Position numbers and translations under genes: made by a program | Shown here: piece by piece, positions 1 through 64,000 of the stretch | Layout of the letters: the number at the start of each line of letters is the position of its first letter | How positions within the stretch are numbered: position 1 is the first letter of the stretch | The notes under the pieces: generated by a model | Told to the model about the DNA's origin: nothing | Database searches by the model: none | What the model saw: only the letters and a program-made list of their open reading frames with translations | Assembly (NCBI GenBank): GCA_049968235.1 | Contig: JBMFRC010000002.1 | Location: 1 to 64,000 of the forward strand | Reading direction: 5' to 3' | DNA from: Candidatus Hydrogenedens sp. | GTDB lineage: Bacteria; Hydrogenedentota; Hydrogenedentia; Hydrogenedentales; Hydrogenedentaceae | DNA length: 64,000 nucleotides

Positions 1-639
1 TACAGGTACCTGCCGAATAAAATAATTTTCAGAGATTGTGTTACTGCATTCTCTTAACAATTCTATATTAATTGTAAAACCTAATATTTCTTGTATTTTG
101 GCTTTTATTTGTTGTAAATTATCGGCGACATCATTGTATGTAAAGTTAGAGCCACCACCTCCAAACCCCAAAGATTCAAGGACACTCACGATGGATGGTG
201 TTGGATTTTCACCTTCTGGCGTGCCTTCTGGTGTTCCTTCTCCACCCTCTGCAGTTATTTTAATTGGTATCTCTACAGGAGGAACTACTTTTTTACCTGT
301 TTTGGGGTCAACCTGCGATACAATTATTTTCCCCGTATGTTCTCCTGCAGGTAATCCTTCCCGTGAGACAAGGATAGTAACTTCTTTCACATCCTTTCTT
401 TTCTTACTTACATCCTGAGTAGGCATAATGCCAACTACCCAGTTGACATTACTTTCTACCTTAAACACAAGTTTTTTAAGAATGATAAACTTATCATTCC
501 ACACTTTAATCTTTGCCTGGTCTAAGTCTTTTCCAAAGTCTATGGAAGTGGGACTTACACCAATCTTAGGGGTGCATCCTGATAACAGCAGGATGATTTG
601 TGTAACTAAAACCAGCGCTAACAAATTCTTTTTCTGCAT
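1..639 (-). CDS. Lipoprotein of unknown function, 3' end truncated by the window edge
   Basis: The reverse complement of 1-639 is open with no stop. It starts at ATG 637-639 (minus strand) with GGAG 8 nt upstream. The N-terminus MQKKNLLALVLVTQIILLLSGC has a signal peptide and LSGC lipobox, followed by a beta-rich region and a Gly/Pro/Glu/Thr linker. It is absent from the ORF track because the stop lies off-window. Confidence 0.5.
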   Translation of the reverse strand, partial: MQKKNLLALVLVTQIILLLSGCTPKIGVSPTSIDFGKDLDQAKIKVWNDKFIILKKLVFKVESNVNWVVGIMPTQDVSKKRKDVKEVTILVSREGLPAGEHTGKIIVSQVDPKTGKKVVPPVEIPIKITAEGGEGTPEGTPEGENPTPSIVSVLESLGFGGGGSNFTYNDVADNLQQIKAKIQEILGFTINIELLRECSNTISENYFIRQVPV

Positions 640-914
640 CGCTAAACTCCTCATATTTAATTGAGTTGTTATATTAATTGTTTTATCCTTTATATTCACA
701 ATTTATAAACTTAAAAAAATATATACCATATTTCTTTACTGAAATGCAAATTATTTTAAATTTTTTCAAAAAATTTTCATCAAAAAAACTTTATTAATAC
801 ACGCTTTTATATTTTGCCTTAATTTAACAAACATTTAACACATTTGTCAAACATTTTATTCCATATTTTAAAAGGAACAATCACTAAATATTACTTATAA
901 CATATTGAAAATTA

Positions 915-1898
915 TCATTTCAAGTCGTAAGGTATTTTTACTATATCTATCATTACTATCTCTGGCTGAGCATTAAAACGAACGGGTACATCTGTGGTGC
1001 CCAATCCAGATGAAGTATATCCTTTCATCTCTCGATATTCCCATTTGCCAGAGGCAAATTTCCGTTTGCAATTGGCATTGACATATATAGGTCCTAATAA
1101 CGGCAGACCAATTTGTCCGCCATGAGTATGACCACAAAGATAAAGATTTACACCCCAGAGTAATGCTTCTTCTATTACTTCGGGGGAATGGGAAAGCATA
1201 ATGTTAAACGCTTCTTTGGGAGCATGGATAATAGAAGATGCCACATCGGCACATTCAAATCCGTGTTGTACATCTACACCACTAATCCATAATTTAGCAC
1301 CGTTGTGATTTATTACTACTCCTTCATTTACTAAAATATGTATTCCGGCTTCATTAAATTTTTCCCTTACAGAACTTATGTCATGATTTCCCAATACCCC
1401 ATATATTCCATATTTTGATTCTACAGGTTCTAACATTTCTTTTATCATTGGTACAACAAAATCTTCCGGACCAAAATATCCAAAACGATAATCCCCTCCT
1501 AAAAGAATCAAATCCACAGGTGTTTGGATTTGCTGTAAAACACTTGACCCTGCAATGAACCAGGAAAGATATGTTTGTGATAAGTGCAAATCCGCAATAA
1601 ATAAAATTTTAAATCCATGCAATTCTTTGTGGATATCAGGGTAAACAAATTTTATTTTGTGTAGATTAACCCTGGAAGCATTTAATTGCCCTCTTCCATA
1701 AAGCCCTAAACATTTTAATAAAAAAGATATTGTCTTTGTTTTTAGATATTCGAAGCCATTAATTTTTTGAAATTCATCCCCTTCATATAAATTAAGTTTT
1801 TTTTCTATTTGAATTCTTTTTTCCCAGAGTTCTCTTCGTTTTAATTCAAACTCATCTATATCGGTTTGTTGATTTTTTTGGATATTTTCTTTTTCCAT
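915..1898 (-). CDS. Calcineurin-like metallophosphoesterase
   Basis: Motifs FIADLHL, LGGDY, GNHD and GHTHGGQ are typical of the metallophosphoesterase fold (YaeI-like). Confidence 0.7.
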   Translation of the reverse strand: MEKENIQKNQQTDIDEFELKRRELWEKRIQIEKKLNLYEGDEFQKINGFEYLKTKTISFLLKCLGLYGRGQLNASRVNLHKIKFVYPDIHKELHGFKILFIADLHLSQTYLSWFIAGSSVLQQIQTPVDLILLGGDYRFGYFGPEDFVVPMIKEMLEPVESKYGIYGVLGNHDISSVREKFNEAGIHILVNEGVVINHNGAKLWISGVDVQHGFECADVASSIIHAPKEAFNIMLSHSPEVIEEALLWGVNLYLCGHTHGGQIGLPLLGPIYVNANCKRKFASGKWEYREMKGYTSSGLGTTDVPVRFNAQPEIVMIDIVKIPYDLK

Positions 1899-1904
1899 TT
1901 TTAC

Positions 1905-2738
1905 TTAACAGAAAGATTCCAGATGCCATGTTGCTTTTATAAAACCTTCTTCACGAGATTGACAACTATCTTCGTGTTCAATACTTAAAACACCATCATA
2001 TCCATTGTGTTTCAGATGACTAATATATTCTCCCCATCGTATAACACCAAACCCGGGCAATACATACCTCCACCATCCTTCTCCATAAATACCTGTTTTT
2101 GACTTTTTTGTATAATCAATCAATATATCCTTTGCATGGGTATGGAAAATCCGATTCTTATATTCATACACCGGGAATAAATAATCGCATTCTTGATGAA
2201 CCAGATGAGAAGGGTCATAATTTAATCCGAAATTATCGTCGGGTATTGCTTTAAATATTTCCTCGAAGGTATCCAATCCTTGCAAATTTGTCTGATACCA
2301 ATTTTCCAAAGCAATTCGAATATTTTTTTTGCGAGCATGGGATAAAATAGGTGCAAATGCCCTGGGTAGAATTTTTCGTATTGTCTCAATTTTGCTCATA
2401 CCCGAAGCCGGAAAACCACTCAACATACAGATTGTATCCACTCCCAGTTTAACAGCGGAATCTATCACTTGCTTTGCGGTTTCTTGAACCATTTTACATT
2501 TCTTAGGGTCTGTTATTGAAGCATCATAGTAAGCAAGAGAAGTAATAACACAACATTGGTTTTCCAGCTTATCACGAATGGATTTAATTTTATTTTTATC
2601 TAATTTTACCGGGTCAATATGAAGACTCCCTGGATACGAAATAATTTCCAGACCTGTTATATTTGCTGTTTCTGCAAAATCAATTACTTTATCCAATGTT
2701 TGGTCAGCAAATGCTGCTGTTAACATTCCGACAAACAT
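1905..2738 (-). CDS. Sugar phosphate isomerase/epimerase (xylose-isomerase-like TIM barrel)
   Basis: Contains IALENW, HTHAKD and SIEHED motifs. The likely start is MFVGML at 2738, with AAGGAGG 7 nt upstream. The track ORF start at 2816 is an upstream extension. Confidence 0.65.
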   Translation of the reverse strand: MFVGMLTAAFADQTLDKVIDFAETANITGLEIISYPGSLHIDPVKLDKNKIKSIRDKLENQCCVITSLAYYDASITDPKKCKMVQETAKQVIDSAVKLGVDTICMLSGFPASGMSKIETIRKILPRAFAPILSHARKKNIRIALENWYQTNLQGLDTFEEIFKAIPDDNFGLNYDPSHLVHQECDYLFPVYEYKNRIFHTHAKDILIDYTKKSKTGIYGEGWWRYVLPGFGVIRWGEYISHLKHNGYDGVLSIEHEDSCQSREEGFIKATWHLESFC

Positions 2739-2803
2739 ATTACCTCCTTTACAAAAAATAAATAGAAAATTAGGCAAGTAAATATTTATATATAGGAAAA
2801 CCG

Positions 2804-4232
2804 TTATTTTGCCCAAATAATATCATAATATTTTTTTACCTGTCCTTTTAATAATTTTAAGTTCTCGATAACATCCTTATTTCCACCCGCATATTCAATC
2901 ATCAATCTTCCTTCTTCAAAACACATCTCATCATGTAAAGGCAAGACATAACGTAATAAGAAGTGGGTATAAGCAACTAAACGATAAGGTCCATAAGGAC
3001 GGGGTAATTGTCCACCAGGAGTTTCAACTGCGACCGCATTTTCTTCTTTAATTGCATGAATTAAATCATTAAATTCAAGCGAAGGAGAAAAGCAAAGGGT
3101 GTAATATCTTCCAAACATATCATGATTCTCACAACTGTGGCTGTCACTAATTCCTACAATAGGGACTTTTTTCCCTTTTGATTTTGCTTCGATGTATTTT
3201 GCTAACTGTAAATTATTCACATCTACCTCTTGCAGTTCATCCCAACTGAAACCACTGATAAGTTCTACTGCATCAAAAATTGTTGTTTCGTATAAATAAT
3301 CTACTAACGCATTTGCAATATAATTTGTATTTCCCGGTCTCCAATAGGGATGAGCAAAAATACCTAATCCACCTCTTTCTCTAATTTTTTGGAATGTCCA
3401 CAAACAGGAAGCATATTGGAATTTATCCACGCCATAAGGCATATCACCAAGAGTATTCATTATATTTTGAACCTCTTCGCGATAAGTTTTATCATCTGTT
3501 CTGTAAAGTTCTGTAATTCCTTCTTTTGCTCCAAAACTTACAAAATGAACCGGATTATCCGGAGGATGAACTTCTTCTGCAGGGTAAATACGCAAATCAA
3601 TGGGCAAACCTTCAAATTGTTTAATTGCCTCTAATGAACCTGAATAATTTCGATGGTCTGATAAACCCATAAAATCATAACCTACTCTTCTGCATGCTTC
3701 CGACCACGTATCCTGGAGATTCTTTGCCGTCTGAACGGTAACTATGCATATGGAAATCCCCTTTATAGGGACGAAGAGCGAACAAATCAGGTTTTAAGGA
3801 ATATACATGAAAATTGCCTATTTCTTTGACCTTATTATCTGGGGTAATTTCTTCTAATCGAAAGATGTGTTCCTGTTCTGCTTCAAAATATTTTTTTATT
3901 GTGAATATATTATTCTGTGGCACGATTTCTTCTGCCTGAGCCTTAGTCCAACCTGTCTGTGTTGCATATCTTCCGACAGGGGTATAAGTCATCCTATAGG
4001 TATGAAGTGGTTTGGGGAAAGCATCAAATCGTGAAATAATTTGAATTGTAGTTTCTTTATCCGCAGGAACTATACGAGGAACAACTTGGAAATAACGGTC
4101 AGGGGCGTAGGCTTTTAAACCGCTGGGAAGTGCTGGTGTGAACAAACCTTGTGAATAGGATTGAACGCAACAAAAAACCCAGAACAAACAGAAAGATACT
4201 GTTATGAGAGTTAAATGTGCTCTTTTCATCAT
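2804..4232 (-). pseudogene. Secreted PHP-domain phosphoesterase split by a 1-nt frameshift near 3680-3700
   Basis: ORF 3675..4232 has a signal peptide (MMKRAHLTLITVSFCLFWVFCC) and ends in PHP motif I GDFHMHSYRSDG, then stops after 16 more codons. ORF 2804..3670, shifted one frame, reads upstream as ...QDTWSEACRRVGYDFMGLSDHRN (PHP motif II) with no stop. Removing a single nucleotide in gaatctccagg joins them into a canonical PHP N-terminus. Confidence 0.55.
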
Positions 4233-4347
4233 TTTTCTCCTAAATCATTAAATTGTTTTATATATATTCAAATATAATAAAATAAAGAGAATTTTAATTG
4301 TAAAAGAAGTAAAAACACAAACTAAAAATATTAATTCAAGTATAGAT

Positions 4348-5319
4348 ATGTTTCTTTATTTACTGACAACTGTAATTTGTTTCTCTGTTTCACAAACAAA
4401 TATACCACTTTCAACAAATTCCCATCAGCCTATTCGTAACTATTGGGAACATATCCAGGGATTAATCCAACAGTTTGATGAAATAAGAGAATCCGACATT
4501 CCCAATAAAACAAGATATTCTCGGACAGTTAATAAAAAGTATCCATTTGACTTATTTCGTTCGCTAACTCCACGTGAACTTATACGGGCATGTCGTGAAA
4601 GTATTAAATCAGCAAGAGAAGAAGGAAAACAGAAACACTGGACTGAAGAAGAAATCTCTCTCAAATGTGAAGAAAATATCAGTTATGCTCTGGAATACTG
4701 TGGAATCTTGATAGAGAAAAGTTCAGAAGTTGACTACTTGATATTTAGTATGGGGGAGGAGCAAGAAGAACCAGAACTTCGATTGTTTTTATTAAATCAG
4801 TGTATCCCTAACAGAAAGTCAAAAAGTTTGTTCAGTCTCCACTTTCAGATGCTTTTAAATAAAAGAGCGGAGGAATATCTAAAAACGCTATCGATAATAG
4901 TAAAAAGGGTAACCGAAAAACCTAACATCCAGATAGCAGGAATAGATGCGTTATACTCATTTTTTCTGGAACAATATCAGAAATGTATTATAAAAGACCC
5001 TATTTATCAGGCATACGCTAATGAAAAACATGAAAAGATAACTCCTTTGTGGTTAGAAAATCCACAAATTCCGAAACCATTAGAAACCACACAAATGGAA
5101 ATCAATAAACTGGACCGTCAGTTAGAAGATTTCATCGTTCAATTGGAATTAAAAATTACTGATAAACGACAGATTCACGAAGCAGTTGCAAAAAAATCAA
5201 AAGAAGTGTTAGAAAAGATATACAATAATTTACCTGTTAAGGGAAAAGAGCGATTAAAAACCTTTATATCGGGTGATATACCACTATCAAAAAAATCAGG
5301 AAATAGGGATACTTCGTAA
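4348..5319 (+). CDS. Hypothetical helical protein
   Basis: A 323-aa ORF with a hydrophobic N-terminus and no recognised motif. Its stop overlaps the next start (TAATG). Confidence 0.4.
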   Translation: MFLYLLTTVICFSVSQTNIPLSTNSHQPIRNYWEHIQGLIQQFDEIRESDIPNKTRYSRTVNKKYPFDLFRSLTPRELIRACRESIKSAREEGKQKHWTEEEISLKCEENISYALEYCGILIEKSSEVDYLIFSMGEEQEEPELRLFLLNQCIPNRKSKSLFSLHFQMLLNKRAEEYLKTLSIIVKRVTEKPNIQIAGIDALYSFFLEQYQKCIIKDPIYQAYANEKHEKITPLWLENPQIPKPLETTQMEINKLDRQLEDFIVQLELKITDKRQIHEAVAKKSKEVLEKIYNNLPVKGKERLKTFISGDIPLSKKSGNRDTS

Positions 5320-6101
5320 TGCTGACAAGCAAACAAAAACTAAAACAGGCGGAAAGTTTGTACGAGGAAAAGAAATATACCGAGGCATTAAAATTACTTG
5401 ATGAACTTGAACAGGAAAATCCGGGAGAAAAGAAAGTTGCTTATGGTCGTGCCATGTGTCTTGCACGATTAGGAAATTTTGCTGATGCTATGCTTTTATG
5501 CGATGAGTTATTAGCCCGTTATAGAGACGAGAAAGCAAAAGTATTAAAAGAAAAAATAATGCAATGGGCAGAAGAAGCCAATGCATTACATCATACATTA
5601 ACAAAAGAACCTCAATCTCCCCCATCTATTATTTGGGAATATACAAAAAGGGTTTTGTGGCTTTTACTATTTCTGTTTTCCATAGGAATGCCTTTCATAG
5701 GATGGTGGGGACTTATGGTAACTATTAACAAAGACTGGATTTCGGTATCACTCGAGGGGACTTTAACCTTTGCGATACTCTGGCCACTTCTAATGCAAGG
5801 TTTTTTCTGGCTATCCTTACAAGGGACAAGGGCTCAAACATTTGGAGATACTAAAGTTATTGGGATAACTAACTGGTTTTTAGATACTGTAATACTTACC
5901 TTTTTAAATCTATTTCCAATTATCGGTTGGTTCTTAGGTGCATGGTGGCTTATGGTAAAAAGAGAACTATCTTTTAGTTCTTCCTTTGCATTGATGATAT
6001 TAAACTTTTTTCTCTTCTGGCTATCTTTTTTAGGAATAGTTGCAAGTATTGGACTGGGTGGATGGGCATGGATTTTAGCCCCTTATATATTAAAAATGTA
6101 A
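5319..6101 (+). CDS. Membrane protein with TPR-like N-terminal region and about 5 TM helices
   Basis: The N-terminus (EEKKYTEALKLLDEL...YGRAMCLARLGNFADAM) resembles TPR, followed by hydrophobic Trp-rich helices. Confidence 0.4.
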   Translation: MLTSKQKLKQAESLYEEKKYTEALKLLDELEQENPGEKKVAYGRAMCLARLGNFADAMLLCDELLARYRDEKAKVLKEKIMQWAEEANALHHTLTKEPQSPPSIIWEYTKRVLWLLLFLFSIGMPFIGWWGLMVTINKDWISVSLEGTLTFAILWPLLMQGFFWLSLQGTRAQTFGDTKVIGITNWFLDTVILTFLNLFPIIGWFLGAWWLMVKRELSFSSSFALMILNFFLFWLSFLGIVASIGLGGWAWILAPYILKM

Positions 6102-6146
6102 TTATAAATCTAAATATTATATTTAATTTTATAGTCACCGATTCTT

Positions 6147-7736
6147 ATGAATAAAAAGGTTGTTGTTATAGGCTGGGATGGGGCAACTCGACAGGTAATT
6201 GAAAGGGGAATAAATGAAGGGTGGTTGCCTACATTAAAATCATTTATCTCGGAAGGTTCTTTTCTCAATCTTTCTTCCACTATACCACCCGCAACCATTC
6301 CCGCATGGACATCCTGTTTTACAGGTGTTAACCCCGGTAAACATGGTTATTTCGACTTTACTGAAATAATGAATGGAACTTATCAAATCCGTTTTACCAA
6401 TGGCTCTTTTCGTAAATTCCCGGCTGTCTGGAATTGGCTAACAAAAGCAGGGGGAAGAAGTATTGTAATAGGAGTTCCTGGCACATATCCTGTAGAAAAA
6501 ATTAATGGGATTATGATTTCTGGTTTTGTATCGCCTTTACCCGGAAAAATTACACCCGAACAGGTATATCCACAAGAAATCTTTTCCTCTGTAAAAAACT
6601 GGGGATATGGTGGTATCAATGAAAATAATATAAAAAAAGGATGGCACCAACAAGCAGTAACAAAATTATTAGAACGATTAAAAAGAAAGGAGCAAATTAT
6701 ATTAAACCTATTGGAAAATGAAGACTGGGACCTTTTTATTTCCATATTCAACGAGACAGATACGGTAAGTCATCATTTCTGGATGTTCTGGGATGAATCC
6801 TCTCCCCGCTATCAGAATGGTTTTAAGGATGCCATACCAACTATTTATCAACACCTCGATACAATTTTCTATAAAATCGTAAAAAAAATTCAAAGAAAAT
6901 ATAACAATTGCTTAATTTTGATTGTATCAGACCACGGTTTCCAATCTTCCAGTAAAACCGTACTATATATCAATAATTGGCTTGCTCAAAAAGGTTATTT
7001 GCATTTCCGTTCTGATAGAACCCCTTTATTAAAAAATCTTGCTTTAAAACTATTTCCTTATAATCTCCAAACTTCTCTATTCAGGTATTTCAAAGGTTAT
7101 GTTGAGAAACTGGAAAGTCAATCTCGTTTTTCAAGGATTGACTGGCTAAGTACTTCTGCTTTTTCAGAAGAATTAGATTATTTTCCATCCGTAAGAATTA
7201 ATTTGAAAGGTAGAGAACCTCATGGAATTATTCCCGAAGAGAATTATTTTGAATTTATTTATCATTTATGTGAGGAATTAAAAAAATGGCAATTTGTAAA
7301 AAATGCTCATTTTCGAGAAGATTTATATAAAGGTCCTTATACAGAAAAAGCACCTGATATAATACTTGAATTAAAAGAAGATAATGGGGCTATACCTTGT
7401 TGTGTTCGTTCCAGAGGCACGGACACATTTCACATTCTTCATTCTAACGAATTTCAAGGGACAAAAGGACAAGGTATGAATGGTCATCACAAAAAGGAAG
7501 GGATTCTATGCATATCTGAAAAGGTTGATAATAAGAGTGCTAGAATTGAAGATGTAGCAAGCACCATTGCTGGAGTTATGCAAATCCCGTGTCCGCCCCT
7601 TGATGGGAAACCATTATTAGGTTCCTTACTAATAAATAATGATTTTCAATTTCCTGATAGCGAAGAAAAAGAATTAACTCCTTATGAAGAATGGTTATTA
7701 ACCCAACAAATGAAAATGATAGGTTATTGGCAATGA
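6147..7736 (+). CDS. Alkaline-phosphatase-superfamily phosphodiesterase/nucleotide pyrophosphatase-like protein
   Basis: VVIGWDGATRQ at the N-terminus, IPAWTS, and a LILIVSDHGF (DHG) metal-site motif. Confidence 0.6.
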   Translation: MNKKVVVIGWDGATRQVIERGINEGWLPTLKSFISEGSFLNLSSTIPPATIPAWTSCFTGVNPGKHGYFDFTEIMNGTYQIRFTNGSFRKFPAVWNWLTKAGGRSIVIGVPGTYPVEKINGIMISGFVSPLPGKITPEQVYPQEIFSSVKNWGYGGINENNIKKGWHQQAVTKLLERLKRKEQIILNLLENEDWDLFISIFNETDTVSHHFWMFWDESSPRYQNGFKDAIPTIYQHLDTIFYKIVKKIQRKYNNCLILIVSDHGFQSSSKTVLYINNWLAQKGYLHFRSDRTPLLKNLALKLFPYNLQTSLFRYFKGYVEKLESQSRFSRIDWLSTSAFSEELDYFPSVRINLKGREPHGIIPEENYFEFIYHLCEELKKWQFVKNAHFREDLYKGPYTEKAPDIILELKEDNGAIPCCVRSRGTDTFHILHSNEFQGTKGQGMNGHHKKEGILCISEKVDNKSARIEDVASTIAGVMQIPCPPLDGKPLLGSLLINNDFQFPDSEEKELTPYEEWLLTQQMKMIGYWQ

Positions 7737-8839
7737 GTCTTAAAATAGCATTTGTAGCAGGGTGTCCGTATCCTGTTCCTCAGGGTTCACAGGCATTTAT
7801 CCGTGAAAATGCTCTTGCTTTACAAAAAAGGGGACATGATATTCATTTGATTGTATATGGATATGGGACAAATCATTCTACTGATAATTTCCAGATACAT
7901 CGATGTCCTAACATACTCGGTGAAAATCGGACTTCTGCAGGCCCTTCTATAAAAAAAATCTGGCTCGACCTGCTTATGGTAAAAACAGTTCAAAAAGTCT
8001 GTCATGAGCAAAAAATTCAAGTACTATTCGCACATAATTATGAAGGTCTTATTATTGCTCTCCTCTCTGGCTTCCGTCCTGTTATCTATCATGCTCACAA
8101 TGCAATGAGTGATGAATTGCCTTATTACTTTAATCGTGGAAAAAATTTTTTTGCTTTATTAGGCAAATACATTGATATGAAATTTCCACAAAAAGCAAAT
8201 TATATAATTACACCTCATGAACGACTTGGAGCCAATTTATTACTAAAGGGAATAAAAAAAGAAAAACTCTGTATCATTCCTCCCCCGGTAGATTCTATAT
8301 CCTTCCCGGTAAGTCAAATACAAAAAGATATCCTTCCCCCTATTTTATACACAGGCAATTTAGACCAATATCAAAACCTCGATTTTCTTTTTCATGTCAT
8401 AGACCGTGTGCGAAAAGAAATCCCGGAAACACGGCTAATTATAGGGACATTTGAGAAACAAAAAATACAAGGAGCAGAACTTGTCCATATTGGCACATTT
8501 GATTCGTTAAAAAAACTGCTCAAAGAAGATTCCATAATGGCAATACCTCGTGTCTCATGGTCTGGCTATCCCATTAAACTACTAAATGCAATGGCAAGTG
8601 GAAAACCTATAGTTTGTTGCGAAAGTTCCGCTTATGGAATTCAAAATGGTTTCAATGGAATAGTTGTTCCGGATAATGATATAGAAAGTTTCGCTCAATC
8701 ACTTATTACACTTATGAAAACACCTTCCCTTCGTGAAGAATTAGGGAAAAATGCTCGTAATACTATTCAAGTCAAACACAATCCTGAGATTATAGGGAAA
8801 ACATTAGAAGATTTATGTCTCTTATGTATTCAGAAATAA
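7733..8839 (+). CDS. Glycosyltransferase family 4
   Basis: GT-B architecture with MSLKIAFVAGCPYPVPQG...HAHN and a C-terminal CCESSAYGIQNGFNGIVV E-x7-E-like region. The start ATG 7733 overlaps the upstream stop (ATGA). Confidence 0.6.
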   Translation: MSLKIAFVAGCPYPVPQGSQAFIRENALALQKRGHDIHLIVYGYGTNHSTDNFQIHRCPNILGENRTSAGPSIKKIWLDLLMVKTVQKVCHEQKIQVLFAHNYEGLIIALLSGFRPVIYHAHNAMSDELPYYFNRGKNFFALLGKYIDMKFPQKANYIITPHERLGANLLLKGIKKEKLCIIPPPVDSISFPVSQIQKDILPPILYTGNLDQYQNLDFLFHVIDRVRKEIPETRLIIGTFEKQKIQGAELVHIGTFDSLKKLLKEDSIMAIPRVSWSGYPIKLLNAMASGKPIVCCESSAYGIQNGFNGIVVPDNDIESFAQSLITLMKTPSLREELGKNARNTIQVKHNPEIIGKTLEDLCLLCIQK

Positions 8840-10453
8840 TCAATTTAATTTTTCTTTCCGAAAACGATGAAACACAGTCCATGTTTCCCAAATCAGTAAA
8901 ATAGCGAGGAAAATTAATAACCCTGCAATGATAACTAATATATATTGATGACTACGGAAATTGCTTATCATGAAGAGTATTAGAGCTGAAATGGTAGTGA
9001 TAAGCATAAAAATCATAGGAATCTGAACAAAGTGATATTTTTTCCCCAAGCCTCTTGCAACCCAAACCATAATTCCGAGTAAAGCAATACCAGCGACCAA
9101 TTGATTGGACGCTCCAAAAATAGGCCAGATGATTTTCCATGCGGGCGTATCCCCCGTGCGAATAAAAAGCAATAACATTGCAGTAATAACACTAATTATT
9201 GTTGCTGAAAAACGGTCTAATTTCATTTTACTGAGTTCTTGCAATTGATAGCGTGCTAATCGAGTAGATGTATCCAATGTCGTCAATATAAAGGAATTAA
9301 CTGCCAGCATACCTAACGATTTTCCCAAATCCGGGTTAATGTGGATAATTCCTGCAAACTTTGCGAAACCTTCTCCAAAAACAGCGAGAGGTCCCCCTTT
9401 TTCAGGGATTTTCCCAACCAACATAATACAACCCAATGCAATAATTGCCACGAAACCTTCTAACAACATAGCCCCATAACCCACAGGTTTTGCATCGGTC
9501 TCACATCTTATTTGTTTTGAGGTAGTTCCACTTGCAACCATACAGTGGAAACCGGATACCGCACCACAAGCAACCGTAACAAATAACATAGGCCAGAGAT
9601 AAGTATTTTTATCAGGAACAAATGATTTAAATACAGGTAGAGAAATGTCAAATGAATTTCCCCCTAAAAATATTCCGATACTGGCAATTAATACAGCAAA
9701 ATATAGCAAGTAAGAAGCAAGGTAATCCCGTGGTTGAAGTAATAGCCATACAGGCAAAACGGAAGCAAAAAAGATATAAACAATTAGTAACCAGCGCCAT
9801 GTTTCCATTGATAATATAAAATTTTCTTGAATAAAATTCATCTTACCTATCCATACAGATACTAAAACAAGAGGAATAGCAACGATAGAGCCATATAAAA
9901 GTGGAATACGAAACCGATAAATCATTATCCCAAAAATAAGGGCTAAGAAAATATATAATGTTGCAGAAAAGGCAACCGCAGTGTCCTGAACAAAGCTATC
10001 TGCAGATAATTGTAAGAACACAGCAATTACCAAAACCAAAGCAAGCCATGTGAAACATAAGAACAAAATTTTTGCCTTTCGGCTCACCCATTGGTCTATC
10101 ACCTCTCCCATAGATAAACCTTTGTGTCTCATAGATGCTACCAACGACCCGAAATCATGAACACCTCCAATAAAAATGGAACCCAACACTACCCATAAAT
10201 AAACTGGAAGCCACCCAAACCAACCTCCCGCAGTAATAGGACCCACTATAGGACCTGCACCGGCAATAGATGCAAAATGATGTCCTAATAAAACAGATGG
10301 GTGTGCGGGACAATAATCAATCCCATCATATTGTTCTTCCGACGGAGTTTTCCGGTCATTTCTTAAATCGAACAGGCGTACTAAAAAATTTCCGTATGTA
10401 AAATAAGCACCGACAAAAAGAACGATTCCAAGAATTGTTAAAAGCAAAATCAC
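8840..10453 (-). CDS. cstA: Carbon starvation protein A family transporter
   Basis: The CstA signature GHHFASIAGAGPIVGP is present with many TM helices. The probable GTG start at 10451-10453 has GGAGGG 8 nt upstream; the track start at 10459 is TTG. Confidence 0.8.
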   Translation of the reverse strand: MILLLTILGIVLFVGAYFTYGNFLVRLFDLRNDRKTPSEEQYDGIDYCPAHPSVLLGHHFASIAGAGPIVGPITAGGWFGWLPVYLWVVLGSIFIGGVHDFGSLVASMRHKGLSMGEVIDQWVSRKAKILFLCFTWLALVLVIAVFLQLSADSFVQDTAVAFSATLYIFLALIFGIMIYRFRIPLLYGSIVAIPLVLVSVWIGKMNFIQENFILSMETWRWLLIVYIFFASVLPVWLLLQPRDYLASYLLYFAVLIASIGIFLGGNSFDISLPVFKSFVPDKNTYLWPMLFVTVACGAVSGFHCMVASGTTSKQIRCETDAKPVGYGAMLLEGFVAIIALGCIMLVGKIPEKGGPLAVFGEGFAKFAGIIHINPDLGKSLGMLAVNSFILTTLDTSTRLARYQLQELSKMKLDRFSATIISVITAMLLLFIRTGDTPAWKIIWPIFGASNQLVAGIALLGIMVWVARGLGKKYHFVQIPMIFMLITTISALILFMISNFRSHQYILVIIAGLLIFLAILLIWETWTVFHRFRKEKLN

Positions 10454-10481
10454 AATCAAACCCTCCTAATTTACATTTTAC

Positions 10482-10509
10482 AAATTATATCACATAAATT
10501 ATATCACAT
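10482..10509. repeat. Perfect tandem direct repeat 2 x AAATTATATCACAT in the divergent promoter region
   Basis: Copies at 10482-10495 and 10496-10509 are identical. They lie 29-56 nt upstream of the cstA start and about 90 nt upstream of the carbonic anhydrase start. Confidence 0.8.
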
Positions 10510-10599
10510 AAAAAAGTCAAACTATCATAGGGAAAATTTATGGAATATTTTTTGTTTACTTTATGTATACAATTAAAAAATTATATAAGGAGATAAACA

Positions 10600-11175
10600 A
10601 TGAGCCATAGATTAAACGAAGTTCTTTCTGCCAATAAGAATTATGCCCAACATTTTGATAAAGGTTCTCTACAGATACCCCCAGCAAGACAATTTGCAAT
10701 ATTAACATGTATGGATGCAAGACTTGACCCTGCTAAATTTGCAGGATTATCAGAAGGAGATGCCCATGTCATTCGCAATGCTGGAGGGAGAGCAAGCGAT
10801 GATGCCATCCGCTCATTAGTTATATCCCATAAACTTCTGGGAACAAAGGAATGGTTTGTAATTCATCATACCGATTGCGGAATGCAACTGTTTACAAATG
10901 AAATCATGCATGCATTATTATCGGAAAGCCTTGAAACAGCGGTTTTTGATGGGAAGCAATGGAAAAATCCCGTAAAAGGGAATGGGTCTTCATTTGGACA
11001 ATATATAAATTGGCTTACATTCACAAATCTCGAACAGAGTGTAATTGATGATGTTGAAAGGATAAAAAAACATCCATTGGTCCCAAAAACGGTTCCCATT
11101 TATGGTTATATTTATGATGTCCACTCTGGAAAACTGATTGAAGTACCTAAAGCCACTGAAATTGGGGCGTTATAA
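10600..11175 (+). CDS. Beta-class carbonic anhydrase
   Basis: CMDARLD and HHTDCGM zinc-ligand motifs. AAGGAG lies 7 nt upstream. Confidence 0.8.
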
Positions 11176-11268
11176 AAATTGTTTTAAAGATTTCGTTTTT
11201 AATCATTATCCCTTCTGGCTTACAATATAAGTTTACTCTTTATTCAATATAAGTCATAAGGGAATATT

Positions 11269-11859
11269 ATGGAACTTGAGATTAATATTAATGATATAAC
11301 AATTTCTGGCAAATCATCTGCATTTATTATTGTGGACATGCAAAATGATTTTGTCCATCCAAATGGAAAATTGTTCTCCTCCAATGCACAAAAGATTATT
11401 CTGCCAATTAAATTATTAATAGACAAAGCAAGACAATCAAATGTAAAGATAATTTACACACAGGACACACATTTTCACGATGACCCCGTAGAATTTCCTA
11501 TCTGGGGGGAACATGTAATTAAAGGGAGTTGGGGATGGCAAATCATTGATGAACTAAAACCACAAACCCATGATATTGTCATAGAAAAACTTCGCTATGA
11601 TGCATTTTTTGGAACACCTCTGGAACATATCTTGAAAATTTATAGAATTGAAACTGTGATTGTTGCTGGGACCGTTGCGAATATTTGTGTCTTACATACC
11701 GTTTCATCTGCACGACTACACAATTACAATGTAATCGTTCCAGTAGATTCTATCTCTGCCCTAACTGAATTTGATTATTCCCTTACTCTTCGACAAATGG
11801 ATTTCCTTTATAAGGTAAAGTTTACAAATGCAGAACTCATTCAATTTCAAAGTAATTAA
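11269..11859 (+). CDS. Isochorismatase-family cysteine hydrolase
   Basis: IIVDMQNDF at the N-terminus, and VAGTVANICV carries the catalytic Cys context. Confidence 0.7.
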   Translation: MELEININDITISGKSSAFIIVDMQNDFVHPNGKLFSSNAQKIILPIKLLIDKARQSNVKIIYTQDTHFHDDPVEFPIWGEHVIKGSWGWQIIDELKPQTHDIVIEKLRYDAFFGTPLEHILKIYRIETVIVAGTVANICVLHTVSSARLHNYNVIVPVDSISALTEFDYSLTLRQMDFLYKVKFTNAELIQFQSN

Positions 11860-11953
11860 AATATTACCCATTTCCCCAATAAAGAAATATTAAGTCTTTT
11901 GCTTTATTTTGTTATAATTTGGTCATAACATTACAAAAAAAGTACCCTTTTAT

Positions 11954-12952
11954 ATGGATATAAAAAATAAATTACAACAGATATTTATATCATTTCTTTT
12001 ATTTTTTGTTTTGGGCTGTAGTCAACTTACAATCACCCCGAAAACAATTCACTTCGACCCTGAGGAAAATCTCAAAACTTTTGAAATTATTCATCGCGGG
12101 AATTCAGATGCTAAAATTGCAATAACTATTACTCCATCTAAACCCTGGTTGGAAGTTACACCGAATGAAGCCATTCTCGGGAAAAACGACAAAATATCTA
12201 TACAAGTATATCTAAACCGTCTTTACTCTTATACAGAAAAAGTATATCCCGAATATGCAACTGCAAATATTAATATAAAAAGTTTCTTTGAAACTTATTC
12301 TATACCTATTACAACTGCTCCGAACTATTTTACGGAGATATTTGATAAAAATATTGACCTTGCATATAAATCTTTGTCCTTTATGCCAGATAATAGCCTG
12401 AACTTTTATAAACTTACATCAAATCATATAAATGATTTTTCAACAAAGCCTGATGAAAAAACCATAATTAATTTTTCATTGTTCAAAAATGTATATACAC
12501 TCCAAATTGCTGATGAAAAAAAAATACTTTTTTATGGGCAAAGTTATAATACTCTTTATATCTCATATCTCGGCTGGATAGAGTTTCAAAATTCTGCATC
12601 ATCATCCAGAACAAAAAGTGAAAAAGGTACAACGGAAATAGAACGACACTTTCGCTCTCCCCGCATTTCTATTTTTCCAATAAATAATATAAATAATGCA
12701 GGGACTATATCCTATGCACAATTACAAAACAGGATAGTTATTATTTATGAAAATGTTCCTACTTATCAGAACGAGAATAGGGAAGCAAAGAATACTTTTC
12801 AAATAGAATTTTATTTCACTGGCAAAATAAATATTAACTACTTAAATGTAGATACAAATGCAACAGGAGTTATTGGGCTTTCTTACGGTACAGGAGATTA
12901 TATTACTCCACCGGGCTTTTTACCGAGCGATTTAGTTTCCTTATCTCATTAA
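11954..12952 (+). CDS. Lipoprotein of unknown function
   Basis: Signal peptide with VLGCS lipobox. The beta-rich N-domain resembles that of the lipoprotein at 1-639. Confidence 0.4.
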   Translation: MDIKNKLQQIFISFLLFFVLGCSQLTITPKTIHFDPEENLKTFEIIHRGNSDAKIAITITPSKPWLEVTPNEAILGKNDKISIQVYLNRLYSYTEKVYPEYATANINIKSFFETYSIPITTAPNYFTEIFDKNIDLAYKSLSFMPDNSLNFYKLTSNHINDFSTKPDEKTIINFSLFKNVYTLQIADEKKILFYGQSYNTLYISYLGWIEFQNSASSSRTKSEKGTTEIERHFRSPRISIFPINNINNAGTISYAQLQNRIVIIYENVPTYQNENREAKNTFQIEFYFTGKININYLNVDTNATGVIGLSYGTGDYITPPGFLPSDLVSLSH

Positions 12953-12984
12953 TTTATTCTCTATGGCTTAGAAAGGAAATCCAT

Positions 12985-15501
12985 TTGCAAAAGATACACA
13001 AAAGAAATATACCATGGATTTTATTGTTTATATTATGCTTAGGAATTTGTCTTCGTATTTTATATCTAAAAGAAATTAGTAAAGAACCCTGGTTTACAAA
13101 TCCACTCTATGACCCCCAATATAATGATTACTGGGCAAAAGGTATTGCCACAGGAGATTGGACACTTCCTCCTTATGTAAATGACCCTGAAATTCGAACT
13201 ACTCCTCATGGTAGGCCTCCAGGGTATCCTTATTTACTTTCTTTAATATATCTCATTTTTGGTAGAAATCAATGGGCACCCAGAATAATTCAATACCTAT
13301 TTGGCATTTTAAATGTTATCCTTGCATGGTATTTATCTCAAAAGTATTATAGTTTACGTTTTGCCAATTTGCTTGCTCTTTTCATGGCAACTTTCTGGGG
13401 ATTTATCTATTTTGAATCCCAACTAACTTATCCTGTATTTGCAATAACGCTACTTCTCCTATGGTTCTTTCTAATACTTCAATGGAAAGAAAAAAATAAT
13501 AAAAAACTTTATCCCTTTCTATTAGGATTTGTCCTGGGAATATTTGCTCTCTTTCGACCCAATGGATTACTTTTACTTATTTTGTTCCCATTCCTATTTT
13601 TTTTATTTGTTCCTACAAAGCCATCTTTTTCCCGTTTGTTTATTCTGTTCTTTTTATTCTTATTCGGGATAACTATTCCTATAATCCCCTGTTTTATCCG
13701 AAATTATTTCGTCGCTCATGATTTTGTATTTATATCTTCTTATGGGGGACTAAATTTCTATGTTGGAAATCATCCGAAATCAAATGGAGCAGAACCTCGA
13801 ATACCGGAACTGAAAGAATGGATTGGATGCGATGAATGGTCCTGCTTCGATTATCCTGCAATTGTTAGAGGATTAGGGAAAAGTTTAGGAAAATCTGCAT
13901 TTTCTTTTTCCGAAGCCAATAAGTATTTTTACAAATCCGCATTTAACAACATTCGAAATTATCCCAATGAATGGCTATCATTAATCCTAAAAAAATTTCT
14001 TTTATTTTGGGGTCCTGCGGAAATCACAAATGATACTGTCCCTGCATGGGATAAATACTATTCAAAAATTTTAAAACCCCTTCCGGGCTTTTCTATATAT
14101 TTTGCATTATTTATTACAGGAATAATTACTGGATTATCCTCCTTCTTTCAAAAATCCAAAGAAGAGAATTATCTTAAAAAGTTGTTTGTTTTAATACCTT
14201 TATTAATTGTAATCATTTATTTCTTTTCGGTGCTTCCCTATTTTGTTGCCAGTAGATACCGTATTCCAATAATGCCTTTTATTATGATTTTGGGGGTTTA
14301 TTCTATCGATGAATTTATAAATGCTATACAAAAAAACAAAAAAACAAAAATCTTTCTTATTATTGCTTTGTTCTTTGTTGCCTTTTTTATAGGCAGTAAA
14401 AATCTAACAGGTTATCAGCCATCTCAATCCATATGGTTTTTCCGGAACGGTGTCTCAGCCTCATTAGAAGGAGACGAGACAAAAGCAAAGTTTTACTATA
14501 AAAAAGCATTAGAACTTGACCCCAATAATCTTTTTGCGCGTATAAACTATTCTCAGGTATTAGGAAGAATGGGCAGACCTTCTGAAGGCATTTATATTCT
14601 GACAAGAAACTTCTCTCTGTCTCTTTCTTCACCATCCGAACTTAATGCATTAGGTTATTTATTTGAAATAATAGGAGACTATGAGAAAGCACAATATTTT
14701 TATTCTCGTGCTATTGTAAGTAACCCTTCTTTTACTCTGGCTCACGCAAATATCGCTAACCTTTTTTTCAATCAACATCGTTTCGTCGAAGCAAAATGTC
14801 ATTACGAGATAGTTTCATCACTTCAGCCCAGTAATCCCATTTCTTATTTTCAGTTAGCACGAATCGCCGAGTTTGATAGAAAATATACAGAGGCTATTCT
14901 TTTTTATGAAAAATCTTTAAAACTAAATCCCCAATTCTATATTGCATGGAATAATCTTGGTTGGATTTATGAACAAATAGGAAATAAAAGGGGAGCAGAA
15001 CAAGCATATAAGAAATGTATTCAAATAAAACCGGACTATATCCTTGCCAGAATTAATTATGCTAATCTTCTTATCCAATCCGAACATTTCTCCGATGCCC
15101 AAAAACAGATTGATACCGTTTTAAAATATGCCCCCACAAATTGCCAGGCTTATTTGCTCCTCGGGAATATTTACATTAACCAATATGAATTGATTAAGGC
15201 AGTTATAGCCTTCCAAAAATCTCTGGAACTATGTCCCGATAATGCAAATGCATGGAATAACCTCGGATTAGCCTTATCTCTCTCAGGACAGGAAGAACAA
15301 GCCTGCGAAATGTGGCAAAAGGCCTTAGAGTACAACGATACATTGGTAGAAACTTATATAAATCTTATTATCTTTTATGAGAAACAAGGGAAAATTGAAA
15401 AGGCTCTTTCTATCTTAAAAAAAGCGATGGAAAAAATCCCTGATAATGAAGAGATAAGTTCCATATACAAACGATTGACTCAAATAAAACAGGTTTTATG
15501 A
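12985..15501 (+). CDS. GT39/ArnT-like polytopic membrane glycosyltransferase fused to C-terminal TPR repeats
   Basis: About 11 TM helices with RPPGYPYLL and other PMT_2-like features. The C-terminal 330 aa contain at least six TPR units (AWNNLGWIYEQIGN...). TTG start with AAAGGA upstream. Confidence 0.5.
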   Translation: MQKIHKRNIPWILLFILCLGICLRILYLKEISKEPWFTNPLYDPQYNDYWAKGIATGDWTLPPYVNDPEIRTTPHGRPPGYPYLLSLIYLIFGRNQWAPRIIQYLFGILNVILAWYLSQKYYSLRFANLLALFMATFWGFIYFESQLTYPVFAITLLLLWFFLILQWKEKNNKKLYPFLLGFVLGIFALFRPNGLLLLILFPFLFFLFVPTKPSFSRLFILFFLFLFGITIPIIPCFIRNYFVAHDFVFISSYGGLNFYVGNHPKSNGAEPRIPELKEWIGCDEWSCFDYPAIVRGLGKSLGKSAFSFSEANKYFYKSAFNNIRNYPNEWLSLILKKFLLFWGPAEITNDTVPAWDKYYSKILKPLPGFSIYFALFITGIITGLSSFFQKSKEENYLKKLFVLIPLLIVIIYFFSVLPYFVASRYRIPIMPFIMILGVYSIDEFINAIQKNKKTKIFLIIALFFVAFFIGSKNLTGYQPSQSIWFFRNGVSASLEGDETKAKFYYKKALELDPNNLFARINYSQVLGRMGRPSEGIYILTRNFSLSLSSPSELNALGYLFEIIGDYEKAQYFYSRAIVSNPSFTLAHANIANLFFNQHRFVEAKCHYEIVSSLQPSNPISYFQLARIAEFDRKYTEAILFYEKSLKLNPQFYIAWNNLGWIYEQIGNKRGAEQAYKKCIQIKPDYILARINYANLLIQSEHFSDAQKQIDTVLKYAPTNCQAYLLLGNIYINQYELIKAVIAFQKSLELCPDNANAWNNLGLALSLSGQEEQACEMWQKALEYNDTLVETYINLIIFYEKQGKIEKALSILKKAMEKIPDNEEISSIYKRLTQIKQVL

Positions 15502-15569
15502 AAATGATTTCGTTAAATTTATATAATTTTATAATTTAGTATAGAAAATAACCATAAGGAGTGGTAACA

Positions 15570-17774
15570 ATGTCTATAAAACTTCATCAGGAAAATAGGC
15601 TATGGGCATTTGATGCTCTAAAAGCATTAGAACAATTTATTTCTGACCCTGAATTTGAGGGAGATAAAGAGTTAGAAAAAACGCGTATTGAAGGCAAAAA
15701 AAGAGAACTCAAAGATGGTAAATATCGTGTTGTTTTCTTAGGAGAATTTAATGTTGGTAAAACAACATTAATCAATACCTTTTTCGGGGCTACTTACCTT
15801 CCCATGGTATTGGAAGAATGCACTGCTAAAGTAACTTATGTTATGGTGGGTGAAAACATGCAGGTTGTTCTGAGGGCTCAACAACCCATACCGGTGGAAG
15901 TTGTTCAGGTATTGAGAGATTTCCTCTCCTATTCAGGGATAGAAGCAGAGGTTCATCCGGATGAAACTTTTAACAACTGGGTCGTGGATTACAAATCAAA
16001 TTATCCTGAAGATATGTATAGAACGCTTAGTGCTATCGTTACACTAACGGCTGATGAAGAATTTCCCAAACTCAAAGTGCTACGGGAAAAAATTGAAGAA
16101 GTTATCGCCATCATTCCAGAAACAAGTGTTGAAGAAGATATTGCCCTCGTGGACTCTCCCGGTGTCCATAGTATTACAGAAACCCATAAAAAAGTAACCG
16201 AAGATATTATTCCTAACTGTCATCTTGTCGTTTGCTTACTCGATAGTCAAAGTGCCGGCAATGAACATAATCGTGATTTTATTGCAAAATTAGTAAAAGA
16301 ACGGCAACGCAAGGTGTTTTTTGTTATTAATAAATCCGACCAGTTAAATCCAGAAGAAATAGATACGCAAGGGAGAAGAGGACCTGCTAAAGATTTGCTC
16401 CGTTGTCTTGAAGGAACTGTTCAAAATCCGGAAATATTTTTTGTATCTGCCTTATATGCGCTATATGCATCCCAATTATTACGGGGTAGTATTACATTAA
16501 GCGATATTGATAAAAACGAAAAAATCCACATTCCCTACAACATAAGAAACCAATTGGAGCAAGCACCCAATCCGGGAGAAGAAATTGCTAATTATCTTAT
16601 GAACCGAAGTTCTTTCCTTCAATTCAAAAACAGACTGCTGGATTATTTATACACGGAAAATCGTGAAGGTGCGGTATTAACATCGGTCTGCAGATTCATC
16701 CGCGATTTTGCATATCGTTATGCAAAACCTCTCGAAGTGAAAATACAACTTGCTCAACAAAACCCTCGTTTGGAGCGAATTCGAAAAGAACGGAAGAGAC
16801 TTTATCAGGAAATACAAAATAATTCTAAGTTTATGGAAGAACTTATCAGGCAATTAAACACTCTTTCTGAGGGTGGAAAGATGAATGATGAAAAATATGA
16901 AGGAGAAGAACATTTAATAAATCGATTATTCTCGCGTCAGACTATCGAAAATGAAATTTTCAAACCTATTCGTCAATGGTTATGCACCGGAGATAATCTT
17001 ACCAAAGCCCGAAAAAACAAATATATTCCTCTCCAGGAAAAATTAGGAGAAATATTAGACAAGTACTTAAATTCTGCGTCTGCCGAATTAAACCAGTACA
17101 TAGAACAACATGAAAACTTTATAAAAAATCAGATTCGGGAGAATGGATATAATTTCCAGCATTTCACTTTACCTAAAATCAATCTTGAACGGGGTGCCAT
17201 TGTTGCGATAGACGCCAGTCTTGCACTTTCATATTTTCTATTTTTCATCGGAGGTATTTTGTTAGGTGGGGTTACAGGAGCCATTATAGGAGAAGGGTTC
17301 TTAAGTCAATTTTCCTGGCCTGATTATTTAGGTATCGCATTACCAATTATCCCACATATATCCGCATATATTTTAGGAGGAATAGGCGGAATTTTTGGGG
17401 GAATTTTAGGACTGATTGCTCGTTCTATGGGGGGAGATGAAATCCGTAGAGAAAAACTTATTGAAAAAATAAGTACTTATATTGAAAAAACATTAATACA
17501 GGGATTGAAGGAAAAAACAAATACCGAAATTAAAATGCGTAAAGAGCAGATTATCTCTGAGATTCAAACCTATTTTGATGATTTGAATATGCAATTAAAT
17601 AACCAGATTCGGAAATTAGCAGAAGAAGAAGACCGCTTACAAAAAGCCCAACAGGAACTTATACAACGGCTTCAAGGCAAAGTGGATAAACTTAATGAGA
17701 TAGCCAATCATGCCCATGAAATTATAGAAACTGCTTTCAAAACCAATTTGACAAATACAAATAAAAATGTATAA
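15570..17774 (+). CDS. Bacterial dynamin-like GTPase with predicted membrane paddle
   Basis: G1 GEFNVGKTT, G3 DSPG and G4 NKSD are present. They are followed by long helical regions and a Gly-rich hydrophobic hairpin (FLFFIGGILLGGVTGAIIG...ILGGIGGIFGGILGLIA). ATG 15570 with AAGGAG 9 nt upstream; the track start 15561 is GTG. Confidence 0.65.
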   Translation: MSIKLHQENRLWAFDALKALEQFISDPEFEGDKELEKTRIEGKKRELKDGKYRVVFLGEFNVGKTTLINTFFGATYLPMVLEECTAKVTYVMVGENMQVVLRAQQPIPVEVVQVLRDFLSYSGIEAEVHPDETFNNWVVDYKSNYPEDMYRTLSAIVTLTADEEFPKLKVLREKIEEVIAIIPETSVEEDIALVDSPGVHSITETHKKVTEDIIPNCHLVVCLLDSQSAGNEHNRDFIAKLVKERQRKVFFVINKSDQLNPEEIDTQGRRGPAKDLLRCLEGTVQNPEIFFVSALYALYASQLLRGSITLSDIDKNEKIHIPYNIRNQLEQAPNPGEEIANYLMNRSSFLQFKNRLLDYLYTENREGAVLTSVCRFIRDFAYRYAKPLEVKIQLAQQNPRLERIRKERKRLYQEIQNNSKFMEELIRQLNTLSEGGKMNDEKYEGEEHLINRLFSRQTIENEIFKPIRQWLCTGDNLTKARKNKYIPLQEKLGEILDKYLNSASAELNQYIEQHENFIKNQIRENGYNFQHFTLPKINLERGAIVAIDASLALSYFLFFIGGILLGGVTGAIIGEGFLSQFSWPDYLGIALPIIPHISAYILGGIGGIFGGILGLIARSMGGDEIRREKLIEKISTYIEKTLIQGLKEKTNTEIKMRKEQIISEIQTYFDDLNMQLNNQIRKLAEEEDRLQKAQQELIQRLQGKVDKLNEIANHAHEIIETAFKTNLTNTNKNV

Positions 17775-17814
17775 TTATAAAAATATTTAAACAACCCGTA
17801 AAAAAGCTATACTC

Positions 17815-18816
17815 ATGGAATATGTGCTATTAGGTTCATCTAATTTAAGGGTCTCTGTTATTGCCTTTGGAGCATGGCAAATAGGAGACTCTTCTTTCTG
17901 GGGGAAAAGTGATGAAAAAGAGGTTAAAGAAGTCGTCGATTATGCAATAGATATCGGTGTAAATTTATTTGATACTGCAGAAATGTATGGTTCAGGAGAA
18001 TCGGAAACGCAGTTAGGACGAATGATTGATAAAGGGAAACGCTCAAAAATAATTATCGCCACAAAGGTAAGCCCTCAAAACTGTCATCAAGAGCAATTAA
18101 TTCGTTCGTGTGAAGAAAGTCTAAAAAGACTTAATACCGATTATATTGATTTATATCAAATACATTGGCCACCTAAGGATATTCCTTTTGAAGAAGTCGC
18201 ACTTACTATGAAAAGACTGCAGGAACAGGGGAAAATTCGTTATATTGGAATATCCAATTTTGGAATTCAAAATATGCAAGAATGGTTCTCTAAAGGAGGG
18301 GTAGCCATTTCCAATCAGATTGGATACAACCTTCTATTTCGTTCACCAGAATTTGAAATAATTCCCTTTTGTAGAGAAAATAATATTGGGGTCCTGGTTT
18401 ACATGCCTTTAATGCAGGGATTATTGGCAGGTTGTTGGTCAAATGTAGAAGAAATCCCACTTTTAAGACGACGGACAAGGCACTTCTCAAAAAATCGACC
18501 CGGAACACGACATGGTGAAGAAGGTTGTGAACGATTGACCATTGAAACAGTTCAAGCCATTCATGCCCTTTCACAACATTTAGAAATTCCTATGGCTACA
18601 TTAAGTTTATCATGGCTCAAATGGCAAAAAGGAGTATCCTCCATTATTGTAGGTTGTAGGTCAAAAGCACAGATGGAAAGTAATATAGAAGCACTCTTAA
18701 AACCTCTGGACCCTGAGATACTTTCCCTCCTGAATGAGATTACTTACCCCCTAAAAAGGTATATGGGCAAAAATGCCGATATGTGGGAAAATGAAAAAAA
18801 TGCACGCATCCACTAA
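17815..18816 (+). CDS. Aldo/keto reductase
   Basis: AKR N-terminus LGSSNLRVSVIAFGAWQIG...DTAEMYG and IGISNF. Confidence 0.75.
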   Translation: MEYVLLGSSNLRVSVIAFGAWQIGDSSFWGKSDEKEVKEVVDYAIDIGVNLFDTAEMYGSGESETQLGRMIDKGKRSKIIIATKVSPQNCHQEQLIRSCEESLKRLNTDYIDLYQIHWPPKDIPFEEVALTMKRLQEQGKIRYIGISNFGIQNMQEWFSKGGVAISNQIGYNLLFRSPEFEIIPFCRENNIGVLVYMPLMQGLLAGCWSNVEEIPLLRRRTRHFSKNRPGTRHGEEGCERLTIETVQAIHALSQHLEIPMATLSLSWLKWQKGVSSIIVGCRSKAQMESNIEALLKPLDPEILSLLNEITYPLKRYMGKNADMWENEKNARIH

Positions 18817-18859
18817 CAAATCTTTAATTTTATTTCTACCCTGTAGATAATTTTACGTA

Positions 18860-19867
18860 TTACAGTTTTTCACCCCATCGAGCTTTCCGGGATTGCTCTT
18901 CTAACCAACGACATTGAAAAGACAATCGTTCCATCCATTGGGCAGGAGATAAACCTGCCACATTAGGGTTATTCTTTGATTGATATGAAACTGTTGTTAT
19001 GTGTTTTATCCCCACTGCATAAAATAATGCTACCAGTTCCGCATATGAAAGAGTTCTTCTTTTCTCATACTGCTCCAAAAGCATTAATGTTCTCATTCTT
19101 AGTTTGTCAATATTTGTACTTGTGCGAATACACAAATTAGAAATGGCATACGATATGTCCTCCAGATAACAACCCTGCCCTGCAAATTCAAGGTCAATTA
19201 TGGCAAGTAACCTTTCCCCTGAAAACAAAAGATTAGCACCATGCCAATCCCCATGAATAAGACCTACTTCAAATTCTGAACGTTTCTCAATAGATAATTC
19301 CTGAGCTGACCGTTGAATAAACTCTACTAGATAATTAAAATAGGGCATTAAACTTGACTCATCTTTTTCTTCGCGGGCTAATTTAAAGAAATGGAGGAAA
19401 ATATCTTTAGGAACTTCACTGAACCGCCACATATTCACATCTCTTGGAGGGGCAGGAAGTCCATAACAAACTTTATGGAACTTACCTAAAGCCTTTGCAG
19501 AAATTTGCAAAGTTTTCATCGTAAGTGTCATAGGTTCCCCTTTTATAAATTCCTGTAATTCCAAAACCCAGTCATCTATTTCTACATACCCCTTCCCCGT
19601 TTTTGCCTTTTGTATTCGGGCAACAGGTAAACCATTTGCGAACAAATGTTCCGATAAACGATGCTGAAAGTTCAAAGCATCTATAACAGCAATAGCACGT
19701 GTATATGTTTTTGCGAGAAAAACTCCTTTACTGGTTTCGACCACCATTTTCCGATGGCGTCTTTGATGTGCCCCTTCTAAAGGACGAGGCAATCCGACTT
19801 CTCCCAAATCATAATTTTTGCGAATTACATCTGCAACTATTTCTAAACCTTGAAGTTGAACGGTCAT
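18860..19867 (-). CDS. Phosphotransferase-family (APH/homoserine-kinase-II-like) kinase
   Basis: LIHGDWHGANLLF and IIDLEFAG motifs, the catalytic loop and DFG-like motif of the APH fold. Confidence 0.6.
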   Translation of the reverse strand: MTVQLQGLEIVADVIRKNYDLGEVGLPRPLEGAHQRRHRKMVVETSKGVFLAKTYTRAIAVIDALNFQHRLSEHLFANGLPVARIQKAKTGKGYVEIDDWVLELQEFIKGEPMTLTMKTLQISAKALGKFHKVCYGLPAPPRDVNMWRFSEVPKDIFLHFFKLAREEKDESSLMPYFNYLVEFIQRSAQELSIEKRSEFEVGLIHGDWHGANLLFSGERLLAIIDLEFAGQGCYLEDISYAISNLCIRTSTNIDKLRMRTLMLLEQYEKRRTLSYAELVALFYAVGIKHITTVSYQSKNNPNVAGLSPAQWMERLSFQCRWLEEQSRKARWGEKL

Positions 19868-19962
19868 ATCTCAATTAAAATTTATAAATTCAAATAATTT
19901 ACAAAAGAACAAAAATTAAATTATTAATCCATACTATATAATAAAACACTATTTCTGATAAA

Positions 19963-20895
19963 TCAAACATTTATCTGTAATAAGTTGTTACTTGTTACAT
20001 TATTGATCCAGTACATAACTGATTCCTTTAAATCAGATAATACCCTGTATTCAAAGGGATACCTTTCTCTATGACTAATTTCAAGAATAAGATAACAATC
20101 TTTTATTCCTGCGTCATAAATGGTTCGTATCAATTCCATAGGGATAATTTTTCCTCTACTGTTGTACTCTTGTGTAAAAGGATAATGTCCACCCTTATCC
20201 TGTAAACTTTGTTTCAAATGAATTACTTTTATATCTTTTCCGAAGTATTTTATCCATGCATGGGGATTTGTATCATCCGGATTTAATGAAGAAATATCTC
20301 CATGGTCAACATCAAGACACAACTGCATAGGTATGCGGAAATCTTTACTACATAGTTTCTGTATTTTTTGTGTTTCATGGATGGTTTCTCCTATTTCTCT
20401 CGGGATAGACATGGGTTCCCATATTAAATATTTCATACCTATCTCCGCTCCATATTCTGACAATTCCCGCCATCCTTTCACACCTTGTTCTATCCGCTTT
20501 TTCCGAATTTCCGCATCATTACAATCTCTAACAGTCATAATTCCAAAATGACTTCCTCCTCCCTCCGCACCTAAAAACACCGAAAGATTAAAGAACCTCT
20601 TAAACCACTCAATCCATGCTCTCCGAATTTCTTCGTCTGGATGTAACAAATGGTTTACTCTTGTAAATTGAGATGTAAATGTTGTTGTGATTTTTACATT
20701 ATACTTCTCACAGCAATTTTTAATTTTTTCTGCTTGTTTATATATGATTTTTTCTTCATACCAGGGATTTAACAAATCAGCCGTAAATTGAACTACCTGC
20801 AAACCTAATTCTTCGGAAACAATACGTGTCCAATCATCAGGCTCTACAAACCGATTTATTGCAAACCCAGTGTTAATTCCTAAAACAATAGGCAT
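19963..20895 (-). CDS. Sugar phosphate isomerase/epimerase (xylose-isomerase-like TIM barrel)
   Basis: IWEPM, DVDHGD and HLKQ motifs. Confidence 0.6.
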   Translation of the reverse strand: MPIVLGINTGFAINRFVEPDDWTRIVSEELGLQVVQFTADLLNPWYEEKIIYKQAEKIKNCCEKYNVKITTTFTSQFTRVNHLLHPDEEIRRAWIEWFKRFFNLSVFLGAEGGGSHFGIMTVRDCNDAEIRKKRIEQGVKGWRELSEYGAEIGMKYLIWEPMSIPREIGETIHETQKIQKLCSKDFRIPMQLCLDVDHGDISSLNPDDTNPHAWIKYFGKDIKVIHLKQSLQDKGGHYPFTQEYNSRGKIIPMELIRTIYDAGIKDCYLILEISHRERYPFEYRVLSDLKESVMYWINNVTSNNLLQINV

Positions 20896-20918
20896 ATAAT
20901 TCCTTCTCGTTTAAATTT

Positions 20919-21443
20919 TTATTCCAGGTTAAGAATATGTATATCGGGTAAATTTCTGAATTTCCCGTTGTAATCCATCCCATAACCTACAACAAAGTTA
21001 TCCTCAATATAAAATCCAACATAGTCTGAGGAAATTGTTACTCCTTCACGATATTTCTTTTTTTTCAATAACACACATAAATGTATATCTTTTGCCCCTT
21101 GTTCTTTTAAATATTCTACTATCTTTTGTGTCGTTAAACCTGTATCGAAGATATCTTCTATCAATAAAACTCTTTTACCCTTTACATTAGAAATATGGTT
21201 ATCAAATATTCTGACTTCTCCCCTGCTATTACATCCTTGATAACTTTCTGCTTGAATAAAATCAAGTGATGCAACAGGCGGAAGTTCTCTTAACAAATCT
21301 GTTGCAAAAAAAACAGCACCTTTTAAGATAACAACGATATAAAAATATTCAATATCCATATCTTTACGAATCTTTTCAGCAAGTTCTGAAACTTTCTGTC
21401 GGATTTGTTCTTTACGAATTAATGGGGGGAAGATGAGTTGCAT
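20919..21443 (-). CDS. hpt: Hypoxanthine phosphoribosyltransferase
   Basis: PRPP-binding motif VLLIEDIFDTGLT. It lies immediately downstream of tilS. Confidence 0.8.
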   Translation of the reverse strand: MQLIFPPLIRKEQIRQKVSELAEKIRKDMDIEYFYIVVILKGAVFFATDLLRELPPVASLDFIQAESYQGCNSRGEVRIFDNHISNVKGKRVLLIEDIFDTGLTTQKIVEYLKEQGAKDIHLCVLLKKKKYREGVTISSDYVGFYIEDNFVVGYGMDYNGKFRNLPDIHILNLE

Positions 21444-22801
21444 GGAGTAACTTCTATCTCGAGAATTCTTCGTGTTAATGGACCTATCATAGCAGTAGCG
21501 CTGGGAACATATCCGACTATCCAGATAATACCATGTGGAGTAAATAAAATAGGTACACGGTCTCGTTCTGGAACGGGCACCCCTAAATCAATGAAATAAT
21601 CACTTAGTTTTCGGAAATTTGTCATACCTAAAGGAATAAACCTATCCCCATTCTCCCTTTTTCGAACCCATACCCCATCAGAAAGGGTATCTGCATCAAA
21701 AACCTGTAAAAAAGGCTTGCAATAGGATTTCCAGTTATAATTTTTCGGGAACATTACTATCCGAGCATTAAAATGGAATCCATAGGCACAGGTCATTCCC
21801 GGAATTTTCAAACGAATTGCTTCTCCTCTATTCGTGCCTTCAACCGATTGAGGAACAAACTCTGTCCAATCCTTACCGTTATACAATAATAAACCCTGTC
21901 CTAAATCGAATTTTTGTCCCGTTTCCCCTGTTAAAATAAACCGTGTAGCAGAAATTACCTGCTCATAATTACATTCAACTCTTTTCCTTTGTAATAATAA
22001 TACCAGACATCTTCTACGAATGGCTTCATGATATTCTGAAAATTGTATTCTCGAAATTTTATCCTCTTTTACAATGTTATTTAATGCCATTTCTGCTTGT
22101 TTATAAAGATAATCATTTTCACATTGTTGTAATTCTACAAGATGTAATATAGCATCCTTGATTTTTTGATTATAATTTCTAAGTTCAGGTATCAAAACAT
22201 TCCGCACTTTGTTCCTGAAATAATCATTTTGAAAATTAGAAGTATCAACACACCAATCAACACCACGGTCTTTCAGCCATGTTTCAATCATACCTTTATC
22301 ACAGTAATATAATGGTCGAATAATTCGAATCCCTTCCTCAACACGAACAACAGGGATACCAGTCATCCCTAATGGTGTAGTTCCTCGAATAATTCGCATC
22401 AATACTGTCTCTACCTGGTCATCTGCATGATGTCCTGTTGCCAGTATGGGACAACCTCTTAAACGAGCCGTTTCCTTAAAAAAATGATACCTAATTTCTC
22501 GTGCATATTCTTCAAAAGAGCGACCAAAGTTTAATGCTTCTTCTTCTACCGGGCATGATTTAAGATGGAAAGGAACCCCTAATTTGTTTGCTAATTGGGA
22601 CACAAACTCTGCATCTTTCTTGCTTTGTCCCTGTCGGGTTTGATGGTCTACATGAGCAATTTCTACAGGATAACCCAAATCAAAAAGGGCATATAACAAA
22701 GCCACAGAATCTGCTCCTCCGGAAACAGCCACAAGAATTTTCTCATCCGGAGATACAAGGTCGTACTCTTCAATTATCTTTCGAACATTTGATAATAACA
22801 T
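21419..22801 (-). CDS. tilS: tRNA(Ile)-lysidine synthetase
   Basis: PP-loop SGGADS close to the N-terminus, with a conserved TilS middle region. The start is taken as MLLSNVRK at 22801; the track start 22954 is an AT-rich extension. The gene overlaps hpt by 25 nt. Confidence 0.75.
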   Translation of the reverse strand: MLLSNVRKIIEEYDLVSPDEKILVAVSGGADSVALLYALFDLGYPVEIAHVDHQTRQGQSKKDAEFVSQLANKLGVPFHLKSCPVEEEALNFGRSFEEYAREIRYHFFKETARLRGCPILATGHHADDQVETVLMRIIRGTTPLGMTGIPVVRVEEGIRIIRPLYYCDKGMIETWLKDRGVDWCVDTSNFQNDYFRNKVRNVLIPELRNYNQKIKDAILHLVELQQCENDYLYKQAEMALNNIVKEDKISRIQFSEYHEAIRRRCLVLLLQRKRVECNYEQVISATRFILTGETGQKFDLGQGLLLYNGKDWTEFVPQSVEGTNRGEAIRLKIPGMTCAYGFHFNARIVMFPKNYNWKSYCKPFLQVFDADTLSDGVWVRKRENGDRFIPLGMTNFRKLSDYFIDLGVPVPERDRVPILFTPHGIIWIVGYVPSATAMIGPLTRRILEIEVTPCNSSSPH

Positions 22802-22929
22802 CTTTAAAGTCCATAAAAAATATATAATATATTTCAGTAATATATAAATAAATATTAATTTGAAATAGTTATAATGTGTGAAGCGGTATATATATTTATT
22901 ATACTTAAACAACCAATGGAGTTTCAGCA

Positions 22930-23916
22930 ATGAGTGAGGAAATACAGTTTCCAAAGGATAAGATGAGATTATGTCCTGTTTGTCGAATGCCTATTAGTGT
23001 TTGGGCTATCCGATGTCGTTTCTGTGGGGAAACTGTTGGCCGACCTAAAAGAGAAATTGAAACTTTTACTGTTGAGGATTTAGGGGGAGAAACTCCAACT
23101 GCTAAGAATACATTATCTAACGAGGTCCTGGAAGCCATCGAAGAATTTCGTAAAGAGTTAGTGGAATCCCCCCAAAAAGAAGAACCTCCTACAATGTGGA
23201 ATTTGTGGGGGAAATATAAAACAACAACCTATGATTCACAGGGGAAAAAAATTCAGAGAATTAACCCTATACGTTGGATAATAATATTTGGAACCCTTTC
23301 TTTATTTATACTGTTGTCTTATTTTTTTGGACCTTCCGCATTGTCTCAGTTAAAATTATTATTTCAGGGGAAAACCGAAAATGTTGTAGAATATGACAAT
23401 CGTGCTTTAATAATGTTAGAGAATGGCGAACCTATTGAAAGGGTATTGCAGGAGGCATTAAAAGCATTTGAAACTACAAACTCGGAAGAAGACCGACAAA
23501 TTTTATTGAAGGTTAGAACAAAATTGATAGAACAAATTGATTCATTATTAACGAAAGAACCTTATAATCCATTAGATACTGCAGAAGCCTCGCGCATCTG
23601 CTCTGAAGTAATAAAGATTGATTATGATTCCAAAATACAAGACCTTTACAAAAAAGTAATCGATGAAGTCTCTGCATACAAAATGACCGTAACACAGATT
23701 GATATTGTTAATAAAAAAGCCACTTTTCATTTAAATAACCCTTCTTTCTCATTAAAAGAACAAACGGTATCCGAAGGTGAACTCATTCAAAACAGATTTT
23801 TAGTAAAACAAATTCTATCATCACGCGTAAGACTTGAAGATACAAAAATAGTCAATAAAGGAATCCCTCGTAAGTTAACTATTTCGTTAATGGGTGAGGT
23901 AAAAGCAGATTCATGA
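22930..23916 (+). CDS. Zinc-ribbon plus single-TM protein of unknown function
   Basis: N-terminal CPVC-x12-CRFC zinc ribbon, one TM helix (IIIFGTLSLFILLSYFF) and a helical C-terminal domain. GGAG lies 9 nt upstream. Confidence 0.4.
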   Translation: MSEEIQFPKDKMRLCPVCRMPISVWAIRCRFCGETVGRPKREIETFTVEDLGGETPTAKNTLSNEVLEAIEEFRKELVESPQKEEPPTMWNLWGKYKTTTYDSQGKKIQRINPIRWIIIFGTLSLFILLSYFFGPSALSQLKLLFQGKTENVVEYDNRALIMLENGEPIERVLQEALKAFETTNSEEDRQILLKVRTKLIEQIDSLLTKEPYNPLDTAEASRICSEVIKIDYDSKIQDLYKKVIDEVSAYKMTVTQIDIVNKKATFHLNNPSFSLKEQTVSEGELIQNRFLVKQILSSRVRLEDTKIVNKGIPRKLTISLMGEVKADS

Positions 23917-23936
23917 ATAAAATGAAAGGACAAAAT

Positions 23937-24557
23937 ATGAAAAAAACAATCACTTTTTTTTCCATTCTTATCATTCTGTCAATGTTTCTTTCCTGTGCTA
24001 CAGTTAAAGGGTGGATTTCTCATGATTCGAGGAAACTTGTTGCACAAAAACAAGTCTCTCGCGAAGTAGCCCATGTCCCTACAAAAGAGGAGTACATTCA
24101 AGAACTCCAACAAATTGTAAACAATGAGATTAAATCTGCAATGGCAATAGATAAAAATTATGTATATCATAAAAAACCCTACTTCTGGAAGAACTATTCC
24201 TCATACAACAATACTGAAGGTCCATTTGAAATAAACATTCAAGAAACCGATTCCAAATCGAAACCATATATAGCAAAAATTGAATTGGAAAAAACAATGT
24301 ATTACACAAAATTACACAGGTCAAAAAGGGATGCGGAAGAAGATACAAACCTTATTCGAAGTAGTGGAAAAGAAACATTAACTTATGAATTGAGAAACGG
24401 TCGATGGACAAAACTTGGTTCTTTATTTGTCCCCGAACAGACAGAAAAAAAAGTGGGCGATACATGGGTTCCGTTAAAAGAGGAAGAAATACAAAAAGAA
24501 CAACCCGAAGAACCTAAACAGGGATGGCTTAATCGTATTCGTTCGTGGATTTTTTAG
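23937..24557 (+). CDS. Lipoprotein of unknown function
   Basis: MKKTITFFSILIILSMFLSC is a signal peptide with a lipobox. AAAGGA lies upstream of ATG 23937; the track start is 23913. Confidence 0.4.
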   Translation: MKKTITFFSILIILSMFLSCATVKGWISHDSRKLVAQKQVSREVAHVPTKEEYIQELQQIVNNEIKSAMAIDKNYVYHKKPYFWKNYSSYNNTEGPFEINIQETDSKSKPYIAKIELEKTMYYTKLHRSKRDAEEDTNLIRSSGKETLTYELRNGRWTKLGSLFVPEQTEKKVGDTWVPLKEEEIQKEQPEEPKQGWLNRIRSWIF

Positions 24558-24596
24558 TTAATTGCACGAAAGATACTTATTTTTTATCTGTTAGCA

Positions 24597-25883
24597 ATGA
24601 AGAAAACTATTATTCTCATAACAGAGTTAATCATTATTTCAGGAGCCTTTTTATGGGTTTGTATAGGATTAAAAACTGTCTTTTTAGGGGATACACTTAC
24701 AAGTAGATTGGCAACGGTTTATGCATTAACCTATCATCACACATGGTATATCAATCAGTCATCGGAATCATCTCCGAATCCCTTTGAGAACCGAACTGTA
24801 GATAAAGTTCAAGGGAAAGAGGGAATCATTTCCAGCAAACCTCCTATTCTTTCTTTATTCATGACCCTTGAGTATCCATTTCTCCGTTGGATGGGATATT
24901 CACTTGATAATAATCAGGATAACAAACCTATTGCACGCATTATGATTATTTTAAATGTGATTATCCCATACCTCATCGCAGTTTTATTTATATGGAAATT
25001 TCTATATGAAATAAAGACAACCCCACCTGTTCGCATTATTATTTTGCTCGGTTTACTCTATGGGACACAATGGTCTGCTTTTGCTTCTCATTTTACAAAT
25101 CATGTTCCCGCTACTTCCTACCTAATTATCGGATTATACTTTATATGGAAATCTTATTGTGTACAGAGTTCCGTTCCATTAATGTATTATTTACTTATAG
25201 GACTATGTGCCTCATTGGTCTATACTATCGATTTACCTCTAACAATCTTTATCGCTTGTGCAATATTATTTTTACTAATAAAGAAAAAAAATAAACCACT
25301 TCCGTGGATTATTATCGGAGCATTGCCGATTCTTATTATTCATCTTGTAATTATGTACCATATTACGGGGAATATACTGCCGGTTCAGATTAGCAAAGAA
25401 CCTTTTTTATTTGAATCCTCGTATTGGAGACATCCAGCAGGTCCGGATGCATTACATCATCCTAAATCCCTTTACGCCTTCAATATTCTGTTTGGGGCAA
25501 AAGGCTTATTTATCCTCTATCCTATCCTAATTTTTGGATTATGTATATATCTTCCTCATATATGGAAAACACTGCATAACGATACAAAATTAATTTCTAT
25601 TTTTTTCCTTATTAGTTTTATTATCTTAAATATGTATTATATTTTTTCAACTAATAATTACGGCGGTGTTTCTTATGGTTTTCGCTGGCACATCGGTTGT
25701 ATGCCTTTATTAACTGGAATGAGTATCCCTTATATAGAAAACAGGAAAAGAACCTTTCTTTTTTGGGTATTCTGGATAGTCTTCTTTTTAATTTCTCTCT
25801 ATTCGACTTACGAATGCCGAACTTATCCGTGGTCTGTGGACAAGGAATGGACAACACGACTAATTTTTGGTTCCTTGATATAA
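24597..25883 (+). CDS. Polytopic membrane protein, possible GT-C-like
   Basis: More than 10 hydrophobic helices and no clear catalytic motif. The GT-C call is a guess based on architecture only. Confidence 0.35.
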   Translation: MKKTIILITELIIISGAFLWVCIGLKTVFLGDTLTSRLATVYALTYHHTWYINQSSESSPNPFENRTVDKVQGKEGIISSKPPILSLFMTLEYPFLRWMGYSLDNNQDNKPIARIMIILNVIIPYLIAVLFIWKFLYEIKTTPPVRIIILLGLLYGTQWSAFASHFTNHVPATSYLIIGLYFIWKSYCVQSSVPLMYYLLIGLCASLVYTIDLPLTIFIACAILFLLIKKKNKPLPWIIIGALPILIIHLVIMYHITGNILPVQISKEPFLFESSYWRHPAGPDALHHPKSLYAFNILFGAKGLFILYPILIFGLCIYLPHIWKTLHNDTKLISIFFLISFIILNMYYIFSTNNYGGVSYGFRWHIGCMPLLTGMSIPYIENRKRTFLFWVFWIVFFLISLYSTYECRTYPWSVDKEWTTRLIFGSLI

Positions 25884-25895
25884 AAATTTCGTGAA

Positions 25896-28550
25896 CTAAA
25901 AACGAACTCGTGTGCCGGGAAATGCAGTAAGGCTGAATTCAACACTAATATCTGTCCCCCGTTCACGTTCGGTCCATCGCAGTCCTATATCCCAACAATG
26001 CAGGTTTCTGCGAATTTCATAGGTCTGCCGTCTTAAGTTATCATTTTCTAAATCAAATATATGTTCAAAAGCAACCGACCATTTATCATTTAAACGATAA
26101 CCGAGACCGTATAAAATGTCACGATTTACCACATTATTTTCTGTTTCCGCCAACATAAACCCAACTCTTCCATTGGCTCTTCCACCGATAAGGGTATTAT
26201 CAAAATACATTGTCCCTAAAACACGGGTATAATCGCCGGAGACTAAATCGGATATTTCTAAATAGGAATTTCTCCCCTCTTTCTCATCAAGCCATCTATC
26301 CATCCAATCATTAAGGGATAGTCTATTTACTTCTCGTATCTGTTCGTACCATTTTATTTCTTCCGATACATGTTTTTCAGCAGCAAGTTGTAACCCATAC
26401 CATTTACGAGGTCTAACATCCATCTCCAATTCATAATCATCTGATTTATGATATTCATTCCAAAAATCATTTCCCTGATATAACGTTAACCTTGCAAGTT
26501 GCCAAACTTCCTGTGTTTCTGCATCTTTTCCATAAAATACATTATCTATTTTTGTTTCTATCCGTGTTTGTCCATTAACTGTATCCAGGGGGTCAAAATA
26601 ATATCGGTCTCCAATGTTATAGGCAGATGGTGTTCGATATGACAGAGTTAATGATGGTAGTACAACATGTTTTATAGCAGAGAAACCTAAAAAACTGCTA
26701 TATACACGAATAAATCGTGATTGAAGTGTTACGCCCATTTTTTCAGACAAACCACCGATACTTTCATCGCCATTAGATTGTTCTGAATACCATGTTACTT
26801 GACTTTCTGCAAAAGGTGTTATCTTAACAGGTCCCCATGGTTTTATATCATAGGTAAGTCTCAGGATATTAACTGTCCGAAACGCCTCATAATCATACGG
26901 CTCACGACGATTATATCCATTTATCGTATCAAAGGATAGGTAGACATCTGAAAATAAAGGCTGTTCTAACCAATGAAAAGTTGCTTCTGGCAATCTTTCT
27001 GTCTCATGAACCCAGCCATGTGTTCCTACTCTTGTCGTTGTAGTGGCTATATACCCAGGCTGGCGATAGGTAACATTAACAAATGAACGAGGTTCTGTTC
27101 TGTCCCGGTAGGTCTTATAAAAGAAATCCTTATAAAAATCTTCATCGCTCCAATGTTCTACCTGAGCAAGAAGGGTTAGGTCATCGCTGGGTTCAAACCG
27201 GTTTTTTATATGGATATAACCTCGCTCTTCAGTCGTATATAAGCCATGGACTTCTCCTTTGGTTCTATAAAAAAATGAAGTGGGACTTTCCATAAAATCG
27301 TAGTAAACATCGCCTCCAAATCCTACACCTTCTTTCTCTGTAATCATCACTCTGGGACCTATCTGTATATTATCTGTAACATCTCTTAAATAACCAATAT
27401 TTAAATACGAGCCAATACCAGATTCTCTACCCATATCAATATCAAATCCACCCATAAATCCTTCTCCCCCCAAAAATGGGAAAAATAAGGGAGTTGTAAC
27501 TTTACCTATTTGTAATCGAAGAAATTCCGCTTCTTTAAATTTACTTTCCTCTACAACGAGTTTCTTGACTTTTATACGGTAGTGAGGTGGGTCATGGTCA
27601 CAGGTTGTTAACCAGACATCTTCTCCGGTAAAAGAATTTTCCCCATGGAGATGTAAAGAACCTGCATGAAAATAAAATGGACCCACAACCCCTCGGGCAT
27701 TTGTCATTTCTCCCGTCTTTTTCAAAAAATCATATTCGATTTGCTCTGCGGAAAAATCACGGTAGGGGTCTTTTATAGAAAGATACTCGGCGTAAAGTCT
27801 TCCCGCCCTTAACCGTTTTTGTGCTAATTCTTCTTCACTCAAAACAGGTTTTAATATTGAAGGTACATTTAAAATTTCTTCTTTAGGAGGTGTTGTATAA
27901 ACGACTTTATTCGCTTGAAGGATAGAATCCTTCTGGGTTATTCTTACATTTCCCTCTGCTTCTACCTTTTCTGTATCTCCTTCATATAAAAAACGGTCTG
28001 ATTCAAATAACAATTCCCCCAATCGGAGGTGAACATGTCCTTGCATAACAGTTTTTCCAGTCTCTAATTCTCTTTGCATTCGGTCTGCTTTTACATCTTT
28101 GAAGGGTTGTTTCCAATCGGGAGCAATAAAACCTTCAGCCTCAGAGCCTAATGTCAGTGGTTGTGTAAAAGCATCACGAATAGAACGCGGTTTTAAATCC
28201 ACCATCGGATTCATAGAAGGTTTTCCTGTTATAGGAGCACGGACTTGTTCTATAGGGGGATAACGGCGAATTTGTGTCCCAACAGTTTCAGGTTTCCCCT
28301 GTTTTTTCTCTTCTTTGTTTTGTCTTGAATTATTAAAATTCTTTCTTATTGAGCCTTGTTGACTTACTTTTGTAGAGGATTTATCGTTAACCTTAACAGT
28401 TTCTTGTTGGGTAGTATTTCTCTGTGAATTATCGTTTCCATTTTTAGATGTGTCCTCTCCATAAGTCCATACACATAAACAAAAAACTATCAAAGCAATG
28501 ATTGTCTTGCGAATTTTTATTGTATATATATTCACTTTATAGTTCTCCAA
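25896..28550 (-). CDS. LptD/OstA-like outer-membrane protein
   Basis: Signal peptide, a Q/N/K-rich linker, and an OstA-N-like segment (GHVHLRLGELLFESDRFLYEGDTEKVEAEGNVRITQKDSILQANKVVY). A long beta-rich C-terminus ends in an aromatic residue (…TRVRF). The start is uncertain: TTG 28550 or GTG 28535. Confidence 0.45.
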   Translation of the reverse strand: MENYKVNIYTIKIRKTIIALIVFCLCVWTYGEDTSKNGNDNSQRNTTQQETVKVNDKSSTKVSQQGSIRKNFNNSRQNKEEKKQGKPETVGTQIRRYPPIEQVRAPITGKPSMNPMVDLKPRSIRDAFTQPLTLGSEAEGFIAPDWKQPFKDVKADRMQRELETGKTVMQGHVHLRLGELLFESDRFLYEGDTEKVEAEGNVRITQKDSILQANKVVYTTPPKEEILNVPSILKPVLSEEELAQKRLRAGRLYAEYLSIKDPYRDFSAEQIEYDFLKKTGEMTNARGVVGPFYFHAGSLHLHGENSFTGEDVWLTTCDHDPPHYRIKVKKLVVEESKFKEAEFLRLQIGKVTTPLFFPFLGGEGFMGGFDIDMGRESGIGSYLNIGYLRDVTDNIQIGPRVMITEKEGVGFGGDVYYDFMESPTSFFYRTKGEVHGLYTTEERGYIHIKNRFEPSDDLTLLAQVEHWSDEDFYKDFFYKTYRDRTEPRSFVNVTYRQPGYIATTTTRVGTHGWVHETERLPEATFHWLEQPLFSDVYLSFDTINGYNRREPYDYEAFRTVNILRLTYDIKPWGPVKITPFAESQVTWYSEQSNGDESIGGLSEKMGVTLQSRFIRVYSSFLGFSAIKHVVLPSLTLSYRTPSAYNIGDRYYFDPLDTVNGQTRIETKIDNVFYGKDAETQEVWQLARLTLYQGNDFWNEYHKSDDYELEMDVRPRKWYGLQLAAEKHVSEEIKWYEQIREVNRLSLNDWMDRWLDEKEGRNSYLEISDLVSGDYTRVLGTMYFDNTLIGGRANGRVGFMLAETENNVVNRDILYGLGYRLNDKWSVAFEHIFDLENDNLRRQTYEIRRNLHCWDIGLRWTERERGTDISVEFSLTAFPGTRVRF

Positions 28551-28559
28551 ATATTCCTT

Positions 28560-28820
28560 TTACTTTTCAGGTAATAAAAACCAAAAGGCTGGAACCTTTT
28601 TCTTTACGGTCTCCCTTTTTGTAATTTTTTGTTCTTCTTTTACAGCACTATTTGTTTCTGGTTTCTTTTCTTTTTCAGCAGGTTCGGAAATTGCAGGTCG
28701 TTTTTTTACTTCATCTAAACTTTTCTGCTCGTCGCTATAAGCCCCAATAAGAAAAAATAACAATACGGATACACAGAGAACTACAAAAAAGTATTTATAG
28801 AGGTTTTTCTTAATATTCAT
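28560..28820 (-). CDS. Small bitopic protein with Lys/Glu-rich tail
   Basis: MNIKKNLYKYFFVVLCVSVLLFFLIGAYS is followed by a KE-rich, probably disordered 55 aa. Its ATG overlaps the pfkB-like stop (ATGA), and it ends 9 nt before the lptD-like start. Confidence 0.35.
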   Translation of the reverse strand: MNIKKNLYKYFFVVLCVSVLLFFLIGAYSDEQKSLDEVKKRPAISEPAEKEKKPETNSAVKEEQKITKRETVKKKVPAFWFLLPEK

Positions 28821-29761
28821 AGATTTTCTCCATGTTCTTCTATAAATTTTATTACTTGTTCCAACGAATGCACACCATTGCTCCCCCCCATAACTTGAAC
28901 GGTTAAGGCACCTACAGCATTTGCTAATTGTGCACATTTTTTGAGAGGATAGCCTGATACATACCCATACAAAAAGCCTCCACACGAGGCATCTCCCGCT
29001 CCTGTTGTATCTATCACAGGGACCGAATAGGCAGGTAACCGAATCGACTCATGATTACTCTTTACCAAAACCCCTTGTTCTCCCATCTTAATCACGGCAA
29101 TTTCTACCCCATAACTTAAATAGAAATCTGCAATATCGGAAGGTTCCTGTTTCCCTGTATAATGACGAGCCTCTTCCAAACTTGAAAAGACAATATGTGT
29201 ATGCTTTAAAGCAGGTTCAATGTGAGGTAACCATATTCCTTTTCCGTCATAGCAAGTATCTATTGAGGTTTTCACTCCCATTGTACGGGCTTTCTCAAAA
29301 ATCCTTCCAATTGGCTCACCATCTAACCGGGGCGTGATAGAACTTCCTCCCCAATGTAAAATTTTTGCAGAAGCGATGACATTAAAATCCAAATCTTCTT
29401 CACTTACACTTGCATTTGTTCCCACATGATGTAAAAAAGTCCTCTCACCACTGGAATTTATCAACACTACTGTTGCAGATGAACTATATTCCTTTGTGCG
29501 TTTTACTCCTTGAACATTAACCCCCGCCGAATTCAAAGCATTCAAAATAAAGTCCCCGAAACGGTCTTCTCCCAATTGTCCAATAAATGCAGACTTTCCA
29601 CCTAATTTACTAAATACAACTGCGGTAACTCCTGCAAGACCACCTAAATGTATCTCCAATTGAGGAACTAATGATAGAGTTCCTTTTGGCGGGAAAGTAT
29701 CAACAGGTTTTACCATTACATCCGCACAAACAACACCAACCGTTACAAGGTCAAACCGCAT
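28817..29761 (-). CDS. PfkB-family carbohydrate kinase
   Basis: The ribokinase-like motif DTTGAGDASCGGFLYG and an N-terminal GG motif context. AAAGAGG lies 9 nt upstream. Confidence 0.7.
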   Translation of the reverse strand: MRFDLVTVGVVCADVMVKPVDTFPPKGTLSLVPQLEIHLGGLAGVTAVVFSKLGGKSAFIGQLGEDRFGDFILNALNSAGVNVQGVKRTKEYSSSATVVLINSSGERTFLHHVGTNASVSEEDLDFNVIASAKILHWGGSSITPRLDGEPIGRIFEKARTMGVKTSIDTCYDGKGIWLPHIEPALKHTHIVFSSLEEARHYTGKQEPSDIADFYLSYGVEIAVIKMGEQGVLVKSNHESIRLPAYSVPVIDTTGAGDASCGGFLYGYVSGYPLKKCAQLANAVGALTVQVMGGSNGVHSLEQVIKFIEEHGENL

Positions 29762-30327
29762 TACCAGTTCCTCTTTAATTCTTCAATATTTTTATTGCCC
29801 AAATATGCCCAAATGTAACATCAGTATATCAATATTTCTTTTAAAATGCAAAGAAGAAATAAATAAGATCCATAATAATATTTTGATAATACCTGTATAC
29901 AGAAGCAATTTTTGCTATATGGACACAACAACGGCCCTTCATACAGATAATAGTAACCATAATACAGATTCATGAATGTACAGTATCCTGCGCACATTAT
30001 TATTTTAATAGTAAAAAACATCGTTTTAGTAAGCGGAATGATTTATAATATTATCTTTATGAATTATCCTATTTATAAATACACACTTCCATATCTTCTA
30101 TTCGTCCCATTTCTCTCTTTTTAACTATGACACTGATTTATCTTTAAGATATATCTTTTTTCTTGATTTAAAACATTAAAAAATGTTATTATTGCACCAC
30201 TGGGCTGTAAAATGATGGGTTAATAATTTCTTTTACTTGTCTGAAGAGCTATCTAATCCTAAAAAAATAAATTTCTTTTTGTTTTTACAATAAATATATT
30301 TATATTTGAACATAGGTAAAATCAAAA
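29762..30327. promoter_or_regulatory. 566-bp AT-rich non-coding divergent region
   Basis: It separates divergent starts at 29761 (minus) and 30328 (plus). Only a low-complexity 66-aa ORF is predicted within it. Confidence 0.4.
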
Positions 30328-32256
30328 GTGGATTCAGAAGAATTCTTAAAAATCTTTAATGAAGCAATAGGTTTTGCATCCATCGGTCTTGTTAGATACC
30401 GTATGAATGGAGAGATTATCTTTATAGACCGAAATGCATTGAAACTCTTTGAGGTAGATAGTCTTTATTCATCTCCTGAGGAAGTTATCGGGAAAAATAT
30501 ATCCGATTTACAAAAATATATCCTTCCTCCAGGTTCCATTCGCAAAAAACTTCAAGAGGAGGGTTCCTTGAAGGCATTTGAGTATCCTCTGGAAACAATT
30601 CAAGGACGTAAAAAGTGGTTTCTACACTATTCATATTTAACCCGAGATGAACGACTTCAAGAAGATTGTATACAGGTAATTTTGCAGGATATAACAGAAC
30701 TCAAAGAAACAAAATTAAATTTAGAGTGGGCTTTAAATCGTTTTGATGCTATTCTCAACACAGTGAATAAGATTGCTATCCAGAGTTTTGATAAAGATTA
30801 TAATGTAATCCTGTGGAACAAGTATTCCGAAAGTTTATATGGAATTAGGGCAAAAGATATTAAAAATATTGATGACTTAAGAGATTGCTATAGTGACTAT
30901 CAAATTAAAACACTGAAAAGCCATCTGGACCAATTATTTAACGGGAAGAGAATAAATGGGCTTTTTCTATGGGATATACGAAATAAAAGAGGGGAAGAAA
31001 AATGGATACATTTCACTTTGATGCCTGTTATCCGTGAGAATAAAATAGATGAGGTAATATGTATTCAAATTGATACTACGGAAGAGTTTCAGCAGCGTAA
31101 AGAACGGGATAAAGTTTTAGCCCAGATGGAACATGTCCGTAGATTAGAGAGTATTGGTGTTTTGGCTTCAGGAATTGCTCATGAATTTAATAACATTCTT
31201 ATGGGCATAATGGGGCATGCTGAACTTGCATTGATGAACAGTGAAAACCTACCCAAACGCATTCAGGATAATCTTGAACAAATCCGAAAATCGACAGAAA
31301 GAGCTGCAAAATTAACACGGCAATTACTCACCTATTCCGGTAAAGAGCGGGAATCCATACAAGTCTTTGATTTCAACGATATGGTCAATCACACCGTAGA
31401 TACATTTTATCCTTCACTTCATAGAGGGGTTCGTTTCCTTCAGCAACTACACCCCAATCTTCCCCTCGTTGAAGGCGATTCTTCCCAGATACACCAGAGC
31501 ATTTCTCATTTGCTGGTCAATGCATTGGAAGCACTACCCACCAAAGGAGGGACAATTACAGTCCAAACAGGGAAGAAGACTTTATCCATTGATGACTTAC
31601 AAAACTTACACTTTGCGGACAAAGCCCAACCTGGAGATTATGTTTTTATTTCTATATCCGATACCGGTTGTGGTATTAAAGAAGAAGATATGGAACGTAT
31701 TTTTGAGCCTTTTTTCTCAAGTAAGTTTTTGGGAAGAGGTTTGGGCTTAGCATCGGTATCCGGCGTAATTCGGACCCATAAAGGGGCTATTAAGGTGGAA
31801 AGTAAAATAGGGCAGGGTTCTACTTTTACTCTCTTCTTCCCATGTTTTGGTTCTCATAGAGAACGAACATTCCCAGAAAAGGCTCTCATCCTTATTATAG
31901 ATGACGAAGAGGATGTTCAGAAATTTTTTAGTGTTATACTTCAAAAAGAAGGCTATGAAGTTATCTCTGCCATCAATGGTATCGAAGGTATAGAAAAAGT
32001 AAAGATTTATCGGGAACAGATACAACTTATTATTCTGGATATAAAAATGCCGGGCTTGAATGGAATAGAAACCCTTCGACAAATCCGTAAAATTTTATCT
32101 GATGTACCCGTGATTATTTCTACAGGGTATTCAGAAGATAGCATTAATACTTTCGACCCGAAACTAAAAATAAATGATTTTCTTACCAAACCCTTCGGAA
32201 CTAAAGATATTCTTCAAAAAATAAAAATCTGTATTTCTAATCCTCACCGTAAGTAA
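30328..32256 (+). CDS. Soluble multi-PAS hybrid sensor histidine kinase with C-terminal receiver
   Basis: H-box IAHEFNNILMGIMGHAEL, G-box DTGCGI...GRGLGL, and a C-terminal REC domain (LIIDDEEDV...LDIKMPGLNG). No TM segment. GTG start. Confidence 0.7.
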   Translation: MDSEEFLKIFNEAIGFASIGLVRYRMNGEIIFIDRNALKLFEVDSLYSSPEEVIGKNISDLQKYILPPGSIRKKLQEEGSLKAFEYPLETIQGRKKWFLHYSYLTRDERLQEDCIQVILQDITELKETKLNLEWALNRFDAILNTVNKIAIQSFDKDYNVILWNKYSESLYGIRAKDIKNIDDLRDCYSDYQIKTLKSHLDQLFNGKRINGLFLWDIRNKRGEEKWIHFTLMPVIRENKIDEVICIQIDTTEEFQQRKERDKVLAQMEHVRRLESIGVLASGIAHEFNNILMGIMGHAELALMNSENLPKRIQDNLEQIRKSTERAAKLTRQLLTYSGKERESIQVFDFNDMVNHTVDTFYPSLHRGVRFLQQLHPNLPLVEGDSSQIHQSISHLLVNALEALPTKGGTITVQTGKKTLSIDDLQNLHFADKAQPGDYVFISISDTGCGIKEEDMERIFEPFFSSKFLGRGLGLASVSGVIRTHKGAIKVESKIGQGSTFTLFFPCFGSHRERTFPEKALILIIDDEEDVQKFFSVILQKEGYEVISAINGIEGIEKVKIYREQIQLIILDIKMPGLNGIETLRQIRKILSDVPVIISTGYSEDSINTFDPKLKINDFLTKPFGTKDILQKIKICISNPHRK

Positions 32257-32275
32257 TAACCTTTACAAAATATAT

Positions 32276-33232
32276 TCATTCCTGCACTAAATTTACAATC
32301 ATCTTTTCTCGGGCTTTAATTAAATTTGTTAATAGCCCATTGATAGGACAGTCTATATGTAATTCTTTACCAATTTTTACAATGGCTCCGTTCAGGGCAT
32401 CTATTTCTGTCTTCTTCCCTTGCTTTAAATCTTCCCGCATACTTGCATAATGTTCTGCTGTCGGTGGAATTAATTTATAAAACAGTAACTGGATATATTC
32501 CTCCGGAGTAGAAATTATCATTGGGACATTTTTCTTTTGAGCCACCGCATATAGTTCATGAATTACATTCTTCATTATTATTTGCGTTTCTTCTGTTTCC
32601 ATCAACCTTCCATAAGGGACATCCAGTAAAGCGGATAACGGATTTAATGCAGAGTTATATGCAACTTTCGCCCAAATTAAACCCTCTATATTTTCGGTAT
32701 ATATTGTTGGAATACCTGATTTATTCATCGTTTCTGCAATGTTTCGCACAATTGATTCATCCGGACCCTGTTCCAATCTACCTAATGCAGTCGGCTCTGC
32801 AATCACAGTTACCTGAACAAATCCAGGTTTTAATATTCGACTGCCAAAAATAACCCGGGCTGGAATTGTTCTTTTCATCCCTAAAAATTCTGCTATCTTT
32901 TCAACATTTCCTAATCCGTTTTGATATGAACATACCAATGTATTGTTCGAGATAATAGGAAGAATATCTCGGATTGCTTGTTCTGTATCGTAAGATTTTA
33001 CAGATAAAAGGACTAAATCTATATTTCCTTTCCATTCTTCTTGAACCTTTGTGAATATCGGCAGATTGGGGATATGATGATTGCCCCAGATACCTGAAAT
33101 ATATAACCCCTCCCTCTGTATAGCCTCTACCATTTCAGGTCTTCCCACAAGAAAAACATCATGCCCCGCTTTTTTCATAAATCCACCAACAACACTACCT
33201 AATGCACCTGCTCCAATTATTAAAATCTTCAT
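32276..33232 (-). CDS. panE: 2-dehydropantoate 2-reductase family (ApbA/PanE)
   Basis: Rossmann N-terminus MKILIIGAGALGSVVGG and the KPR family layout. Confidence 0.55.
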   Translation of the reverse strand: MKILIIGAGALGSVVGGFMKKAGHDVFLVGRPEMVEAIQREGLYISGIWGNHHIPNLPIFTKVQEEWKGNIDLVLLSVKSYDTEQAIRDILPIISNNTLVCSYQNGLGNVEKIAEFLGMKRTIPARVIFGSRILKPGFVQVTVIAEPTALGRLEQGPDESIVRNIAETMNKSGIPTIYTENIEGLIWAKVAYNSALNPLSALLDVPYGRLMETEETQIIMKNVIHELYAVAQKKNVPMIISTPEEYIQLLFYKLIPPTAEHYASMREDLKQGKKTEIDALNGAIVKIGKELHIDCPINGLLTNLIKAREKMIVNLVQE

Positions 33233-33271
33233 TTACATTACTCCTTGGAGGAAAAATAACAATCTGTTTAT

Positions 33272-36010
33272 TTATTTCCAATTTTTCTTAACTATATCTA
33301 TTATCTCAGTAGGGAAATAGGGTTTGCGAAGTGAAGCTACTACAATATCCCTATGCTTCTGGATAATATCATCTGATATGGGCGGTCCACTACTAAGAAC
33401 AACAGGGATTTTCAGTTCTTTTTGTCTTATCTCATTAAGTAATTCTTCCCATTCTTGAATGTCTATATTTAAAATTAATAGTTTCACATCATAATCTGGA
33501 TCGTTTATTACTTCTATCGCTCTGACTTTATCACTTACTGGTATAGTATCAAACCCCCTAAAAGATAGGATTCTTCTGACCAATTCACTTACTATAGGTT
33601 CTTTATCATAAACAACAACGACCTCTTTACATGTATCCTGTACACTAAACTCTATATCATCGGAATCAGTCTCTACGGAGGCATCGGAAGAAACCCATGG
33701 GATAACCACATACATTTTTGTCCCCACATCTACTTTACTCTCAACCTTCATCCCCCCCTGGTGACTGCGAACAATCCCTAATACATATGACAGACCAAGT
33801 CCCCTGCCTAAAAATTTACTGCTATAAAATGGTTCAAATATTTTATTTATATCTTTGGACTCAATACCACAACCTGTATCCTCAACTACAATTTCTACAT
33901 ACTTCCCTTCTGGCAAATTCTTTCCGTCTAACACAAAGGAAGAAAACATCTCTCTGTTATAGTCAACAACACGGGTGGAAATATTTATGAGTCCGTCTTT
34001 ATTTCCTATTGCTTCCACAGAGTTTGTTACAAGACCTAAAATGATCTGCCGTATTAGTACCTCATCACATAATACACCTGTATCTTCTTTACAAAGATTG
34101 ATATTCAACTTAATCCTTTTTACAGTCGTTTCCAGGACAGATACCATGCCTCGAATAATAGTATTTATTTTATGCATCTTCTTATGAACAGCAAAACCCT
34201 TACCCGCATATATCATCATTTGTTTACATAGTTCTTTTGCTTGAGATATTGCCTTTTCTATCTCTATATGATGTAAGACTACCCCATAAGGTACAATACT
34301 TGTTTCAAAAGGATACTCTGCCTCTTCTAAATCCAAATGTCCCTGCATAACCATTAATAGGTTATTAAAATCATGGGCAATACCTCCCACAATAGCCCCT
34401 AAACTTTCCCATTTCTGTAACTGTCTTATATGTTCTTCCTGCTTTTTCCGTTCTGTAATATCTCGAAGTATTCCCGCAATGCCCTTTACTTTTCCTCGAT
34501 GGCTATAAAGTGGGAAGAATGAACATTCAACAATCCTCTCTTCTTCCTTCTTATCTAATTTCAATTTCCACTCACATAAACCTATATCTTTCTTTTTCTC
34601 CTTTATCTCATTGAGCCGATTTAGGAATCGGCTTTGTTCTTCTGGTTCTACAAACTCAACAAATTTCCGATTTAATAAAGATTTTAATCGTGCTTTTCGT
34701 AATATTTTCAAGAAAGATGGATTGGCAAATTTAATATTTTCTTCCAAATCCATCTCAAAATATCCTTCCCCTAAATTTTCAATTATTCCCCGATAGAATA
34801 ATTCGCTCTTCTTTAATGAATCTTGTGCTATAACTTCTTCGGTAATATCACGAATTAAACTATCATATCCTACGAAATTACCCTCTCTATCGAAAATAAG
34901 TATGGAGGTATTTCGTATCCACCGTATTTGACCATCTTTCCGGATAATTCGATGGACAATAGGTCCCTGAAATTCACCTCTTGTAATAGCATTTGCATAA
35001 TTCAAAACAATTTCTTTATCCTCATCATAAACCATTGAATACCAGAGATACGGATTCGTATAAAATTCTTCCGGTTTATAGCCGGTCACCGCTTCACAAC
35101 CCGGAGAATGAATGGTTTCAATTACCCTTCCATTTTCTATCTTTACATGATAGAAATAGTCCATAATGGCTTCTACCATGCGACGATATCTCTCTTCGCT
35201 TTCTCGTAATTCCCGTTCTATTTTCATGCGTTCACGCATATCTTCCCCAATAGATACGACCCATATACGATTAAACATAGTTAGTTCTATAGGCACATCA
35301 AGCCAGCGAATAGAAACCTCCTGTCCTTCTTTCGTAAATAAAGGATGTTCCCCTAAATAAGGTTTGGGATTTAATCGCATATTTTTCACATACTTCTTCA
35401 CAGCCGATTTCCATGCATCGGGTATTACGAACTCCAGAAAATCCTTACCTATTACTTCTGAAGAGGAATATCCTAATACTTTTTCTCCTTCTTTATTTAT
35501 ACCTAAAATTTTCGTACAATTGTCTTCTGTAATTTCCCAGAAAAAGAATATAAGAGGAATATCTTTAAATATAAAACTTAACGCATCACCAAACATTTTA
35601 AGATAATCGTTATTTGTCCGCTCACATACAAGAGTTATATCTACCCAACACCATCCTGTAAGAATATCATTATCGTTCTCCTGTAATATCCAACCCTCTA
35701 ACATTGCCCATTTAGAAGAACCTTTTTGTGTAATAAAAGGATACTCATTTATACAAATATGTCCAGTTTTCTTGATTTCTAATAACACCTCTGAAAAAGG
35801 ATTTATTAGTTGAATAACCTCACCAATATATTTACCCTCGATAACATCAATATTTTCTTCAAAAGTAGAAACTTCCCAGATAGATAACATTTTTGTATCT
35901 ATAGATAATATCTTTCCTTCCCCATCCAATATTAGAAAACCAATGTTTGCATTTTCCCTAAGAAGGGATAACCATTCTCCCATTTGATTTTTTGACAAGT
36001 TTAATGACAT
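33272..36010 (-). CDS. Soluble multi-PAS hybrid histidine kinase with atypical C-terminal receiver-like domain
   Basis: At least four PAS-like modules, H-box IAHDFNNLLMVMQGHLDL, and G-box DTGCGI...GRGLGL. The C-terminal REC-like region lacks a clear DD pair and MPxxDG. Confidence 0.7.
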   Translation of the reverse strand: MSLNLSKNQMGEWLSLLRENANIGFLILDGEGKILSIDTKMLSIWEVSTFEENIDVIEGKYIGEVIQLINPFSEVLLEIKKTGHICINEYPFITQKGSSKWAMLEGWILQENDNDILTGWCWVDITLVCERTNNDYLKMFGDALSFIFKDIPLIFFFWEITEDNCTKILGINKEGEKVLGYSSSEVIGKDFLEFVIPDAWKSAVKKYVKNMRLNPKPYLGEHPLFTKEGQEVSIRWLDVPIELTMFNRIWVVSIGEDMRERMKIERELRESEERYRRMVEAIMDYFYHVKIENGRVIETIHSPGCEAVTGYKPEEFYTNPYLWYSMVYDEDKEIVLNYANAITRGEFQGPIVHRIIRKDGQIRWIRNTSILIFDREGNFVGYDSLIRDITEEVIAQDSLKKSELFYRGIIENLGEGYFEMDLEENIKFANPSFLKILRKARLKSLLNRKFVEFVEPEEQSRFLNRLNEIKEKKKDIGLCEWKLKLDKKEEERIVECSFFPLYSHRGKVKGIAGILRDITERKKQEEHIRQLQKWESLGAIVGGIAHDFNNLLMVMQGHLDLEEAEYPFETSIVPYGVVLHHIEIEKAISQAKELCKQMMIYAGKGFAVHKKMHKINTIIRGMVSVLETTVKRIKLNINLCKEDTGVLCDEVLIRQIILGLVTNSVEAIGNKDGLINISTRVVDYNREMFSSFVLDGKNLPEGKYVEIVVEDTGCGIESKDINKIFEPFYSSKFLGRGLGLSYVLGIVRSHQGGMKVESKVDVGTKMYVVIPWVSSDASVETDSDDIEFSVQDTCKEVVVVYDKEPIVSELVRRILSFRGFDTIPVSDKVRAIEVINDPDYDVKLLILNIDIQEWEELLNEIRQKELKIPVVLSSGPPISDDIIQKHRDIVVASLRKPYFPTEIIDIVKKNWK

Positions 36011-36060
36011 CGCGATTTCCTATTTTACCGTATTTTACTAATTTTATGCATATTAACTAT

Positions 36061-36091
36061 TAATTATATTATACTGCTAATTATATTATAC
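36061..36091. repeat. Perfect 14-bp direct repeat TAATTATATTATAC x2 separated by 3 bp
   Basis: Copies at 36061-36074 and 36078-36091. They sit in the 75-bp gap between the two minus-strand hybrid kinase genes, and the second copy overlaps the upstream kinase stop codon. Confidence 0.8.
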
Positions 36092-39000
36092 CGTGTCCCC
36101 TATTACACTTTTCAATAGTTTTATCAAATCAAATGGACGGTAAGGTTTTTGAATAAATCCCGAAGGTTTTATCCCTTCGAACCTCTGATGAACATCCTGT
36201 TCCGGGAAACCACTACATAAGATAACCGGTATATTCTTGTTAACTTTTTTTATTTCCTGAAAGACTTCTAAACCATCTAATTCGGGCATTGTTAAATCTA
36301 GAACTACCGCTGTTAATTCACTTTTATATTTATTAAAAAGTTCCAATGCTTCTCTTCCATTCCGGGCTAAAATTGTCTTATAACCAAATTGGGTAAGAGA
36401 TTCATTGGCTACCTCCAGTACACTTTCTTCATCATCCACCACTAAAATGGCACTTGAAATTTTTCCTGTTTCGAACATCTCCTTTTCATATTTTTTTTGC
36501 TCTTCCTCCTGCACCATTTCTTCTTTCTTTATTGTTTCGGATACAGGGAAATAGACCTTAAAGCAAGTCCCTTTACCAGGTTCACTATACACATTAATAG
36601 TCCCTTTATGTCCTCGAACAATTCCAAGAACGGAAGCAAGACCTAAACCCCTTCCGGCAAATTTTGTAGAAAAAAATGGGTCAAAAATTCTAGGTATTAC
36701 TTCCTTACTCATCCCACTGCCTGTATCAGATACTTCAAGACAAATGTATTTACCGGGTTCTACTGGTTCAAAATAATACGATTCCTTTATATGTTCTCTG
36801 GTTAAATCAACAACTTTGATTTGAATAACTATCTTACCGGGGGATTCGCCAAGAGATTCTGAAGCATTCGTAATTAGATTCATTAAAACCTGATGCAATT
36901 GAATGGCATCACCATGAATAGAAGGCAAATTATCAGGACAGTCATATTCGACAATTGCCTTTTTTGATACAATTGCTGATAATAAAGGCTTCATCTCTTC
37001 AACCAATCGAGATAAATTCAACGGTCTTGTTGCAATAACTCCTTTACCGGAATACGCTAACATTTGATTGGTCAACTCTGCTGCCCTTTGAGCGGATTCT
37101 TCAATTCTCTTGAGGTAAGTTCGTATGGGAGAATCGTCAGGTAATCGAGCAAGAGCCAATTCTGCATTGCCCAGAATCCCTACTAAAATGTTGTTATAAT
37201 CATGAGCAATTCCTCCGGCAAGGACTCCCAAACTTTCCAATTTTTGGGCATACAAAATTTGCATTTCTAATCTTTTCCGTTCCTCTTCTGCTCTTCTTCG
37301 GTCGGTAATATCACGGGCAATTCCCTGAATACCGACAGGCTTCTCTTTTTCGTAAATAAGTCTTGTGCTAACTTCCAAAGGAATTCTGTGGCCATCTTTA
37401 GCAATAATTTCTACTTCATATTTCGTAGGAGGAGCACCCACTAATTTTTTACGAATTTGTTCTTTGACTTCATTATGATATTCGGGAGCCAGAATATCAA
37501 AGGCATTCATATTTAGTGCCTCTTCCAAACTATAGCCAGTTATATGTATCCCTGCTTTGTTCAGTGAGGTAAATCTACCTGTTAAATCATGGGTATAAAC
37601 AATATCATTGGCATTTTCAAATAATTCTTTATACCGTTCTTCTGCTTTTTGTATCGTTTCAATGGCTTGTTTACGCCAGCGAACATCCCGTAGAAATACC
37701 ATATAAAAGGAGCGACTGGCAAGCAGAAAGTGCCCTACAATAAATTCCGTCGGGATTCTTTCCCCTTTCAAATTCTCTATTTCAATTTCTTGAATATCCG
37801 ATGTCTTAATTTCTTCATTTTGACCTAATTTATTTACCCATTCATACCAATTCGGAATAAATCGTTGAATTTTATTTTTTAGTAGTTCTTCTTCATAGTC
37901 AGCCCCCAATAATCGGATACCCCCTCGATTTATACCTATGATTTCACCCGTTTCATCCACAGAAAGCAATGCATAGGGAAGCATTTGTTCTAACAATTCG
38001 TATTGACGCCCCTGTCTTCTCTGTAATTCTAAGACTTCATACCAGAGGAATAACCACCCTACTTCACAGGAAATCGAATTCAAAAGAGGAATAATTTCTC
38101 CATCAAGCATATCTTTACGGGTTGTTGCCAAAACGACACAACCTACGGGATTTTCACTGGTTCGTATGGGAATTGCAAATATTTTTGCAAAACCCCGCTC
38201 ACGCAAATTTACTGGAAAACTATCTACCATAGAAGAAATTTCTATTACATCATTACTGGAAAATATTGTCTCAATTACCAGATTATTTTTAGACACATGC
38301 TGTAATAATTTTGTAATTTTATCCTCCAGACCCTCCGCTGAAACTAAAGTAATCTCCCTTGGATTTAATTTAAAAATAGCTCCAGCCTCCATAGATGTAA
38401 TTTCTATTGCACTGTGCAAAATTTTAGAGAACGCTTCTTCTTCAGGGATACCGTGAACAAGGTCCCCGCATAACCAATGGAATTGATTTTTTATAACTCG
38501 AATACCTCGCATAAAGAACTTTTCCCGATGGGGTGTGCTTAACTCCTGACCTAATATAAGCATAGATTGCACCCCCTGCCCCTGTTTCACCGGGAAGCAT
38601 GCCCATAACATTAATAGTTTCTTTTTATCCTTTGTTACAATTTCCCCTTCAAATAAAATGTCATTGGTATTCGTTTTTAATCTATTTGCTTGAAAAAATT
38701 GTATGGTTTCTTCGCATATTTCATCTGGCACAAATGTTTCAAACCAATTCTTGCCCAGAACTTCAGAAGGGAGCCATCCTGTTAAATTTTTAATGTATTC
38801 GTTGACATATAAAACTTCTCCGGAAGAATTAATTTGAATTACTAATATAGAGAAATGTTCTAAAATTTTTAAAATATGTGCATCTTCTTCCAAAAGAGTA
38901 TCTAACAGTTTCTCATCTGTAATAGGATAAATAAAAAATAAAATTTTATGTAGGTTACTTTTTTCATCTTTAATATGTATTCCAAAACTACCCCAATTGT

Positions 39001-39280
39001 CAGTAGAACTGCTCCTGTTTTTTTTCTGTATTCTTTTTTTCCAAATCTGCATCCAGTATTGTGATGAAGATGGAATTATATTTTCTCCTCGTGGGTAACA
39101 TACTTCAACAAATTCGTTCAACAAATGTGTCTCCAATTTAATGCCTCGCACAGAACCTATTAGCCGTCTCTTCGTCTCCTTATCACAATATTCAATAGTC
39201 CCATCCGCCGAGCAAATAAGGAAACTTACTGTGGAATTTTTCAATAACTGGATAACATCTCTTATTTTAAGGGTTGACAT
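36086..39280 (-). CDS. Soluble PAS/GAF hybrid histidine kinase with C-terminal receiver
   Basis: H-box IAHDYNNILVGILGNAELAL, G-box DTGSGM...GRGLGL, and REC VVDDEESV...LDLTMPELDG. Multiple PAS and a GAF-like module, with no TM segment. Confidence 0.7.
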   Translation of the reverse strand: MSTLKIRDVIQLLKNSTVSFLICSADGTIEYCDKETKRRLIGSVRGIKLETHLLNEFVEVCYPRGENIIPSSSQYWMQIWKKRIQKKNRSSSTDNWGSFGIHIKDEKSNLHKILFFIYPITDEKLLDTLLEEDAHILKILEHFSILVIQINSSGEVLYVNEYIKNLTGWLPSEVLGKNWFETFVPDEICEETIQFFQANRLKTNTNDILFEGEIVTKDKKKLLMLWACFPVKQGQGVQSMLILGQELSTPHREKFFMRGIRVIKNQFHWLCGDLVHGIPEEEAFSKILHSAIEITSMEAGAIFKLNPREITLVSAEGLEDKITKLLQHVSKNNLVIETIFSSNDVIEISSMVDSFPVNLRERGFAKIFAIPIRTSENPVGCVVLATTRKDMLDGEIIPLLNSISCEVGWLFLWYEVLELQRRQGRQYELLEQMLPYALLSVDETGEIIGINRGGIRLLGADYEEELLKNKIQRFIPNWYEWVNKLGQNEEIKTSDIQEIEIENLKGERIPTEFIVGHFLLASRSFYMVFLRDVRWRKQAIETIQKAEERYKELFENANDIVYTHDLTGRFTSLNKAGIHITGYSLEEALNMNAFDILAPEYHNEVKEQIRKKLVGAPPTKYEVEIIAKDGHRIPLEVSTRLIYEKEKPVGIQGIARDITDRRRAEEERKRLEMQILYAQKLESLGVLAGGIAHDYNNILVGILGNAELALARLPDDSPIRTYLKRIEESAQRAAELTNQMLAYSGKGVIATRPLNLSRLVEEMKPLLSAIVSKKAIVEYDCPDNLPSIHGDAIQLHQVLMNLITNASESLGESPGKIVIQIKVVDLTREHIKESYYFEPVEPGKYICLEVSDTGSGMSKEVIPRIFDPFFSTKFAGRGLGLASVLGIVRGHKGTINVYSEPGKGTCFKVYFPVSETIKKEEMVQEEEQKKYEKEMFETGKISSAILVVDDEESVLEVANESLTQFGYKTILARNGREALELFNKYKSELTAVVLDLTMPELDGLEVFQEIKKVNKNIPVILCSGFPEQDVHQRFEGIKPSGFIQKPYRPFDLIKLLKSVIGDTV

Positions 39281-39403
39281 TATTTATTCCAATATAGTTA
39301 GTTAAAGCAAGCCTTTCTATTATTTATTAATACTACCAAATTATCATTTCGTTTTATTTAATATTATATTTTAATCTTTGCCAGATAACTTTGTAAATAT
39401 TTT

Positions 39404-40438
39404 TTACTCATTATTGGGGAAAAGAGGGGGAATATAGGAACCGGGTGGAGTTAAACCGAAATGTTTGTAGGCTAATGGCGTTGCAACTCGTCCCTGAGGT
39501 GTCCTTTTCATAAAGCCGATTTGAATAAGATATGGCTCATGAACTTCCTCTATGGTTTGCCGTTCCTCTCCAATTGCAACCGCAAGTGAATTAAGCCCGA
39601 CAGGTCCCCCAGAAAATTTTTCAATAATTGTTTTTATTAACATCCGGTCCATATCATCCAGACCGAGATCATCTATGCGAAGGAGTTTTAATGCGGAGTT
39701 TGCTATTGACAGTGTGATTGTACCATCTCCTTTAACTTGAGCGTAATCTCGGACCCGTCGTAGTAATCGATTTGCAATACGCGCTGTTCCTCGTGAACGC
39801 CGTGCAATCTCTAAGGATGCTTCATCATCAATCGGGACATTTAAGATATGGGCGGAGCGGAGGACAATTGTTTGTAACTCCTGAGGAGAATAGAAATCAA
39901 GTCGGCATGAGTCTCCAAATCGTGCACGTAACGGCGGTGTTAATAAACCAGCTCGTGTTGTAGCCCCTATAAGGGTAAATGGCTTCAATCCTAACTTTAT
40001 AGAACGGGCAGTAGGTCCTTTCCCCAACATAATATCAATTTCAAAATCTTCCATCGCAGAGTATAAAGTTTCTTCCACTGCTCTATTCAAACGATGTATT
40101 TCATCTATAAATAAGATATCGAACTCATTTAATCCTGTTAAAATGGCAGAAAGGTCTGCCTGCCGTTCTAACACAGGACCGGAAGTTTGATGAATAGCGA
40201 CACGCATTTCATTAGCCAAAATTCGGGCGAGTGTTGTTTTTCCCAATCCTGGAGGACCATAAAGCAAAATATGGTCTAATGGTTCTTTTCTTTGTTTTGC
40301 TGCATGGATGGAAATTAACAATTTTTCTTTTACCGGTTCCTGTCCAGGAAAGTCTTGTAATCGCTGGGGGCGAATTTGTTCGTCAAATACAGATTCATCC
40401 TCTATTGGTTCCGGTGCAAATATATGTTCTGAACTCAT
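39404..40438 (-). CDS. ruvB: Holliday junction branch migration helicase RuvB
   Basis: Walker [15 protein letters not shown] and RuvB-conserved blocks. The start overlaps the ruvA stop (ATGA). Confidence 0.9.
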
Positions 40439-41043
40439 GAATGAGGTCCTCCTTTCAAATATTGCAACGATGTCCGTATCAAATCTTCAACACTCGCATT
40501 TTCCCCCAATTGTTGTCTTGCAAATGTAACAGCACTTTTAGCCTCATTTACGGAACAACCCATTGACAACATTGCTTGATAGACTTCATCCCTATCAATA
40601 ACTTTATCTTCCGTAGGACTTAATAAGGCAGATAATTCTGTATCTTCACCCATCTTATTGCGGAATTCTAAAATTAATCGCTGGGCTGTCTTTTTACCTA
40701 TTCCTGGCGCTGTGGCAATTAGATTGTAATCGTTACCCATCACAGCCTGTCGGAATTCATTCACAGAAAGGGTAGATAATACTGCCATTGCCATTTTAGG
40801 TCCTATACCACTTATAGAAATAAGTCTTTGGAAAAGTATCTTCTGCTCATCATTTTCAAAAGCATATATATCAACCGAGTCCTCCCGCCATACCGTATGG
40901 ACAGGAAATATGGCTTCCTCATTCAAATGTACTTTATTCAACAGGTTTACAGGCACATTTAATAAATAACCTACCCCGTGAATATCTAATACCAATGTAT
41001 TTATACGAATCTTTGTTATAACTCCACGAAGGTAATCAAACAT
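40435..41043 (-). CDS. ruvA: Holliday junction DNA-binding protein RuvA
   Basis: MFDYLRGVI...HGVGY, and HhH motifs GIGPKMA and [15 protein letters not shown] lies 7 nt upstream. Confidence 0.85.
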
Positions 41044-41244
41044 ATATGCTCCTCGTTATAATGTAAATGTTAAATGTTAAATATTATGTATTACCCATGT
41101 ATTATTATAGAACATTTATTATATACTTATTCTTATGACAAGCATCATATAAGAAAAAACAATATATTTTACGAATTTACATTTTTTTGTTTTCATTTTA
41201 TAAAATCTACTCGTTGACAGATATATAAATTAAGGACTTTCGTT

Positions 41245-42111
41245 ATGGAAATAAAATCTTCCCTAATATCTTTTGTTATATTGTTATTTGTTTTTTCTCT
41301 CTGGTGTTTTTCAGAACCTGACAAAGGTAAACCACAACCAACAAATGTAGATATCCAGAATGCTAAGGATGTCCCTTCTTTTCAACAAGTCTCTCCCATC
41401 GAAGTGCAGATAAAAGATAACAAAACTCAGCAGACATCTACTCTGGTAATTAACCCCAATGAACGATTATACCGGGAAATACAGGAAATGAAAATCTCAC
41501 TACAGCAGATACAACAAACTCTGGATTATTTAGTGAATCACGTTATTACAGATCTGGAAGCAGAAAACCAGCAATTAAAAGCAACTTTACAATCTTATGG
41601 ACTAAATCCAATCCCTCAGGATATGATCCGAACCCCATCTTCGAAGTATATTCCCGGAAGCCCTGCCAACGAAGGTATTACAACACCTGTTCCATCTACG
41701 AGTACCAGAACAAAGATAGAAAATAACGATACACCACCTCAAGAATTTTATTTCCGCGTTCTAGAGGAATGGGGAAGAAATCCGGAAGTTGTGAAACAAA
41801 TGAATTCAAATGCACCTACAATAAAAGGAATTATTGGTGTTGTTCCGTATGGGAGTCCGAAAGAAAAATTACAAGAATTAGCACGGGAACTTCGATTGAA
41901 ATACGATGAATATGACAACATCAATATTGAAGTTTTTGATGATGACGTATCGGCAAAAGAATATATAAAAAAAAATATAAAGAGTAAGGAACATAATGTT
42001 TTAAGTATCTCAAAACATAAGGAAAGTGGACGGGATATAATCTCCATTTACGGTATTAATGAATCCTCATTAGTCCTTCCTGAATCAATACCATCTCCAG
42101 AAAATCAATAA
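41245..42111 (+). CDS. Secreted protein of unknown function with coiled-coil segment
   Basis: Signal peptide followed by a heptad-like region (QEMKISLQQIQQTLDYLVNHV...ENQQLKATLQ). Confidence 0.35.
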   Translation: MEIKSSLISFVILLFVFSLWCFSEPDKGKPQPTNVDIQNAKDVPSFQQVSPIEVQIKDNKTQQTSTLVINPNERLYREIQEMKISLQQIQQTLDYLVNHVITDLEAENQQLKATLQSYGLNPIPQDMIRTPSSKYIPGSPANEGITTPVPSTSTRTKIENNDTPPQEFYFRVLEEWGRNPEVVKQMNSNAPTIKGIIGVVPYGSPKEKLQELARELRLKYDEYDNINIEVFDDDVSAKEYIKKNIKSKEHNVLSISKHKESGRDIISIYGINESSLVLPESIPSPENQ

Positions 42112-42126
42112 CACAGTCCCCAAATA

Positions 42127-42145
42127 CCAATAATCCTTTTATTGG
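42127..42145 (+). terminator. Weak hairpin CCAATAA-TCCTT-TTATTGG followed by a T-rich tract
   Basis: A 7-bp AT-rich stem 16 nt after the stop at 42111. A T-rich tract follows, but it is not an uninterrupted U-run. Confidence 0.25.
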
Positions 42146-42322
42146 GCAGATGTTTTGTTTGTCTTTTCTGTTTCTTCCTATTTCCCATAAGCGTGATTTT
42201 GACAATAATTCTCAAAAACTGAAAAATACAATTTGACATTATATACACAATTATGGTATTACTTTTATATCGATTAGTAATACTAACAAATTAACAATCA
42301 ACAACCCATAGGAGAATTCATC

Positions 42323-43291
42323 GTGAAGAAAATAGGTTTCACACTAATTGAACTCCTTGTCGTCATCGCAATTATTGGTATTTTAGCTGCAATATTGCTT
42401 CCTGCATTAGCAAGAGCACGAGAAGCGGCACGTAGGTCCAGTTGTCAGAATAATCTAAAGCAATTTGGATTATCATTCAAAATGTATGCTAATGAAGCCA
42501 AAGGGGAACGTTTCCCGCCACTTCAACCTTTTACAAATCCTAATGGAGCACCTCTTTTTGCATCACCGGACCCAGAAGGCTTCTTTCCTGAGTATATGAA
42601 TGATTTAAATACTGCAAAATGTCCATCAGATACAGGTGTGGATGCGCAGGGACAATATGTTGCTGCACGCATTCCCGATGGTTCTATTGAAGACCATATA
42701 AAAGTTGCGGAGGAAAATAATGACCGATTAAGTGCTCGATATTTTCGTGCTGCCGCATTAGGTCGTTCTTATTGGTATCACGGTTTTGCTATTACAAATG
42801 TTGAGGAGTTCTACGGTATGTGGAATGCAACGGGAACACTTGGAGAAATAGAAACAATTACTCCGGGAACTATAATTGGCGTAAACCCCGTTACCGCTCC
42901 TGTAAAAAGAAAGAACTTTGATAACGATATTCCTGTTACTACAAAACTCCCATGGACTGCCATTTTAGGTAAGGGCTATGCAACAACCAATAATTGTGCT
43001 CGTTTGCGGGAGGGCATTGAACGCTTTGCTATCACAGATATAAATAATCCCGCCGCTTCAGCACAGGCACAAAGTGAAATTATTATTATGTTCGACACTT
43101 TTGGTAATCCCAATGATTCTGCAAATACCGCGGGAGGAGTTGTTTTCAATCACATGCCCGGCGGTTGTAATGTCCTCTATATGGATGGACATGTTGAATT
43201 TATCCGTTATCCCTCTAAATTCCCTGTTATAGATGACAAGGATAACAATTATGGGATACCCAGACAGGTAGGGCATTTCGGATTACAATAG
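42323..43291 (+). CDS. DUF1559 (H-X9-DG) protein with prepilin-type N-terminal cleavage/methylation domain
   Basis: N-terminus [46 protein letters not shown] and C-terminus [18 protein letters not shown] start with AGGAG 8 nt upstream. Confidence 0.7.
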
Positions 43292-43310
43292 CAATCAGGA
43301 TTTATAGAAC

Positions 43311-44174
43311 ATGAAACATTTTATAATTTTTACTTCCTATAGGCTCCTAATCGTTTTAGCAGTGCTATGCAATATGTGGGGCGGTATTTCATCGCCCCAC
43401 ATATACGCAGACGAACCTGTCGTCGTTGGAACTTCAGCCATTCATTCCGCAGTTAAGGACCTAACAGGCAAAGATACTGAATTAGCAGTTGTAGTGCCTC
43501 CTGATTTATGTCCAGGACATTTTGACCTTAAACCCGGTGACATAGAAAAATTCATCAATGCTAAGTTAGTTATCTTACATACCTGGCAAAAGGATTTACC
43601 CGCAATTAAAAGCCTTATTCGCGGGACAAATCCTCCCCCGGAGAAAGTAGTATATATTCAGGTGGAAGGGAATTGGTTTGTTCCTAAAAATTATATTCTT
43701 GGATTAGAAAAAGTAGGTGCAGAATTAATTAGAGCAGGTCTGCTCACAGAAGATAATTACAAACAGCGAATAGAAAAAAGAAAAAAAGAAATATTTGAAT
43801 TTGAACAACAGATTTTGAGTAATATCAAAAATGTTCAACCCGGAAATATTCCTATAATTACATCTATTTTTCAGAGCGATTTTATAAACTGGTTAGGATT
43901 TAAAACGGTCTTAACTTTTCCACGAGCAGAAGAAATTAGTCTTTCTTCATGGGGAGAACTTTTAAAGAAAGGAAAGGAAGAAAAAGTTCAAATTGTAGTA
44001 GAAAATCTACAAAGTGGTGAAATAGAACTTGTTAAAAGATTGGCATCCGAATTAAATGCTCAATCCGCTATCCTTTCCAGTTTCCCTTATGCTTGTCCAG
44101 ATTGCAATTCATGGGAAACAAGTTTACAAAATAATGTAGACACTCTATTGAAGTCTATTAGCGAAGTCCATTAG
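43311..44174 (+). CDS. Metal ABC transporter substrate-binding protein (TroA/ZnuA-like)
   Basis: Signal peptide, then VVVGTSAIHSAVKDLTG...VVVPPDLCPGHFDLKPGDIEKFINAKLVILHTW, which matches the cluster-9 binding-protein layout. Confidence 0.5.
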   Translation: MKHFIIFTSYRLLIVLAVLCNMWGGISSPHIYADEPVVVGTSAIHSAVKDLTGKDTELAVVVPPDLCPGHFDLKPGDIEKFINAKLVILHTWQKDLPAIKSLIRGTNPPPEKVVYIQVEGNWFVPKNYILGLEKVGAELIRAGLLTEDNYKQRIEKRKKEIFEFEQQILSNIKNVQPGNIPIITSIFQSDFINWLGFKTVLTFPRAEEISLSSWGELLKKGKEEKVQIVVENLQSGEIELVKRLASELNAQSAILSSFPYACPDCNSWETSLQNNVDTLLKSISEVH

Positions 44175-44206
44175 CATTATACATCAAACAAATTTATTAT
44201 TATGTC

Positions 44207-44998
44207 ATGCCTGCTAAAAGTAATTTTGAAAATATTATTGAATTAAAAAGTGTTAGCGTCTTTTACAATAGCCATACTGCACTTGACGATATAACACTTT
44301 CATTTCGTCAGGGTGAATTTGCTGTTATTTTAGGACCTAATGGTTCCGGAAAAACAACTTTATTAAAAGTTTTATGTGGATTATGCCGATTCCAGACCGG
44401 TTCCGTAAAGATTTTAGGACAAATTCCATCCTCTTATAATTTTCTTTTACGAAGGAAAATTGCTCATGTCGCACAAATTGAGTCCATTGACCCAAAACTT
44501 CCCATAACCGTCCGTGAATCTGTATCTACAGGTAGGGCTGGTGTACGTGGATTGGGGATACCTTTAACAAAAGCAGACTGGGAATTGGTTGATTCCGTCA
44601 TAGAACGAGTTGGAATCTCCCACCTTGCTAATAAACCTATTGGTCATCTTTCTGGAGGAGAACGACAAAAAACATCTATTGCACGGGCGTTAGTACAGCA
44701 GGCTCCTATTTTACTGCTTGATGAACCTACCGCTTCTATTGACCCCAATGCACAAAAAGACATTTTAGATTTGTTAGAACATAAAATGGACTTACATCCA
44801 TTTACAACTTTATATGTTACTCATGAAATAGCAATGATACCCAATTGCTGTGACCGTATTATAATGTTGCAACAAGGAAAAGTTTGGGCAGATGGTAAAC
44901 CTGAAGAACTTTTGCTTGAAGAAAAGTTAAAAGAACTCTATGGTGGAAATGGATTTTGTTGTTCCAGCAAATTCGGGTTCCATCATTCACATTATTAG
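44207..44998 (+). CDS. ABC transporter ATP-binding protein
   Basis: Walker A GPNGSGKTT, signature LSGGERQK and Walker B LLLDEP. Confidence 0.75.
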   Translation: MPAKSNFENIIELKSVSVFYNSHTALDDITLSFRQGEFAVILGPNGSGKTTLLKVLCGLCRFQTGSVKILGQIPSSYNFLLRRKIAHVAQIESIDPKLPITVRESVSTGRAGVRGLGIPLTKADWELVDSVIERVGISHLANKPIGHLSGGERQKTSIARALVQQAPILLLDEPTASIDPNAQKDILDLLEHKMDLHPFTTLYVTHEIAMIPNCCDRIIMLQQGKVWADGKPEELLLEEKLKELYGGNGFCCSSKFGFHHSHY

Positions 44999-45013
44999 CA
45001 GAGAATTTCATTG

Positions 45014-45841
45014 ATGCATGAAATATTAGGTATACCTGAATATTTGTTACGCCCGATACTTGCAGGTCTTTTTTCAGGGATAGCATGCAGTATCGTAGGT
45101 GTTTTTATTGTTACCATGCATTTATCCTTCTTAGGTATCTGTATTGCACATTCCGCATTCACCGGAGCATTATTCGGTTTGTGGTTAGGCTGGAATCCTT
45201 TAACAGGTGCTATCCTTTTTAGTCTCGTTGCATCTGCCATTGTCGGACCCTTAGCAGACCGTGGAGAATTAAGCCCAGACACATCAACAGGAATTGTTTT
45301 TTCTACCATGTTAGGACTGGCTTTTCTCTTCTTAGGACTTATACCCGGCTCCAAAGCAAGTGCCTTAAGCCTTTTTTGGGGAAATATTTTGACTGTAACC
45401 CTGACAGATATTTACATTCTGGCTGGGATTGCTACGTTCTTATTACTTTTATTTACTCTCTTTTATAAGGAAATCCATGCGGTTTTATGCCATCGACAAA
45501 TTGCCATGTATGTTGGAATTCCAACTGCTCTTATTTTTTATCTGCTACTAATAACCACAGGGTTGACTATTGCAGTTTCTTTACAAACCGTTGGAGGTCT
45601 ATTAATTTACAGTCTATTGTTAAATCCTTCCGCATCAGCACATCAACTCACTTATCGATTCAAAACTATGCTCATTTTGTCCATTATTTTCGGTGTAACT
45701 TCGTGCTGGGGAGGAATTGCTCTTTCCTATAAATATAATCTCCCCACAGGTGCCACGATTATATTAATCTCCTCTTTTATATTTATCCTATCTGCTATCT
45801 TTTCACCCAAAAGACAGATACAAGGGACAAAAAATGTCTAA
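45014..45841 (+). CDS. ABC-3-family metal transporter permease
   Basis: About 8 TM helices in the usual position after the ATPase. The start could be ATG 45014 or TTG 45011. Confidence 0.65.
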   Translation: MHEILGIPEYLLRPILAGLFSGIACSIVGVFIVTMHLSFLGICIAHSAFTGALFGLWLGWNPLTGAILFSLVASAIVGPLADRGELSPDTSTGIVFSTMLGLAFLFLGLIPGSKASALSLFWGNILTVTLTDIYILAGIATFLLLLFTLFYKEIHAVLCHRQIAMYVGIPTALIFYLLLITTGLTIAVSLQTVGGLLIYSLLLNPSASAHQLTYRFKTMLILSIIFGVTSCWGGIALSYKYNLPTGATIILISSFIFILSAIFSPKRQIQGTKNV

Positions 45842-46472
45842 CAAACAATCTCTTTACCCTGACCAACACTATTATCATCAAAAAGAAATTAATGCTTTCT
45901 TTGACCATCATGCACCTCAATGGGATTCTTATGCTTCTGAAGATGTCCTGGAAAAAGTAGATAATTTGTTAAAAAATATTGAAATCAAACCTACCAATAC
46001 AGTATTAGATATTGGTTGCGGAACGGGGGTCTTAGTTCCTTACCTATGGAGTCGTCTCAAACAGAACGGCACTTTAATCGAAGTGGATGTCTCGACAGAG
46101 ATGATTCGACATGGTAAAATGAAATTTATGAATATTCCATGTCATTGGCTCATCACAGATGCACATTTTCTTCCTATAAAATCTGAAAGTGCTGATATAA
46201 TTATTTGCTTCTCGATATTCCCTCATTTAATAAACAAAAAACAGGCTATAAAAGAGCACAGTCGAGTGTTGAAAAAGGGCGGCATCTGGGTTGTTTGCCA
46301 TTCACAGTCCAGCAAAACAATTAATGAATTTCATCAAAACGTTGGGGGTGTTGTTGCCCAACATGTAATACCAGAAATAAATGAAATAAAACATCTTTTA
46401 ATAGAGGCTAAATTGAATATGCAATATTTTCAAGACAACACAGAAGGATACCTTCTCATAGCCTCTCGTTAG
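45834..46472 (+). CDS. Class I SAM-dependent methyltransferase
   Basis: Motif I VLDIGCGTGVL. It overlaps the permease gene by 8 nt. Confidence 0.65.
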   Translation: MSNKQSLYPDQHYYHQKEINAFFDHHAPQWDSYASEDVLEKVDNLLKNIEIKPTNTVLDIGCGTGVLVPYLWSRLKQNGTLIEVDVSTEMIRHGKMKFMNIPCHWLITDAHFLPIKSESADIIICFSIFPHLINKKQAIKEHSRVLKKGGIWVVCHSQSSKTINEFHQNVGGVVAQHVIPEINEIKHLLIEAKLNMQYFQDNTEGYLLIASR

Positions 46473-46559
46473 AACCATACCGTTTAACATCATATCTTTT
46501 ATTTTGATATAATTCATCATAATTAACTTATCTTAATCCGAATGAAAAGAGGTTTTTTT

Positions 46560-47393
46560 ATGCATAGTGATATTTCTATTTTTGATTTGACAGGGAAAAC
46601 TGCTGTCGTTACTGGTGGCGCTGGAGTACTTGGAACTTCAATGGTTGAAGGATTGGTCCGTGCTGGTGCATCTGTTGCCATAGCGGATGTTTTATTAGAC
46701 AAAGCAAACGAACTAAAACAAAAAATTGAAAACCAAGGGGGAAAAGCACTTGCCCTTTATATGGATGCTTTTAACAAAGATACCATTGAAGAATCTGCCT
46801 ATACAATAGTCAAAGAATGGGGAAAAATTGATATTTTAGTCAACGGTGTAGGTGGTAATATGAAACAAGCCACAACTTCTCCTGAATTAAGTTTTTTCGA
46901 CATACCTACGGATGCGTTCCAGAAGGTCGTTAACTTAAATTTACTAGGTGGTGCCATTATTCCTTCTCAAGTATTTGGAAAATATATGGTACAAAATGCA
47001 GAGGGAGGCTCTATTATTAATATCGCATCGATGAATGCTATTCGCCCCCTAACACGCATTCCCGGATATAGTGCAGCAAAATCGGCTGTTGCTAACTTTA
47101 CACAGTGGTTAGCGGTCCATTTTGCTCAGGAATATAATCCGAAATTAAGAGTTAATGCGATAGCCCCGGGTTTTTTCCTTAGTGAACAGAATCGCTATTT
47201 GTTAATTGACGAAAAAACAGGTGAACCTACTCCCCGAGGTAAAACGATACTAACCCATACTCCTATGGGTCGCTATGGAGACCCATCAGACCTTATAGGA
47301 ACCCTTATCTGGCTTGCCAGTGATGCATCAAAATTCGTTACAGGCATCATTGTCCCTGTCGATGGTGGATTTTCAGCATTTTCCGGCGTATAG
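46560..47393 (+). CDS. Short-chain dehydrogenase/reductase
   Basis: TGGAGVLG cofactor motif and an SDR catalytic YxxxK context (YSAAK). AAAGAGG lies 8 nt upstream of ATG 46560. Confidence 0.7.
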   Translation: MHSDISIFDLTGKTAVVTGGAGVLGTSMVEGLVRAGASVAIADVLLDKANELKQKIENQGGKALALYMDAFNKDTIEESAYTIVKEWGKIDILVNGVGGNMKQATTSPELSFFDIPTDAFQKVVNLNLLGGAIIPSQVFGKYMVQNAEGGSIINIASMNAIRPLTRIPGYSAAKSAVANFTQWLAVHFAQEYNPKLRVNAIAPGFFLSEQNRYLLIDEKTGEPTPRGKTILTHTPMGRYGDPSDLIGTLIWLASDASKFVTGIIVPVDGGFSAFSGV

Positions 47394-47428
47394 CCAATAA
47401 AAATATAAAAGAAATAAGGAATCAAAAA

Positions 47429-48322
47429 ATGAAAGAAGATATTCAAAAATTATTAGACCACAAACCGACATCCTCATTTTTAATTGCCATTGATTCTGAT
47501 GGTTGTGCCTTCGACACAATGGAATTAAAACAAAAGGAATGTTTTACACCAAATACAATTAAATATTGGAATCTTCAGGCAATCTCTAAATATGCTCGTG
47601 AGGCATGTGAGTTTGTAAATCTCTATTCAAAATGGCGTGGTGCCAACCGTTTCCCTGCCCTTATTAAAGTTTTTGACCTTTTAATGGATTGGGATAAAGT
47701 AAAAGCAAGAAAAGTTCAAATCCCTCCCACGCCGAATTTACGAAAATGGATTGAAACAGAAACAAAATTAGGAAACCCTGCATTGGAAGCATATTGCAAA
47801 GAACATCCGGAACAAGAAGATATGCAGATAACACTCCAATGGAGTAAAGCAGTTAATAAAACGGTAGAAGATATTGTCAAAGGGGGTTTACCTCCTTTTC
47901 CATTTGTTGAAGAATGTCTTCAAAAATGTCAGGGAAAATCTGATATTATGGTTTGTTCTCAAACGCCAACCGAAGCATTAATCCGTGAATGGCAAGAACA
48001 AGACCTCGCAAAGTATGTTTTTGTTATATGCGGACAGGAAATAGGAACAAAGGCTGAACATATTAAGTTCGCTTCTGAAAACCGATACGAAAGGAGTCAT
48101 ATCTTGATGATTGGTGATGCCTACGGAGACCTTAAAGCGGCTCGAGCCAATAACGCATTATTCTTCCCCATTAACCCCGGTCATGAAGAAGAGTCATGGC
48201 AACGACTTTTCGAAGAAGGATTAGACCGTTTCTTCAACGGCACTTATGAAGGGGATTATGAAACTACTCTCATTAAAGAATTTGACAAATATCTCCCCGA
48301 AACCCCACCATGGAAAAGATAA
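47429..48322 (+). CDS. HAD-superfamily hydrolase (tentative)
   Basis: IAIDSDGCAFDT (motif I-like DxDG) and IGDAYGDLKAA (motif IV GDxxxD). Confidence 0.45.
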   Translation: MKEDIQKLLDHKPTSSFLIAIDSDGCAFDTMELKQKECFTPNTIKYWNLQAISKYAREACEFVNLYSKWRGANRFPALIKVFDLLMDWDKVKARKVQIPPTPNLRKWIETETKLGNPALEAYCKEHPEQEDMQITLQWSKAVNKTVEDIVKGGLPPFPFVEECLQKCQGKSDIMVCSQTPTEALIREWQEQDLAKYVFVICGQEIGTKAEHIKFASENRYERSHILMIGDAYGDLKAARANNALFFPINPGHEEESWQRLFEEGLDRFFNGTYEGDYETTLIKEFDKYLPETPPWKR

Positions 48323-48352
48323 TCTTTTGCAGATAAAAAATTATTAAAAAAT

Positions 48353-49504
48353 ATGTTAATTGTTGCAGATGAAAATATCCCGTATGTGAAAGAAGGTTTT
48401 AATCAATTTGGAGAAGTAATTACTGTCCATGGTAGAAAAATTACAAAGGACATTATAAAAAATGCAGATGTTCTTCTGGTTCGCTCTATCACCAAAGTAA
48501 ATGCAGACCTTCTTGAAGGCACTTCTATTCGTTTTGTTGGCACTGCCACAATTGGTTATGACCACATTGACCTCGATTATTTAAACTTAAAAAGTATTGC
48601 CTTTTCCAGTGCGCCGGGTTCTAATGCTAACAGTGTAGCGGAGTATGTAGTTTCAGGATTGCTTCATCTGGAACAAAATTATAAATATATATTACAGGGC
48701 AAAAAAATAGGGATTGTAGGCGTAGGAAATGTAGGCTCCCGTGTTGCTAAAAAGGTCCCTGCATTAGGTCTATTTCCTGTACTCTATGACCCGCCTCTTG
48801 CGGAAAAAATGAATAATTACCCATTATTTGAACCCTTTGAAAACATATTGAACTGCGATATTATTACCTTTCATGTCCCATTAGAAAAAACAGGTCCCTA
48901 TCCAACTTACCACATGGCAAATAAAAATTTCTTCCCAAAACTACGTAAAGGTACTGTAATTATTAATACATCACGCGGTTCCGTTGTTGAAACAGAATCG
49001 CTACTAAATGCAATTGAACAGGGGATTATTTCTCACTCTATTATTGATGTGTGGGAGAATGAACCAAATATAGATATTGACCTACTTCAAAAAGTAACTA
49101 TAGGAACTCCGCACATTGCTGGCTATTCCTTTGATGGCAAGGTCAATGGGACATATCAGTTGTATGTATCACTATGCCGTTTTCTAAATCAAACTCCAAC
49201 ATGGGACTACCGAAAGAATCTACCCGACCCACCTATTAAAGAATTAGAATTAGCAAACGATAATCTATGGCTACTCCATAACACAGTCCATAAGATATAT
49301 GACATAACTGTTGATGATAAAGCACTACGAGAAATACAAAGTAAAAATGAAAATGAACGCGGTTCCTTTTTCGACCTTTTACGAAAAAATTATCCCATTC
49401 GGCGGGAATTTCAAAATACAACTATTCGTTTTATTCAAGATAATCCCATATTAGTAAACCAATTGGAAAGATTAGGTTTCAATGTAATAAGGGACAAGAA
49501 ATGA
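48353..49504 (+). CDS. pdxB: Erythronate-4-phosphate dehydrogenase
   Basis: It can be aligned by eye along the whole length to PdxB (MLIVADENIPY...VRSITKVNADLL...FVGTATIGYDHID...IGIVGVGNVG...DVWENEP...LRKNYPIRREF). Confidence 0.75.
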   Translation: MLIVADENIPYVKEGFNQFGEVITVHGRKITKDIIKNADVLLVRSITKVNADLLEGTSIRFVGTATIGYDHIDLDYLNLKSIAFSSAPGSNANSVAEYVVSGLLHLEQNYKYILQGKKIGIVGVGNVGSRVAKKVPALGLFPVLYDPPLAEKMNNYPLFEPFENILNCDIITFHVPLEKTGPYPTYHMANKNFFPKLRKGTVIINTSRGSVVETESLLNAIEQGIISHSIIDVWENEPNIDIDLLQKVTIGTPHIAGYSFDGKVNGTYQLYVSLCRFLNQTPTWDYRKNLPDPPIKELELANDNLWLLHNTVHKIYDITVDDKALREIQSKNENERGSFFDLLRKNYPIRREFQNTTIRFIQDNPILVNQLERLGFNVIRDKK

Positions 49505-50754
49505 TTCAACAACGCATCGCAGAAGAAGGTTTTTTAACGCCTGAAGAAATTTCTCAATTTGTTCATCAAGTTTGTTCCGATTTAGAAGTTCAGGGGAAAA
49601 AAGCCCTGGTAATTATTCCTGACCAGACTCGTAGTATGCCCATGCCACTAATGTTTCGTGCTTTAACATCTGTATTATCAGGTAAGGCTCACAAATTAGA
49701 TTTTATCATAGCATTAGGTACACATCCCCCTTTATCAGAAAGTATGATTTATAAACTATTAGGCATCACACCTGAAGAAAAATTGACATTATATAAAAAC
49801 ATTAATATCTTTAATCACGCATGGCAGGACCCAAATGTTTTACACCTTTTAGGAGTTATATCTCGGGAAAAGGTTCATGAATTTTCCAATGGCTTACTGA
49901 ATCAGGAAGTCCCTGTTCAGATTAATCGTATTATTCTTGATTACGATGTTCTCCTTATTGTAGGACCTGTATTTCCTCATGAAGTTGTTGGCTTTAGTGG
50001 TGGAAATAAATATTTCTTCCCCGGTATTTCCGGGCCTGACTTCTTAAATGTATTCCATTGGTTAGGGGCACTCATCACCAATATTGAGATTAATGGCGTT
50101 AAAAATACCCCTGTCCGACAGTTAATTGATTATGCGAGTTCCATGATTCAAAAAGAAAAATATTGCTTTGCTCTGAATGTTGAACATGATAAAACACGAG
50201 CTATTTTCTTTGGTACACCGGAAGAAGCCTGGGATATAGCATCCGATTTATCCGCTCAAACACACATAATTTACAAACCTCGCACTTACCATTCGGTTCT
50301 GGCAGAATCGCCCCTTATGTATGATGAAATATGGACTGCCGGGAAGTGTATGTATAAATTAGAACCTGTTGTCTCGGATGATGGAGAACTTATCATTTAC
50401 GGACCTCATATCAAAGAAATTAGCGTTACACATGGACATTTAATTCGTAAAATCGGTTATCATACCCGTGATTATTTTCTTGCACAGATGGATAAATTCC
50501 GAGACATCCCCGGTGGTGTTTTAGCTCATTCTACACATGTTCGCGGAATAGGAACTTATGTCAATGGTATCGAAAAACCACGAGTAAAAGTAACTTTAGC
50601 TACATCCATTCCTAAAACAATATGTGAAGAAATTAATCTGGGCTATCGAGACCCATGTTCGATAAACATAGAGGACTGGAAAAATCGAGAAGATGATGGG
50701 ATTCTTTTTGTACCACAGGCGGGGGAAGTTCTTTATCGTGTGAGAAAGATATAA
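49501..50754 (+). CDS. LarA-like (DUF2088, nickel-dependent lactate racemase family) protein
   Basis: VIIPDQTRSMPMP, IIALGTHPPL and GFSGGNKYFFPG resemble the LarA DhTRP / GTHR / GGRK blocks. The start overlaps the pdxB stop (ATGA). Confidence 0.5.
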   Translation: MIQQRIAEEGFLTPEEISQFVHQVCSDLEVQGKKALVIIPDQTRSMPMPLMFRALTSVLSGKAHKLDFIIALGTHPPLSESMIYKLLGITPEEKLTLYKNINIFNHAWQDPNVLHLLGVISREKVHEFSNGLLNQEVPVQINRIILDYDVLLIVGPVFPHEVVGFSGGNKYFFPGISGPDFLNVFHWLGALITNIEINGVKNTPVRQLIDYASSMIQKEKYCFALNVEHDKTRAIFFGTPEEAWDIASDLSAQTHIIYKPRTYHSVLAESPLMYDEIWTAGKCMYKLEPVVSDDGELIIYGPHIKEISVTHGHLIRKIGYHTRDYFLAQMDKFRDIPGGVLAHSTHVRGIGTYVNGIEKPRVKVTLATSIPKTICEEINLGYRDPCSINIEDWKNREDDGILFVPQAGEVLYRVRKI

Positions 50755-50830
50755 TAGGTTACTTCCACATAGGAAATTCAATCATTTAAAATATTAATTT
50801 ATCCAATCAAACTTTGGAAAGGAGAAGAAA

Positions 50831-52117
50831 ATGCCTAAAAATGTTATCGTTGCTCAGTCCGGTGGACCCAGCCCTGTAATAAATAATTCACTTCGTGGTG
50901 TAATTGAAACTTGCGAAATGTTTCCTGAAACATTCGGTACAGTTTATGCTGGCTGGCATGGAATTGAAGGCGTTATTAAGGAAGAACTTCTAAATTTATC
51001 AGAACAAAGCCCAGAGGAAATTGCTTTGCTACGCCATACACCAGCAGCAGGTTCCATCGGCACATGTCGTTATAAGTTAAAAAAAGGACAGGATGAGGAT
51101 TATCGACGGATTATTGATGTAATGAAAGCCCACGATATTGGTTACTTTTTTTACATCGGTGGAAACGACTCGATGGATACTGCAAACAAAGTAAGCAAAT
51201 TAGCCTTAGAACAAGGTCTTGACTTAGTAGCAGTGGGTATTCCCAAAACAATAGATAATGATGTAGGAGATTCTGAATTCAAACTTATTGACCATACCCC
51301 GGGTTATGGAAGTGTTGCCCGTTACTGGATGTGTATGGTCCAGAATGCAGAAGAGGAAAATCGCGGCTCCTGTCCAGCAGACCCTGTTCTGGTTTTACAA
51401 GCCATGGGCAGAAAAATCGGTTTCATTCCTGCATCTGCACGGTTAGCAGACCCAGAGCGACAGATACCTCTTCAAATATACATGACCGAATCAAAAGTTA
51501 CTCCCGAACAAATGTGCGACCTTGTAAACGACCAACTTAAACGCGACGGGCGTTGCATTATCGTTGTAAGTGAAGGCTTTGAAGTTGGTGAAATCGGTGA
51601 ACTTAAAGACAGTTTCGGGCATACTCAGTTCGGTTCTGCAAAGTTAACTGCAAGTCAGAAAATTGTAAATCTGCTCAATGAAAAAGGATTGGCAGTTCGT
51701 GGTTCTGCCCGTGGACAGGTTATGGGAACTGACCAGCGTTCATCTGCCATTTATGCTTCCACCGTAGACTTGGACGAAGCATATAATGTGGCACAAAAGG
51801 CAGTTCTTATCGCTTTAGAAGGGGAAAATGGCTGGATGGCTACGATATTAAGGACACCCGGGACTATTTACCATGTCTATTATGATAAAGTCCCGTTAGA
51901 AAAGGTAGCAAATTCGGAGCGGACATTTCCAGAAGCATGGATAGCCCCCAATAGAATTGATGTGACAGACGATTTTATTAAATATGCCATGCCCCTGGTT
52001 GGTGAAGAATGGGCAAGTGTTCCATTAGTAAATGGGAGACAACGGTTTACTCAATTTAAACCGATTTTTGCTGAAAAGAAATTATCTGACTATGTTCCTC
52101 AGGGGTATCGAAAATAA
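50831..52117 (+). CDS. PFK-family phosphofructokinase, possibly PPi-dependent
   Basis: SGGPSPVINN, IGGNDSMDTA and GIPKTIDNDV motifs. Confidence 0.7.
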   Translation: MPKNVIVAQSGGPSPVINNSLRGVIETCEMFPETFGTVYAGWHGIEGVIKEELLNLSEQSPEEIALLRHTPAAGSIGTCRYKLKKGQDEDYRRIIDVMKAHDIGYFFYIGGNDSMDTANKVSKLALEQGLDLVAVGIPKTIDNDVGDSEFKLIDHTPGYGSVARYWMCMVQNAEEENRGSCPADPVLVLQAMGRKIGFIPASARLADPERQIPLQIYMTESKVTPEQMCDLVNDQLKRDGRCIIVVSEGFEVGEIGELKDSFGHTQFGSAKLTASQKIVNLLNEKGLAVRGSARGQVMGTDQRSSAIYASTVDLDEAYNVAQKAVLIALEGENGWMATILRTPGTIYHVYYDKVPLEKVANSERTFPEAWIAPNRIDVTDDFIKYAMPLVGEEWASVPLVNGRQRFTQFKPIFAEKKLSDYVPQGYRK

Positions 52118-52174
52118 CATTTACGATATAATTCTTTTAAAATTAAACGAATATAAATATAAAAGGAGAATCAT

Positions 52175-53629
52175 ATGAACGAACTTAAAGACATTGGATT
52201 AGTGGGTTTAGCGGTAATGGGTGAAAACCTGGTATTAAACATGGAAAGCAAGGGATTTAGTGTCGCTGTGTTTAATCGCACTGTATCCAAAGTAGATGAT
52301 TTTATTAACGGACGTGCAAAAGGGAAGAATATAAAAGGTTGCCATTCTTTACAAGAACTTGTAAATAGTCTAAAAAAACCCCGCAAAATTATGCTCATGG
52401 TAAAAGCAGGCCAGGCGGTAGATGATTTTATTGAACAACTTATCCCATTAGTAGATCCGGGAGATATTATTATTGATGGAGGAAACAGCCATTTCCCTGA
52501 TACAACTCGAAGAACGAAATATTTAGAAAGTAAAGGTCTTCTATATATAGGCACAGGTGTATCCGGTGGAGAAGAAGGGGCTTTGAAAGGTCCGTCCATG
52601 ATGCCCGGTGGCTCTCCTCAAGCATGGGAACATGTTAAAAACATTTTTCAATCCATCTGTGCAAAAACTCCTGAAGGGGAACCTTGTTGTGATTGGGTAG
52701 GTGAAAATGGAGCCGGTCATTTCGTAAAAATGGTGCACAATGGTATTGAATATGGCGATATGCAAATGATTTGCGAGACATATCACCTGATGAAGCATGG
52801 ACTTGAAATGACAAATGAAGAAATGCATCAAGTCTTTTCAGAATGGTATGAAGGTGAGTTAAATTCCTATTTAATTGAAATCACACGAGATATCCTTGCT
52901 TATAAAAATGAAGAAGGACATTATGTTGTAGACCTCATTTTAGATACTGCTGGACAGAAAGGCACAGGGAAATGGACGGTCATTTCTGCTTTGGATGAAG
53001 GACAGCCTTTAACCGCTATTGCAGAAGCAGTATTTGCTCGTTGTTTATCTGCTATCAAAGCAGAGCGTGTAAAAGCCAGTCAAACATTACAGGGTAAAGT
53101 AACTACTTTTACAGGCGATAAAAAGCAATTTATTAACGACCTCCGCAAGGCCCTCTATGCATCTAAAATTGTAAGTTATGCTCAGGGTTACCAATTGATG
53201 CGTTCCGCTGCAAAAACTTATAATTGGAACTTAAATTATGGTGGTATTGCGTTAATGTGGCGGGGAGGTTGTATTATCCGTTCTGTGTTCTTAGGCAAAA
53301 TAAAAGAAGCCTTTGACAGAAATCCCAATCTGGAAAATCTATTGTTAGACCCATTTTTTGCAGGTATAGTTAATGATACACAAGATAGCTGGCGTCGGGT
53401 TGTTTCTACTGCAGTCCAATTAGGAATTCCTGTCCCTGCTATCAGTTCTGCATTATGTTATTTTGATGGTTATCGTAGTGCCTGGCTTCCAGCAAATTTA
53501 CTTCAAGCACAACGCGATTATTTCGGTGCTCATACCTATGAACGAGTAGACAAACCCAGAGGTGAATTTTTCCATACCAACTGGACCGGGCGTGGTGGTT
53601 CAACTTCTGCTTCAACTTATACTGTATAA
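52175..53629 (+). CDS. gnd: 6-phosphogluconate dehydrogenase (decarboxylating)
   Basis: IGLVGLAVMGENLVLNMESKGFSVAVFNRT is near-identical in layout to the Gnd N-terminus, and the length fits. Confidence 0.85.
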   Translation: MNELKDIGLVGLAVMGENLVLNMESKGFSVAVFNRTVSKVDDFINGRAKGKNIKGCHSLQELVNSLKKPRKIMLMVKAGQAVDDFIEQLIPLVDPGDIIIDGGNSHFPDTTRRTKYLESKGLLYIGTGVSGGEEGALKGPSMMPGGSPQAWEHVKNIFQSICAKTPEGEPCCDWVGENGAGHFVKMVHNGIEYGDMQMICETYHLMKHGLEMTNEEMHQVFSEWYEGELNSYLIEITRDILAYKNEEGHYVVDLILDTAGQKGTGKWTVISALDEGQPLTAIAEAVFARCLSAIKAERVKASQTLQGKVTTFTGDKKQFINDLRKALYASKIVSYAQGYQLMRSAAKTYNWNLNYGGIALMWRGGCIIRSVFLGKIKEAFDRNPNLENLLLDPFFAGIVNDTQDSWRRVVSTAVQLGIPVPAISSALCYFDGYRSAWLPANLLQAQRDYFGAHTYERVDKPRGEFFHTNWTGRGGSTSASTYTV

Positions 53630-53634
53630 GAATT

Positions 53635-54435
53635 ATGAGTGGATTACATCCGGCGATACTTGCTTTAATCGCAACACTATTTACATGGTTCATGACATTG
53701 TTAGGGGCTTTGCCTGCTTTGTGGTCAAAGCCCATACCTCAAAGAATCCTTGATGGAACATTAGGAATGGCAGCAGGAGTCATGATTGCAGCATCCTTCT
53801 GGTCATTATTGGAACCTGCAATCGAGATGAGTAAAGAAATGGATATACCTTCATGGTTACCTGCTGTTATTGGCTTTTTATTAGGAGGTATTGCCCTATG
53901 GGCTATGGACAAGATACTCCCCCATTTACATCAAGGATTATCTATTGAAAATGCGGAAGGTATTCATACGAACTGGAAAAGAAGCACCCTTCTGGTAATG
54001 GCTATTACCCTACATAATATCCCCGAGGGATTAGCAGTTGGTGTTGCTTTCGGAGCCACAGCATACGGTATTCCGGGCGCATCCTTAACCGGGGCTATTG
54101 TTCTGGCTATCGGTATCGGTTTGCAAAATCTACCTGAAGGCACTGCCGTAGCATTACCCCTTCGTCGTGAAGGATTTTCCCCATGGAAAAGTTTCTTTGT
54201 GGGACAACTTTCCGGTATTGTTGAACCAATTGCTGGAGTAATAGGTGCTCTTGCTGTTTTAGTGGCAAGACCTATTTTACCATTTGCTTTAGCCTTTGCT
54301 GCAGGGGCTATGATTTTTGTCGTAGCAGAAGAATTAATTCCTGAATCACAAAAAGAAGGCGATACTGATTTGCCCACTGTAGGGGTTATGTTTGGTTTTG
54401 CCCTCATGATGTTTTTGGATGTAGCGTTGGGATAA
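53635..54435 (+). CDS. ZIP-family metal cation transporter
   Basis: HNIPEGLAVGVAF and NLPEGTAVALP metal-binding TM motifs. Confidence 0.75.
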   Translation: MSGLHPAILALIATLFTWFMTLLGALPALWSKPIPQRILDGTLGMAAGVMIAASFWSLLEPAIEMSKEMDIPSWLPAVIGFLLGGIALWAMDKILPHLHQGLSIENAEGIHTNWKRSTLLVMAITLHNIPEGLAVGVAFGATAYGIPGASLTGAIVLAIGIGLQNLPEGTAVALPLRREGFSPWKSFFVGQLSGIVEPIAGVIGALAVLVARPILPFALAFAAGAMIFVVAEELIPESQKEGDTDLPTVGVMFGFALMMFLDVALG

Positions 54436-54441
54436 CAATAT

Positions 54442-55428
54442 ATGAGCGAGAACACATTTAAAATTTTCGTTACACGCAATCTCCCCGAAAGAGGTTTAAT
54501 TTTACTCTATCAGAACTTCGGTGAAGAAAACATACAAATATATCCTGGTGAAACACCCATTCCTTATGAAGAATTATTGGCAAAGGTTAAAGGAATAGAT
54601 GCCCTTTTGTGTTTGCTCACAGATAAAATAGATGTGAGAATTATGGAACAGGCAGGACCCCAGTTAAAAATAATTGCAAATTATGCAGTTGGATATGATA
54701 ACATAGACATAGGTGAAGCAACGAAAAGGAAAATTGTCGTGACCAACACTCCCGGGGTTTTAACAGAAACAACAGCCGATTTAGCATGGGCACTTTTAAT
54801 GGCATCTGCACGCCGATTGGGAGAAGGGGAGCGATTGGTTCGTGCATCACAATGGGCAGGTTGGAACCCGACATTACTTTTAGGTATGGATATTCACGGG
54901 AAAACATTGGGTATCTTTGGTATGGGGAGAATCGGTCAGGCAGTAGCAAGAAGGGCTACAGGTTTCAATATGCGTGTTATTTATTACGATGTAACCGAAC
55001 CAAAACTACCTGAAGATATTAAAGCGACTCCTGTAGATAAAGAAACTCTATTAAAAGAATCTGATTTTATATCTATCCATTGTCCTCTGACGCGAAGCAC
55101 TTACCATGCTTTCGGAATCGATGAATTTAAGAAAATGAAACGGACCGCATGTATAATAAATACATCCCGGGGTCCTGTTATTGACGAAGAAGCATTGGCT
55201 CAGGCTCTTAAAGAAGGCTTCATATTCTCTGCGGGATTAGATGTCTTTGAAAAAGAACCCGAAATTCATCCCGATTTACTAAATTGTCCCAATGCTATTT
55301 TAATACCTCATTTAGGAAGTGCGTCGGTTGAAACCCGCTCCCGTATGGCGGAGATTGCTGCACAAAATATTATTGCTCGTCTTAACGGGGAAAAACCACC
55401 CAACCCAGTAAATCCTGAAGTTCTTTAA
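54442..55428 (+). CDS. D-isomer-specific 2-hydroxyacid dehydrogenase (glyoxylate/hydroxypyruvate reductase-like)
   Basis: GIFGMGRIGQAVARR NAD-binding motif and a HLGSAS catalytic His region. Confidence 0.75.
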   Translation: MSENTFKIFVTRNLPERGLILLYQNFGEENIQIYPGETPIPYEELLAKVKGIDALLCLLTDKIDVRIMEQAGPQLKIIANYAVGYDNIDIGEATKRKIVVTNTPGVLTETTADLAWALLMASARRLGEGERLVRASQWAGWNPTLLLGMDIHGKTLGIFGMGRIGQAVARRATGFNMRVIYYDVTEPKLPEDIKATPVDKETLLKESDFISIHCPLTRSTYHAFGIDEFKKMKRTACIINTSRGPVIDEEALAQALKEGFIFSAGLDVFEKEPEIHPDLLNCPNAILIPHLGSASVETRSRMAEIAAQNIIARLNGEKPPNPVNPEVL

Positions 55429-55452
55429 TCACTCTTATGAGCGGGAAATTAA

Positions 55453-56373
55453 TTACATCTCTCGATATCGGAAAAATACCCACAGAACCCCTACCGCAGA
55501 GATAACACACAAAACAACAATTAAGTAGAATATATGAGGATGATGTTGCGCTGGAATGGGGACATTCATTGAAAACAAACTTACAATAAATGTTGGGACC
55601 ATCAATGCTATCGTAATAATGTTCAACAATTTCATCAATACATTTAAATTATTACTTACGATAGAAGCCCGTGCATCCATCAAGTTTGATAATACTGTGG
55701 AATGGATATCTGCCACACGAAAACATTGGTCATTCTCAATAATTAAATCATCCAAAAATTCCTTTCCTTCCTCACTTAAACCTATCTTATCCGCGCCTGC
55801 ACGGAGTTTTGCGAGAATAAGTCCATTTCCGTGAATAGCATTTAAGTAATAAACCAAACTTTTTTCTAACGCAAATAGATTGATGAGGAATTTATTTTCC
55901 AGTGAACGATTTATCCGATATTCAACCTCTTCTGCAACCATATTTATAACTTTAAGGTGTTCAATGAAATGGGAGATACAATTATATACAACACGAAGTA
56001 TTATATCGGGTGCTGACGATAACCCTGCTTGTAGTTTATTAGAAAATAATGGTGTATCCTCACTGGAAATAATAATAACTCTGTCCTTAAATAAAAATAA
56101 ACCTATAGAAATGACTTTAAAATGATATTCATCTTCAGCGGAATAATTTTTAGGTTTTTTCACAATAAATGCTACATGGTCTTGTTCATATTCAACACGG
56201 GCAAGTTCGTCAGGGTCCAATGCGGAGTTTAGGGTGTGCTCGTCAATCTGGAGTTTATCTATAAGTATTTTTTTCTCGTCTATACTCGGCTTAATATATA
56301 CTTCAATTACAGCCCCTTTTTCTTCAGGGACTTCTACAATCTTACCTTGATGAATTTTGTAAAATCTCCGCAT
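55453..56373 (-). CDS. CorA-family divalent cation channel with SMN variant of the GMN motif
   Basis: Two C-terminal TM helices: ITIALMVPTFIVSLFSMNVP, then IFYLIVVLCVISAVGVLWVFF. Confidence 0.6.
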   Translation of the reverse strand: MRRFYKIHQGKIVEVPEEKGAVIEVYIKPSIDEKKILIDKLQIDEHTLNSALDPDELARVEYEQDHVAFIVKKPKNYSAEDEYHFKVISIGLFLFKDRVIIISSEDTPLFSNKLQAGLSSAPDIILRVVYNCISHFIEHLKVINMVAEEVEYRINRSLENKFLINLFALEKSLVYYLNAIHGNGLILAKLRAGADKIGLSEEGKEFLDDLIIENDQCFRVADIHSTVLSNLMDARASIVSNNLNVLMKLLNIITIALMVPTFIVSLFSMNVPIPAQHHPHIFYLIVVLCVISAVGVLWVFFRYREM

Positions 56374-56526
56374 GACTTCTCCCTTCTACTGATATTTCAT
56401 GAACAAACTTAGTCCATGGGTGGAAGTTCCTTCTGTTATTATTTCGTTTTTTTTGAGATTTCCCCTACCCTGCAAGATATTTCTCAGAAATATTATAACT
56501 CTTTTAATTCGTTTTCTTCAAAAAAC

Positions 56527-57483
56527 TTATTTCTTTCCAAATCCTTTTTTGATTTTATCAAATAAATCCCTACAACTATTTACGAATGTTTTCAAGATAT
56601 AAAGCGGATTAAATTTTGATGTTTTTTCTTCAACTGCCAGTTCCTGTCTTTCTTTCCATAATTTATATAGATTCAATAATGCATCTCTAAATTCTTTTGC
56701 AGACTGAAATCTTTCATCAGGATTACTTGCTGTGGCTTTATCTAAAAATTCATCACATTCCCGGGGCAAATCTGGTTTTAATTTAGAAAGTTTATCACCA
56801 GGTTGAGGTCTTCTCCCTACCAGCATTTCAAAGAACATAATTCCCAATGGATAAATGTCTGCCCTTTTATCTACTCCCGCTGCATTCTTTCTTTGTTCAG
56901 GTGCAGAATATTGAATCTTCCCTAAATTAGCTCCGACCATTGTTAAAGGAGTCTGGTCATCATTCAATTTTGCCAGTCCAAAATCCATTAAACGAACAGA
57001 ACCGTCCCTACAAACCATTATGTTATCCGGAGAAATATCCCTGTGAATCGTAATTTTATGAGCATGTTCCAGAGCATCTGCAATTAACGCTAAAATACGA
57101 ACTGTATTACCAAACGATAAAGGTCCTTTCTTCATAATCCAGTCACGAACACTCCGCCCATCCACATATTCCATCGTATAAAATAATTGTTCCCCTTCAA
57201 TCTGTGCATCGAATATCTTCACAATACAGGGATGATTTAATTGGCGAACTGCTTCCACTTCACGAAGAAATCGTGCAATTGCCCTCTGATTATGCTGATA
57301 CTGGGCTCGCATTAATTTCAGAGCTAATTTCTGATGTGTTTGCCTATCCTGAACCAGAAATACCTTACCCATTCCACCTCTTCCTAATGGCTTTAGAACT
57401 TCATACCTATCCGCAATTATATATGTCTCATGTTCATTGTTTGATTCTATATCTTTTGTCTCCAATGAAAGTTTCCTTCTCAT
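56527..57483 (-). CDS. Ser/Thr protein kinase (kinase domain only)
   Basis: GRGGMGKV, ALKLM, HRDISPDNIMV, DFGLAK and SAPE motifs. Confidence 0.75.
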   Translation of the reverse strand: MRRKLSLETKDIESNNEHETYIIADRYEVLKPLGRGGMGKVFLVQDRQTHQKLALKLMRAQYQHNQRAIARFLREVEAVRQLNHPCIVKIFDAQIEGEQLFYTMEYVDGRSVRDWIMKKGPLSFGNTVRILALIADALEHAHKITIHRDISPDNIMVCRDGSVRLMDFGLAKLNDDQTPLTMVGANLGKIQYSAPEQRKNAAGVDKRADIYPLGIMFFEMLVGRRPQPGDKLSKLKPDLPRECDEFLDKATASNPDERFQSAKEFRDALLNLYKLWKERQELAVEEKTSKFNPLYILKTFVNSCRDLFDKIKKGFGKK

Positions 57484-57557
57484 ATGATTTTTCGGATAAC
57501 CTTCTTGTTATTATAATACTATTACTATCATATAAAATACTCAATTTTTATATATTT

Positions 57558-58211
57558 ATGGATTATTCTTCTGCTCGAAAATCAATGGTTGAATATCAGT
57601 TAAAATCACGAGGTATTCAGTCTCCGGATGTGCTTCGTATTATGGAAAAGGTCCCCCGTCATTTATTTGTCCCTGAAGAACTCCAAGAATACGCATACGA
57701 GGACCACCCTTTAAGCATTGGTTGTGGACAGACAATATCCCAACCTTATATGGTAGCCATTATGACTGAACTATTAAAATTAAAATCATCTGATAAAGTC
57801 TTAGAAGTAGGAACAGGCTCTGGCTATCAAACTGCTGTTATAGCCGAACTTGCTCATTATGTAATAAGTATAGAACGAATACCGGAACTTGCAGAAGGAG
57901 CGGAACAACGATTGACAAATTTAGGGTATACAAATGTAAAAATTATATGTGGAGATGGTTCTATAGGCTACCCTCCAGAATCACCCTATGATGCTATTAT
58001 TGTTACTGCTGGAAGTCCTGAAGTCCCCGAATCATTAAAGAAACAATTAAATGAAGGTGGGAGGCTTATTATTCCCGTAGGGGGAAGTAATTTACAGGTT
58101 TTATTAAAAATTGTTAAACAAGGGAATGATTACTTGATAGAAAAACACACTTCCTGCATTTTTGTTCCTTTGATTGGTAATGAAGGCTGGAAAAGGTCTG
58201 GAGAAAATTAA
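57558..58211 (+). CDS. pcm: Protein-L-isoaspartate O-methyltransferase
   Basis: VLEVGTGSGYQTA SAM motif and a PCMT-family N-terminus. The track ORF start at 57204 is an extension overlapping the kinase gene. Confidence 0.8.
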   Translation: MDYSSARKSMVEYQLKSRGIQSPDVLRIMEKVPRHLFVPEELQEYAYEDHPLSIGCGQTISQPYMVAIMTELLKLKSSDKVLEVGTGSGYQTAVIAELAHYVISIERIPELAEGAEQRLTNLGYTNVKIICGDGSIGYPPESPYDAIIVTAGSPEVPESLKKQLNEGGRLIIPVGGSNLQVLLKIVKQGNDYLIEKHTSCIFVPLIGNEGWKRSGEN

Positions 58212-58323
58212 AGTATGCAGAAATACCTGAATATAAGTTAAAATATATATATTTCTTCTCTTTCCTATAAATAGTGTAAAAGAATAACCCATACGGGGAA
58301 TCTGAAAGAATCAAAAAACACGC

Positions 58324-60132
58324 ATGAATCAGGAATATATAAGAAATTTTTGTATTATTGCTCATGTAGACCACGGTAAATCTACATTAGCAGACCGTCT
58401 TCTTGAGTTTACAAAAACAGTTAGTGAACGGGAACTCCGAGAACAAACACTGGATACACTGGATATTGAACGCGAACGCGGGATTACAATCAAAGCAGTC
58501 TGTGTTCAGATGCAATATATACGAGATAACGGAGAACAATATACCCTTCATTTAATTGATACGCCCGGTCATGCAGATTTTTCCTATGAAGTTTCCCGTG
58601 CACTTGCTGCCTGTGAAGGGGCATTACTCCTCGTAGATGCTACACAGGGAGTTCAGGCTCAAACCCTTGCTCACGCATACAAAGCAGTAGCACAAGGTTT
58701 AGAAATCATACCGGTTATTAATAAAATTGATTTGCCCAGTGCCGATTGCGAAGATACGCGTCGTCAGATTGAAGAAGTATTAGGATTGGATGCTTCTGAC
58801 GCTATCTTAGCCAGTGCAAAAACTGGCACCGGGACAAAAGAAATTTTGGAAAGTATTGTTCAAAAAGTTCCTCATCCTAAGGGAAACCCCGATAGTCCTT
58901 TACGAGCCTTAATTTTTGATGCTAAATACGATACTTACCGTGGGGTTGTCGTCTATTTAAGAATTGTTGATGGCTCTTTACAAAAAGGACAAAAAATTCT
59001 TTTCATGTCCACCGGTGTAAAATATGAGGTAGATGAAGTTGGTATTTTTACCCCCAGCATGCGTCCCCAAAATACTTTATCAACGGGGGAAGTGGGATAC
59101 ATGATTTGCAATATAAAAAACATCAAAGATACAAAAATTGGAGATACTGTTACCGATGCCATTCATCCCGCCGAACAACCATTACCGGGGTATGAACATG
59201 TTAAACCTGTGGTATTCTGTGGTATGTATCCCGCTGTTTCACAGGATTATGATGAATTAAGAGATGCACTCGATAAGTTAGCACTTAACGATGCTTCTTT
59301 TGAATATAAACCTGATAGTTCTGATGCTCTGGGATTAGGTTTTCGTTTAGGCTTTCTGGGGCTTTTGCACATGGAGATTATTCAGGAACGGTTAGAGCGT
59401 GAGTTCGGGTTAAATCTTGTAATGACCATGCCGAATGTTGCCTATAAAGTGTTAAAAACAGATGGAGAGGAAATCATTGTTCAAAAAGCATCACAAATGC
59501 CACAACCCAGTGAAATTGAAGTCATTGAAGAACCCTATATTCAAGCAGATATTATTTGTCCTGTGGAATACCTGAGCGCAGTAATAGATTTATGCAAAAA
59601 GAAACGAGGCATTCATGTTAAAGTGGACTATCTGGACGCTAAACGTTGCCTTGCGGTATACCAATTACCTCTTGCAGAAATTGTAGTGGATTTCTACGAT
59701 AAACTTAAGACCTGTACACGTGGTTACGGCTCATTGGACTATACTATTATAGGGTACCGTCCCGGCGATTTGGTCAAATTAGATATACTTATTAATAACG
59801 ATATAATAGATGCTCTATCTGTAATTGTACACAAAGACCATGCTATATACATGGGAAGAGCATTAGCCAGTAAGTTAAGAAAACTCATACCTCGCCAACA
59901 ATTTGAAGTTGTTATTCAAGCGGCTATTGCAAGAAGAATTATCGTCAGGGAAACAATTAAACCCATTCGTAAAGATGTTCTGGCAAAATGTTACGGTGGA
60001 GATATAACGAGAAAGAGAAAACTTCTTGAAAAACAAAAAGAAGGCAAAAAGCGGATGAAACAAATAGGAGTCGTTGAAGTTCCTCAGGAAGCCTTTATGG
60101 CTCTATTAAAGGTAAATGAAGAAGCCGAATAG
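58324..60132 (+). CDS. lepA: Elongation factor 4
   Basis: [23 protein letters not shown], with LepA length and C-terminal domain. Confidence 0.9.
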
Positions 60133-60144
60133 GAATATTGTAAA

Positions 60145-61041
60145 GTGGTAAAAACCAATCAAAGTTTTAATGATAATTCTCCTTTATCTCCAGAAGAAAA
60201 TTACACTCCCCGTATCAAGAAAAATAACTTATTTAAGAATATTGTGCAAGCCATAACAGGACCCTGGACAAAGCGGAATCTTATAGAATGGATTGTTATT
60301 ATCGGAAGTATACTTTTTATAAAAGGCTGTCTTATCGACCAATACATCATCCCCAGTGGTTCTATGGAACCTACATTACACGGTGGAAATTTATTCACAG
60401 GAGACCGTGTCCTTGTAAATAAATTTATTTACGGTTTGCGAATACCCTTTACAACCATCCGTATCCTCACATGGAGCAAGCCCAAACGATGGGATATCGT
60501 TGTTTTTAAGTGTGTCAGTAAAGAATCCGAACATTCAACATTAATCAAACGGGTTGTTGGATTACCCGGAGAAAAAATACGCATTCGGAATGGGAGAATC
60601 TTAGTAAATGGAGAGGTAATTCCTTTTCCTCCTTCAATGCCTCCAAATATTTATTATTTGAATGATGAAGATTTATTGTATCAATACAGAACCAATCCTG
60701 ACCCAAGAGCCAAAAAGATTATTGAAGAAATGTGGAAGAAATATCCTTATCGATATGGATGTCTGGATGAGGAATCCTTTTCAGTAATTCCAGAAGGGCA
60801 TTATTTCTTTCTTGGAGATAATAGTATCAATAGTGTAGATAGTCGAATTTATGGCTGGGTCCCTGAAAATCATATTATAGGTAGGGCATTTGCTATCTGG
60901 TGGCCCCCCAATCGCTGGAGAGATTTCACAGGCTTTTCTTCAACACTGTGGGGGAAAATACTTCTTTATATAATCCCTACTCTTCTAACTTTTTTTCTGA
61001 TTGTATACATATTTACAAACAAAAAGCGTTCAATTACTTAA
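60145..61041 (+). CDS. lepB: Signal peptidase I
   Basis: SGSMEPTL Ser box, KRVVGLPGE Lys box, GDNSINSVDSR and WWPPNRW. N- and C-terminal TM helices. GTG start. Confidence 0.75.
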   Translation: MVKTNQSFNDNSPLSPEENYTPRIKKNNLFKNIVQAITGPWTKRNLIEWIVIIGSILFIKGCLIDQYIIPSGSMEPTLHGGNLFTGDRVLVNKFIYGLRIPFTTIRILTWSKPKRWDIVVFKCVSKESEHSTLIKRVVGLPGEKIRIRNGRILVNGEVIPFPPSMPPNIYYLNDEDLLYQYRTNPDPRAKKIIEEMWKKYPYRYGCLDEESFSVIPEGHYFFLGDNSINSVDSRIYGWVPENHIIGRAFAIWWPPNRWRDFTGFSSTLWGKILLYIIPTLLTFFLIVYIFTNKKRSIT

Positions 61042-61077
61042 ATTAGCAATTTGATAGGAAATAAAGGAACAATTAAA

Positions 61078-62490
61078 ATGGCAAAACAACAAAACAAACA
61101 GGATAAAGGAACCCTAAGTGTGATAAGTCAGATTGTCCGTTTCACAGGTATTATTACTATCCTTATAGGTATTTATGTTATCTATCGCAGTAATCAAACC
61201 CAACCCGAGCCATCAGAACCTTTATGGTGGTTTGGATTAGGTGTATTTGTTGTGGGTTTACATCTGTTCTTTTTCAGTAATATGCCGAAACAACAAATAT
61301 ATGAATGGCTTAAAAGTGAAAGCATTGCACTCGGATTAGCTTTACTAATTCGCTGGCCTATTGCAGAGCCATATAGAATCCCATCCAGTTCAATGGAACC
61401 TACATTACATGGCGATTTCCGCTTTGGTAAAGGCGACCGTGTATTTGTAAACAAGTGGGTATATGGTGTGCGTTTTCCTTTTTTTAATAAAAGGATATGG
61501 TATGGAAAAAAACCGCAACGTTGGGAAATTGTTGTATTCAAAACGGTAGAGAATGATGCAAAACATAAAACTTTAGTAAAAAGAGTTGTAGGACTACCGG
61601 GTGAGCGTGTTCATATTAAAGATGGGAAGATATTTATTAATGGGAAACCTTTAGAATTACCCCCAGATATGCCAGATATTTATTATACATCCGGACCGGT
61701 GGGGATTGGAGGGATGGAATATGGGATACGAACTGAAGATAAGTATTCACTAATACCCGAAAATTGTTATTTTGTATTAGGAGATAACAGTGCATATAGC
61801 AGGGATGGTCGTTTTTTTGGTTGGGTTCCTAATGAACATATCGTTGGTAGAGTAAGTTGTATCTGGTGGCCTCCGTCTCGATGGAGAGATTTCACAGGAT
61901 TTAGCAAAACATGGTGGTGGAAAACACTTTGCTTACTTACTTCCATTTTTGTAATTGTCCGGTTGCTTTTTGCAAGGTCTGTTGTATGGTATACATGGAA
62001 TACAGACAAGTTATATCATTATATAGTAAACCAATTATCTTACGGTTTGAGATTACCTTTTACGAAGATATGGCTTCACACATGGAAAAAACCTGAGAGA
62101 GGGGATATTGTCGCATATATAACACCCGCGGGGGTTAAAAATATCTCTTCTGAACTTGTCCTTTGTGGAATGGTTGTTGGTATTGAAGGGGATAAAATTT
62201 CAATTCAAAATAACACGCTTTTAATTAATGGCAAAGAATTAACTGATACCCCATTTCCATTGAATAACATAGAATCCTCTTTCTCAAATCAAGAAGCACC
62301 CTATGGATTATTAAAGGACAAAGAGCATAGTATTGTACCTGCGGGTAATGTATTTATTATCTGGAATTTTCCGAAAAAGGATATGGAAATTGCTATCGAT
62401 AGTAGAATAACAGGTTGGATACCTGAAAGTAACATTCTCGGTAAACTTATTTTTATCTGGTGGCCTCCCACACATTGGAAGAAACTTTAA
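61078..62490 (+). CDS. Signal peptidase I fused to a second, degenerate S26-like domain
   Basis: The first half has SSSMEPTL, KRVVGLPGE, GDNSAYSRDGR and WWPPSRW, then a TM helix. The second half repeats the fold (LRLPF...WKKPERGDIV...IDSRITGWIPE...IWWPPTHW) but lacks the SMEPT Ser box and GDN. ATG 61078 has AAAGGA upstream. Confidence 0.6.
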   Translation: MAKQQNKQDKGTLSVISQIVRFTGIITILIGIYVIYRSNQTQPEPSEPLWWFGLGVFVVGLHLFFFSNMPKQQIYEWLKSESIALGLALLIRWPIAEPYRIPSSSMEPTLHGDFRFGKGDRVFVNKWVYGVRFPFFNKRIWYGKKPQRWEIVVFKTVENDAKHKTLVKRVVGLPGERVHIKDGKIFINGKPLELPPDMPDIYYTSGPVGIGGMEYGIRTEDKYSLIPENCYFVLGDNSAYSRDGRFFGWVPNEHIVGRVSCIWWPPSRWRDFTGFSKTWWWKTLCLLTSIFVIVRLLFARSVVWYTWNTDKLYHYIVNQLSYGLRLPFTKIWLHTWKKPERGDIVAYITPAGVKNISSELVLCGMVVGIEGDKISIQNNTLLINGKELTDTPFPLNNIESSFSNQEAPYGLLKDKEHSIVPAGNVFIIWNFPKKDMEIAIDSRITGWIPESNILGKLIFIWWPPTHWKKL

Positions 62491-63999
62491 TTACCAATTG
62501 ATTTTATAAATCTCTCCGTATTTATGCTTTAAATAGGTTATGTATGGTTGATGAGAAATATCAGAGCCCGTAATATTTTTAACGATATCCCTCGCACATA
62601 GTCTTCTACCCACTTTATATACATGCTCTTTTAACCAATCACGAATAGGAATAAAATCCCCTTGTTTAATTAACTTCGATATATCTAATTCACTTTTCAT
62701 TTTATCTGTAATTTGTGCGGAAAATAAATTTCCGAGTGCGTAACTTGGGAAATAACCGAAACTACCATGTGACCAGTGAATATCCTGTAAACAGCCCTGA
62801 GCATCATTAGAAGGATAATAACCCAATAAGGATTTGAACCGCTCGTTCCAACATTCAGGAATATCCGATATAGATAATTTTCCCTCTATTAAATCCTTTT
62901 CAATCTTATATCGAAGAACAATATGCAAATTATAGGAACATTCATCTGCCTCAACACGAATACAATTTGGAGAAACACGATTCACTTCCTTATATATAAT
63001 TTCCGGAGTTATATCTTTCAATTCTGAAGGAAAATACTTCTTTAATATAGGAAGAAGAAACATGGAAAAAGGATAACTCCGCCCGATAATATTCTCCCAG
63101 AATCTTGACTGAGACTCATGAATACCTAAGGAAGGTGCTTGTGCCAGCCATGTCCCACGGTCCTCTTTATAAAAACCCTGTTCATAGAGAGCATGCCCTC
63201 CTTCGTGAAGGGAACTAAAAATCCCGGAGAATAAATGCTCCTCATTTAACCTTGTCGTAATTCGAACATCATATACATCAAAGTTGGTCGTAAATGGATG
63301 GACAGAACGGTCCTGTCTTCCTGAATTAAAATCAAAGCCTATCGCAGTCAATAAATGAATCGTTATTTCCCATTGTTTTTCAGTATCCCAATTTTTCCCT
63401 TCAAAAACGGACTTTCCCACATCTTGTTGAAGGATTGTCTGGTATATGTGCGATTGCTCCGATTCTAATTTATGAAAAATTGTATCTAATAGTTTTGTAT
63501 CTATACCTCGTTCAAAATCTTCTAACAAAGCATCATAGGGTGAATCTATATATCCCAATAACTCTGCTCTTTCCCTGCACAGATTTATAATCGCTTCTAA
63601 AGATGATTGGAATAAAGAGAAAACCGATTTGTTTCTCGCTTCTACCCATGCATGGTAGGCTCTACTTCGTGCCTGTGCAAATTTACCTACCCATTGTTCT
63701 GGAATTTTTACAGAACGCTGATAATCATACATTGCTTCCCTGACCATCACTTGCTCATCAATGTCTAAATTATCCTGATTTTCTGTAAAATATGCCAAAT
63801 CATCACCTAATAAAGGATTCGTTTCTAATTTGTGTATCATCTCTGCTATTAATTTTAGTTGTTGCCCCCTACTTTCTGCTCCTCCTTGTGGCATATTTAC
63901 TTCTTCATCCCATTGTAATAAAGCGAAAACAGCACGAAGATTTATGATTTCTGATAATCGCTGTTTTAATTCTAAAAATCGTTCTTCCTGATTTTTCAT
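62491..63999 (-). CDS. M32 carboxypeptidase (Taq-like)
   Basis: HEGGHALYEQG (HExxH) and HESQSRFWEN are blocks typical of M32. Confidence 0.75.
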   Translation of the reverse strand: MKNQEERFLELKQRLSEIINLRAVFALLQWDEEVNMPQGGAESRGQQLKLIAEMIHKLETNPLLGDDLAYFTENQDNLDIDEQVMVREAMYDYQRSVKIPEQWVGKFAQARSRAYHAWVEARNKSVFSLFQSSLEAIINLCRERAELLGYIDSPYDALLEDFERGIDTKLLDTIFHKLESEQSHIYQTILQQDVGKSVFEGKNWDTEKQWEITIHLLTAIGFDFNSGRQDRSVHPFTTNFDVYDVRITTRLNEEHLFSGIFSSLHEGGHALYEQGFYKEDRGTWLAQAPSLGIHESQSRFWENIIGRSYPFSMFLLPILKKYFPSELKDITPEIIYKEVNRVSPNCIRVEADECSYNLHIVLRYKIEKDLIEGKLSISDIPECWNERFKSLLGYYPSNDAQGCLQDIHWSHGSFGYFPSYALGNLFSAQITDKMKSELDISKLIKQGDFIPIRDWLKEHVYKVGRRLCARDIVKNITGSDISHQPYITYLKHKYGEIYKINW

Positions 64000-64000
64000 A

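What the first reader, a model, noticed from the sequence alone, without database searches (positions are those of the whole stretch)
2804..4232. Secreted PHP-domain phosphoesterase interrupted by a single-nucleotide frameshift
PHP motif I (GDFHMHSYRSDG) is at the C-terminus of ORF 3675..4232. PHP motif II (…RRVGYDFMGLSDH…) is in the next ORF, in a frame shifted by one, and that frame stays open upstream across the junction. Removing one nucleotide around 3685-3695 (gaatctccagg) restores one continuous 475-aa signal-peptide-bearing PHP protein. This is either a real pseudogene, a sequencing or assembly indel, or, less likely, a programmed +1 frameshift.
Basis: seen in the sequence. Interest (0 to 1): 0.55.

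Follow-up and report, generated by a model that had tools for sequence, protein, structure and literature searches.

The report
Recently frameshifted exported PHP hydrolase gene
A gene for an exported metal-dependent PHP-family hydrolase in a Candidatus Hydrogenedens genome is broken by one extra base that a near-identical strain and all other relatives lack, so it is an ordinary, very recent gene inactivation and not a recoding signal.

Summary
On the minus strand, ORF 4232..3675 (185 aa) ends just after PHP motif I (GDFHMHSYRSDG). ORF 3670..2804 (288 aa) carries the other PHP motifs in the +1 frame, and that frame stays open for 119 nt across the junction. The lesion is one extra A in GGA[A]GCA at window 3698/3699. 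Removing the A gives a 475-aa protein. It has 387 full-length homologues, a PHP profile match that spans the junction, and a confident model: signal peptide, FN3-like sandwich, PHP barrel and helical tail. All 28 related loci fetched read through in one frame. One near-identical MAG contig (GCA_049969095.1) differs from the window by 3 SNPs and one gap over 13.9 kb, and that gap is this base. Another MAG (GCA_049971155.1), which differs from the window by SNPs, carries the same extra base. dN/dS against orthologues is 0.03-0.06. The most likely reading is a real, very recent loss-of-function allele that is polymorphic among near-clonal Hydrogenedens populations (about 0.8). A sequencing artefact is less likely (about 0.14). 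Programmed +1 frameshifting is effectively excluded. This is ordinary and of low interest.

The parts
3675..4232 (-). 5' fragment ORF (185 aa): signal peptide, beta-sandwich domain, first PHP strand with HxH (H161, H163) and D168, then 7 out-of-frame residues (SMQKSRL) and TGA at 3677-3675
2804..3670 (-). 3' fragment ORF (288 aa from the internal ATG) in the +1 frame. It carries the remaining invariant PHP residues (D192/H193, E219/E220/H222, H229, H294, D363/H365) and the C-terminal helical domain. NCBI annotates it as 'PHP domain-containing protein'.
3698..3699 (-). Site of the 1-nt insertion: coding strand GTC GGA [A]GC ATG (AA) versus GTC GGA GCA TGC (A) in the near-identical intact contig. 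On the + strand this is GCATGCTTCCG versus GCATGC-TCCG.
3675..3793 (-). 119-nt zone where both reading frames are open (last upstream +1-frame stop at 3796-3794; frame-0 stop at 3677-3675)
4149..4232 (-). Predicted Sec-type signal peptide (residues 1-28: MMKRAH + hydrophobic LTLITVSFCLFWVFCCV + QSYSQ). The model shows helix 2-26 followed by a low-confidence linker at 27-30. Sequence is variable in homologues up to the conserved LFTPALPSGL.
   Evidence: cleavage site inferred by eye, no signal-peptide predictor available
3795..4100 (-). N-terminal beta-sandwich (FN3/Ig-like) domain, residues about 45-146
   Evidence: FN3 5dft, TM-score normalised to target 0.69
2993..3773 (-). PHP (beta/alpha)7-barrel domain, repaired residues about 154-413, interrupted at residue 178/179 in the first helix
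2807..2986 (-). C-terminal helical domain, repaired residues about 416-475 (HDEMCFEEGRLM block conserved; H433, D434, C437, E440, G441 and M444 invariant)
4237..4241 (-). Shine-Dalgarno AGGAG upstream of the gene's ATG. The internal ATG at 3670 has only a weak TAGG 12 nt upstream.

Best explanation
The locus is a single gene for an exported PHP-superfamily metal-dependent hydrolase. Its layout is signal peptide, FN3-like beta-sandwich, PHP barrel and helical tail, 475 aa in all. In this strain it has acquired a genuine 1-bp insertion (A to AA at window 3698/3699, codon 179). Translation from the normal start ends after 178 native plus 7 foreign residues. That product keeps the signal peptide, the sandwich domain and the first metal-binding motif (HxH, D168), but it lacks the other invariant PHP residues. 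The downstream ORF holds those residues but has no signal peptide, no HxH and no good ribosome-binding site. The enzyme is therefore inactivated, making this a nascent pseudogene. The event is very recent and still polymorphic: a 99.97%-identical population has the intact junction, and the gene shows no other decay. What is shown: the exact indel, its absence in all relatives, its presence in two distinct assemblies, and the fold and motif assignment. What is inferred: that the base is real in the DNA (no reads were available), export, and loss of activity.
For: 1. Only the repaired protein matches PHP, and the match crosses the junction. Pfam PF02811 covers residues 159-214 and NCBIfam CehA/McbA covers 156-401. 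PDB PHP proteins 3e0f and 3e38 align through SDGxxxPxxxVxxAxxxGxDxxxxxxH.
2. There are 387 homologues. Most of the 120 listed are about 470-490 aa and cover 90-100% of the query, and the junction consensus is SPAYVAGACRRAG.
3. DNA alignment to syntenic intact orthologues L002 (85% nt) and L003 (77% nt) shows exactly one internal gap, at this site.
4. tblastn gives one frame in all 28 related loci. Only the window and L001 show two frames.
5. GCA_049969095.1 contig JBMFPN010000025.1 aligns to window 2817-16749 over 13,933 nt with 3 SNPs and 1 gap. That gap is the extra base, and the contig reads GYVVGACRRVGYDF.
6. GCA_049971155.1 contigs differ from the window by 2 SNPs in 8,899 nt with no gaps, and they carry the same extra base.
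7. Each fragment has two NCBI protein accessions on two contigs, the longest 279,092 bp.
8. dN/dS of the repaired gene against five orthologues is 0.03-0.06, and is similar in both halves.
9. No other obviously split gene appears in the 64-kb window, so the assembly is not indel-prone.
10. The AF2 model has pLDDT 92.5. Foldseek finds PHP structures 3e38, 2anu, 7ug9 and 2yb1 at probability 1.0.
11. The invariant residues are divided between the two fragments.
Against: No raw reads could be examined. The 'intact' contig diverges from the window within the gene's last 4 codons at its contig end, so no fully canonical copy of this exact allele was found; the repaired 475-aa and 474-aa sequences are not in the 15-billion-protein collection. 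Loss of activity is inferred, not measured.
Confidence: 0.8

Rival explanations
1. The extra base is a sequencing, consensus or polishing artefact, and the gene is intact in the real organism.
For: A single-base indel in a 2-nt homopolymer is the kind of error that long-read consensus can make. The source contig is long (279 kb), which is compatible with long reads. A near-identical assembly is intact. The gene is otherwise under strong purifying selection.
Against: The same extra base occurs in a second assembly with different contig breaks and SNPs (6.2-kb contig). It is the only indel in 13.9 kb and 8.9 kb of inter-assembly comparison. The 64-kb window has no other visibly split gene. AA versus A is not a long homopolymer.
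Confidence: 0.14
2. Programmed +1 ribosomal frameshifting, or another form of recoding, produces the full-length enzyme from the interrupted gene.
For: The +1 frame is open for 119 nt across the junction. Four codons in that zone could re-pair in +1: CCC_T (155), AAA_G (157), GGG_G (158) and AAA_G (170).
Against: To keep invariant Y175 and R181, the shift must occur within codons 175-178 (TAC GTG GTC GGA). None of these can re-pair in +1, and no stop or rare codon sits there. Shifting at codon 170 would replace invariant E171 and Y175. Shifting at 155-158 would destroy the HxH motif. No relative has the frameshift, including one at 99.97% identity. There is no A/T run for transcriptional slippage.
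Confidence: 0.01
3. The split is functional. The two ORFs are expressed separately, the second by termination-reinitiation (TGA followed 4 nt later by ATG), and they act as two polypeptides or with new roles.
For: The stop at 3677-3675 and the ATG at 3670 are 4 nt apart. NCBI annotates both as CDSs.
Against: The C-terminal piece lacks a signal peptide, so it would be in a different compartment from the exported N-terminal piece. The cut lies inside the first helix of the barrel and separates the invariant motif I residues from the others. There is no good SD. No relative is split.
Confidence: 0.04

Closest known systems
BVU_3505 of Bacteroides vulgatus (PDB 3e38), a two-domain protein with a predicted PHP-like metal-dependent phosphoesterase domain
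   Same: It is the best structural match (Foldseek E 7.7e-11, probability 1.0). Sequence aligns over PDLxxxxxxKxDFHMHSxxSDG...GxDxxxLxxH. It is also a PHP barrel with an extra domain and has no characterised substrate.
   Different: Identity is only 18%, and TM-score normalised to the query is 0.36. The domain layout differs: here an N-terminal FN3-like sandwich and a C-terminal helical bundle. BVU_3505 is not interrupted.
TM0559 (PDB 2anu), RNase AM/YciV-TrpH (7ug9, 9etk) and Cv1693 3',5'-nucleotide bisphosphate phosphatase (2yb1): stand-alone PHP phosphoesterases
   Same: They share the (beta/alpha)7 PHP barrel (Foldseek probability 1.0, TM-score normalised to target 0.44-0.68) and the HxH...DH...E...H...H...DxH residue pattern.
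   Different: Identity is 14-18%. NCBIfam equivalog scores are far below their cut-offs (nucleoside bisphosphate phosphatase 26.6 against 400; RNase RNM 15.5 against 375). Those enzymes are cytoplasmic and lack the signal peptide and the sandwich domain.
CehA/McbA family metallohydrolase (NCBIfam NF038032)
   Same: It is the longest profile match, covering residues 156-401 at E 5e-17.
   Different: The score of 62.3 bits is below the curated cut-off of 80, and only profile positions 3-215 of 315 are covered. The protein is therefore not a member by NCBI's criterion.
prfB-type programmed +1 frameshift
   Same: A +1 shift would be needed to join the two ORFs.
   Different: There is no slippery codon, no in-frame stop at the shift site, no correctly spaced SD stimulator and no conservation.

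Membership tests
PHP superfamily (Pfam PF02811) | Profile HMM match at or above the gathering score | tested here: not met
   The repaired protein scores 24.8 bits against a gathering score of 26.4 (E 3.1e-5, residues 159-214). The two fragments alone give no hit. Some full-length homologues do carry precomputed PF02811 hits.
PHP superfamily (Pfam PF02811) | Conserved metal-ligand motifs: HxH, (D)H, E, H, H, DxH | tested here: met
   H161, H163, D168, D192, H193, E219, E220, H222, H229, H294, D363 and H365 are invariant in 41 sequences. Their role as metal ligands is inferred from the family pattern and was not verified structurally.
PHP superfamily (Pfam PF02811) | (beta/alpha)7 barrel fold | tested here: met
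   The AF2 model has pLDDT 92.5 and pTM 0.88. Foldseek matches the solved PHP proteins 3e38, 2anu, 7ug9, 3o0f and 2yb1 with probability 1.0.
CehA/McbA metallohydrolase (NF038032) | Score at or above the curated cut-off of 80 bits | tested here: not met
   62.3 bits
Frameshift pseudogene (recent loss-of-function allele) | A single indel relative to intact orthologues, with the rest of the gene colinear | tested here: met
   There is one internal gap against L002, L003 and L032. All 28 relatives read in one frame.
Frameshift pseudogene (recent loss-of-function allele) | The indel is real in the DNA (reproducible, read-supported) | tested here: inconclusive
   It is present in two SNP-distinct assemblies. 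Raw reads were not available.
Programmed +1 ribosomal frameshift | A slippery P-site codon at the required position plus a slow A-site codon or stop | tested here: not met
   Codons 175-178 (TAC GTG GTC GGA) cannot re-pair in +1, and the A-site codons are ordinary.
Programmed +1 ribosomal frameshift | Conservation of the frameshift among orthologues | tested here: not met
   It is absent from every relative, including a strain at 99.97% identity.
Phase-variable contingency locus | A homopolymer or short tandem repeat tract long enough for slipped-strand mispairing | tested here: not met
   The site is A versus AA. The only run of 4 or more in the overlap zone is GGGG at 3761, which is not the variable site.

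The most novel reading that the evidence does not exclude
The gene may be under active, possibly selected, loss or on/off polymorphism in this near-clonal Hydrogenedens population. Two MAGs carry the codon-179 frameshift. The only MAG with an intact junction has a different lesion: its last three residues, including near-invariant W473, are replaced by a 37-aa hydrophobic tail at a breakpoint next to a foreign convergent gene end. These would be two independent hits on one exported phosphoesterase among genomes that otherwise differ by about 2-3 SNPs per 10 kb.
Probability: 0.1. Interest if true: 0.35.

Novelty: new member of a known kind. Interest (0 to 1): 0.1.

Why it matters
The main value is for annotation. 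The two CDSs deposited for this locus ('hypothetical protein' and 'PHP domain-containing protein') are halves of one gene and should be one frameshifted pseudogene. The intact family has more than 380 members in Hydrogenedentota, Aminicenantes/Acidobacteriota, Verrucomicrobiota and Clostridia. It is an uncharacterised exported PHP hydrolase that sits in a conserved phosphoesterase-rich neighbourhood, so it could merit study. The frameshift itself teaches nothing new about recoding or gene structure.

Tried and rejected
1. I scanned JGI metagenome contigs for either allele with GGATACGTGGTCGGAN{0,1}GCATGCAGAAGAGTAGG. There were 0 matches, so that source adds no allele counts.
2. Exact-protein look-ups of two other window ORFs (15561-17774 and 36086-39280), meant to fetch more of the sister assemblies, found nothing on record, probably because of start-codon differences.
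3. A third contig (0.2-1 Mb class) carrying the neighbouring 529-aa protein was counted once but never shown.
4. The exact repaired 475-aa and 474-aa sequences are not in the protein collection.
5. A paper search for the assembly accessions returned nothing, so the sequencing platform is unknown.
6. Programmed +1 frameshifting, transcriptional slippage and phase variation were considered and rejected on sequence context and lack of conservation.
7. Membership of specific PHP equivalogs (PolX, nucleoside bisphosphate phosphatase, histidinol phosphatase, RNase RNM) was rejected because scores are far below the cut-offs.

Full report
**Observation**

On the minus strand, ORF 4232..3675 (185 aa) begins with a signal-peptide-like N-terminus. 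It ends ...RPYKGDFHMHSYRSDGKESPGYVVGSMQKSRL*. ORF 3670..2804 (288 aa) begins MGLSDHRNYSG.... The second ORF's frame is +1 relative to the first. It is open from window 3793 (last upstream stop 3796-3794) past the first ORF's TGA (3677-3675), a 119-nt overlap zone. In that frame the residues before the ATG read ...SEACRRVGYDF. The only error is positional: 'gaatctccagg' lies at 3722-3712, not 3685-3695.

**Where the lesion is**

I compared the gene at the DNA level with two syntenic, intact orthologues. These are L002 (Logan SRR25213502, 85% nt identity) and L003 (ENA ERZ724020, 77%). The alignment shows exactly one internal gap, at GTC GGA [A]GC ATG versus GT. GGA GCA TG.. A near-identical contig, L032/L033 (GCA_049969095.1, JBMFPN010000025.1), pins it to one base. 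On the + strand the window reads GCATGCTTCCGACC where that contig reads GCATGC-TCCGACC, so the extra base is at window 3698/3699. Removing one A gives a 475-aa protein reading ...SDGKESPGYVVGACRRVGYDFMGLSDH...

**It is one gene**

- Neither fragment alone matches any Pfam family. The repaired protein matches PHP (PF02811) over residues 159-214, across the junction at 178/179. The score is E 3.1e-5 and 24.8 bits, slightly below the 26.4-bit gathering score.
- NCBIfam CehA/McbA metallohydrolase matches residues 156-401 at 62 bits, below its cut-off of 80.
- PDB PHP proteins 3e0f and 3e38 align through the junction.
- A search of 5.8 billion proteins returned 387 homologues. Most of the 120 listed are about 470-490 aa and cover 90-100% of the query, and the closest is 93% identical.
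- In a 41-sequence alignment the junction consensus is SPAYVAGACRRAG. The invariant residues include H161, H163, D168 / D192, H193 / E219, E220, H222 / H229 / H294 / D363, H365. The frameshift separates the first three from the rest.
- tblastn of the repaired protein against all fetched loci gives one reading frame in all 28 related loci. Only the window and L001 give two frames.

**What the intact protein is**

An AlphaFold2 model built on the alignment is confident (pLDDT 92.5, pTM 0.88). Its parts are:

| Residues | Feature |
|---|---|
| 2-26 | N-terminal hydrophobic helix, followed by a low-confidence linker |
| about 48-146 | beta-sandwich |
| 154-413 | alternating beta/alpha barrel |
| 416-472 | helical bundle |

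- Foldseek against the PDB finds PHP phosphoesterases at probability 1.0. These are 3e38 (BVU_3505, E 7.7e-11), 2anu (TM0559), RNase AM (7ug9, 9etk), 3o0f/3e0f and Cv1693 (2yb1). Fibronectin type III matches the N-terminal domain.
- The protein is thus an exported PHP-superfamily metal-dependent hydrolase of unknown substrate. Export is inferred from the sequence pattern.
- It does not reach the cut-off of any curated equivalog.
- The neighbourhood is conserved in orthologous loci. It reads PHP, AP_endonuc_2, Metallophos on one strand. A 323-aa protein, a TPR membrane protein, a Phosphodiest (PF01663) protein and a GT4 glycosyltransferase are transcribed divergently.
- The organism is a Candidatus Hydrogenedens sp. 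(Hydrogenedentota). The nearest species representative, Ca. H. terephthalaticus, is 91% identical at the protein level.

**Real mutation or artefact?**

Three near-identical MAG assemblies cover the site.

- **The window.** Its fragments have NCBI accessions on two contigs, the longest 279,092 bp.
- **GCA_049971155.1.** Contig L001 is 6.2 kb and overlaps window 1-5270 with 1 SNP and no gap. A second contig, L034, shows 1 SNP in 3,629 nt. This assembly carries the same extra base.
- **GCA_049969095.1.** L033 overlaps window 2817-16749 over 13,933 nt with 3 SNPs and a single gap. That gap is the frameshift base, so this assembly reads through.

The SNP patterns show three distinct consensus genotypes. 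The frameshift is shared by two of them, and it is the only indel in 22.8 kb of comparison. The 64-kb window is otherwise tightly packed with long ORFs and has no other visibly split gene, so the assembly is not indel-prone. The context (A versus AA) is not a long homopolymer. All of this favours a real variant. I put it at about 0.14.

**Age**

NG86 dN/dS of the repaired gene against five orthologues is 0.03-0.06 and is similar in both halves. There are no further stops or indels. Together with the intact 99.97%-identical strain, this makes the lesion very recent.

**Recoding**

To keep invariant Y175 and R181, a +1 shift would have to occur at codons 175-178 (TAC GTG GTC GGA).

- None of these codons allows P-site re-pairing in +1, and no stop or rare codon follows them.
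- The re-pairable sites in the overlap zone are codons 155, 157, 158 and 170. Shifting there would destroy the HxH motif or replace invariant E171 and Y175.
- No relative conserves the shift.
- There is no A/T run for transcriptional slippage and no repeat tract for phase variation.

Programmed frameshifting is effectively excluded.

**Consequence (inferred)**

- The 185-aa product would be exported, but it lacks most of the barrel and the invariant residues that follow D168.
- The 288-aa ORF lacks a signal peptide and HxH. It has only a weak TAGG 12 nt upstream of its ATG, whereas the true gene start and the downstream gene have AGGAG/AGGAGG.
- Termination-reinitiation (TGA, 4 nt, ATG) is conceivable but would give a cytoplasmic, incomplete barrel.
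- The enzyme is most likely inactive in this strain.

**Verdict**

This is an ordinary, recent, probably real single-base frameshift in an uncharacterised exported PHP hydrolase gene. GenBank currently annotates it as two CDSs. Interest is low. One loose end remains: the 'intact' contig diverges from the window inside the gene's last four codons, at its contig end. If that is real, it would be a second independent lesion in the same gene.

Noticed in passing
window 2804-2817; L032/L033 1-123: The only assembly with an intact junction (GCA_049969095.1, JBMFPN010000025.1) diverges from the window at 2816/2817, inside the last 4 codons of the PHP gene. WAK* is replaced by a 37-aa hydrophobic tail, so the gene is called as 509 aa. 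On the other strand, the 123 nt at the contig end read as the C-terminus of a different, convergent protein (…KEVKKELVTANSNNVDDVDL*). This is either a structural variant or a chimeric contig end.
   Followed up: partly
window 915-8839 and orthologous loci L002, L003, L033: The neighbourhood is conserved and rich in phosphoesterases. It holds the PHP hydrolase, an AP_endonuc_2 (xylose-isomerase-like TIM barrel) protein and a Metallophos protein on one strand. On the other strand are a 323-aa protein with no Pfam hit, a TPR membrane protein, a type I phosphodiesterase (PF01663) and a GT4 glycosyltransferase. The AP_endonuc_2 gene is absent in L003.
   Followed up: partly
window 1905-2816 (-): The mechanical ORF list starts this gene at a TTG (2816) that overlaps the PHP gene's end. 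The likely true start is the ATG at 2738, preceded by AGGAGG, which gives the 277-aa product called in L001 and L002.
   Followed up: partly
homologues P0001-P0120; loci L006-L031: The roughly 470-aa family occurs in Hydrogenedentota, Aminicenantes/Acidobacteriota, Verrucomicrobiota and, at about 40% identity, gut Clostridia. The Clostridia matches start only at query residue about 102, so they cover only part of the sandwich domain. Most members have no precomputed Pfam hit, so the family is poorly covered by current profiles.
   Followed up: no
window 1-664: The + strand ORFs 38-418 and 428-664 are probably spurious. L001 shows a 526-aa minus-strand gene starting near window 639 and running off the window's left end.
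   Followed up: no

What the first reader, a model, noticed from the sequence alone, without database searches (positions are those of the whole stretch)
15570..17774. Bacterial dynamin-like GTPase with glycine-zipper membrane paddle
G1 (GEFNVGKTT), G3 (DSPG) and G4 (NKSD) motifs are intact. They are followed by long helical neck and trunk regions and a Gly-rich hydrophobic hairpin (GGILLGGVTGAIIG … ILGGIGGIFGGILGLIA), then a coiled-coil tail. This is the BDLP architecture associated with membrane fusion, fission or repair and, in some species, phage resistance. It is a single copy here, whereas these proteins often occur in tandem.
Basis: partly seen in the sequence, partly recalled or inferred. 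Interest (0 to 1): 0.55.

Follow-up and report, generated by a model that had tools for sequence, protein, structure and literature searches.

The report
Solo bacterial dynamin-like GTPase (Hydrogenedentota)
This gene encodes a genuine bacterial dynamin-like membrane-remodelling GTPase with a glycine-rich hydrophobic hairpin, one conserved copy per genome across the candidate phylum Hydrogenedentota; databases already label its relatives "dynamin family protein", so it is a sound but fairly ordinary find.

Summary

A confident AlphaFold model (pLDDT 84) shows N-terminal helices, a G domain, long helices, two hydrophobic helices and a long returning C-terminal helix. G1-G4 and the GxxxGxxxG zipper are conserved in 66 relatives down to 33% identity.

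The organism is a close relative of Candidatus Hydrogenedens terephthalaticus (93% identity). The family is small, was named almost only from Hydrogenedentota, and occurs once per genome. The window holds no second dynamin, and the surroundings are housekeeping genes, not a defence island.

New detail: the family splits into two sister clades. The window's clade is solo. In the other clade, every locus whose upstream flank is available has an overlapping ~280-aa G-domain-only dynamin paralogue upstream.

Most likely it is a nucleotide-gated, self-assembling membrane scaffold or tether that maintains the cytoplasmic membrane. Fusion versus fission, and paddle versus true transmembrane hairpin, remain open. 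Verdict: new member of a known kind, with modest interest.

The parts
15498..15527 (+). Promoter-like site (ATGAAA-18-TATAAT, 10 of 12) in the 68-bp gap after the upstream gene
   Evidence: Consensus scan. The count of such sites in the region is no higher than in shuffles, so this is weak evidence only.
15556..15561 (+). Shine-Dalgarno AAGGAG, 8 nt before the ATG
   Evidence: The alternative GTG start at 15561 lies inside it.
15570..17774 (+). Coding sequence of the 734-aa bacterial dynamin-like protein (stop codon 17772-17774)
15576..15716 (+). Two N-terminal helices (residues 3-24 and 33-49), the N-terminal part of the neck (BSE-like) bundle
   Evidence: AlphaFold secondary structure. Aligns with BDLP residues 28-60. 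W12 is invariant.
15717..16484 (+). GTPase (G) domain, residues 50-305, with a family-conserved alpha/beta insert (about residues 98-175) between switch I and switch II
   Evidence: Pfam Dynamin_N covers residues 54-255. Model. Invariant T158, P166 and R172 lie in the insert.
15741..15767 (+). G1 / P-loop GEFNVGKTT
   Evidence: G58, N61, V62, G63 and K64 are invariant in 66 sequences.
15810..15836 (+). G2 / switch I region LEECTAKVT (T85)
   Evidence: E82, E83, C84 and T85 are invariant. Aligns with the BDLP 'NPCTAVLT' segment.
16152..16163 (+). G3 DSPG
   Evidence: D195, P197 and G198 are invariant.
16329..16340 (+). G4 NKSD
   Evidence: K255 and D257 are invariant and N254 is at least 90% conserved.
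16572..17141 (+). Middle helical region (residues 335-524): outgoing neck and trunk helices, with the conserved ENREGA turn at residues 363-368
   Evidence: Helices 335-363, 367-396, 399-434, 446-482 and 486-524 in the model. R355, Y359, L360 and N364 are invariant.
17220..17294 (+). Hydrophobic hairpin helix 1 (residues 551-575) with glycine zipper G562-x3-G566-x3-G570-x3-G574
   Evidence: Kyte-Doolittle 19-residue maximum 2.14. Wimley-White octanol -9.0 kcal/mol. G562 and G570 are at least 90% conserved.
17295..17360 (+). Hairpin loop (residues 576-597), aromatic-rich with one acidic residue (D585); length varies across the family (5-36 residues)
17361..17420 (+). Hydrophobic hairpin helix 2 (residues 598-617) with G606-x3-G610-x3-G614
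   Evidence: G606, G610 and G614 are at least 90% conserved. Aligns with the BDLP1 paddle (residues about 554-606).
17421..17771 (+).
   Evidence: The model has one helix over residues 597-733. Aligns with the BDLP C-terminal helices up to residue 679. K704 is invariant; R618, R657, R700, L708 and A715 are at least 90% conserved.

Best explanation
The gene encodes a bona fide bacterial dynamin-like protein (BDLP) of the BDLP/mitofusin class. It belongs to a small orthologous family named almost only from the phylum Hydrogenedentota, with one copy per genome.

Shown here:
- An intact, conserved dynamin-type G domain.
- Helical segments on both sides of the G domain whose predicted fold matches solved BDLPs and mitofusins.
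- A conserved, charge-free, glycine-zipper hydrophobic hairpin at the sequence position of the BDLP1 paddle.
- No adjacent dynamin partner in the window's clade.
- A housekeeping genomic context.

Inferred mechanism, by analogy with BDLP1, Cj-DLP1/2, DynA and the mitofusins:
- The hairpin inserts into the cytoplasmic face of the inner membrane.
- GTP binding drives G-domain dimerisation and opening of the neck and trunk hinges, so molecules assemble into a scaffold or trans-tether that bends or bridges membrane.
- GTP hydrolysis disassembles the scaffold.
- Lacking a partner, this version should work as a homo-oligomer.

Inferred role (weaker): constitutive maintenance or repair of the cytoplasmic membrane, by sealing or fusing damaged or highly curved membrane. 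A dedicated phage-defence role is less likely.
For: Family identity:
- Pfam Dynamin_N E 8.5e-22, above the cut-off.
- The best PDB sequence hit is Nostoc BDLP: E 5e-14 with the single sequence and 2.7e-26 with the family profile. Three collinear matched regions include the paddle and the C-terminal helices.

Predicted fold:
- AlphaFold mean pLDDT 84.4.
- Foldseek PDB top hits are BDLP 2j69/2j68, then SynDLP, Cj-DLP1/2, IniA and the mitofusins.

Conservation:
- G1, G2, G3 and G4 residues are invariant in 66 relatives down to 33% identity, and G606/G610/G614 are at least 90% conserved.

Hairpin properties:
- The helices are almost free of charges.
- The loop is acidic (28 K/R against 112 D/E), and the flank after helix 2 is basic (306 K/R against 112 D/E).
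- Wimley-White octanol energies are -9.0 and -3.3 kcal/mol here, against -5.9 and -6.5 for the BDLP1 paddle. All 66 relatives are favourable on the interfacial scale.

Distribution and context:
- There are 152 full-length-type homologues. Almost all that carry an organism name are 'dynamin family protein' from Candidatus Hydrogenedentes.
- The genome scan returned 76 loci, of which 70 carry family members; no genome has two copies, and the next relatives match at only 23-27% over the G domain.
- Only 72 representative proteins reach E 1e-30 or better.
- No second dynamin lies in the window.
- Neighbours are CstA, carbonic anhydrase, isochorismatase, a PMT_2-TPR glycosyltransferase, an aldo-keto reductase, APH, HPRT and TilS. 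None is conserved next to the gene beyond the genus-level clade.

Literature:
- The BDLP1 paddle gives membrane attachment, and most bacterial DLP genes are paired in operons (PMC6104087).
- GTP-state BDLP1 forms a rigid curvature scaffold (bioRxiv 10.1101/2025.05.27.656310).
- DynA gathers at membrane damage and supports membrane integrity (PMC8844932).
Against: - No biochemical or genetic data exist for any member of this family.
- The coordinates of the model were not available to scripts. That the hairpin sits exposed at the trunk tip is therefore inferred from collinearity with BDLP1 and from composition; it was not measured.
- Whether BDLPs fuse, cut or merely scaffold membranes differs between characterised members. 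BDLP1 alone did not fuse vesicles in vitro (bioRxiv 10.1101/2025.05.27.656310), and IniA mediates fission (PMC6715688). The physiological role is therefore a guess.
- Most characterised bacterial DLPs act in pairs, so a partner encoded elsewhere in the genome cannot be excluded.
- Hydrogenedentota are uncultured, so 'housekeeping' rests only on conservation and context.
Confidence: 0.75

Rival explanations
1. Permanently anchored, mitofusin-like fusogen. The two hydrophobic helices would form a true transmembrane hairpin with the loop in the periplasm, as in Fzo1 and the mitofusins. The protein would be an integral inner-membrane tether and fusogen rather than a reversibly binding paddle protein.
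For: - In the window's protein both helices (25 and 20 residues) pass the Kyte-Doolittle threshold of 1.6 (maxima 2.14 and 1.91). Both also have favourable octanol insertion energies (-9.0 and -3.3 kcal/mol).
- Loops reach 36 residues with polar and acidic residues. The charge pattern is positive-inside-like: the loop has 28 K/R against 112 D/E, and the flank after helix 2 has 306 K/R against 112 D/E.
- Mitofusin tip helices give permanent attachment (PMC6104087).
Against: - Only 27 of 66 family members have both helices favourable on the octanol scale, whereas all are favourable on the interfacial scale.
- The BDLP1 paddle, experimentally a peripheral element, scores just as hydrophobic.
- The sister clade has a 5-residue hydrophobic Pro-Gly turn like BDLP1.
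- No dedicated topology predictor could be run.
Confidence: 0.3
2. Membrane fission or vesicle-release dynamin, like IniA/IniC or LeoABC. The protein would cut membrane from the inside to shed damaged patches or to produce extracellular vesicles.
For: - IniA mediates fission (PMC6715688), and mycobacterial DLPs mediate vesicle secretion (PMC10240201).
- The organism is likely diderm: an LptD-like gene lies at 25896-28550.
Against: - Sequence and profile similarity is clearly highest to BDLP1 and not to IniA (E 2.7e-26 against 9e-7).
- The NCBIfam LeoA/HP0731 model scores 17 bits against a cut-off of 325.
- IniA and LeoA act with partners encoded alongside them, which are absent here.
- Nothing in the context points to vesicle biogenesis.
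Confidence: 0.2
3. Anti-phage defence gene: a 'Dynamins' system, or a DynA-like factor that delays lysis.
For: - PADLOC LeoBC and LeoA models match.
- DynA of B. subtilis delays phage-induced lysis (PMC8844932, PMC12998192).
- One divergent sister-clade locus (L081) lies beside McrBC-like (AAA_5 + DUF2357) and HerA/FtsK-like genes.
Against: - The PADLOC matches reflect general dynamin similarity, and the described system needs adjacent LeoA and LeoBC genes. Only one gene is present here.
- The family occurs once per genome, with a tree of two clean clades, across the Hydrogenedentota genomes. Defence genes are usually patchy.
- Neighbours throughout the 64 kb are core metabolism and housekeeping genes.
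- GC content matches the surroundings.
Confidence: 0.07
4. A small translation- or ribosome-associated GTPase (Era, EngA/Der or EngB) fused to an unrelated membrane tail, as some automatic annotations of relatives imply ('GTPase Era', 'EngB', '50S ribosome-binding GTPase').
For: Weak sub-threshold hits to Der, Era and YsxC models (E 4e-10 to 2e-7) and to MMR_HSR1. JGI gives such names to several relatives.
Against: - All those hits are far below the curated cut-offs (39 bits against 307, 37 against 237).
- Dynamin_N is well above its cut-off.
- The whole-length fold matches BDLPs and mitofusins.
Confidence: 0.01

Closest known systems
Nostoc punctiforme BDLP1 (PDB 2j68, 2j69, 2w6d)
   Same: - Best sequence, profile and Foldseek match.
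- Same order of parts: N-terminal helices, G domain, neck and trunk helices, Gly-rich hydrophobic hairpin, returning C-terminal helices.
- Similar length (734 against 695 aa).
- Hairpin hydrophobicity is comparable.
   Different: - Only 15-18% identity.
- BDLP1 is one of four tandem DLP genes in an operon (seen in L079 and L080; bioRxiv 10.1101/2025.05.27.656310). This gene is solo.
- G4 is canonical NKSD here, against NAWD in BDLP1.
- The stretch between the two matched G-domain regions is about 33 residues longer than in BDLP1.
- The hairpin is longer (67 against about 40 residues), with a 22-residue loop instead of a tight Pro-Gly turn.
Mitofusins and Fzo1 (MFN1, MFN2, Fzo1p)
   Different: - Mitofusins are eukaryotic outer-mitochondrial-membrane proteins.
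- Their transmembrane topology is established, whereas it is unresolved here.
- Sequence similarity is limited to the G domain (E about 1e-6 to 1e-9).
Campylobacter jejuni DLP1/DLP2 pair (PDB 5owv, 5oxf)
   Different: Cj-DLP1/2 are an obligate heterotypic operon pair that forms a 2:2 tetramer (PMC6104087). No partner lies next to this gene. The sister clade's partner is a G-domain-only protein, not a full-length DLP.
Bacillus subtilis DynA
   Same: A dynamin-like membrane-binding GTPase thought to preserve membrane integrity (PMC8844932, PMC12998192). This is the functional model adopted here.
   Different: DynA is a two-headed fusion of two DLP units and is cytosolic until recruited. The protein here has a single unit. 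No direct sequence or structure comparison was made here.
Mycobacterial IniA and E. coli LeoA
   Different: Much weaker sequence relationship: IniA E 9e-7, and the NCBIfam LeoA family model scores 17 bits against a cut-off of 325. Both act with partners encoded alongside them.

Membership tests
Dynamin superfamily, bacterial dynamin-like proteins (BDLP/mitofusin class) | Large GTPase domain recognised by the Dynamin_N profile above the curated threshold | tested here: met
   PF00350 E 8.5e-22, 78.4 bits against a cut-off of 27, residues 54-255.
Dynamin superfamily, bacterial dynamin-like proteins (BDLP/mitofusin class) | Intact G1 (GxxxxGKS/T), G2 Thr, G3 (DxxG) and G4 (N/TKxD) motifs | tested here: met
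   GEFNVGKTT, T85, DSPG and NKSD. Key residues are invariant in 66 relatives.
Dynamin superfamily, bacterial dynamin-like proteins (BDLP/mitofusin class) | Helical neck (BSE) and trunk (stalk) built from segments before and after the G domain, with the C-terminal helix returning to the G domain | tested here: met
Dynamin superfamily, bacterial dynamin-like proteins (BDLP/mitofusin class) | Lipid-binding element (paddle or tip helices) between the outgoing and returning trunk helices | tested here: met
   Two charge-free Gly-zipper helices at residues 551-575 and 598-617 align with the BDLP1 paddle. They are conserved in the family. Their partitioning energies are like those of the BDLP1 paddle.
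Dynamin superfamily, bacterial dynamin-like proteins (BDLP/mitofusin class) | GTP hydrolysis, nucleotide-dependent self-assembly and membrane binding or remodelling | not testable with these tools
   Needs purified protein and liposome assays.
Paired or tandem bacterial DLP operons (Cj-DLP1/2, LeoABC, IniA/IniC, Nostoc four-gene operon) | A second DLP gene immediately adjacent in the same operon | tested here: not met
   No other dynamin-like ORF lies in the 64-kb window or next to the 37-93% identical relatives. The sister clade does have an upstream G-domain-only paralogue.
'Dynamins' anti-phage system (PADLOC LeoA + LeoBC) | Similarity to the LeoA and LeoBC profiles | tested here: met
   LeoBC E 1.1e-23 and LeoA E 4.6e-20. 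This is generic dynamin-like similarity.
'Dynamins' anti-phage system (PADLOC LeoA + LeoBC) | Co-located LeoA-type and LeoBC-type genes, typically in a variable defence island | tested here: not met
   Single gene. Housekeeping neighbours. One copy per genome.
LeoA/HP0731 family (NCBIfam NF041922) | Score above the curated family cut-off | tested here: not met
   17.2 bits against a cut-off of 325.
Mitofusin/Fzo1-type transmembrane DLPs | Two membrane-spanning helices with the connecting loop on the far side of the membrane | tested here: inconclusive
   The window's helices are long and hydrophobic enough, and the charge distribution fits. But only 27 of 66 relatives pass on the octanol scale, and the peripheral BDLP1 paddle scores alike.
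Era/Der/EngB small GTPases (names given to some relatives) | Score above the curated equivalog cut-offs | tested here: not met
   Der 39.1 against 306.7, Era 36.6 against 237, YsxC 30.6 against 124 bits.

The most novel reading that the evidence does not exclude
The Hydrogenedentota BDLP may be an ancient, phylum-wide core gene that exists in two natural states. One is a self-sufficient solo form, as here, possibly anchored permanently by a true transmembrane glycine-zipper hairpin, which would make it a bacterial counterpart of mitofusin topology. The other is a sister form that depends on a translationally coupled, G-domain-only 'half dynamin', which would regulate it by heterotypic G-G dimerisation. 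If so, the pair of clades would be a natural experiment on how dynamin partnerships arise or are lost, and the solo form would be a minimal one-component bacterial membrane fusogen.
Probability: 0.15. Interest if true: 0.55.

Novelty: new member of a known kind. Interest (0 to 1): 0.27.

Why it matters
[quoted passage not shown] This family is conserved, occurs once per genome and is solo in the window's clade. It comes from an uncultured phylum and has an unusually long, very hydrophobic glycine-zipper hairpin. It would be a convenient one-component system for asking what a single BDLP can do to a membrane. Its sister clade, with a G-domain-only partner, offers a built-in comparison. For annotation, the result corrects labels such as 'GTPase Era', 'EngB' and '50S ribosome-binding GTPase' on relatives. 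Beyond that, the finding confirms what automated pipelines already call a 'dynamin family protein'.

Tried and rejected
- Second dynamin in the window. phmmer of the protein, plus HMMs of the sister clade's G-only partner and of its downstream 2-TM protein, were run against all six-frame ORFs. Nothing was found but the gene itself.
- Conserved gene neighbourhood. All-against-all clustering of ORFs from 81 loci (80 fetched loci plus the window segment) found no neighbour conserved in the window's clade beyond genus level. The downstream aldo-keto reductase is syntenic only in the low-GC Hydrogenedens group. It has its own perfect sigma-70 consensus promoter. A functional link is rejected.
- GTG start at 15561. 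Rejected in favour of the ATG at 15570.
- Defence system. PADLOC hits are generic and the system architecture is absent.
- tRNA scan. No tRNA genes in the window, so the scan gave no tRNA-type sign of an integration site.
- Names for the more distant full-length relatives from the representatives search. The listing of cluster members returned no organism names, so how far the family extends outside the phylum stays open.
- Literature search for Hydrogenedentes plus dynamin. It returned only one paper, a general treatise that was not opened.
- Paddle versus transmembrane hairpin. Hydropathy, charge statistics and Wimley-White energies did not settle the question.
- Model coordinates are not exposed to scripts, so burial or exposure of the hairpin could not be computed.
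Full report
**1. The observation**

The + strand carries an ORF from 15561 to 17774. The alternative GTG at 15561 lies inside that ribosome-binding site. The family alignment also starts at this Met. The product has 734 residues.

- GEFNVGKTT, residues 58-66
- DSPG, residues 195-198
- NKSD, residues 254-257
- GGILLGGVTGAIIG, within residues 551-575
- ILGGIGGIFGGILGLIA, within residues 598-617

GC content (0.34-0.36) is the same as in the rest of the window.

**2. What it is**

Sequence evidence:
- Pfam Dynamin_N matches residues 54-255 at E 8.5e-22 (78.4 bits, cut-off 27).
- Matches to Era, Der and YsxC models are far below their curated cut-offs.
- Against all PDB sequences the best hit is the Nostoc punctiforme bacterial dynamin-like protein (2j68). 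The E-value is 5e-14 with the single sequence and 2.7e-26 with a profile of 66 relatives.
- That profile match has three collinear regions: N-terminal helices plus P-loop and switch I; G3 and G4; and residues 479-715 against BDLP 434-679. The last region covers the paddle and the C-terminal helices.
- Next come Fzo1, Cj-DLP1, IniA, the mitofusins and SynDLP.

Structure evidence:
- An AlphaFold2 model built on the 66-sequence alignment is confident, with mean pLDDT 84.4.
- It shows two N-terminal helices; an alpha/beta G domain (about residues 50-305); long helices at 335-524; a 27-residue coil; helix 552-577; a short helix 583-587; and one long helix 597-733.
- Foldseek against the PDB puts BDLP 2j69/2j68 first (E 2.4e-16 and 1.8e-15, about 780 aligned columns). 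SynDLP, Cj-DLP1/2, IniA, the mitofusins, Fzo1, dynamin, Drp1, OPA1 and LeoA follow.

The protein is therefore a BDLP/mitofusin-class dynamin-like protein. It carries invariant K704 and near-invariant R657, R700, L708 and A715.

**3. Conservation and distribution**

- The large protein database returned 152 homologues, nearly all 720-770 aa and full length. Almost all that carry an organism name are 'dynamin family protein' from Candidatus Hydrogenedentes or Hydrogenedentota; two carry other labels.
- A scan of one genome per species returned 76 loci. The best is 93% identical and comes from Candidatus Hydrogenedens terephthalaticus, so the window comes from a close relative of that organism.
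- Family members run from 93% down to about 29% identity. The list then drops abruptly to 23-27% matches over the G domain only, in Verrucomicrobiota, Phycisphaerales/Tepidisphaeraceae, a deltaproteobacterial MAG and cyanobacteria.
- No assembly appears twice, except one gene split over two contigs. This supports one family member per genome.
- An exhaustive HMM search of 1.84 billion representatives found only 72 proteins at E 1e-30 or better, some of them fragments. It found 3,908 at 1e-10 or better and 12,696 at 0.001 or better. This is a small, tight family inside a very large superfamily.
- In the 66-sequence alignment the G1 residues (G58, N61, V62, G63, K64), the switch I block (E82, E83, C84, T85), G3 (D195, P197, G198) and G4 (K255, D257) are invariant. 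So are residues in the G-domain insert (T158, P166, R172) and in the helical regions (R355, Y359, L360, N364, W470, K704). This pattern indicates an active, selected GTPase.

**4. The hydrophobic hairpin**

- Helix 1 (residues 551-575) carries G562-x3-G566-x3-G570-x3-G574. Helix 2 (residues 598-617) carries G606-x3-G610-x3-G614. G562, G570, G606, G610 and G614 are at least 90% conserved.
- Across the 66 relatives both helices are almost free of charged residues. The loop between them varies from 5 to 36 residues and is acidic (28 K/R against 112 D/E). The 15 residues after helix 2 are strongly basic (306 K/R against 112 D/E).
- Kyte-Doolittle 19-residue maxima are 2.14 and 1.91.
- Wimley-White octanol energies of the best 19-mers are -9.0 and -3.3 kcal/mol. 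The two halves of the BDLP1 paddle score -5.9 and -6.5.
- Only 27 of 66 relatives are favourable for both helices on the octanol scale. All are favourable on the interfacial scale.

Taken together, the segment is a membrane-partitioning element at the position of the BDLP1 paddle, not a buried soluble core. The data do not decide whether it inserts into one leaflet, as a paddle does, or spans the bilayer, as a mitofusin-like hairpin does. The nearest out-of-phylum relatives (L075, L077) lack such a hairpin.

**5. Context**

- The upstream gene, a PMT_2 glycosyltransferase with TPR repeats, ends 68 bp before the start. A weak promoter-like site lies in that gap.
- Forty bases downstream begins an aldo-keto reductase gene. 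It is preceded by a perfect TTGACA-16-TATAAT at 17748-17775.
- The window otherwise encodes CstA, carbonic anhydrase, isochorismatase, HPRT, TilS, an LptD-like protein, RuvAB, sensor kinases, a zinc ABC transporter, PFK, 6PGD, LepA, signal peptidases and similar core functions.
- No tRNA genes were found. Nothing in the Pfam annotation suggests a prophage or a defence island.
- The same neighbourhood is kept in a 92% identical relative (L001) but is entirely different in a 42% identical one (L003).
- Clustering of all ORFs in 81 loci (80 fetched loci plus the window segment) found no neighbour conserved with the window's clade beyond the low-GC Hydrogenedens group.

**6. Solo versus tandem**

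- A neighbour-joining tree of 70 full-length proteins, rooted with cyanobacterial BDLPs, splits the family into two sister clades. The tree is rough.
- In clade B (29 loci, 29-36% identical to the window's protein), every locus with an available upstream flank has a ~280-aa ORF overlapping the start of the BDLP gene.
- That ORF is a stand-alone dynamin-type G domain with GDFNVGKS, REESRALPT, DTAG and NKAD motifs. It hits Pfam Dynamin_N and is about 26% identical to the window's G domain.
- This partner family comprises about 117 clusters. Those that carry an organism name are from Hydrogenedentota.
- About a third of clade B loci also have a downstream ~205-aa protein with two hydrophobic segments.
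- Clade A (46 loci, including the window) has neither gene next to the BDLP. HMMs of both find nothing in the window.
- For comparison, the cyanobacterial outgroup loci carry four tandem BDLPs. This matches the literature (PMC5827413; bioRxiv 10.1101/2025.05.27.656310).

**7. Mechanism**

Shown: the parts list above and its conservation.

Inferred from characterised relatives:
- The hairpin inserts into the cytoplasmic face of the inner membrane, helped by the basic juxta-membrane stretch.
- GTP binding promotes G-domain dimerisation and opening at the hinges. The result is an ordered scaffold or a trans-tether that imposes curvature or bridges membranes. Hydrolysis releases it.
- This is the BDLP1 model. 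In it the GTP state forms a rigid scaffold about 10 nm in radius and the GDP state is loose (bioRxiv 10.1101/2025.05.27.656310; paddle role in PMC6104087).
- Because no partner is encoded alongside, homotypic assembly is expected.

The physiological role is the weakest step. One copy per genome, vertical-looking inheritance and housekeeping context favour membrane maintenance or repair, as proposed for DynA (PMC8844932). Fission or vesicle release, as for IniA (PMC6715688, PMC10240201), cannot be excluded. A dedicated anti-phage role is unlikely. The PADLOC LeoA and LeoBC hits reflect general dynamin similarity, and the two-gene architecture and island context are absent.

**8. Comparison and novelty**

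The closest known protein is Nostoc BDLP1. Order of parts, length and paddle position are the same. The differences are:
- 15-18% identity
- solo rather than part of a four-gene operon
- a canonical NKSD G4 motif
- a larger G-domain insert
- a longer hairpin with a real loop

The protein meets every sequence- and fold-level criterion of the BDLP class that could be tested. It fails the optional 'paired operon' trait and the curated LeoA family threshold. Relatives are already labelled 'dynamin family protein' by NCBI's pipeline. I found no paper that discusses dynamins of this phylum; the one paper holding both words is a general treatise and was not opened. I rate it a new member of a known kind.

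The modestly new points are:
- one family member per genome across the Hydrogenedentota genomes sampled
- the solo versus G-only-partner dichotomy between sister clades
- the unusually hydrophobic, long glycine-zipper hairpin in the window's clade

**9. Limits**

- Only 64 kb of the genome was available, so another DLP may be encoded elsewhere.
- Model coordinates could not be analysed.
- No dedicated topology predictor was available.
- The tree is a simple neighbour-joining tree.
- Several MAG labels are inconsistent with the tree.
- No experimental data exist for this family.

Noticed in passing
L041:7141-7989, L049:7165-8001, L047:2678-3514, L068:7169-8008 and about 24 further loci (clade B of the family): A ~280-aa stand-alone dynamin-type G domain (GDFNVGKS / REESRALPT / DTAG / NKAD) is encoded immediately upstream of the BDLP gene and overlaps its start. 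It is present in every sister-clade locus with an available flank and absent from the window's clade. About 117 protein clusters exist, often mislabelled '50S ribosome-binding GTPase'. It is a possible heterotypic G-domain partner.
   Followed up: partly
L041:10166-10792, L042:7172-7846, L049:10175-10798, L081:8992-9600: In about a third of the sister-clade loci, a ~205-aa protein with no Pfam family and two hydrophobic segments in its C-terminal half overlaps the stop codon of the BDLP gene. This suggests a three-gene cassette (G-only, BDLP, small membrane protein). No homologue is in the window.
   Followed up: partly
L081:1417-12791: The most divergent G-only/BDLP pair sits in a run of same-strand, overlapping genes. 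These include an AAA_5 ATPase plus a weak DUF2357 match (McrBC-like) upstream and a 1064-aa HerA/FtsK-like ATPase downstream. This locus looks more like a defence island than the others do.
   Followed up: no
window 17748-17775: A perfect sigma-70 consensus promoter (TTGACA, 16 nt, TATAAT; 12 of 12) overlaps the last codons and the stop codon of the BDLP gene, just upstream of the aldo-keto reductase gene (17815-18816). The reductase probably has its own promoter.
   Followed up: partly
L010, L009, L012, L017, L032, L033, L054 (record titles): Several MAGs that carry clear members of this family are titled 'uncultured Nitrospirales/Nitrospiraceae', 'Candidatus Bathyarchaeia archaeon', 'Verrucomicrobiota' or 'delta proteobacterium'; their family copies are 32-80% identical to the window protein. 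These are probably mislabelled or contaminated bins rather than true occurrences outside the phylum.
   Followed up: no
window 22930-25883 and 2804-5319: Runs of conserved genes have no Pfam family. Three consecutive + strand ORFs (328, 214 and 428 aa; the last is a polytopic membrane protein) are syntenic in the 92% identical relative L001. ORFs of 288, 185 and 323 aa lie at 2804-5319.
   Followed up: no
window 30328-39280: Three large PAS-containing histidine kinases or hybrid sensor kinases (642, 912 and 1064 aa) are clustered within 9 kb.
   Followed up: no
window 58324-62490: lepA is followed by two tandem signal peptidase I (S26) genes. The second is unusually long (479 aa) with two matched stretches.
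   Followed up: no
L079:5487-14071 and L080:3565-11769: The cyanobacterial outgroup loci carry four consecutive full-length BDLP genes, the known Nostoc-type four-gene operon.
   Followed up: partly

Follow-up and report, generated by a model that had tools for sequence, protein, structure and literature searches.

A dead S26-fold domain fused to a predicted type I signal peptidase in Hydrogenedentota

We observed that Candidatus Hydrogenedens sp. encodes, downstream of lepA, a protein (LepB2) in which a predicted working type I signal peptidase carries an attached non-catalytic copy of the same fold. Activity is predicted here from sequence, and the explanation as a whole, including the duplication history, a cytoplasmic position of the dead copy and its role as a clamp, seems to us moderately likely. 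Type I signal peptidases of bacteria are commonly viewed as single-domain, single-subunit enzymes, and accessory non-catalytic parts are deemed eukaryotic. Hydrogenedentota nevertheless keep a dead peptidase-fold copy fused to a LepB with an intact active site, and some members do so on both paralogues. A literature search found nothing on the signal peptidases of Hydrogenedentes.

Results

Three S26 units follow lepA

The window is the whole stretch of DNA that was analysed, 64,000 nucleotides of contig JBMFRC010000002.1 (assembly GCA_049968235.1), and all features described below lie on its forward strand. The gene lepA (58324..60132; EF4 GTPase, 602 aa; Pfam GTP_EFTU 8e-55, LepA_C 3e-47) is the first in a lepA-lepB1-lepB2 string. 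Three S26 units lie in tandem 3' of it, one in LepB1 and two, A and B, in LepB2, and Pfam matches and coordinates bear out the first-pass annotation on this point. The same gene order is present at loci L001-L008, L082 and L083. A terminator-like site was looked for in the intergenic gaps of the three genes and none was seen. The gene neighbours of unit B are lepA, a PCMT methyltransferase and an M32 carboxypeptidase.

The gene lepB1 (60145..61041, GTG start) encodes a 298-aa type I signal peptidase that is predicted to be active and is 100% identical to P0121, 'signal peptidase I [Candidatus Hydrogenedens sp.]'. It has a single full Peptidase_S26 match (PF10502 138 bits, cut-off 22.9; E 3e-40) and scores 140 bits against TIGR02227, where the cut-off is 47. 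An N-terminal anchor (about 60277-60336) is followed by the nucleophile Ser73 in SGSMEPT (box B; codon 60361-60363), Lys135 in KRVVGLPGE (box D; codon 60547-60549) and GDN224 (box E; from 60814), so the Ser and Lys boxes are intact, as had been read at first. A C-terminal TM (60958-61017) and the tail TNKKRSIT complete the protein.

LepB2 joins an intact unit A to unit B through a lone helix

LepB2 (61078..62490) is a 470-aa fusion of three TM helices, S26 unit A, a fourth helix (TM4) and S26 unit B, with PF10502 matching in two stretches (E 7.8e-61). The length rests on the conserved ATG at 61078 (MAKQQNKQDKG; relatives begin MEKQQ... or MSKQQ...), which corrects an earlier figure of 471 aa. 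The mechanical open reading frame starts upstream, at TTG 61051, and gives 479 aa. AF2 modelled the full protein with a pLDDT of 90.7 and a pTM of 0.76. TM1 (residues 15-40), TM2 (47-66) and the anchor TM3 (71-95, ending ...LLIR92WPI) were placed at 61120..61362 from AF2 helices and crude hydrophobicity.

Unit A (residues 96-271; 61363..61890) is an intact S26 domain. The nucleophile Ser105 (codon 61390-61392), the catalytic Lys168 (61579-61581), GDN235-237 of box E (61780-61788) and the Lys-positioning Ser241 (61798-61800) are each found in 106/106 homologues, and the segment that bears the unit (residues 1-306) scores 142 bits with PF10502 (cut-off 22.9) and 192 bits with TIGR02227 (cut-off 47). 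The catalytic integrity first ascribed to this unit is confirmed by these invariant sites.

TM4 (residues 279-298, WWWKTLCLLTSIFVIVRLLF; 61912..61971) is the lone helix between the units according to the AF2 model, hydrophobicity and alignments. In the model it is a continuous 20-residue helix that passes straight into strand 299-305 of unit B. Its start is homologous to the C-terminal TM of LepB1, and its end (VR295LLFA) aligns with the end of the anchor (IR92WPIA). Among the three S26 units, only LepB1 and unit A have a helix after the domain; the suggestion that each LepB2 unit has a C-terminal TM thus holds for unit A, through TM4, and fails for unit B, which ends ...IWWPPTHWKKL-stop without a hydrophobic tail.

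LepB1 and unit A resemble MEROPS family S26A (E. coli LepB, S. aureus SpsB) in their full profile, Ser/Lys dyad, boxes B-E and N-terminal anchor, and the position of both genes downstream of lepA is a further likeness. The top Foldseek matches were 1b12, 9nlo and 4wvi. LepB2 differs from S26A in the helix after the catalytic domain and the dead S26 domain beyond it, whereas in six outgroup LepBs from other phyla and in three more the chain stops shortly beyond the last strand, without a C-terminal helix. SipX, SipY and SipZ of Streptomyces lividans reportedly carry an extra C-terminal membrane anchor and would then share with LepB1 and unit A a membrane helix after the catalytic domain, but no domain follows that anchor.

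Unit B keeps the S26 fold and lacks the catalytic residues

Unit B (residues 299-470; 61972..62487) covers Pfam S26 positions 43-168 (PF10502, E 1.6e-16) and reaches 66 bits with TIGR02227, above the cut-off of 47. Its similarity to unit A (30% identity, E 2e-23) and to LepB1 (34% identity, E 2e-27) is far beyond chance in both cases. Modelled alone by AF2, it gave a pLDDT of 82.8, and its PDB matches were only S26 structures (SpsB, SipA and LepB).

Residues R92-H111 (IRWPIAEPYRIPSSSMEPTLH) align without gaps with R295-H314 (VRLLFARSVVWYTWNTDKLYH), which sets Ser105 against Asn308 (codon 61999-62001). Across the 106 homologues this nucleophile column of unit B is variable (D/A/G/E/T/N), and the Lys column, Lys168 in unit A and Gly364 in unit B (62167-62169), is Gly in 106/106. 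The GDN column reads [SATW][DE]x among homologues and WNF here (62362-62370), and the Ser241 column holds A/P/V, with Ala439 here; DSR (62398-62406) is kept. We considered Cys363 as a replacement for the Lys and rejected it; the aligned residue is the adjoining, invariant Gly364. A Ser/Lys dyad occupies the catalytic columns in 0/106 homologues, nor do those positions hold a conserved Ser-Lys pair of another kind.

Judged from these alignments and the predicted fold, unit B is a homologue of the S26 family and not a peptidase member, because the profile and fold are present while the Ser, Lys, GDN and Ser241 columns are replaced. The first-pass annotation had called it a pseudo-peptidase domain without the SMEPT box and GDN. 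The S26 profile, the predicted fold and the missing dyad sustain that view, with the amendment that the Ser box has been substituted in place and not deleted; neither a shifted dyad nor a lack of relation to S26, the two outcomes the annotation had set against its own reading, was found.

Conserved residues elsewhere in the unit (His314 in 98/106 homologues, Ser442 in 101/106, Ser301 in 82/106 and Lys415 in 85/106) might suggest an enzyme that uses other catalytic residues, for example His314, Ser301/Ser442 or Lys415. We regard this as extremely improbable. Active S26 units conserve His314 and the DSR serine too, without a catalytic role for either, and Lys413/415 sit in a surface loop that AF2 models with low confidence. 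In addition, every residue of the canonical pocket has changed, and unit B no longer has the GDN glycine that leaves space for the Lys.

The closest precedent for unit B as a dyad-less S26 fold is SipA of Streptococcus pyogenes (PDB 4n31, 4k8w), a dead S26 homologue required for pilus polymerisation (PMC4049620). In both proteins the catalytic Lys has become Gly (Gly85 in SipA), and the Lys-adjoining Gly and the Lys-positioning Ser are replaced (PMC4049620). Unit B matches 4n31 with E 1e-5 and a TMt of 0.68, at only 16-21% identity to SipA. However, SipA is a stand-alone, extracellular protein encoded in a sortase/pilin cluster, whereas unit B is fused to a LepB with an intact active site, is probably cytoplasmic and belongs to a lepA operon; it is not a stand-alone protein beside sortase and pilin genes. 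Since trees put unit B beside the LepBs of its own phylum, its origin is independent of that of SipA.

The dead unit has a single origin and is under purifying selection

LepB2 homologues form more than 120 clusters named Candidatus Hydrogenedentes (about 467 aa, 42-91% identity), and a search with a unit-B profile returned 69 representatives at E<=1e-30. Among the matches listed, the fusion occurs across Hydrogenedentota, always as lepA-lepB1-lepB2. This genome survey used a full-length LepB2 alignment, with patterns that fall in unit A, and its results outside the phylum likewise apply among the matches listed. The dead unit is also borne by 17 LepB1-type proteins, and at loci L004-L008 it is present on both LepB1 and LepB2. 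Dead units are monophyletic in 98/100 neighbour-joining bootstraps, run with distances capped and six LepBs from other phyla as outgroup, and they share the Lys-to-Gly change.

Three kinds of candidate were set aside in the survey. Long matches in Actinobacteria (L010, L029 and L035) are not fusions; each is two separate, fully active lepB genes. In L007 and P0216, the Lys of an apparent further 'Lys box' lies four residues ahead of the Gly, off the catalytic position. P0228, P0234, P0240 and P0258 are not stand-alone dead units, as they begin within TM4 or the domain and are fragments or have miscalled starts.

The dN/dS of unit B was 0.21 and 0.11, compared to 0.023 and 0.033 for unit A. Unit B is, on these substitution rates, under purifying selection, with its fold kept. 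The earlier label of a degenerate duplicate is therefore right as to the loss of catalytic residues and wrong as to decay, the unit being phylum-wide and under selection. Could it still be a functionless remnant of the duplication that is heading for loss? The rate of evolution of unit B is 3-9 times that of unit A, the LepB1-type dead units have lost even DSR, and the LepB1 lineage of this genome has lost its copy altogether. The last observation means that at least one paralogue can do without the dead unit, which also counts against our preferred explanation. We nonetheless consider a remnant very unlikely: both dN/dS values are far below 1, the unit is kept at constant length in lineages that are only 42-50% identical, and 11 of its fold positions are invariant or nearly so in the 106 homologues. 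Moreover, AF2 folds it with confidence, and none of the loci examined showed a frameshift or a stop.

Unit B probably lies on the cytoplasmic face of the membrane

For signal peptides to be cleaved, unit A must face the periplasm. We infer that unit B is probably on the cytoplasmic face of the membrane, because unit A is periplasmic, a single helix lies between the units and short LepB1 forms have a basic tail. The A-B linker is 47-55 aa long and contains one hydrophobic segment in 103/106 homologues and two in 0/106. The 52 short LepB1 forms end in a helix homologous to TM4 (median 19 uncharged residues), and the tail after that helix is net positive in 51/52; a C-terminal helix with a basic tail is the signature of a span with a cytoplasmic end.

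The invariant interfacial Arg92 aligns with the equally invariant Arg295. Unit B has a basic loop, YGRsKxK (Lys413/Lys415; 62314-62322), where its counterpart in unit A, YGVxEDEYS, is acidic. Over the 106 homologues, unit B has a median net charge of +4 and unit A one of +1, but unit B is the more positive in only 67/106, a modest difference that counts against a cytoplasmic position. The charges flanking TM4, which are alike on both sides (medians +2 and +2), count against it as well, as does the length of the LepB2-type helix, with only 12 uncharged residues between Lys/Arg282 and Arg295, short for a full span.

That short stretch would suit a periplasmic unit B, in which a buried or re-entrant TM4 lets unit B pack on unit A as a pseudo-dimer partner and bind the mature part of the substrate, in the manner of SipA as a chaperone or of a non-catalytic partner subunit. 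The pTM of 0.76 means that the inter-domain arrangement is fixed in the model and could represent such a packed pair, and SipA is a dead S26 domain that works extracellularly with its peptide cleft retained (PMC4049620). However, TM4 continues without a break into strand 299-305 of unit B in the AF2 model, is uniformly hydrophobic and not amphipathic, and has 24-31 uncharged residues at its position in LepB1-type fusions. Together with the basic tails of the 52 short forms and the lack of two-segment linkers among the homologues, this makes a periplasmic unit B unlikely. The first-pass annotation had also suggested that unit B might be a substrate-binding or regulatory module. From a cytoplasmic position, it would be out of reach of the region around the cleavage site to which the active site binds.

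Discussion

We hypothesize that a tandem duplication of an ancestral Hydrogenedentota LepB, which ended in a membrane helix, was followed by fusion of the copies, and that TM4 arose when the C-terminal helix of the first copy merged with the N-terminal anchor of the second. The passage from helix to strand would then have one geometry in both units, with unit B hanging from TM4 and unit A from TM3. On the cytoplasmic side, unit B would be away from cleavage sites. It lost the Ser, the Lys, GDN and the Lys-positioning Ser while retaining the fold under purifying selection. To our knowledge, a cytoplasmic unit B would be the first S26 signal-peptidase-type domain on that side, and nature would thereby provide a clear example of a domain whose topology was inverted and which then lost catalysis and gained a new use.

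A clamp or docking role for unit B is our tentative suggestion, drawn by analogy. Unit B may serve as a cytoplasmic anchor or clamp that fixes the short, Arg-flanked TM4 beside the catalytic anchor helix, with its conserved basic loop contacting lipid head groups or a cytoplasmic partner, and would in that case correspond, as part of the enzyme itself, to the accessory parts that the eukaryotic signal peptidase complex (SPC) has in the cytosol. In the human SPC, the 13-residue hydrophobic C-terminal helix of SEC11C spans a thinned membrane with its end cytosolic, and short helices that carry positive charge at the cytosolic end make the membrane thinner (bioRxiv 10.1101/2020.11.11.378711). Cytosolic accessory parts clamp and orient the TM helices (bioRxiv 10.1101/2020.11.11.378711; PMC13385932), and the C-terminal helix touches the signal peptide h-region (PMC13385932). 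The likeness of LepB2 to the SPC (SEC11A/C, SPC25/SPCS2, SPC12/SPCS1) is one of functional analogy only, with membrane thinning described for the SPC; the eukaryotic accessory subunits are separate proteins of unrelated folds, and a structural search with the LepB2 and unit B models gave no match to them. It is a more doubtful extension that an extracytoplasmic fold was turned cytoplasmic by the helix merger, so that one chain would hold an active S26 domain in the periplasm and a dead one, placed as its mirror, in the cytoplasm, and that TM4 and unit B form a single-chain counterpart of the SPC accessory subunits, which might set the local thickness of the membrane or an h-region gauge near the active site, or dock the peptidase to SecYEG or the ribosome. 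We gave little weight to a clamp on the signal peptide n-region, since both unit B and n-regions are basic and the n-region of the substrate in the human SPC structure makes no contact (PMC13385932).

Unit B alone exceeds the 'equivalog' cut-off of TIGR02227. Annotation pipelines therefore give it the name signal peptidase I, which would make counts of peptidase units too high.

The lepA-lepB1-lepB2 locus encodes three S26 units

On the forward strand, lepB1 (60145-61041, GTG start) lies 12 nt past the end of lepA (58324-60132; GTP_EFTU and LepA_C matches), and lepB2 comes 36 nt further on, with no terminator-like sites between the three genes. As proposed in the first-pass annotation, three signal peptidase I (S26) units lie in tandem after lepA: LepB1, indeed a 298-aa peptidase, gives one full Peptidase_S26 match (E 3e-40) and LepB2 gives two. 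The product of lepB1 is 100% identical to a database protein (P0121, 'signal peptidase I [Candidatus Hydrogenedens sp.]'), which assigns the window to that lineage. The mechanical ORF of lepB2 begins at TTG 61051. Since the start common to relatives is ATG 61078 (MAKQQNKQDKG vs MEKQQ.../MSKQQ...), LepB2 is 470 aa long, and not 471 aa as first reported.

The lepB2 stop (TAA, 62488-62490) directly adjoins that of a convergent M32 carboxypeptidase gene (62491-62493, minus strand), leaving zero intergenic bases and no room for a terminator; in a relative's locus, L082, the two reading frames share 11 nt. The mechanical ORF for protein-L-isoaspartate methyltransferase (57204-58211, 335 aa) is too long. 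The relatives' product is 208 aa, which places the true start near 57585, and the overlap with a Ser/Thr kinase gene (56527-57483, other strand) is apparent, an ORF-listing artefact.

Unit B of LepB2 is an S26 domain without a catalytic dyad

The first S26 domain of LepB2, unit A (residues 96-271), carries SSSMEPTL, KRVVGLPGE and GDNSAYSRDGR. We aligned LepB2 with 105 full-length homologues (n = 106) and observed no variation in Ser105, Lys168, GDN and Ser241, in agreement with its earlier description as catalytically intact. The C-terminal 164 aa, which contain unit B, match S26 profile positions 43-168 (E 1.6e-16), and unit B shares 30% identity with unit A (E 2e-23) and 34% with LepB1 (E 2e-27), a kinship that, judged by these scores, is real and beyond chance.

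In the same 106 sequences, the catalytic Lys column of unit B is Gly in 106/106 (Gly364, not the adjoining Cys363), the GDN columns read [S/A/T/W][D/E]x and the Lys-positioning Ser column is A/P/V. A gap-free alignment of unit A (IR92WPIAEPYRIPSSSMEPTLH111) with unit B (VR295LLFARSVVWYTWNTDKLYH314) puts Asn308 at the nucleophile position, a column occupied by D/A/G/E/T/N. The Ser box and GDN reported as missing are therefore both replaced, but the Ser box was substituted in place rather than deleted. No substitute conserved Ser/Lys pair was found in unit B among the 106 sequences; the conserved His314 and DSR serine are also present in active units, and Lys413 and Lys415 sit in a surface loop. 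Because there is no replacement dyad and the S26 relation is real, the pseudo-peptidase interpretation is supported over both a dyad hidden in a shifted alignment and a domain unrelated to S26. The core observation of intact and dead units after lepA is thus confirmed with corrections, one being that unit B has no C-terminal TM helix: LepB2 stops five residues past WWPP.

The AF2 model of LepB2 from this alignment (pLDDT 90.7, pTM 0.76) has helices at 15-40, 47-66 and 71-95, a beta-rich domain, a helix at 279-298 and a second beta-rich domain. Helix 279-298 continues into strand 299-305, as helix 71-95 does into strand 96-100. Foldseek searches of the PDB matched the full model to S26 structures only (E. 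coli LepB, SpsB, SipA), and isolated unit B (pLDDT 82.8, pTM 0.82) only to SpsB, SipA (4n31, TMt 0.68) and LepB.

By itself, unit B scores 66 bits against TIGR02227, above the equivalog cut-off of 47, so that automatic annotation names this Ser/Lys-less domain (61960-62487) 'signal peptidase I'; every database name for the fusion is likewise plain 'signal peptidase I'.

Among known dead S26 proteins, SipA of S. pyogenes, in which Asp48 replaces Ser and Gly85 replaces Lys (PMC4049620), comes closest. It is an extracellular, pilus-linked protein that stands alone and arose independently, whereas unit B is fused to an active peptidase. In the limited literature searched, we found no prior description of a fused or a cytoplasmic-side dead S26 domain. 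C-terminal anchors are known from Streptomyces signal peptidases.

Between box D and box E, LepB1 (residues about 166-208, 60640-60770) has ~20 extra residues. The length of this stretch differs widely between active units, and some relatives have ~60-100 extra, helical-looking residues (L001 LepB1, 4714-5796, 360 aa; P0213, 561 aa; P0224). It is a lineage-specific insert at the place of domain II in E. coli LepB.

Distribution, history and selection

More than 120 clusters of ~467 aa (42-91% identity) share the LepB2 architecture, all with organism names Candidatus Hydrogenedentes or Hydrogenedens. A unit B profile search of 1.84 billion proteins gave 69 representatives at E<=1e-30. A large majority of the best 70 matches have two units but one Ser box and, in most cases, one GDN, and the others include a few fragments and four or five ordinary single-unit LepBs; short matches considered as separate proteins were rejected as fragments. 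A species-genome scan seeded in unit A found the fusion in seven loci (L002-L008) among the matches listed, all in the order lepA-lepB1-lepB2, which L001, L082 and L083 also have. Two of these records, L002 (CAZZMK010000034.1; product 71% identical to window LepB2) and L005 (CAZFOG010000028.1), are titled 'uncultured Nitrospirales' and 'uncultured Nitrospiraceae' and have a Hydrogenedentota-type locus; they are probably mislabelled or chimeric bins.

The first lepB has a helix and a dead unit as well in L004-L008 and in 17 LepB1-type proteins, again with Gly in place of Lys, giving these five loci four S26 units in tandem. Their two-unit first lepB (about 400-460 aa) lies at 1-1212 (L004), 4125-5444 (L005), 4077-5441 (L006), 4779-6212 (L007) and 4866-6305 (L008). 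The window LepB1 terminates just past its helix, its dead unit apparently lost. In a neighbour-joining tree of 79 units, a simple method that may suffer from long-branch attraction, dead units from the two paralogues fall into a single clade (98/100 bootstrap), the active units of the phylum cluster (75/100) and all Hydrogenedentota units stand apart from other phyla (66/100). The most economical history is a single internal duplication and fusion at an early stage of the phylum, then duplication of the whole two-unit gene, and loss of the LepB1 dead unit in the window lineage.

Against L082 (dS about 0.6-0.7), dN/dS was 0.023 for unit A, 0.023 for TM4, the single membrane helix between the units, and 0.21 for unit B; against L083, with dS near saturation, the values were 0.033, 0.043 and 0.11. 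Selection on unit B is relaxed compared with unit A, yet clearly constrains it.

Membrane side and proposed role of unit B

Unit A must be periplasmic to be active. In 103/106 homologues the linker between the units (47-55 aa) has one hydrophobic segment; two occur in 0/106. At its start (FTGFS.TWW), TM4 is homologous to LepB1's C-terminal helix. Among short LepB1-type proteins (n = 52) this helix has a median of 19 uncharged residues, and the tail after it is net positive in 51 (e.g. RQWRKERAEKKARAK), the classic pattern of a C-terminal span whose end lies in the cytoplasm; unit B stands in place of this basic tail in the fusions. TM4 and the anchor helix (residues 71-95) align at their ends, including the invariant interfacial Arg (R92/R295). 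TM4 thus looks like a C-terminal helix fused with an anchor helix, an arrangement that would turn the second unit round to the cytoplasmic side. From these sequence features we infer that unit B is probably cytoplasmic. Two charge differences would fit this side: the loop that precedes the last sheet has acidic residues in unit A (YGVxEDEYS) and basic ones in unit B (YGRsKxK), and the median net charge is +4 for unit B vs +1 for unit A. Against it, LepB2-type TM4 has only 12 uncharged residues between flanking charges, and these charges do not tell the two sides apart. Human SEC11C offers a precedent for so short a helix, with a hydrophobic helix of 13 residues past the catalytic domain, a cytosolic end and a locally thinned membrane (bioRxiv 10.1101/2020.11.11.378711).

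LepB2 is thus predicted, from unit A, to be an active signal peptidase carrying a non-catalytic, probably cytoplasmic S26-fold domain. Unit B might anchor and orient TM4 beside the catalytic anchor helix, and its basic loop may touch lipid head groups or a cytoplasmic partner. The inferred topology makes the substrate-binding role suggested earlier less likely. In the human complex, the h-region is held by TM1 together with the helix past the catalytic domain; cytosolic subunits clamp the helices, and the n-region is free of contacts (bioRxiv 10.1101/2020.11.11.378711; PMC13385932); by analogy, a clamp or docking role for unit B would be more plausible than n-region binding.
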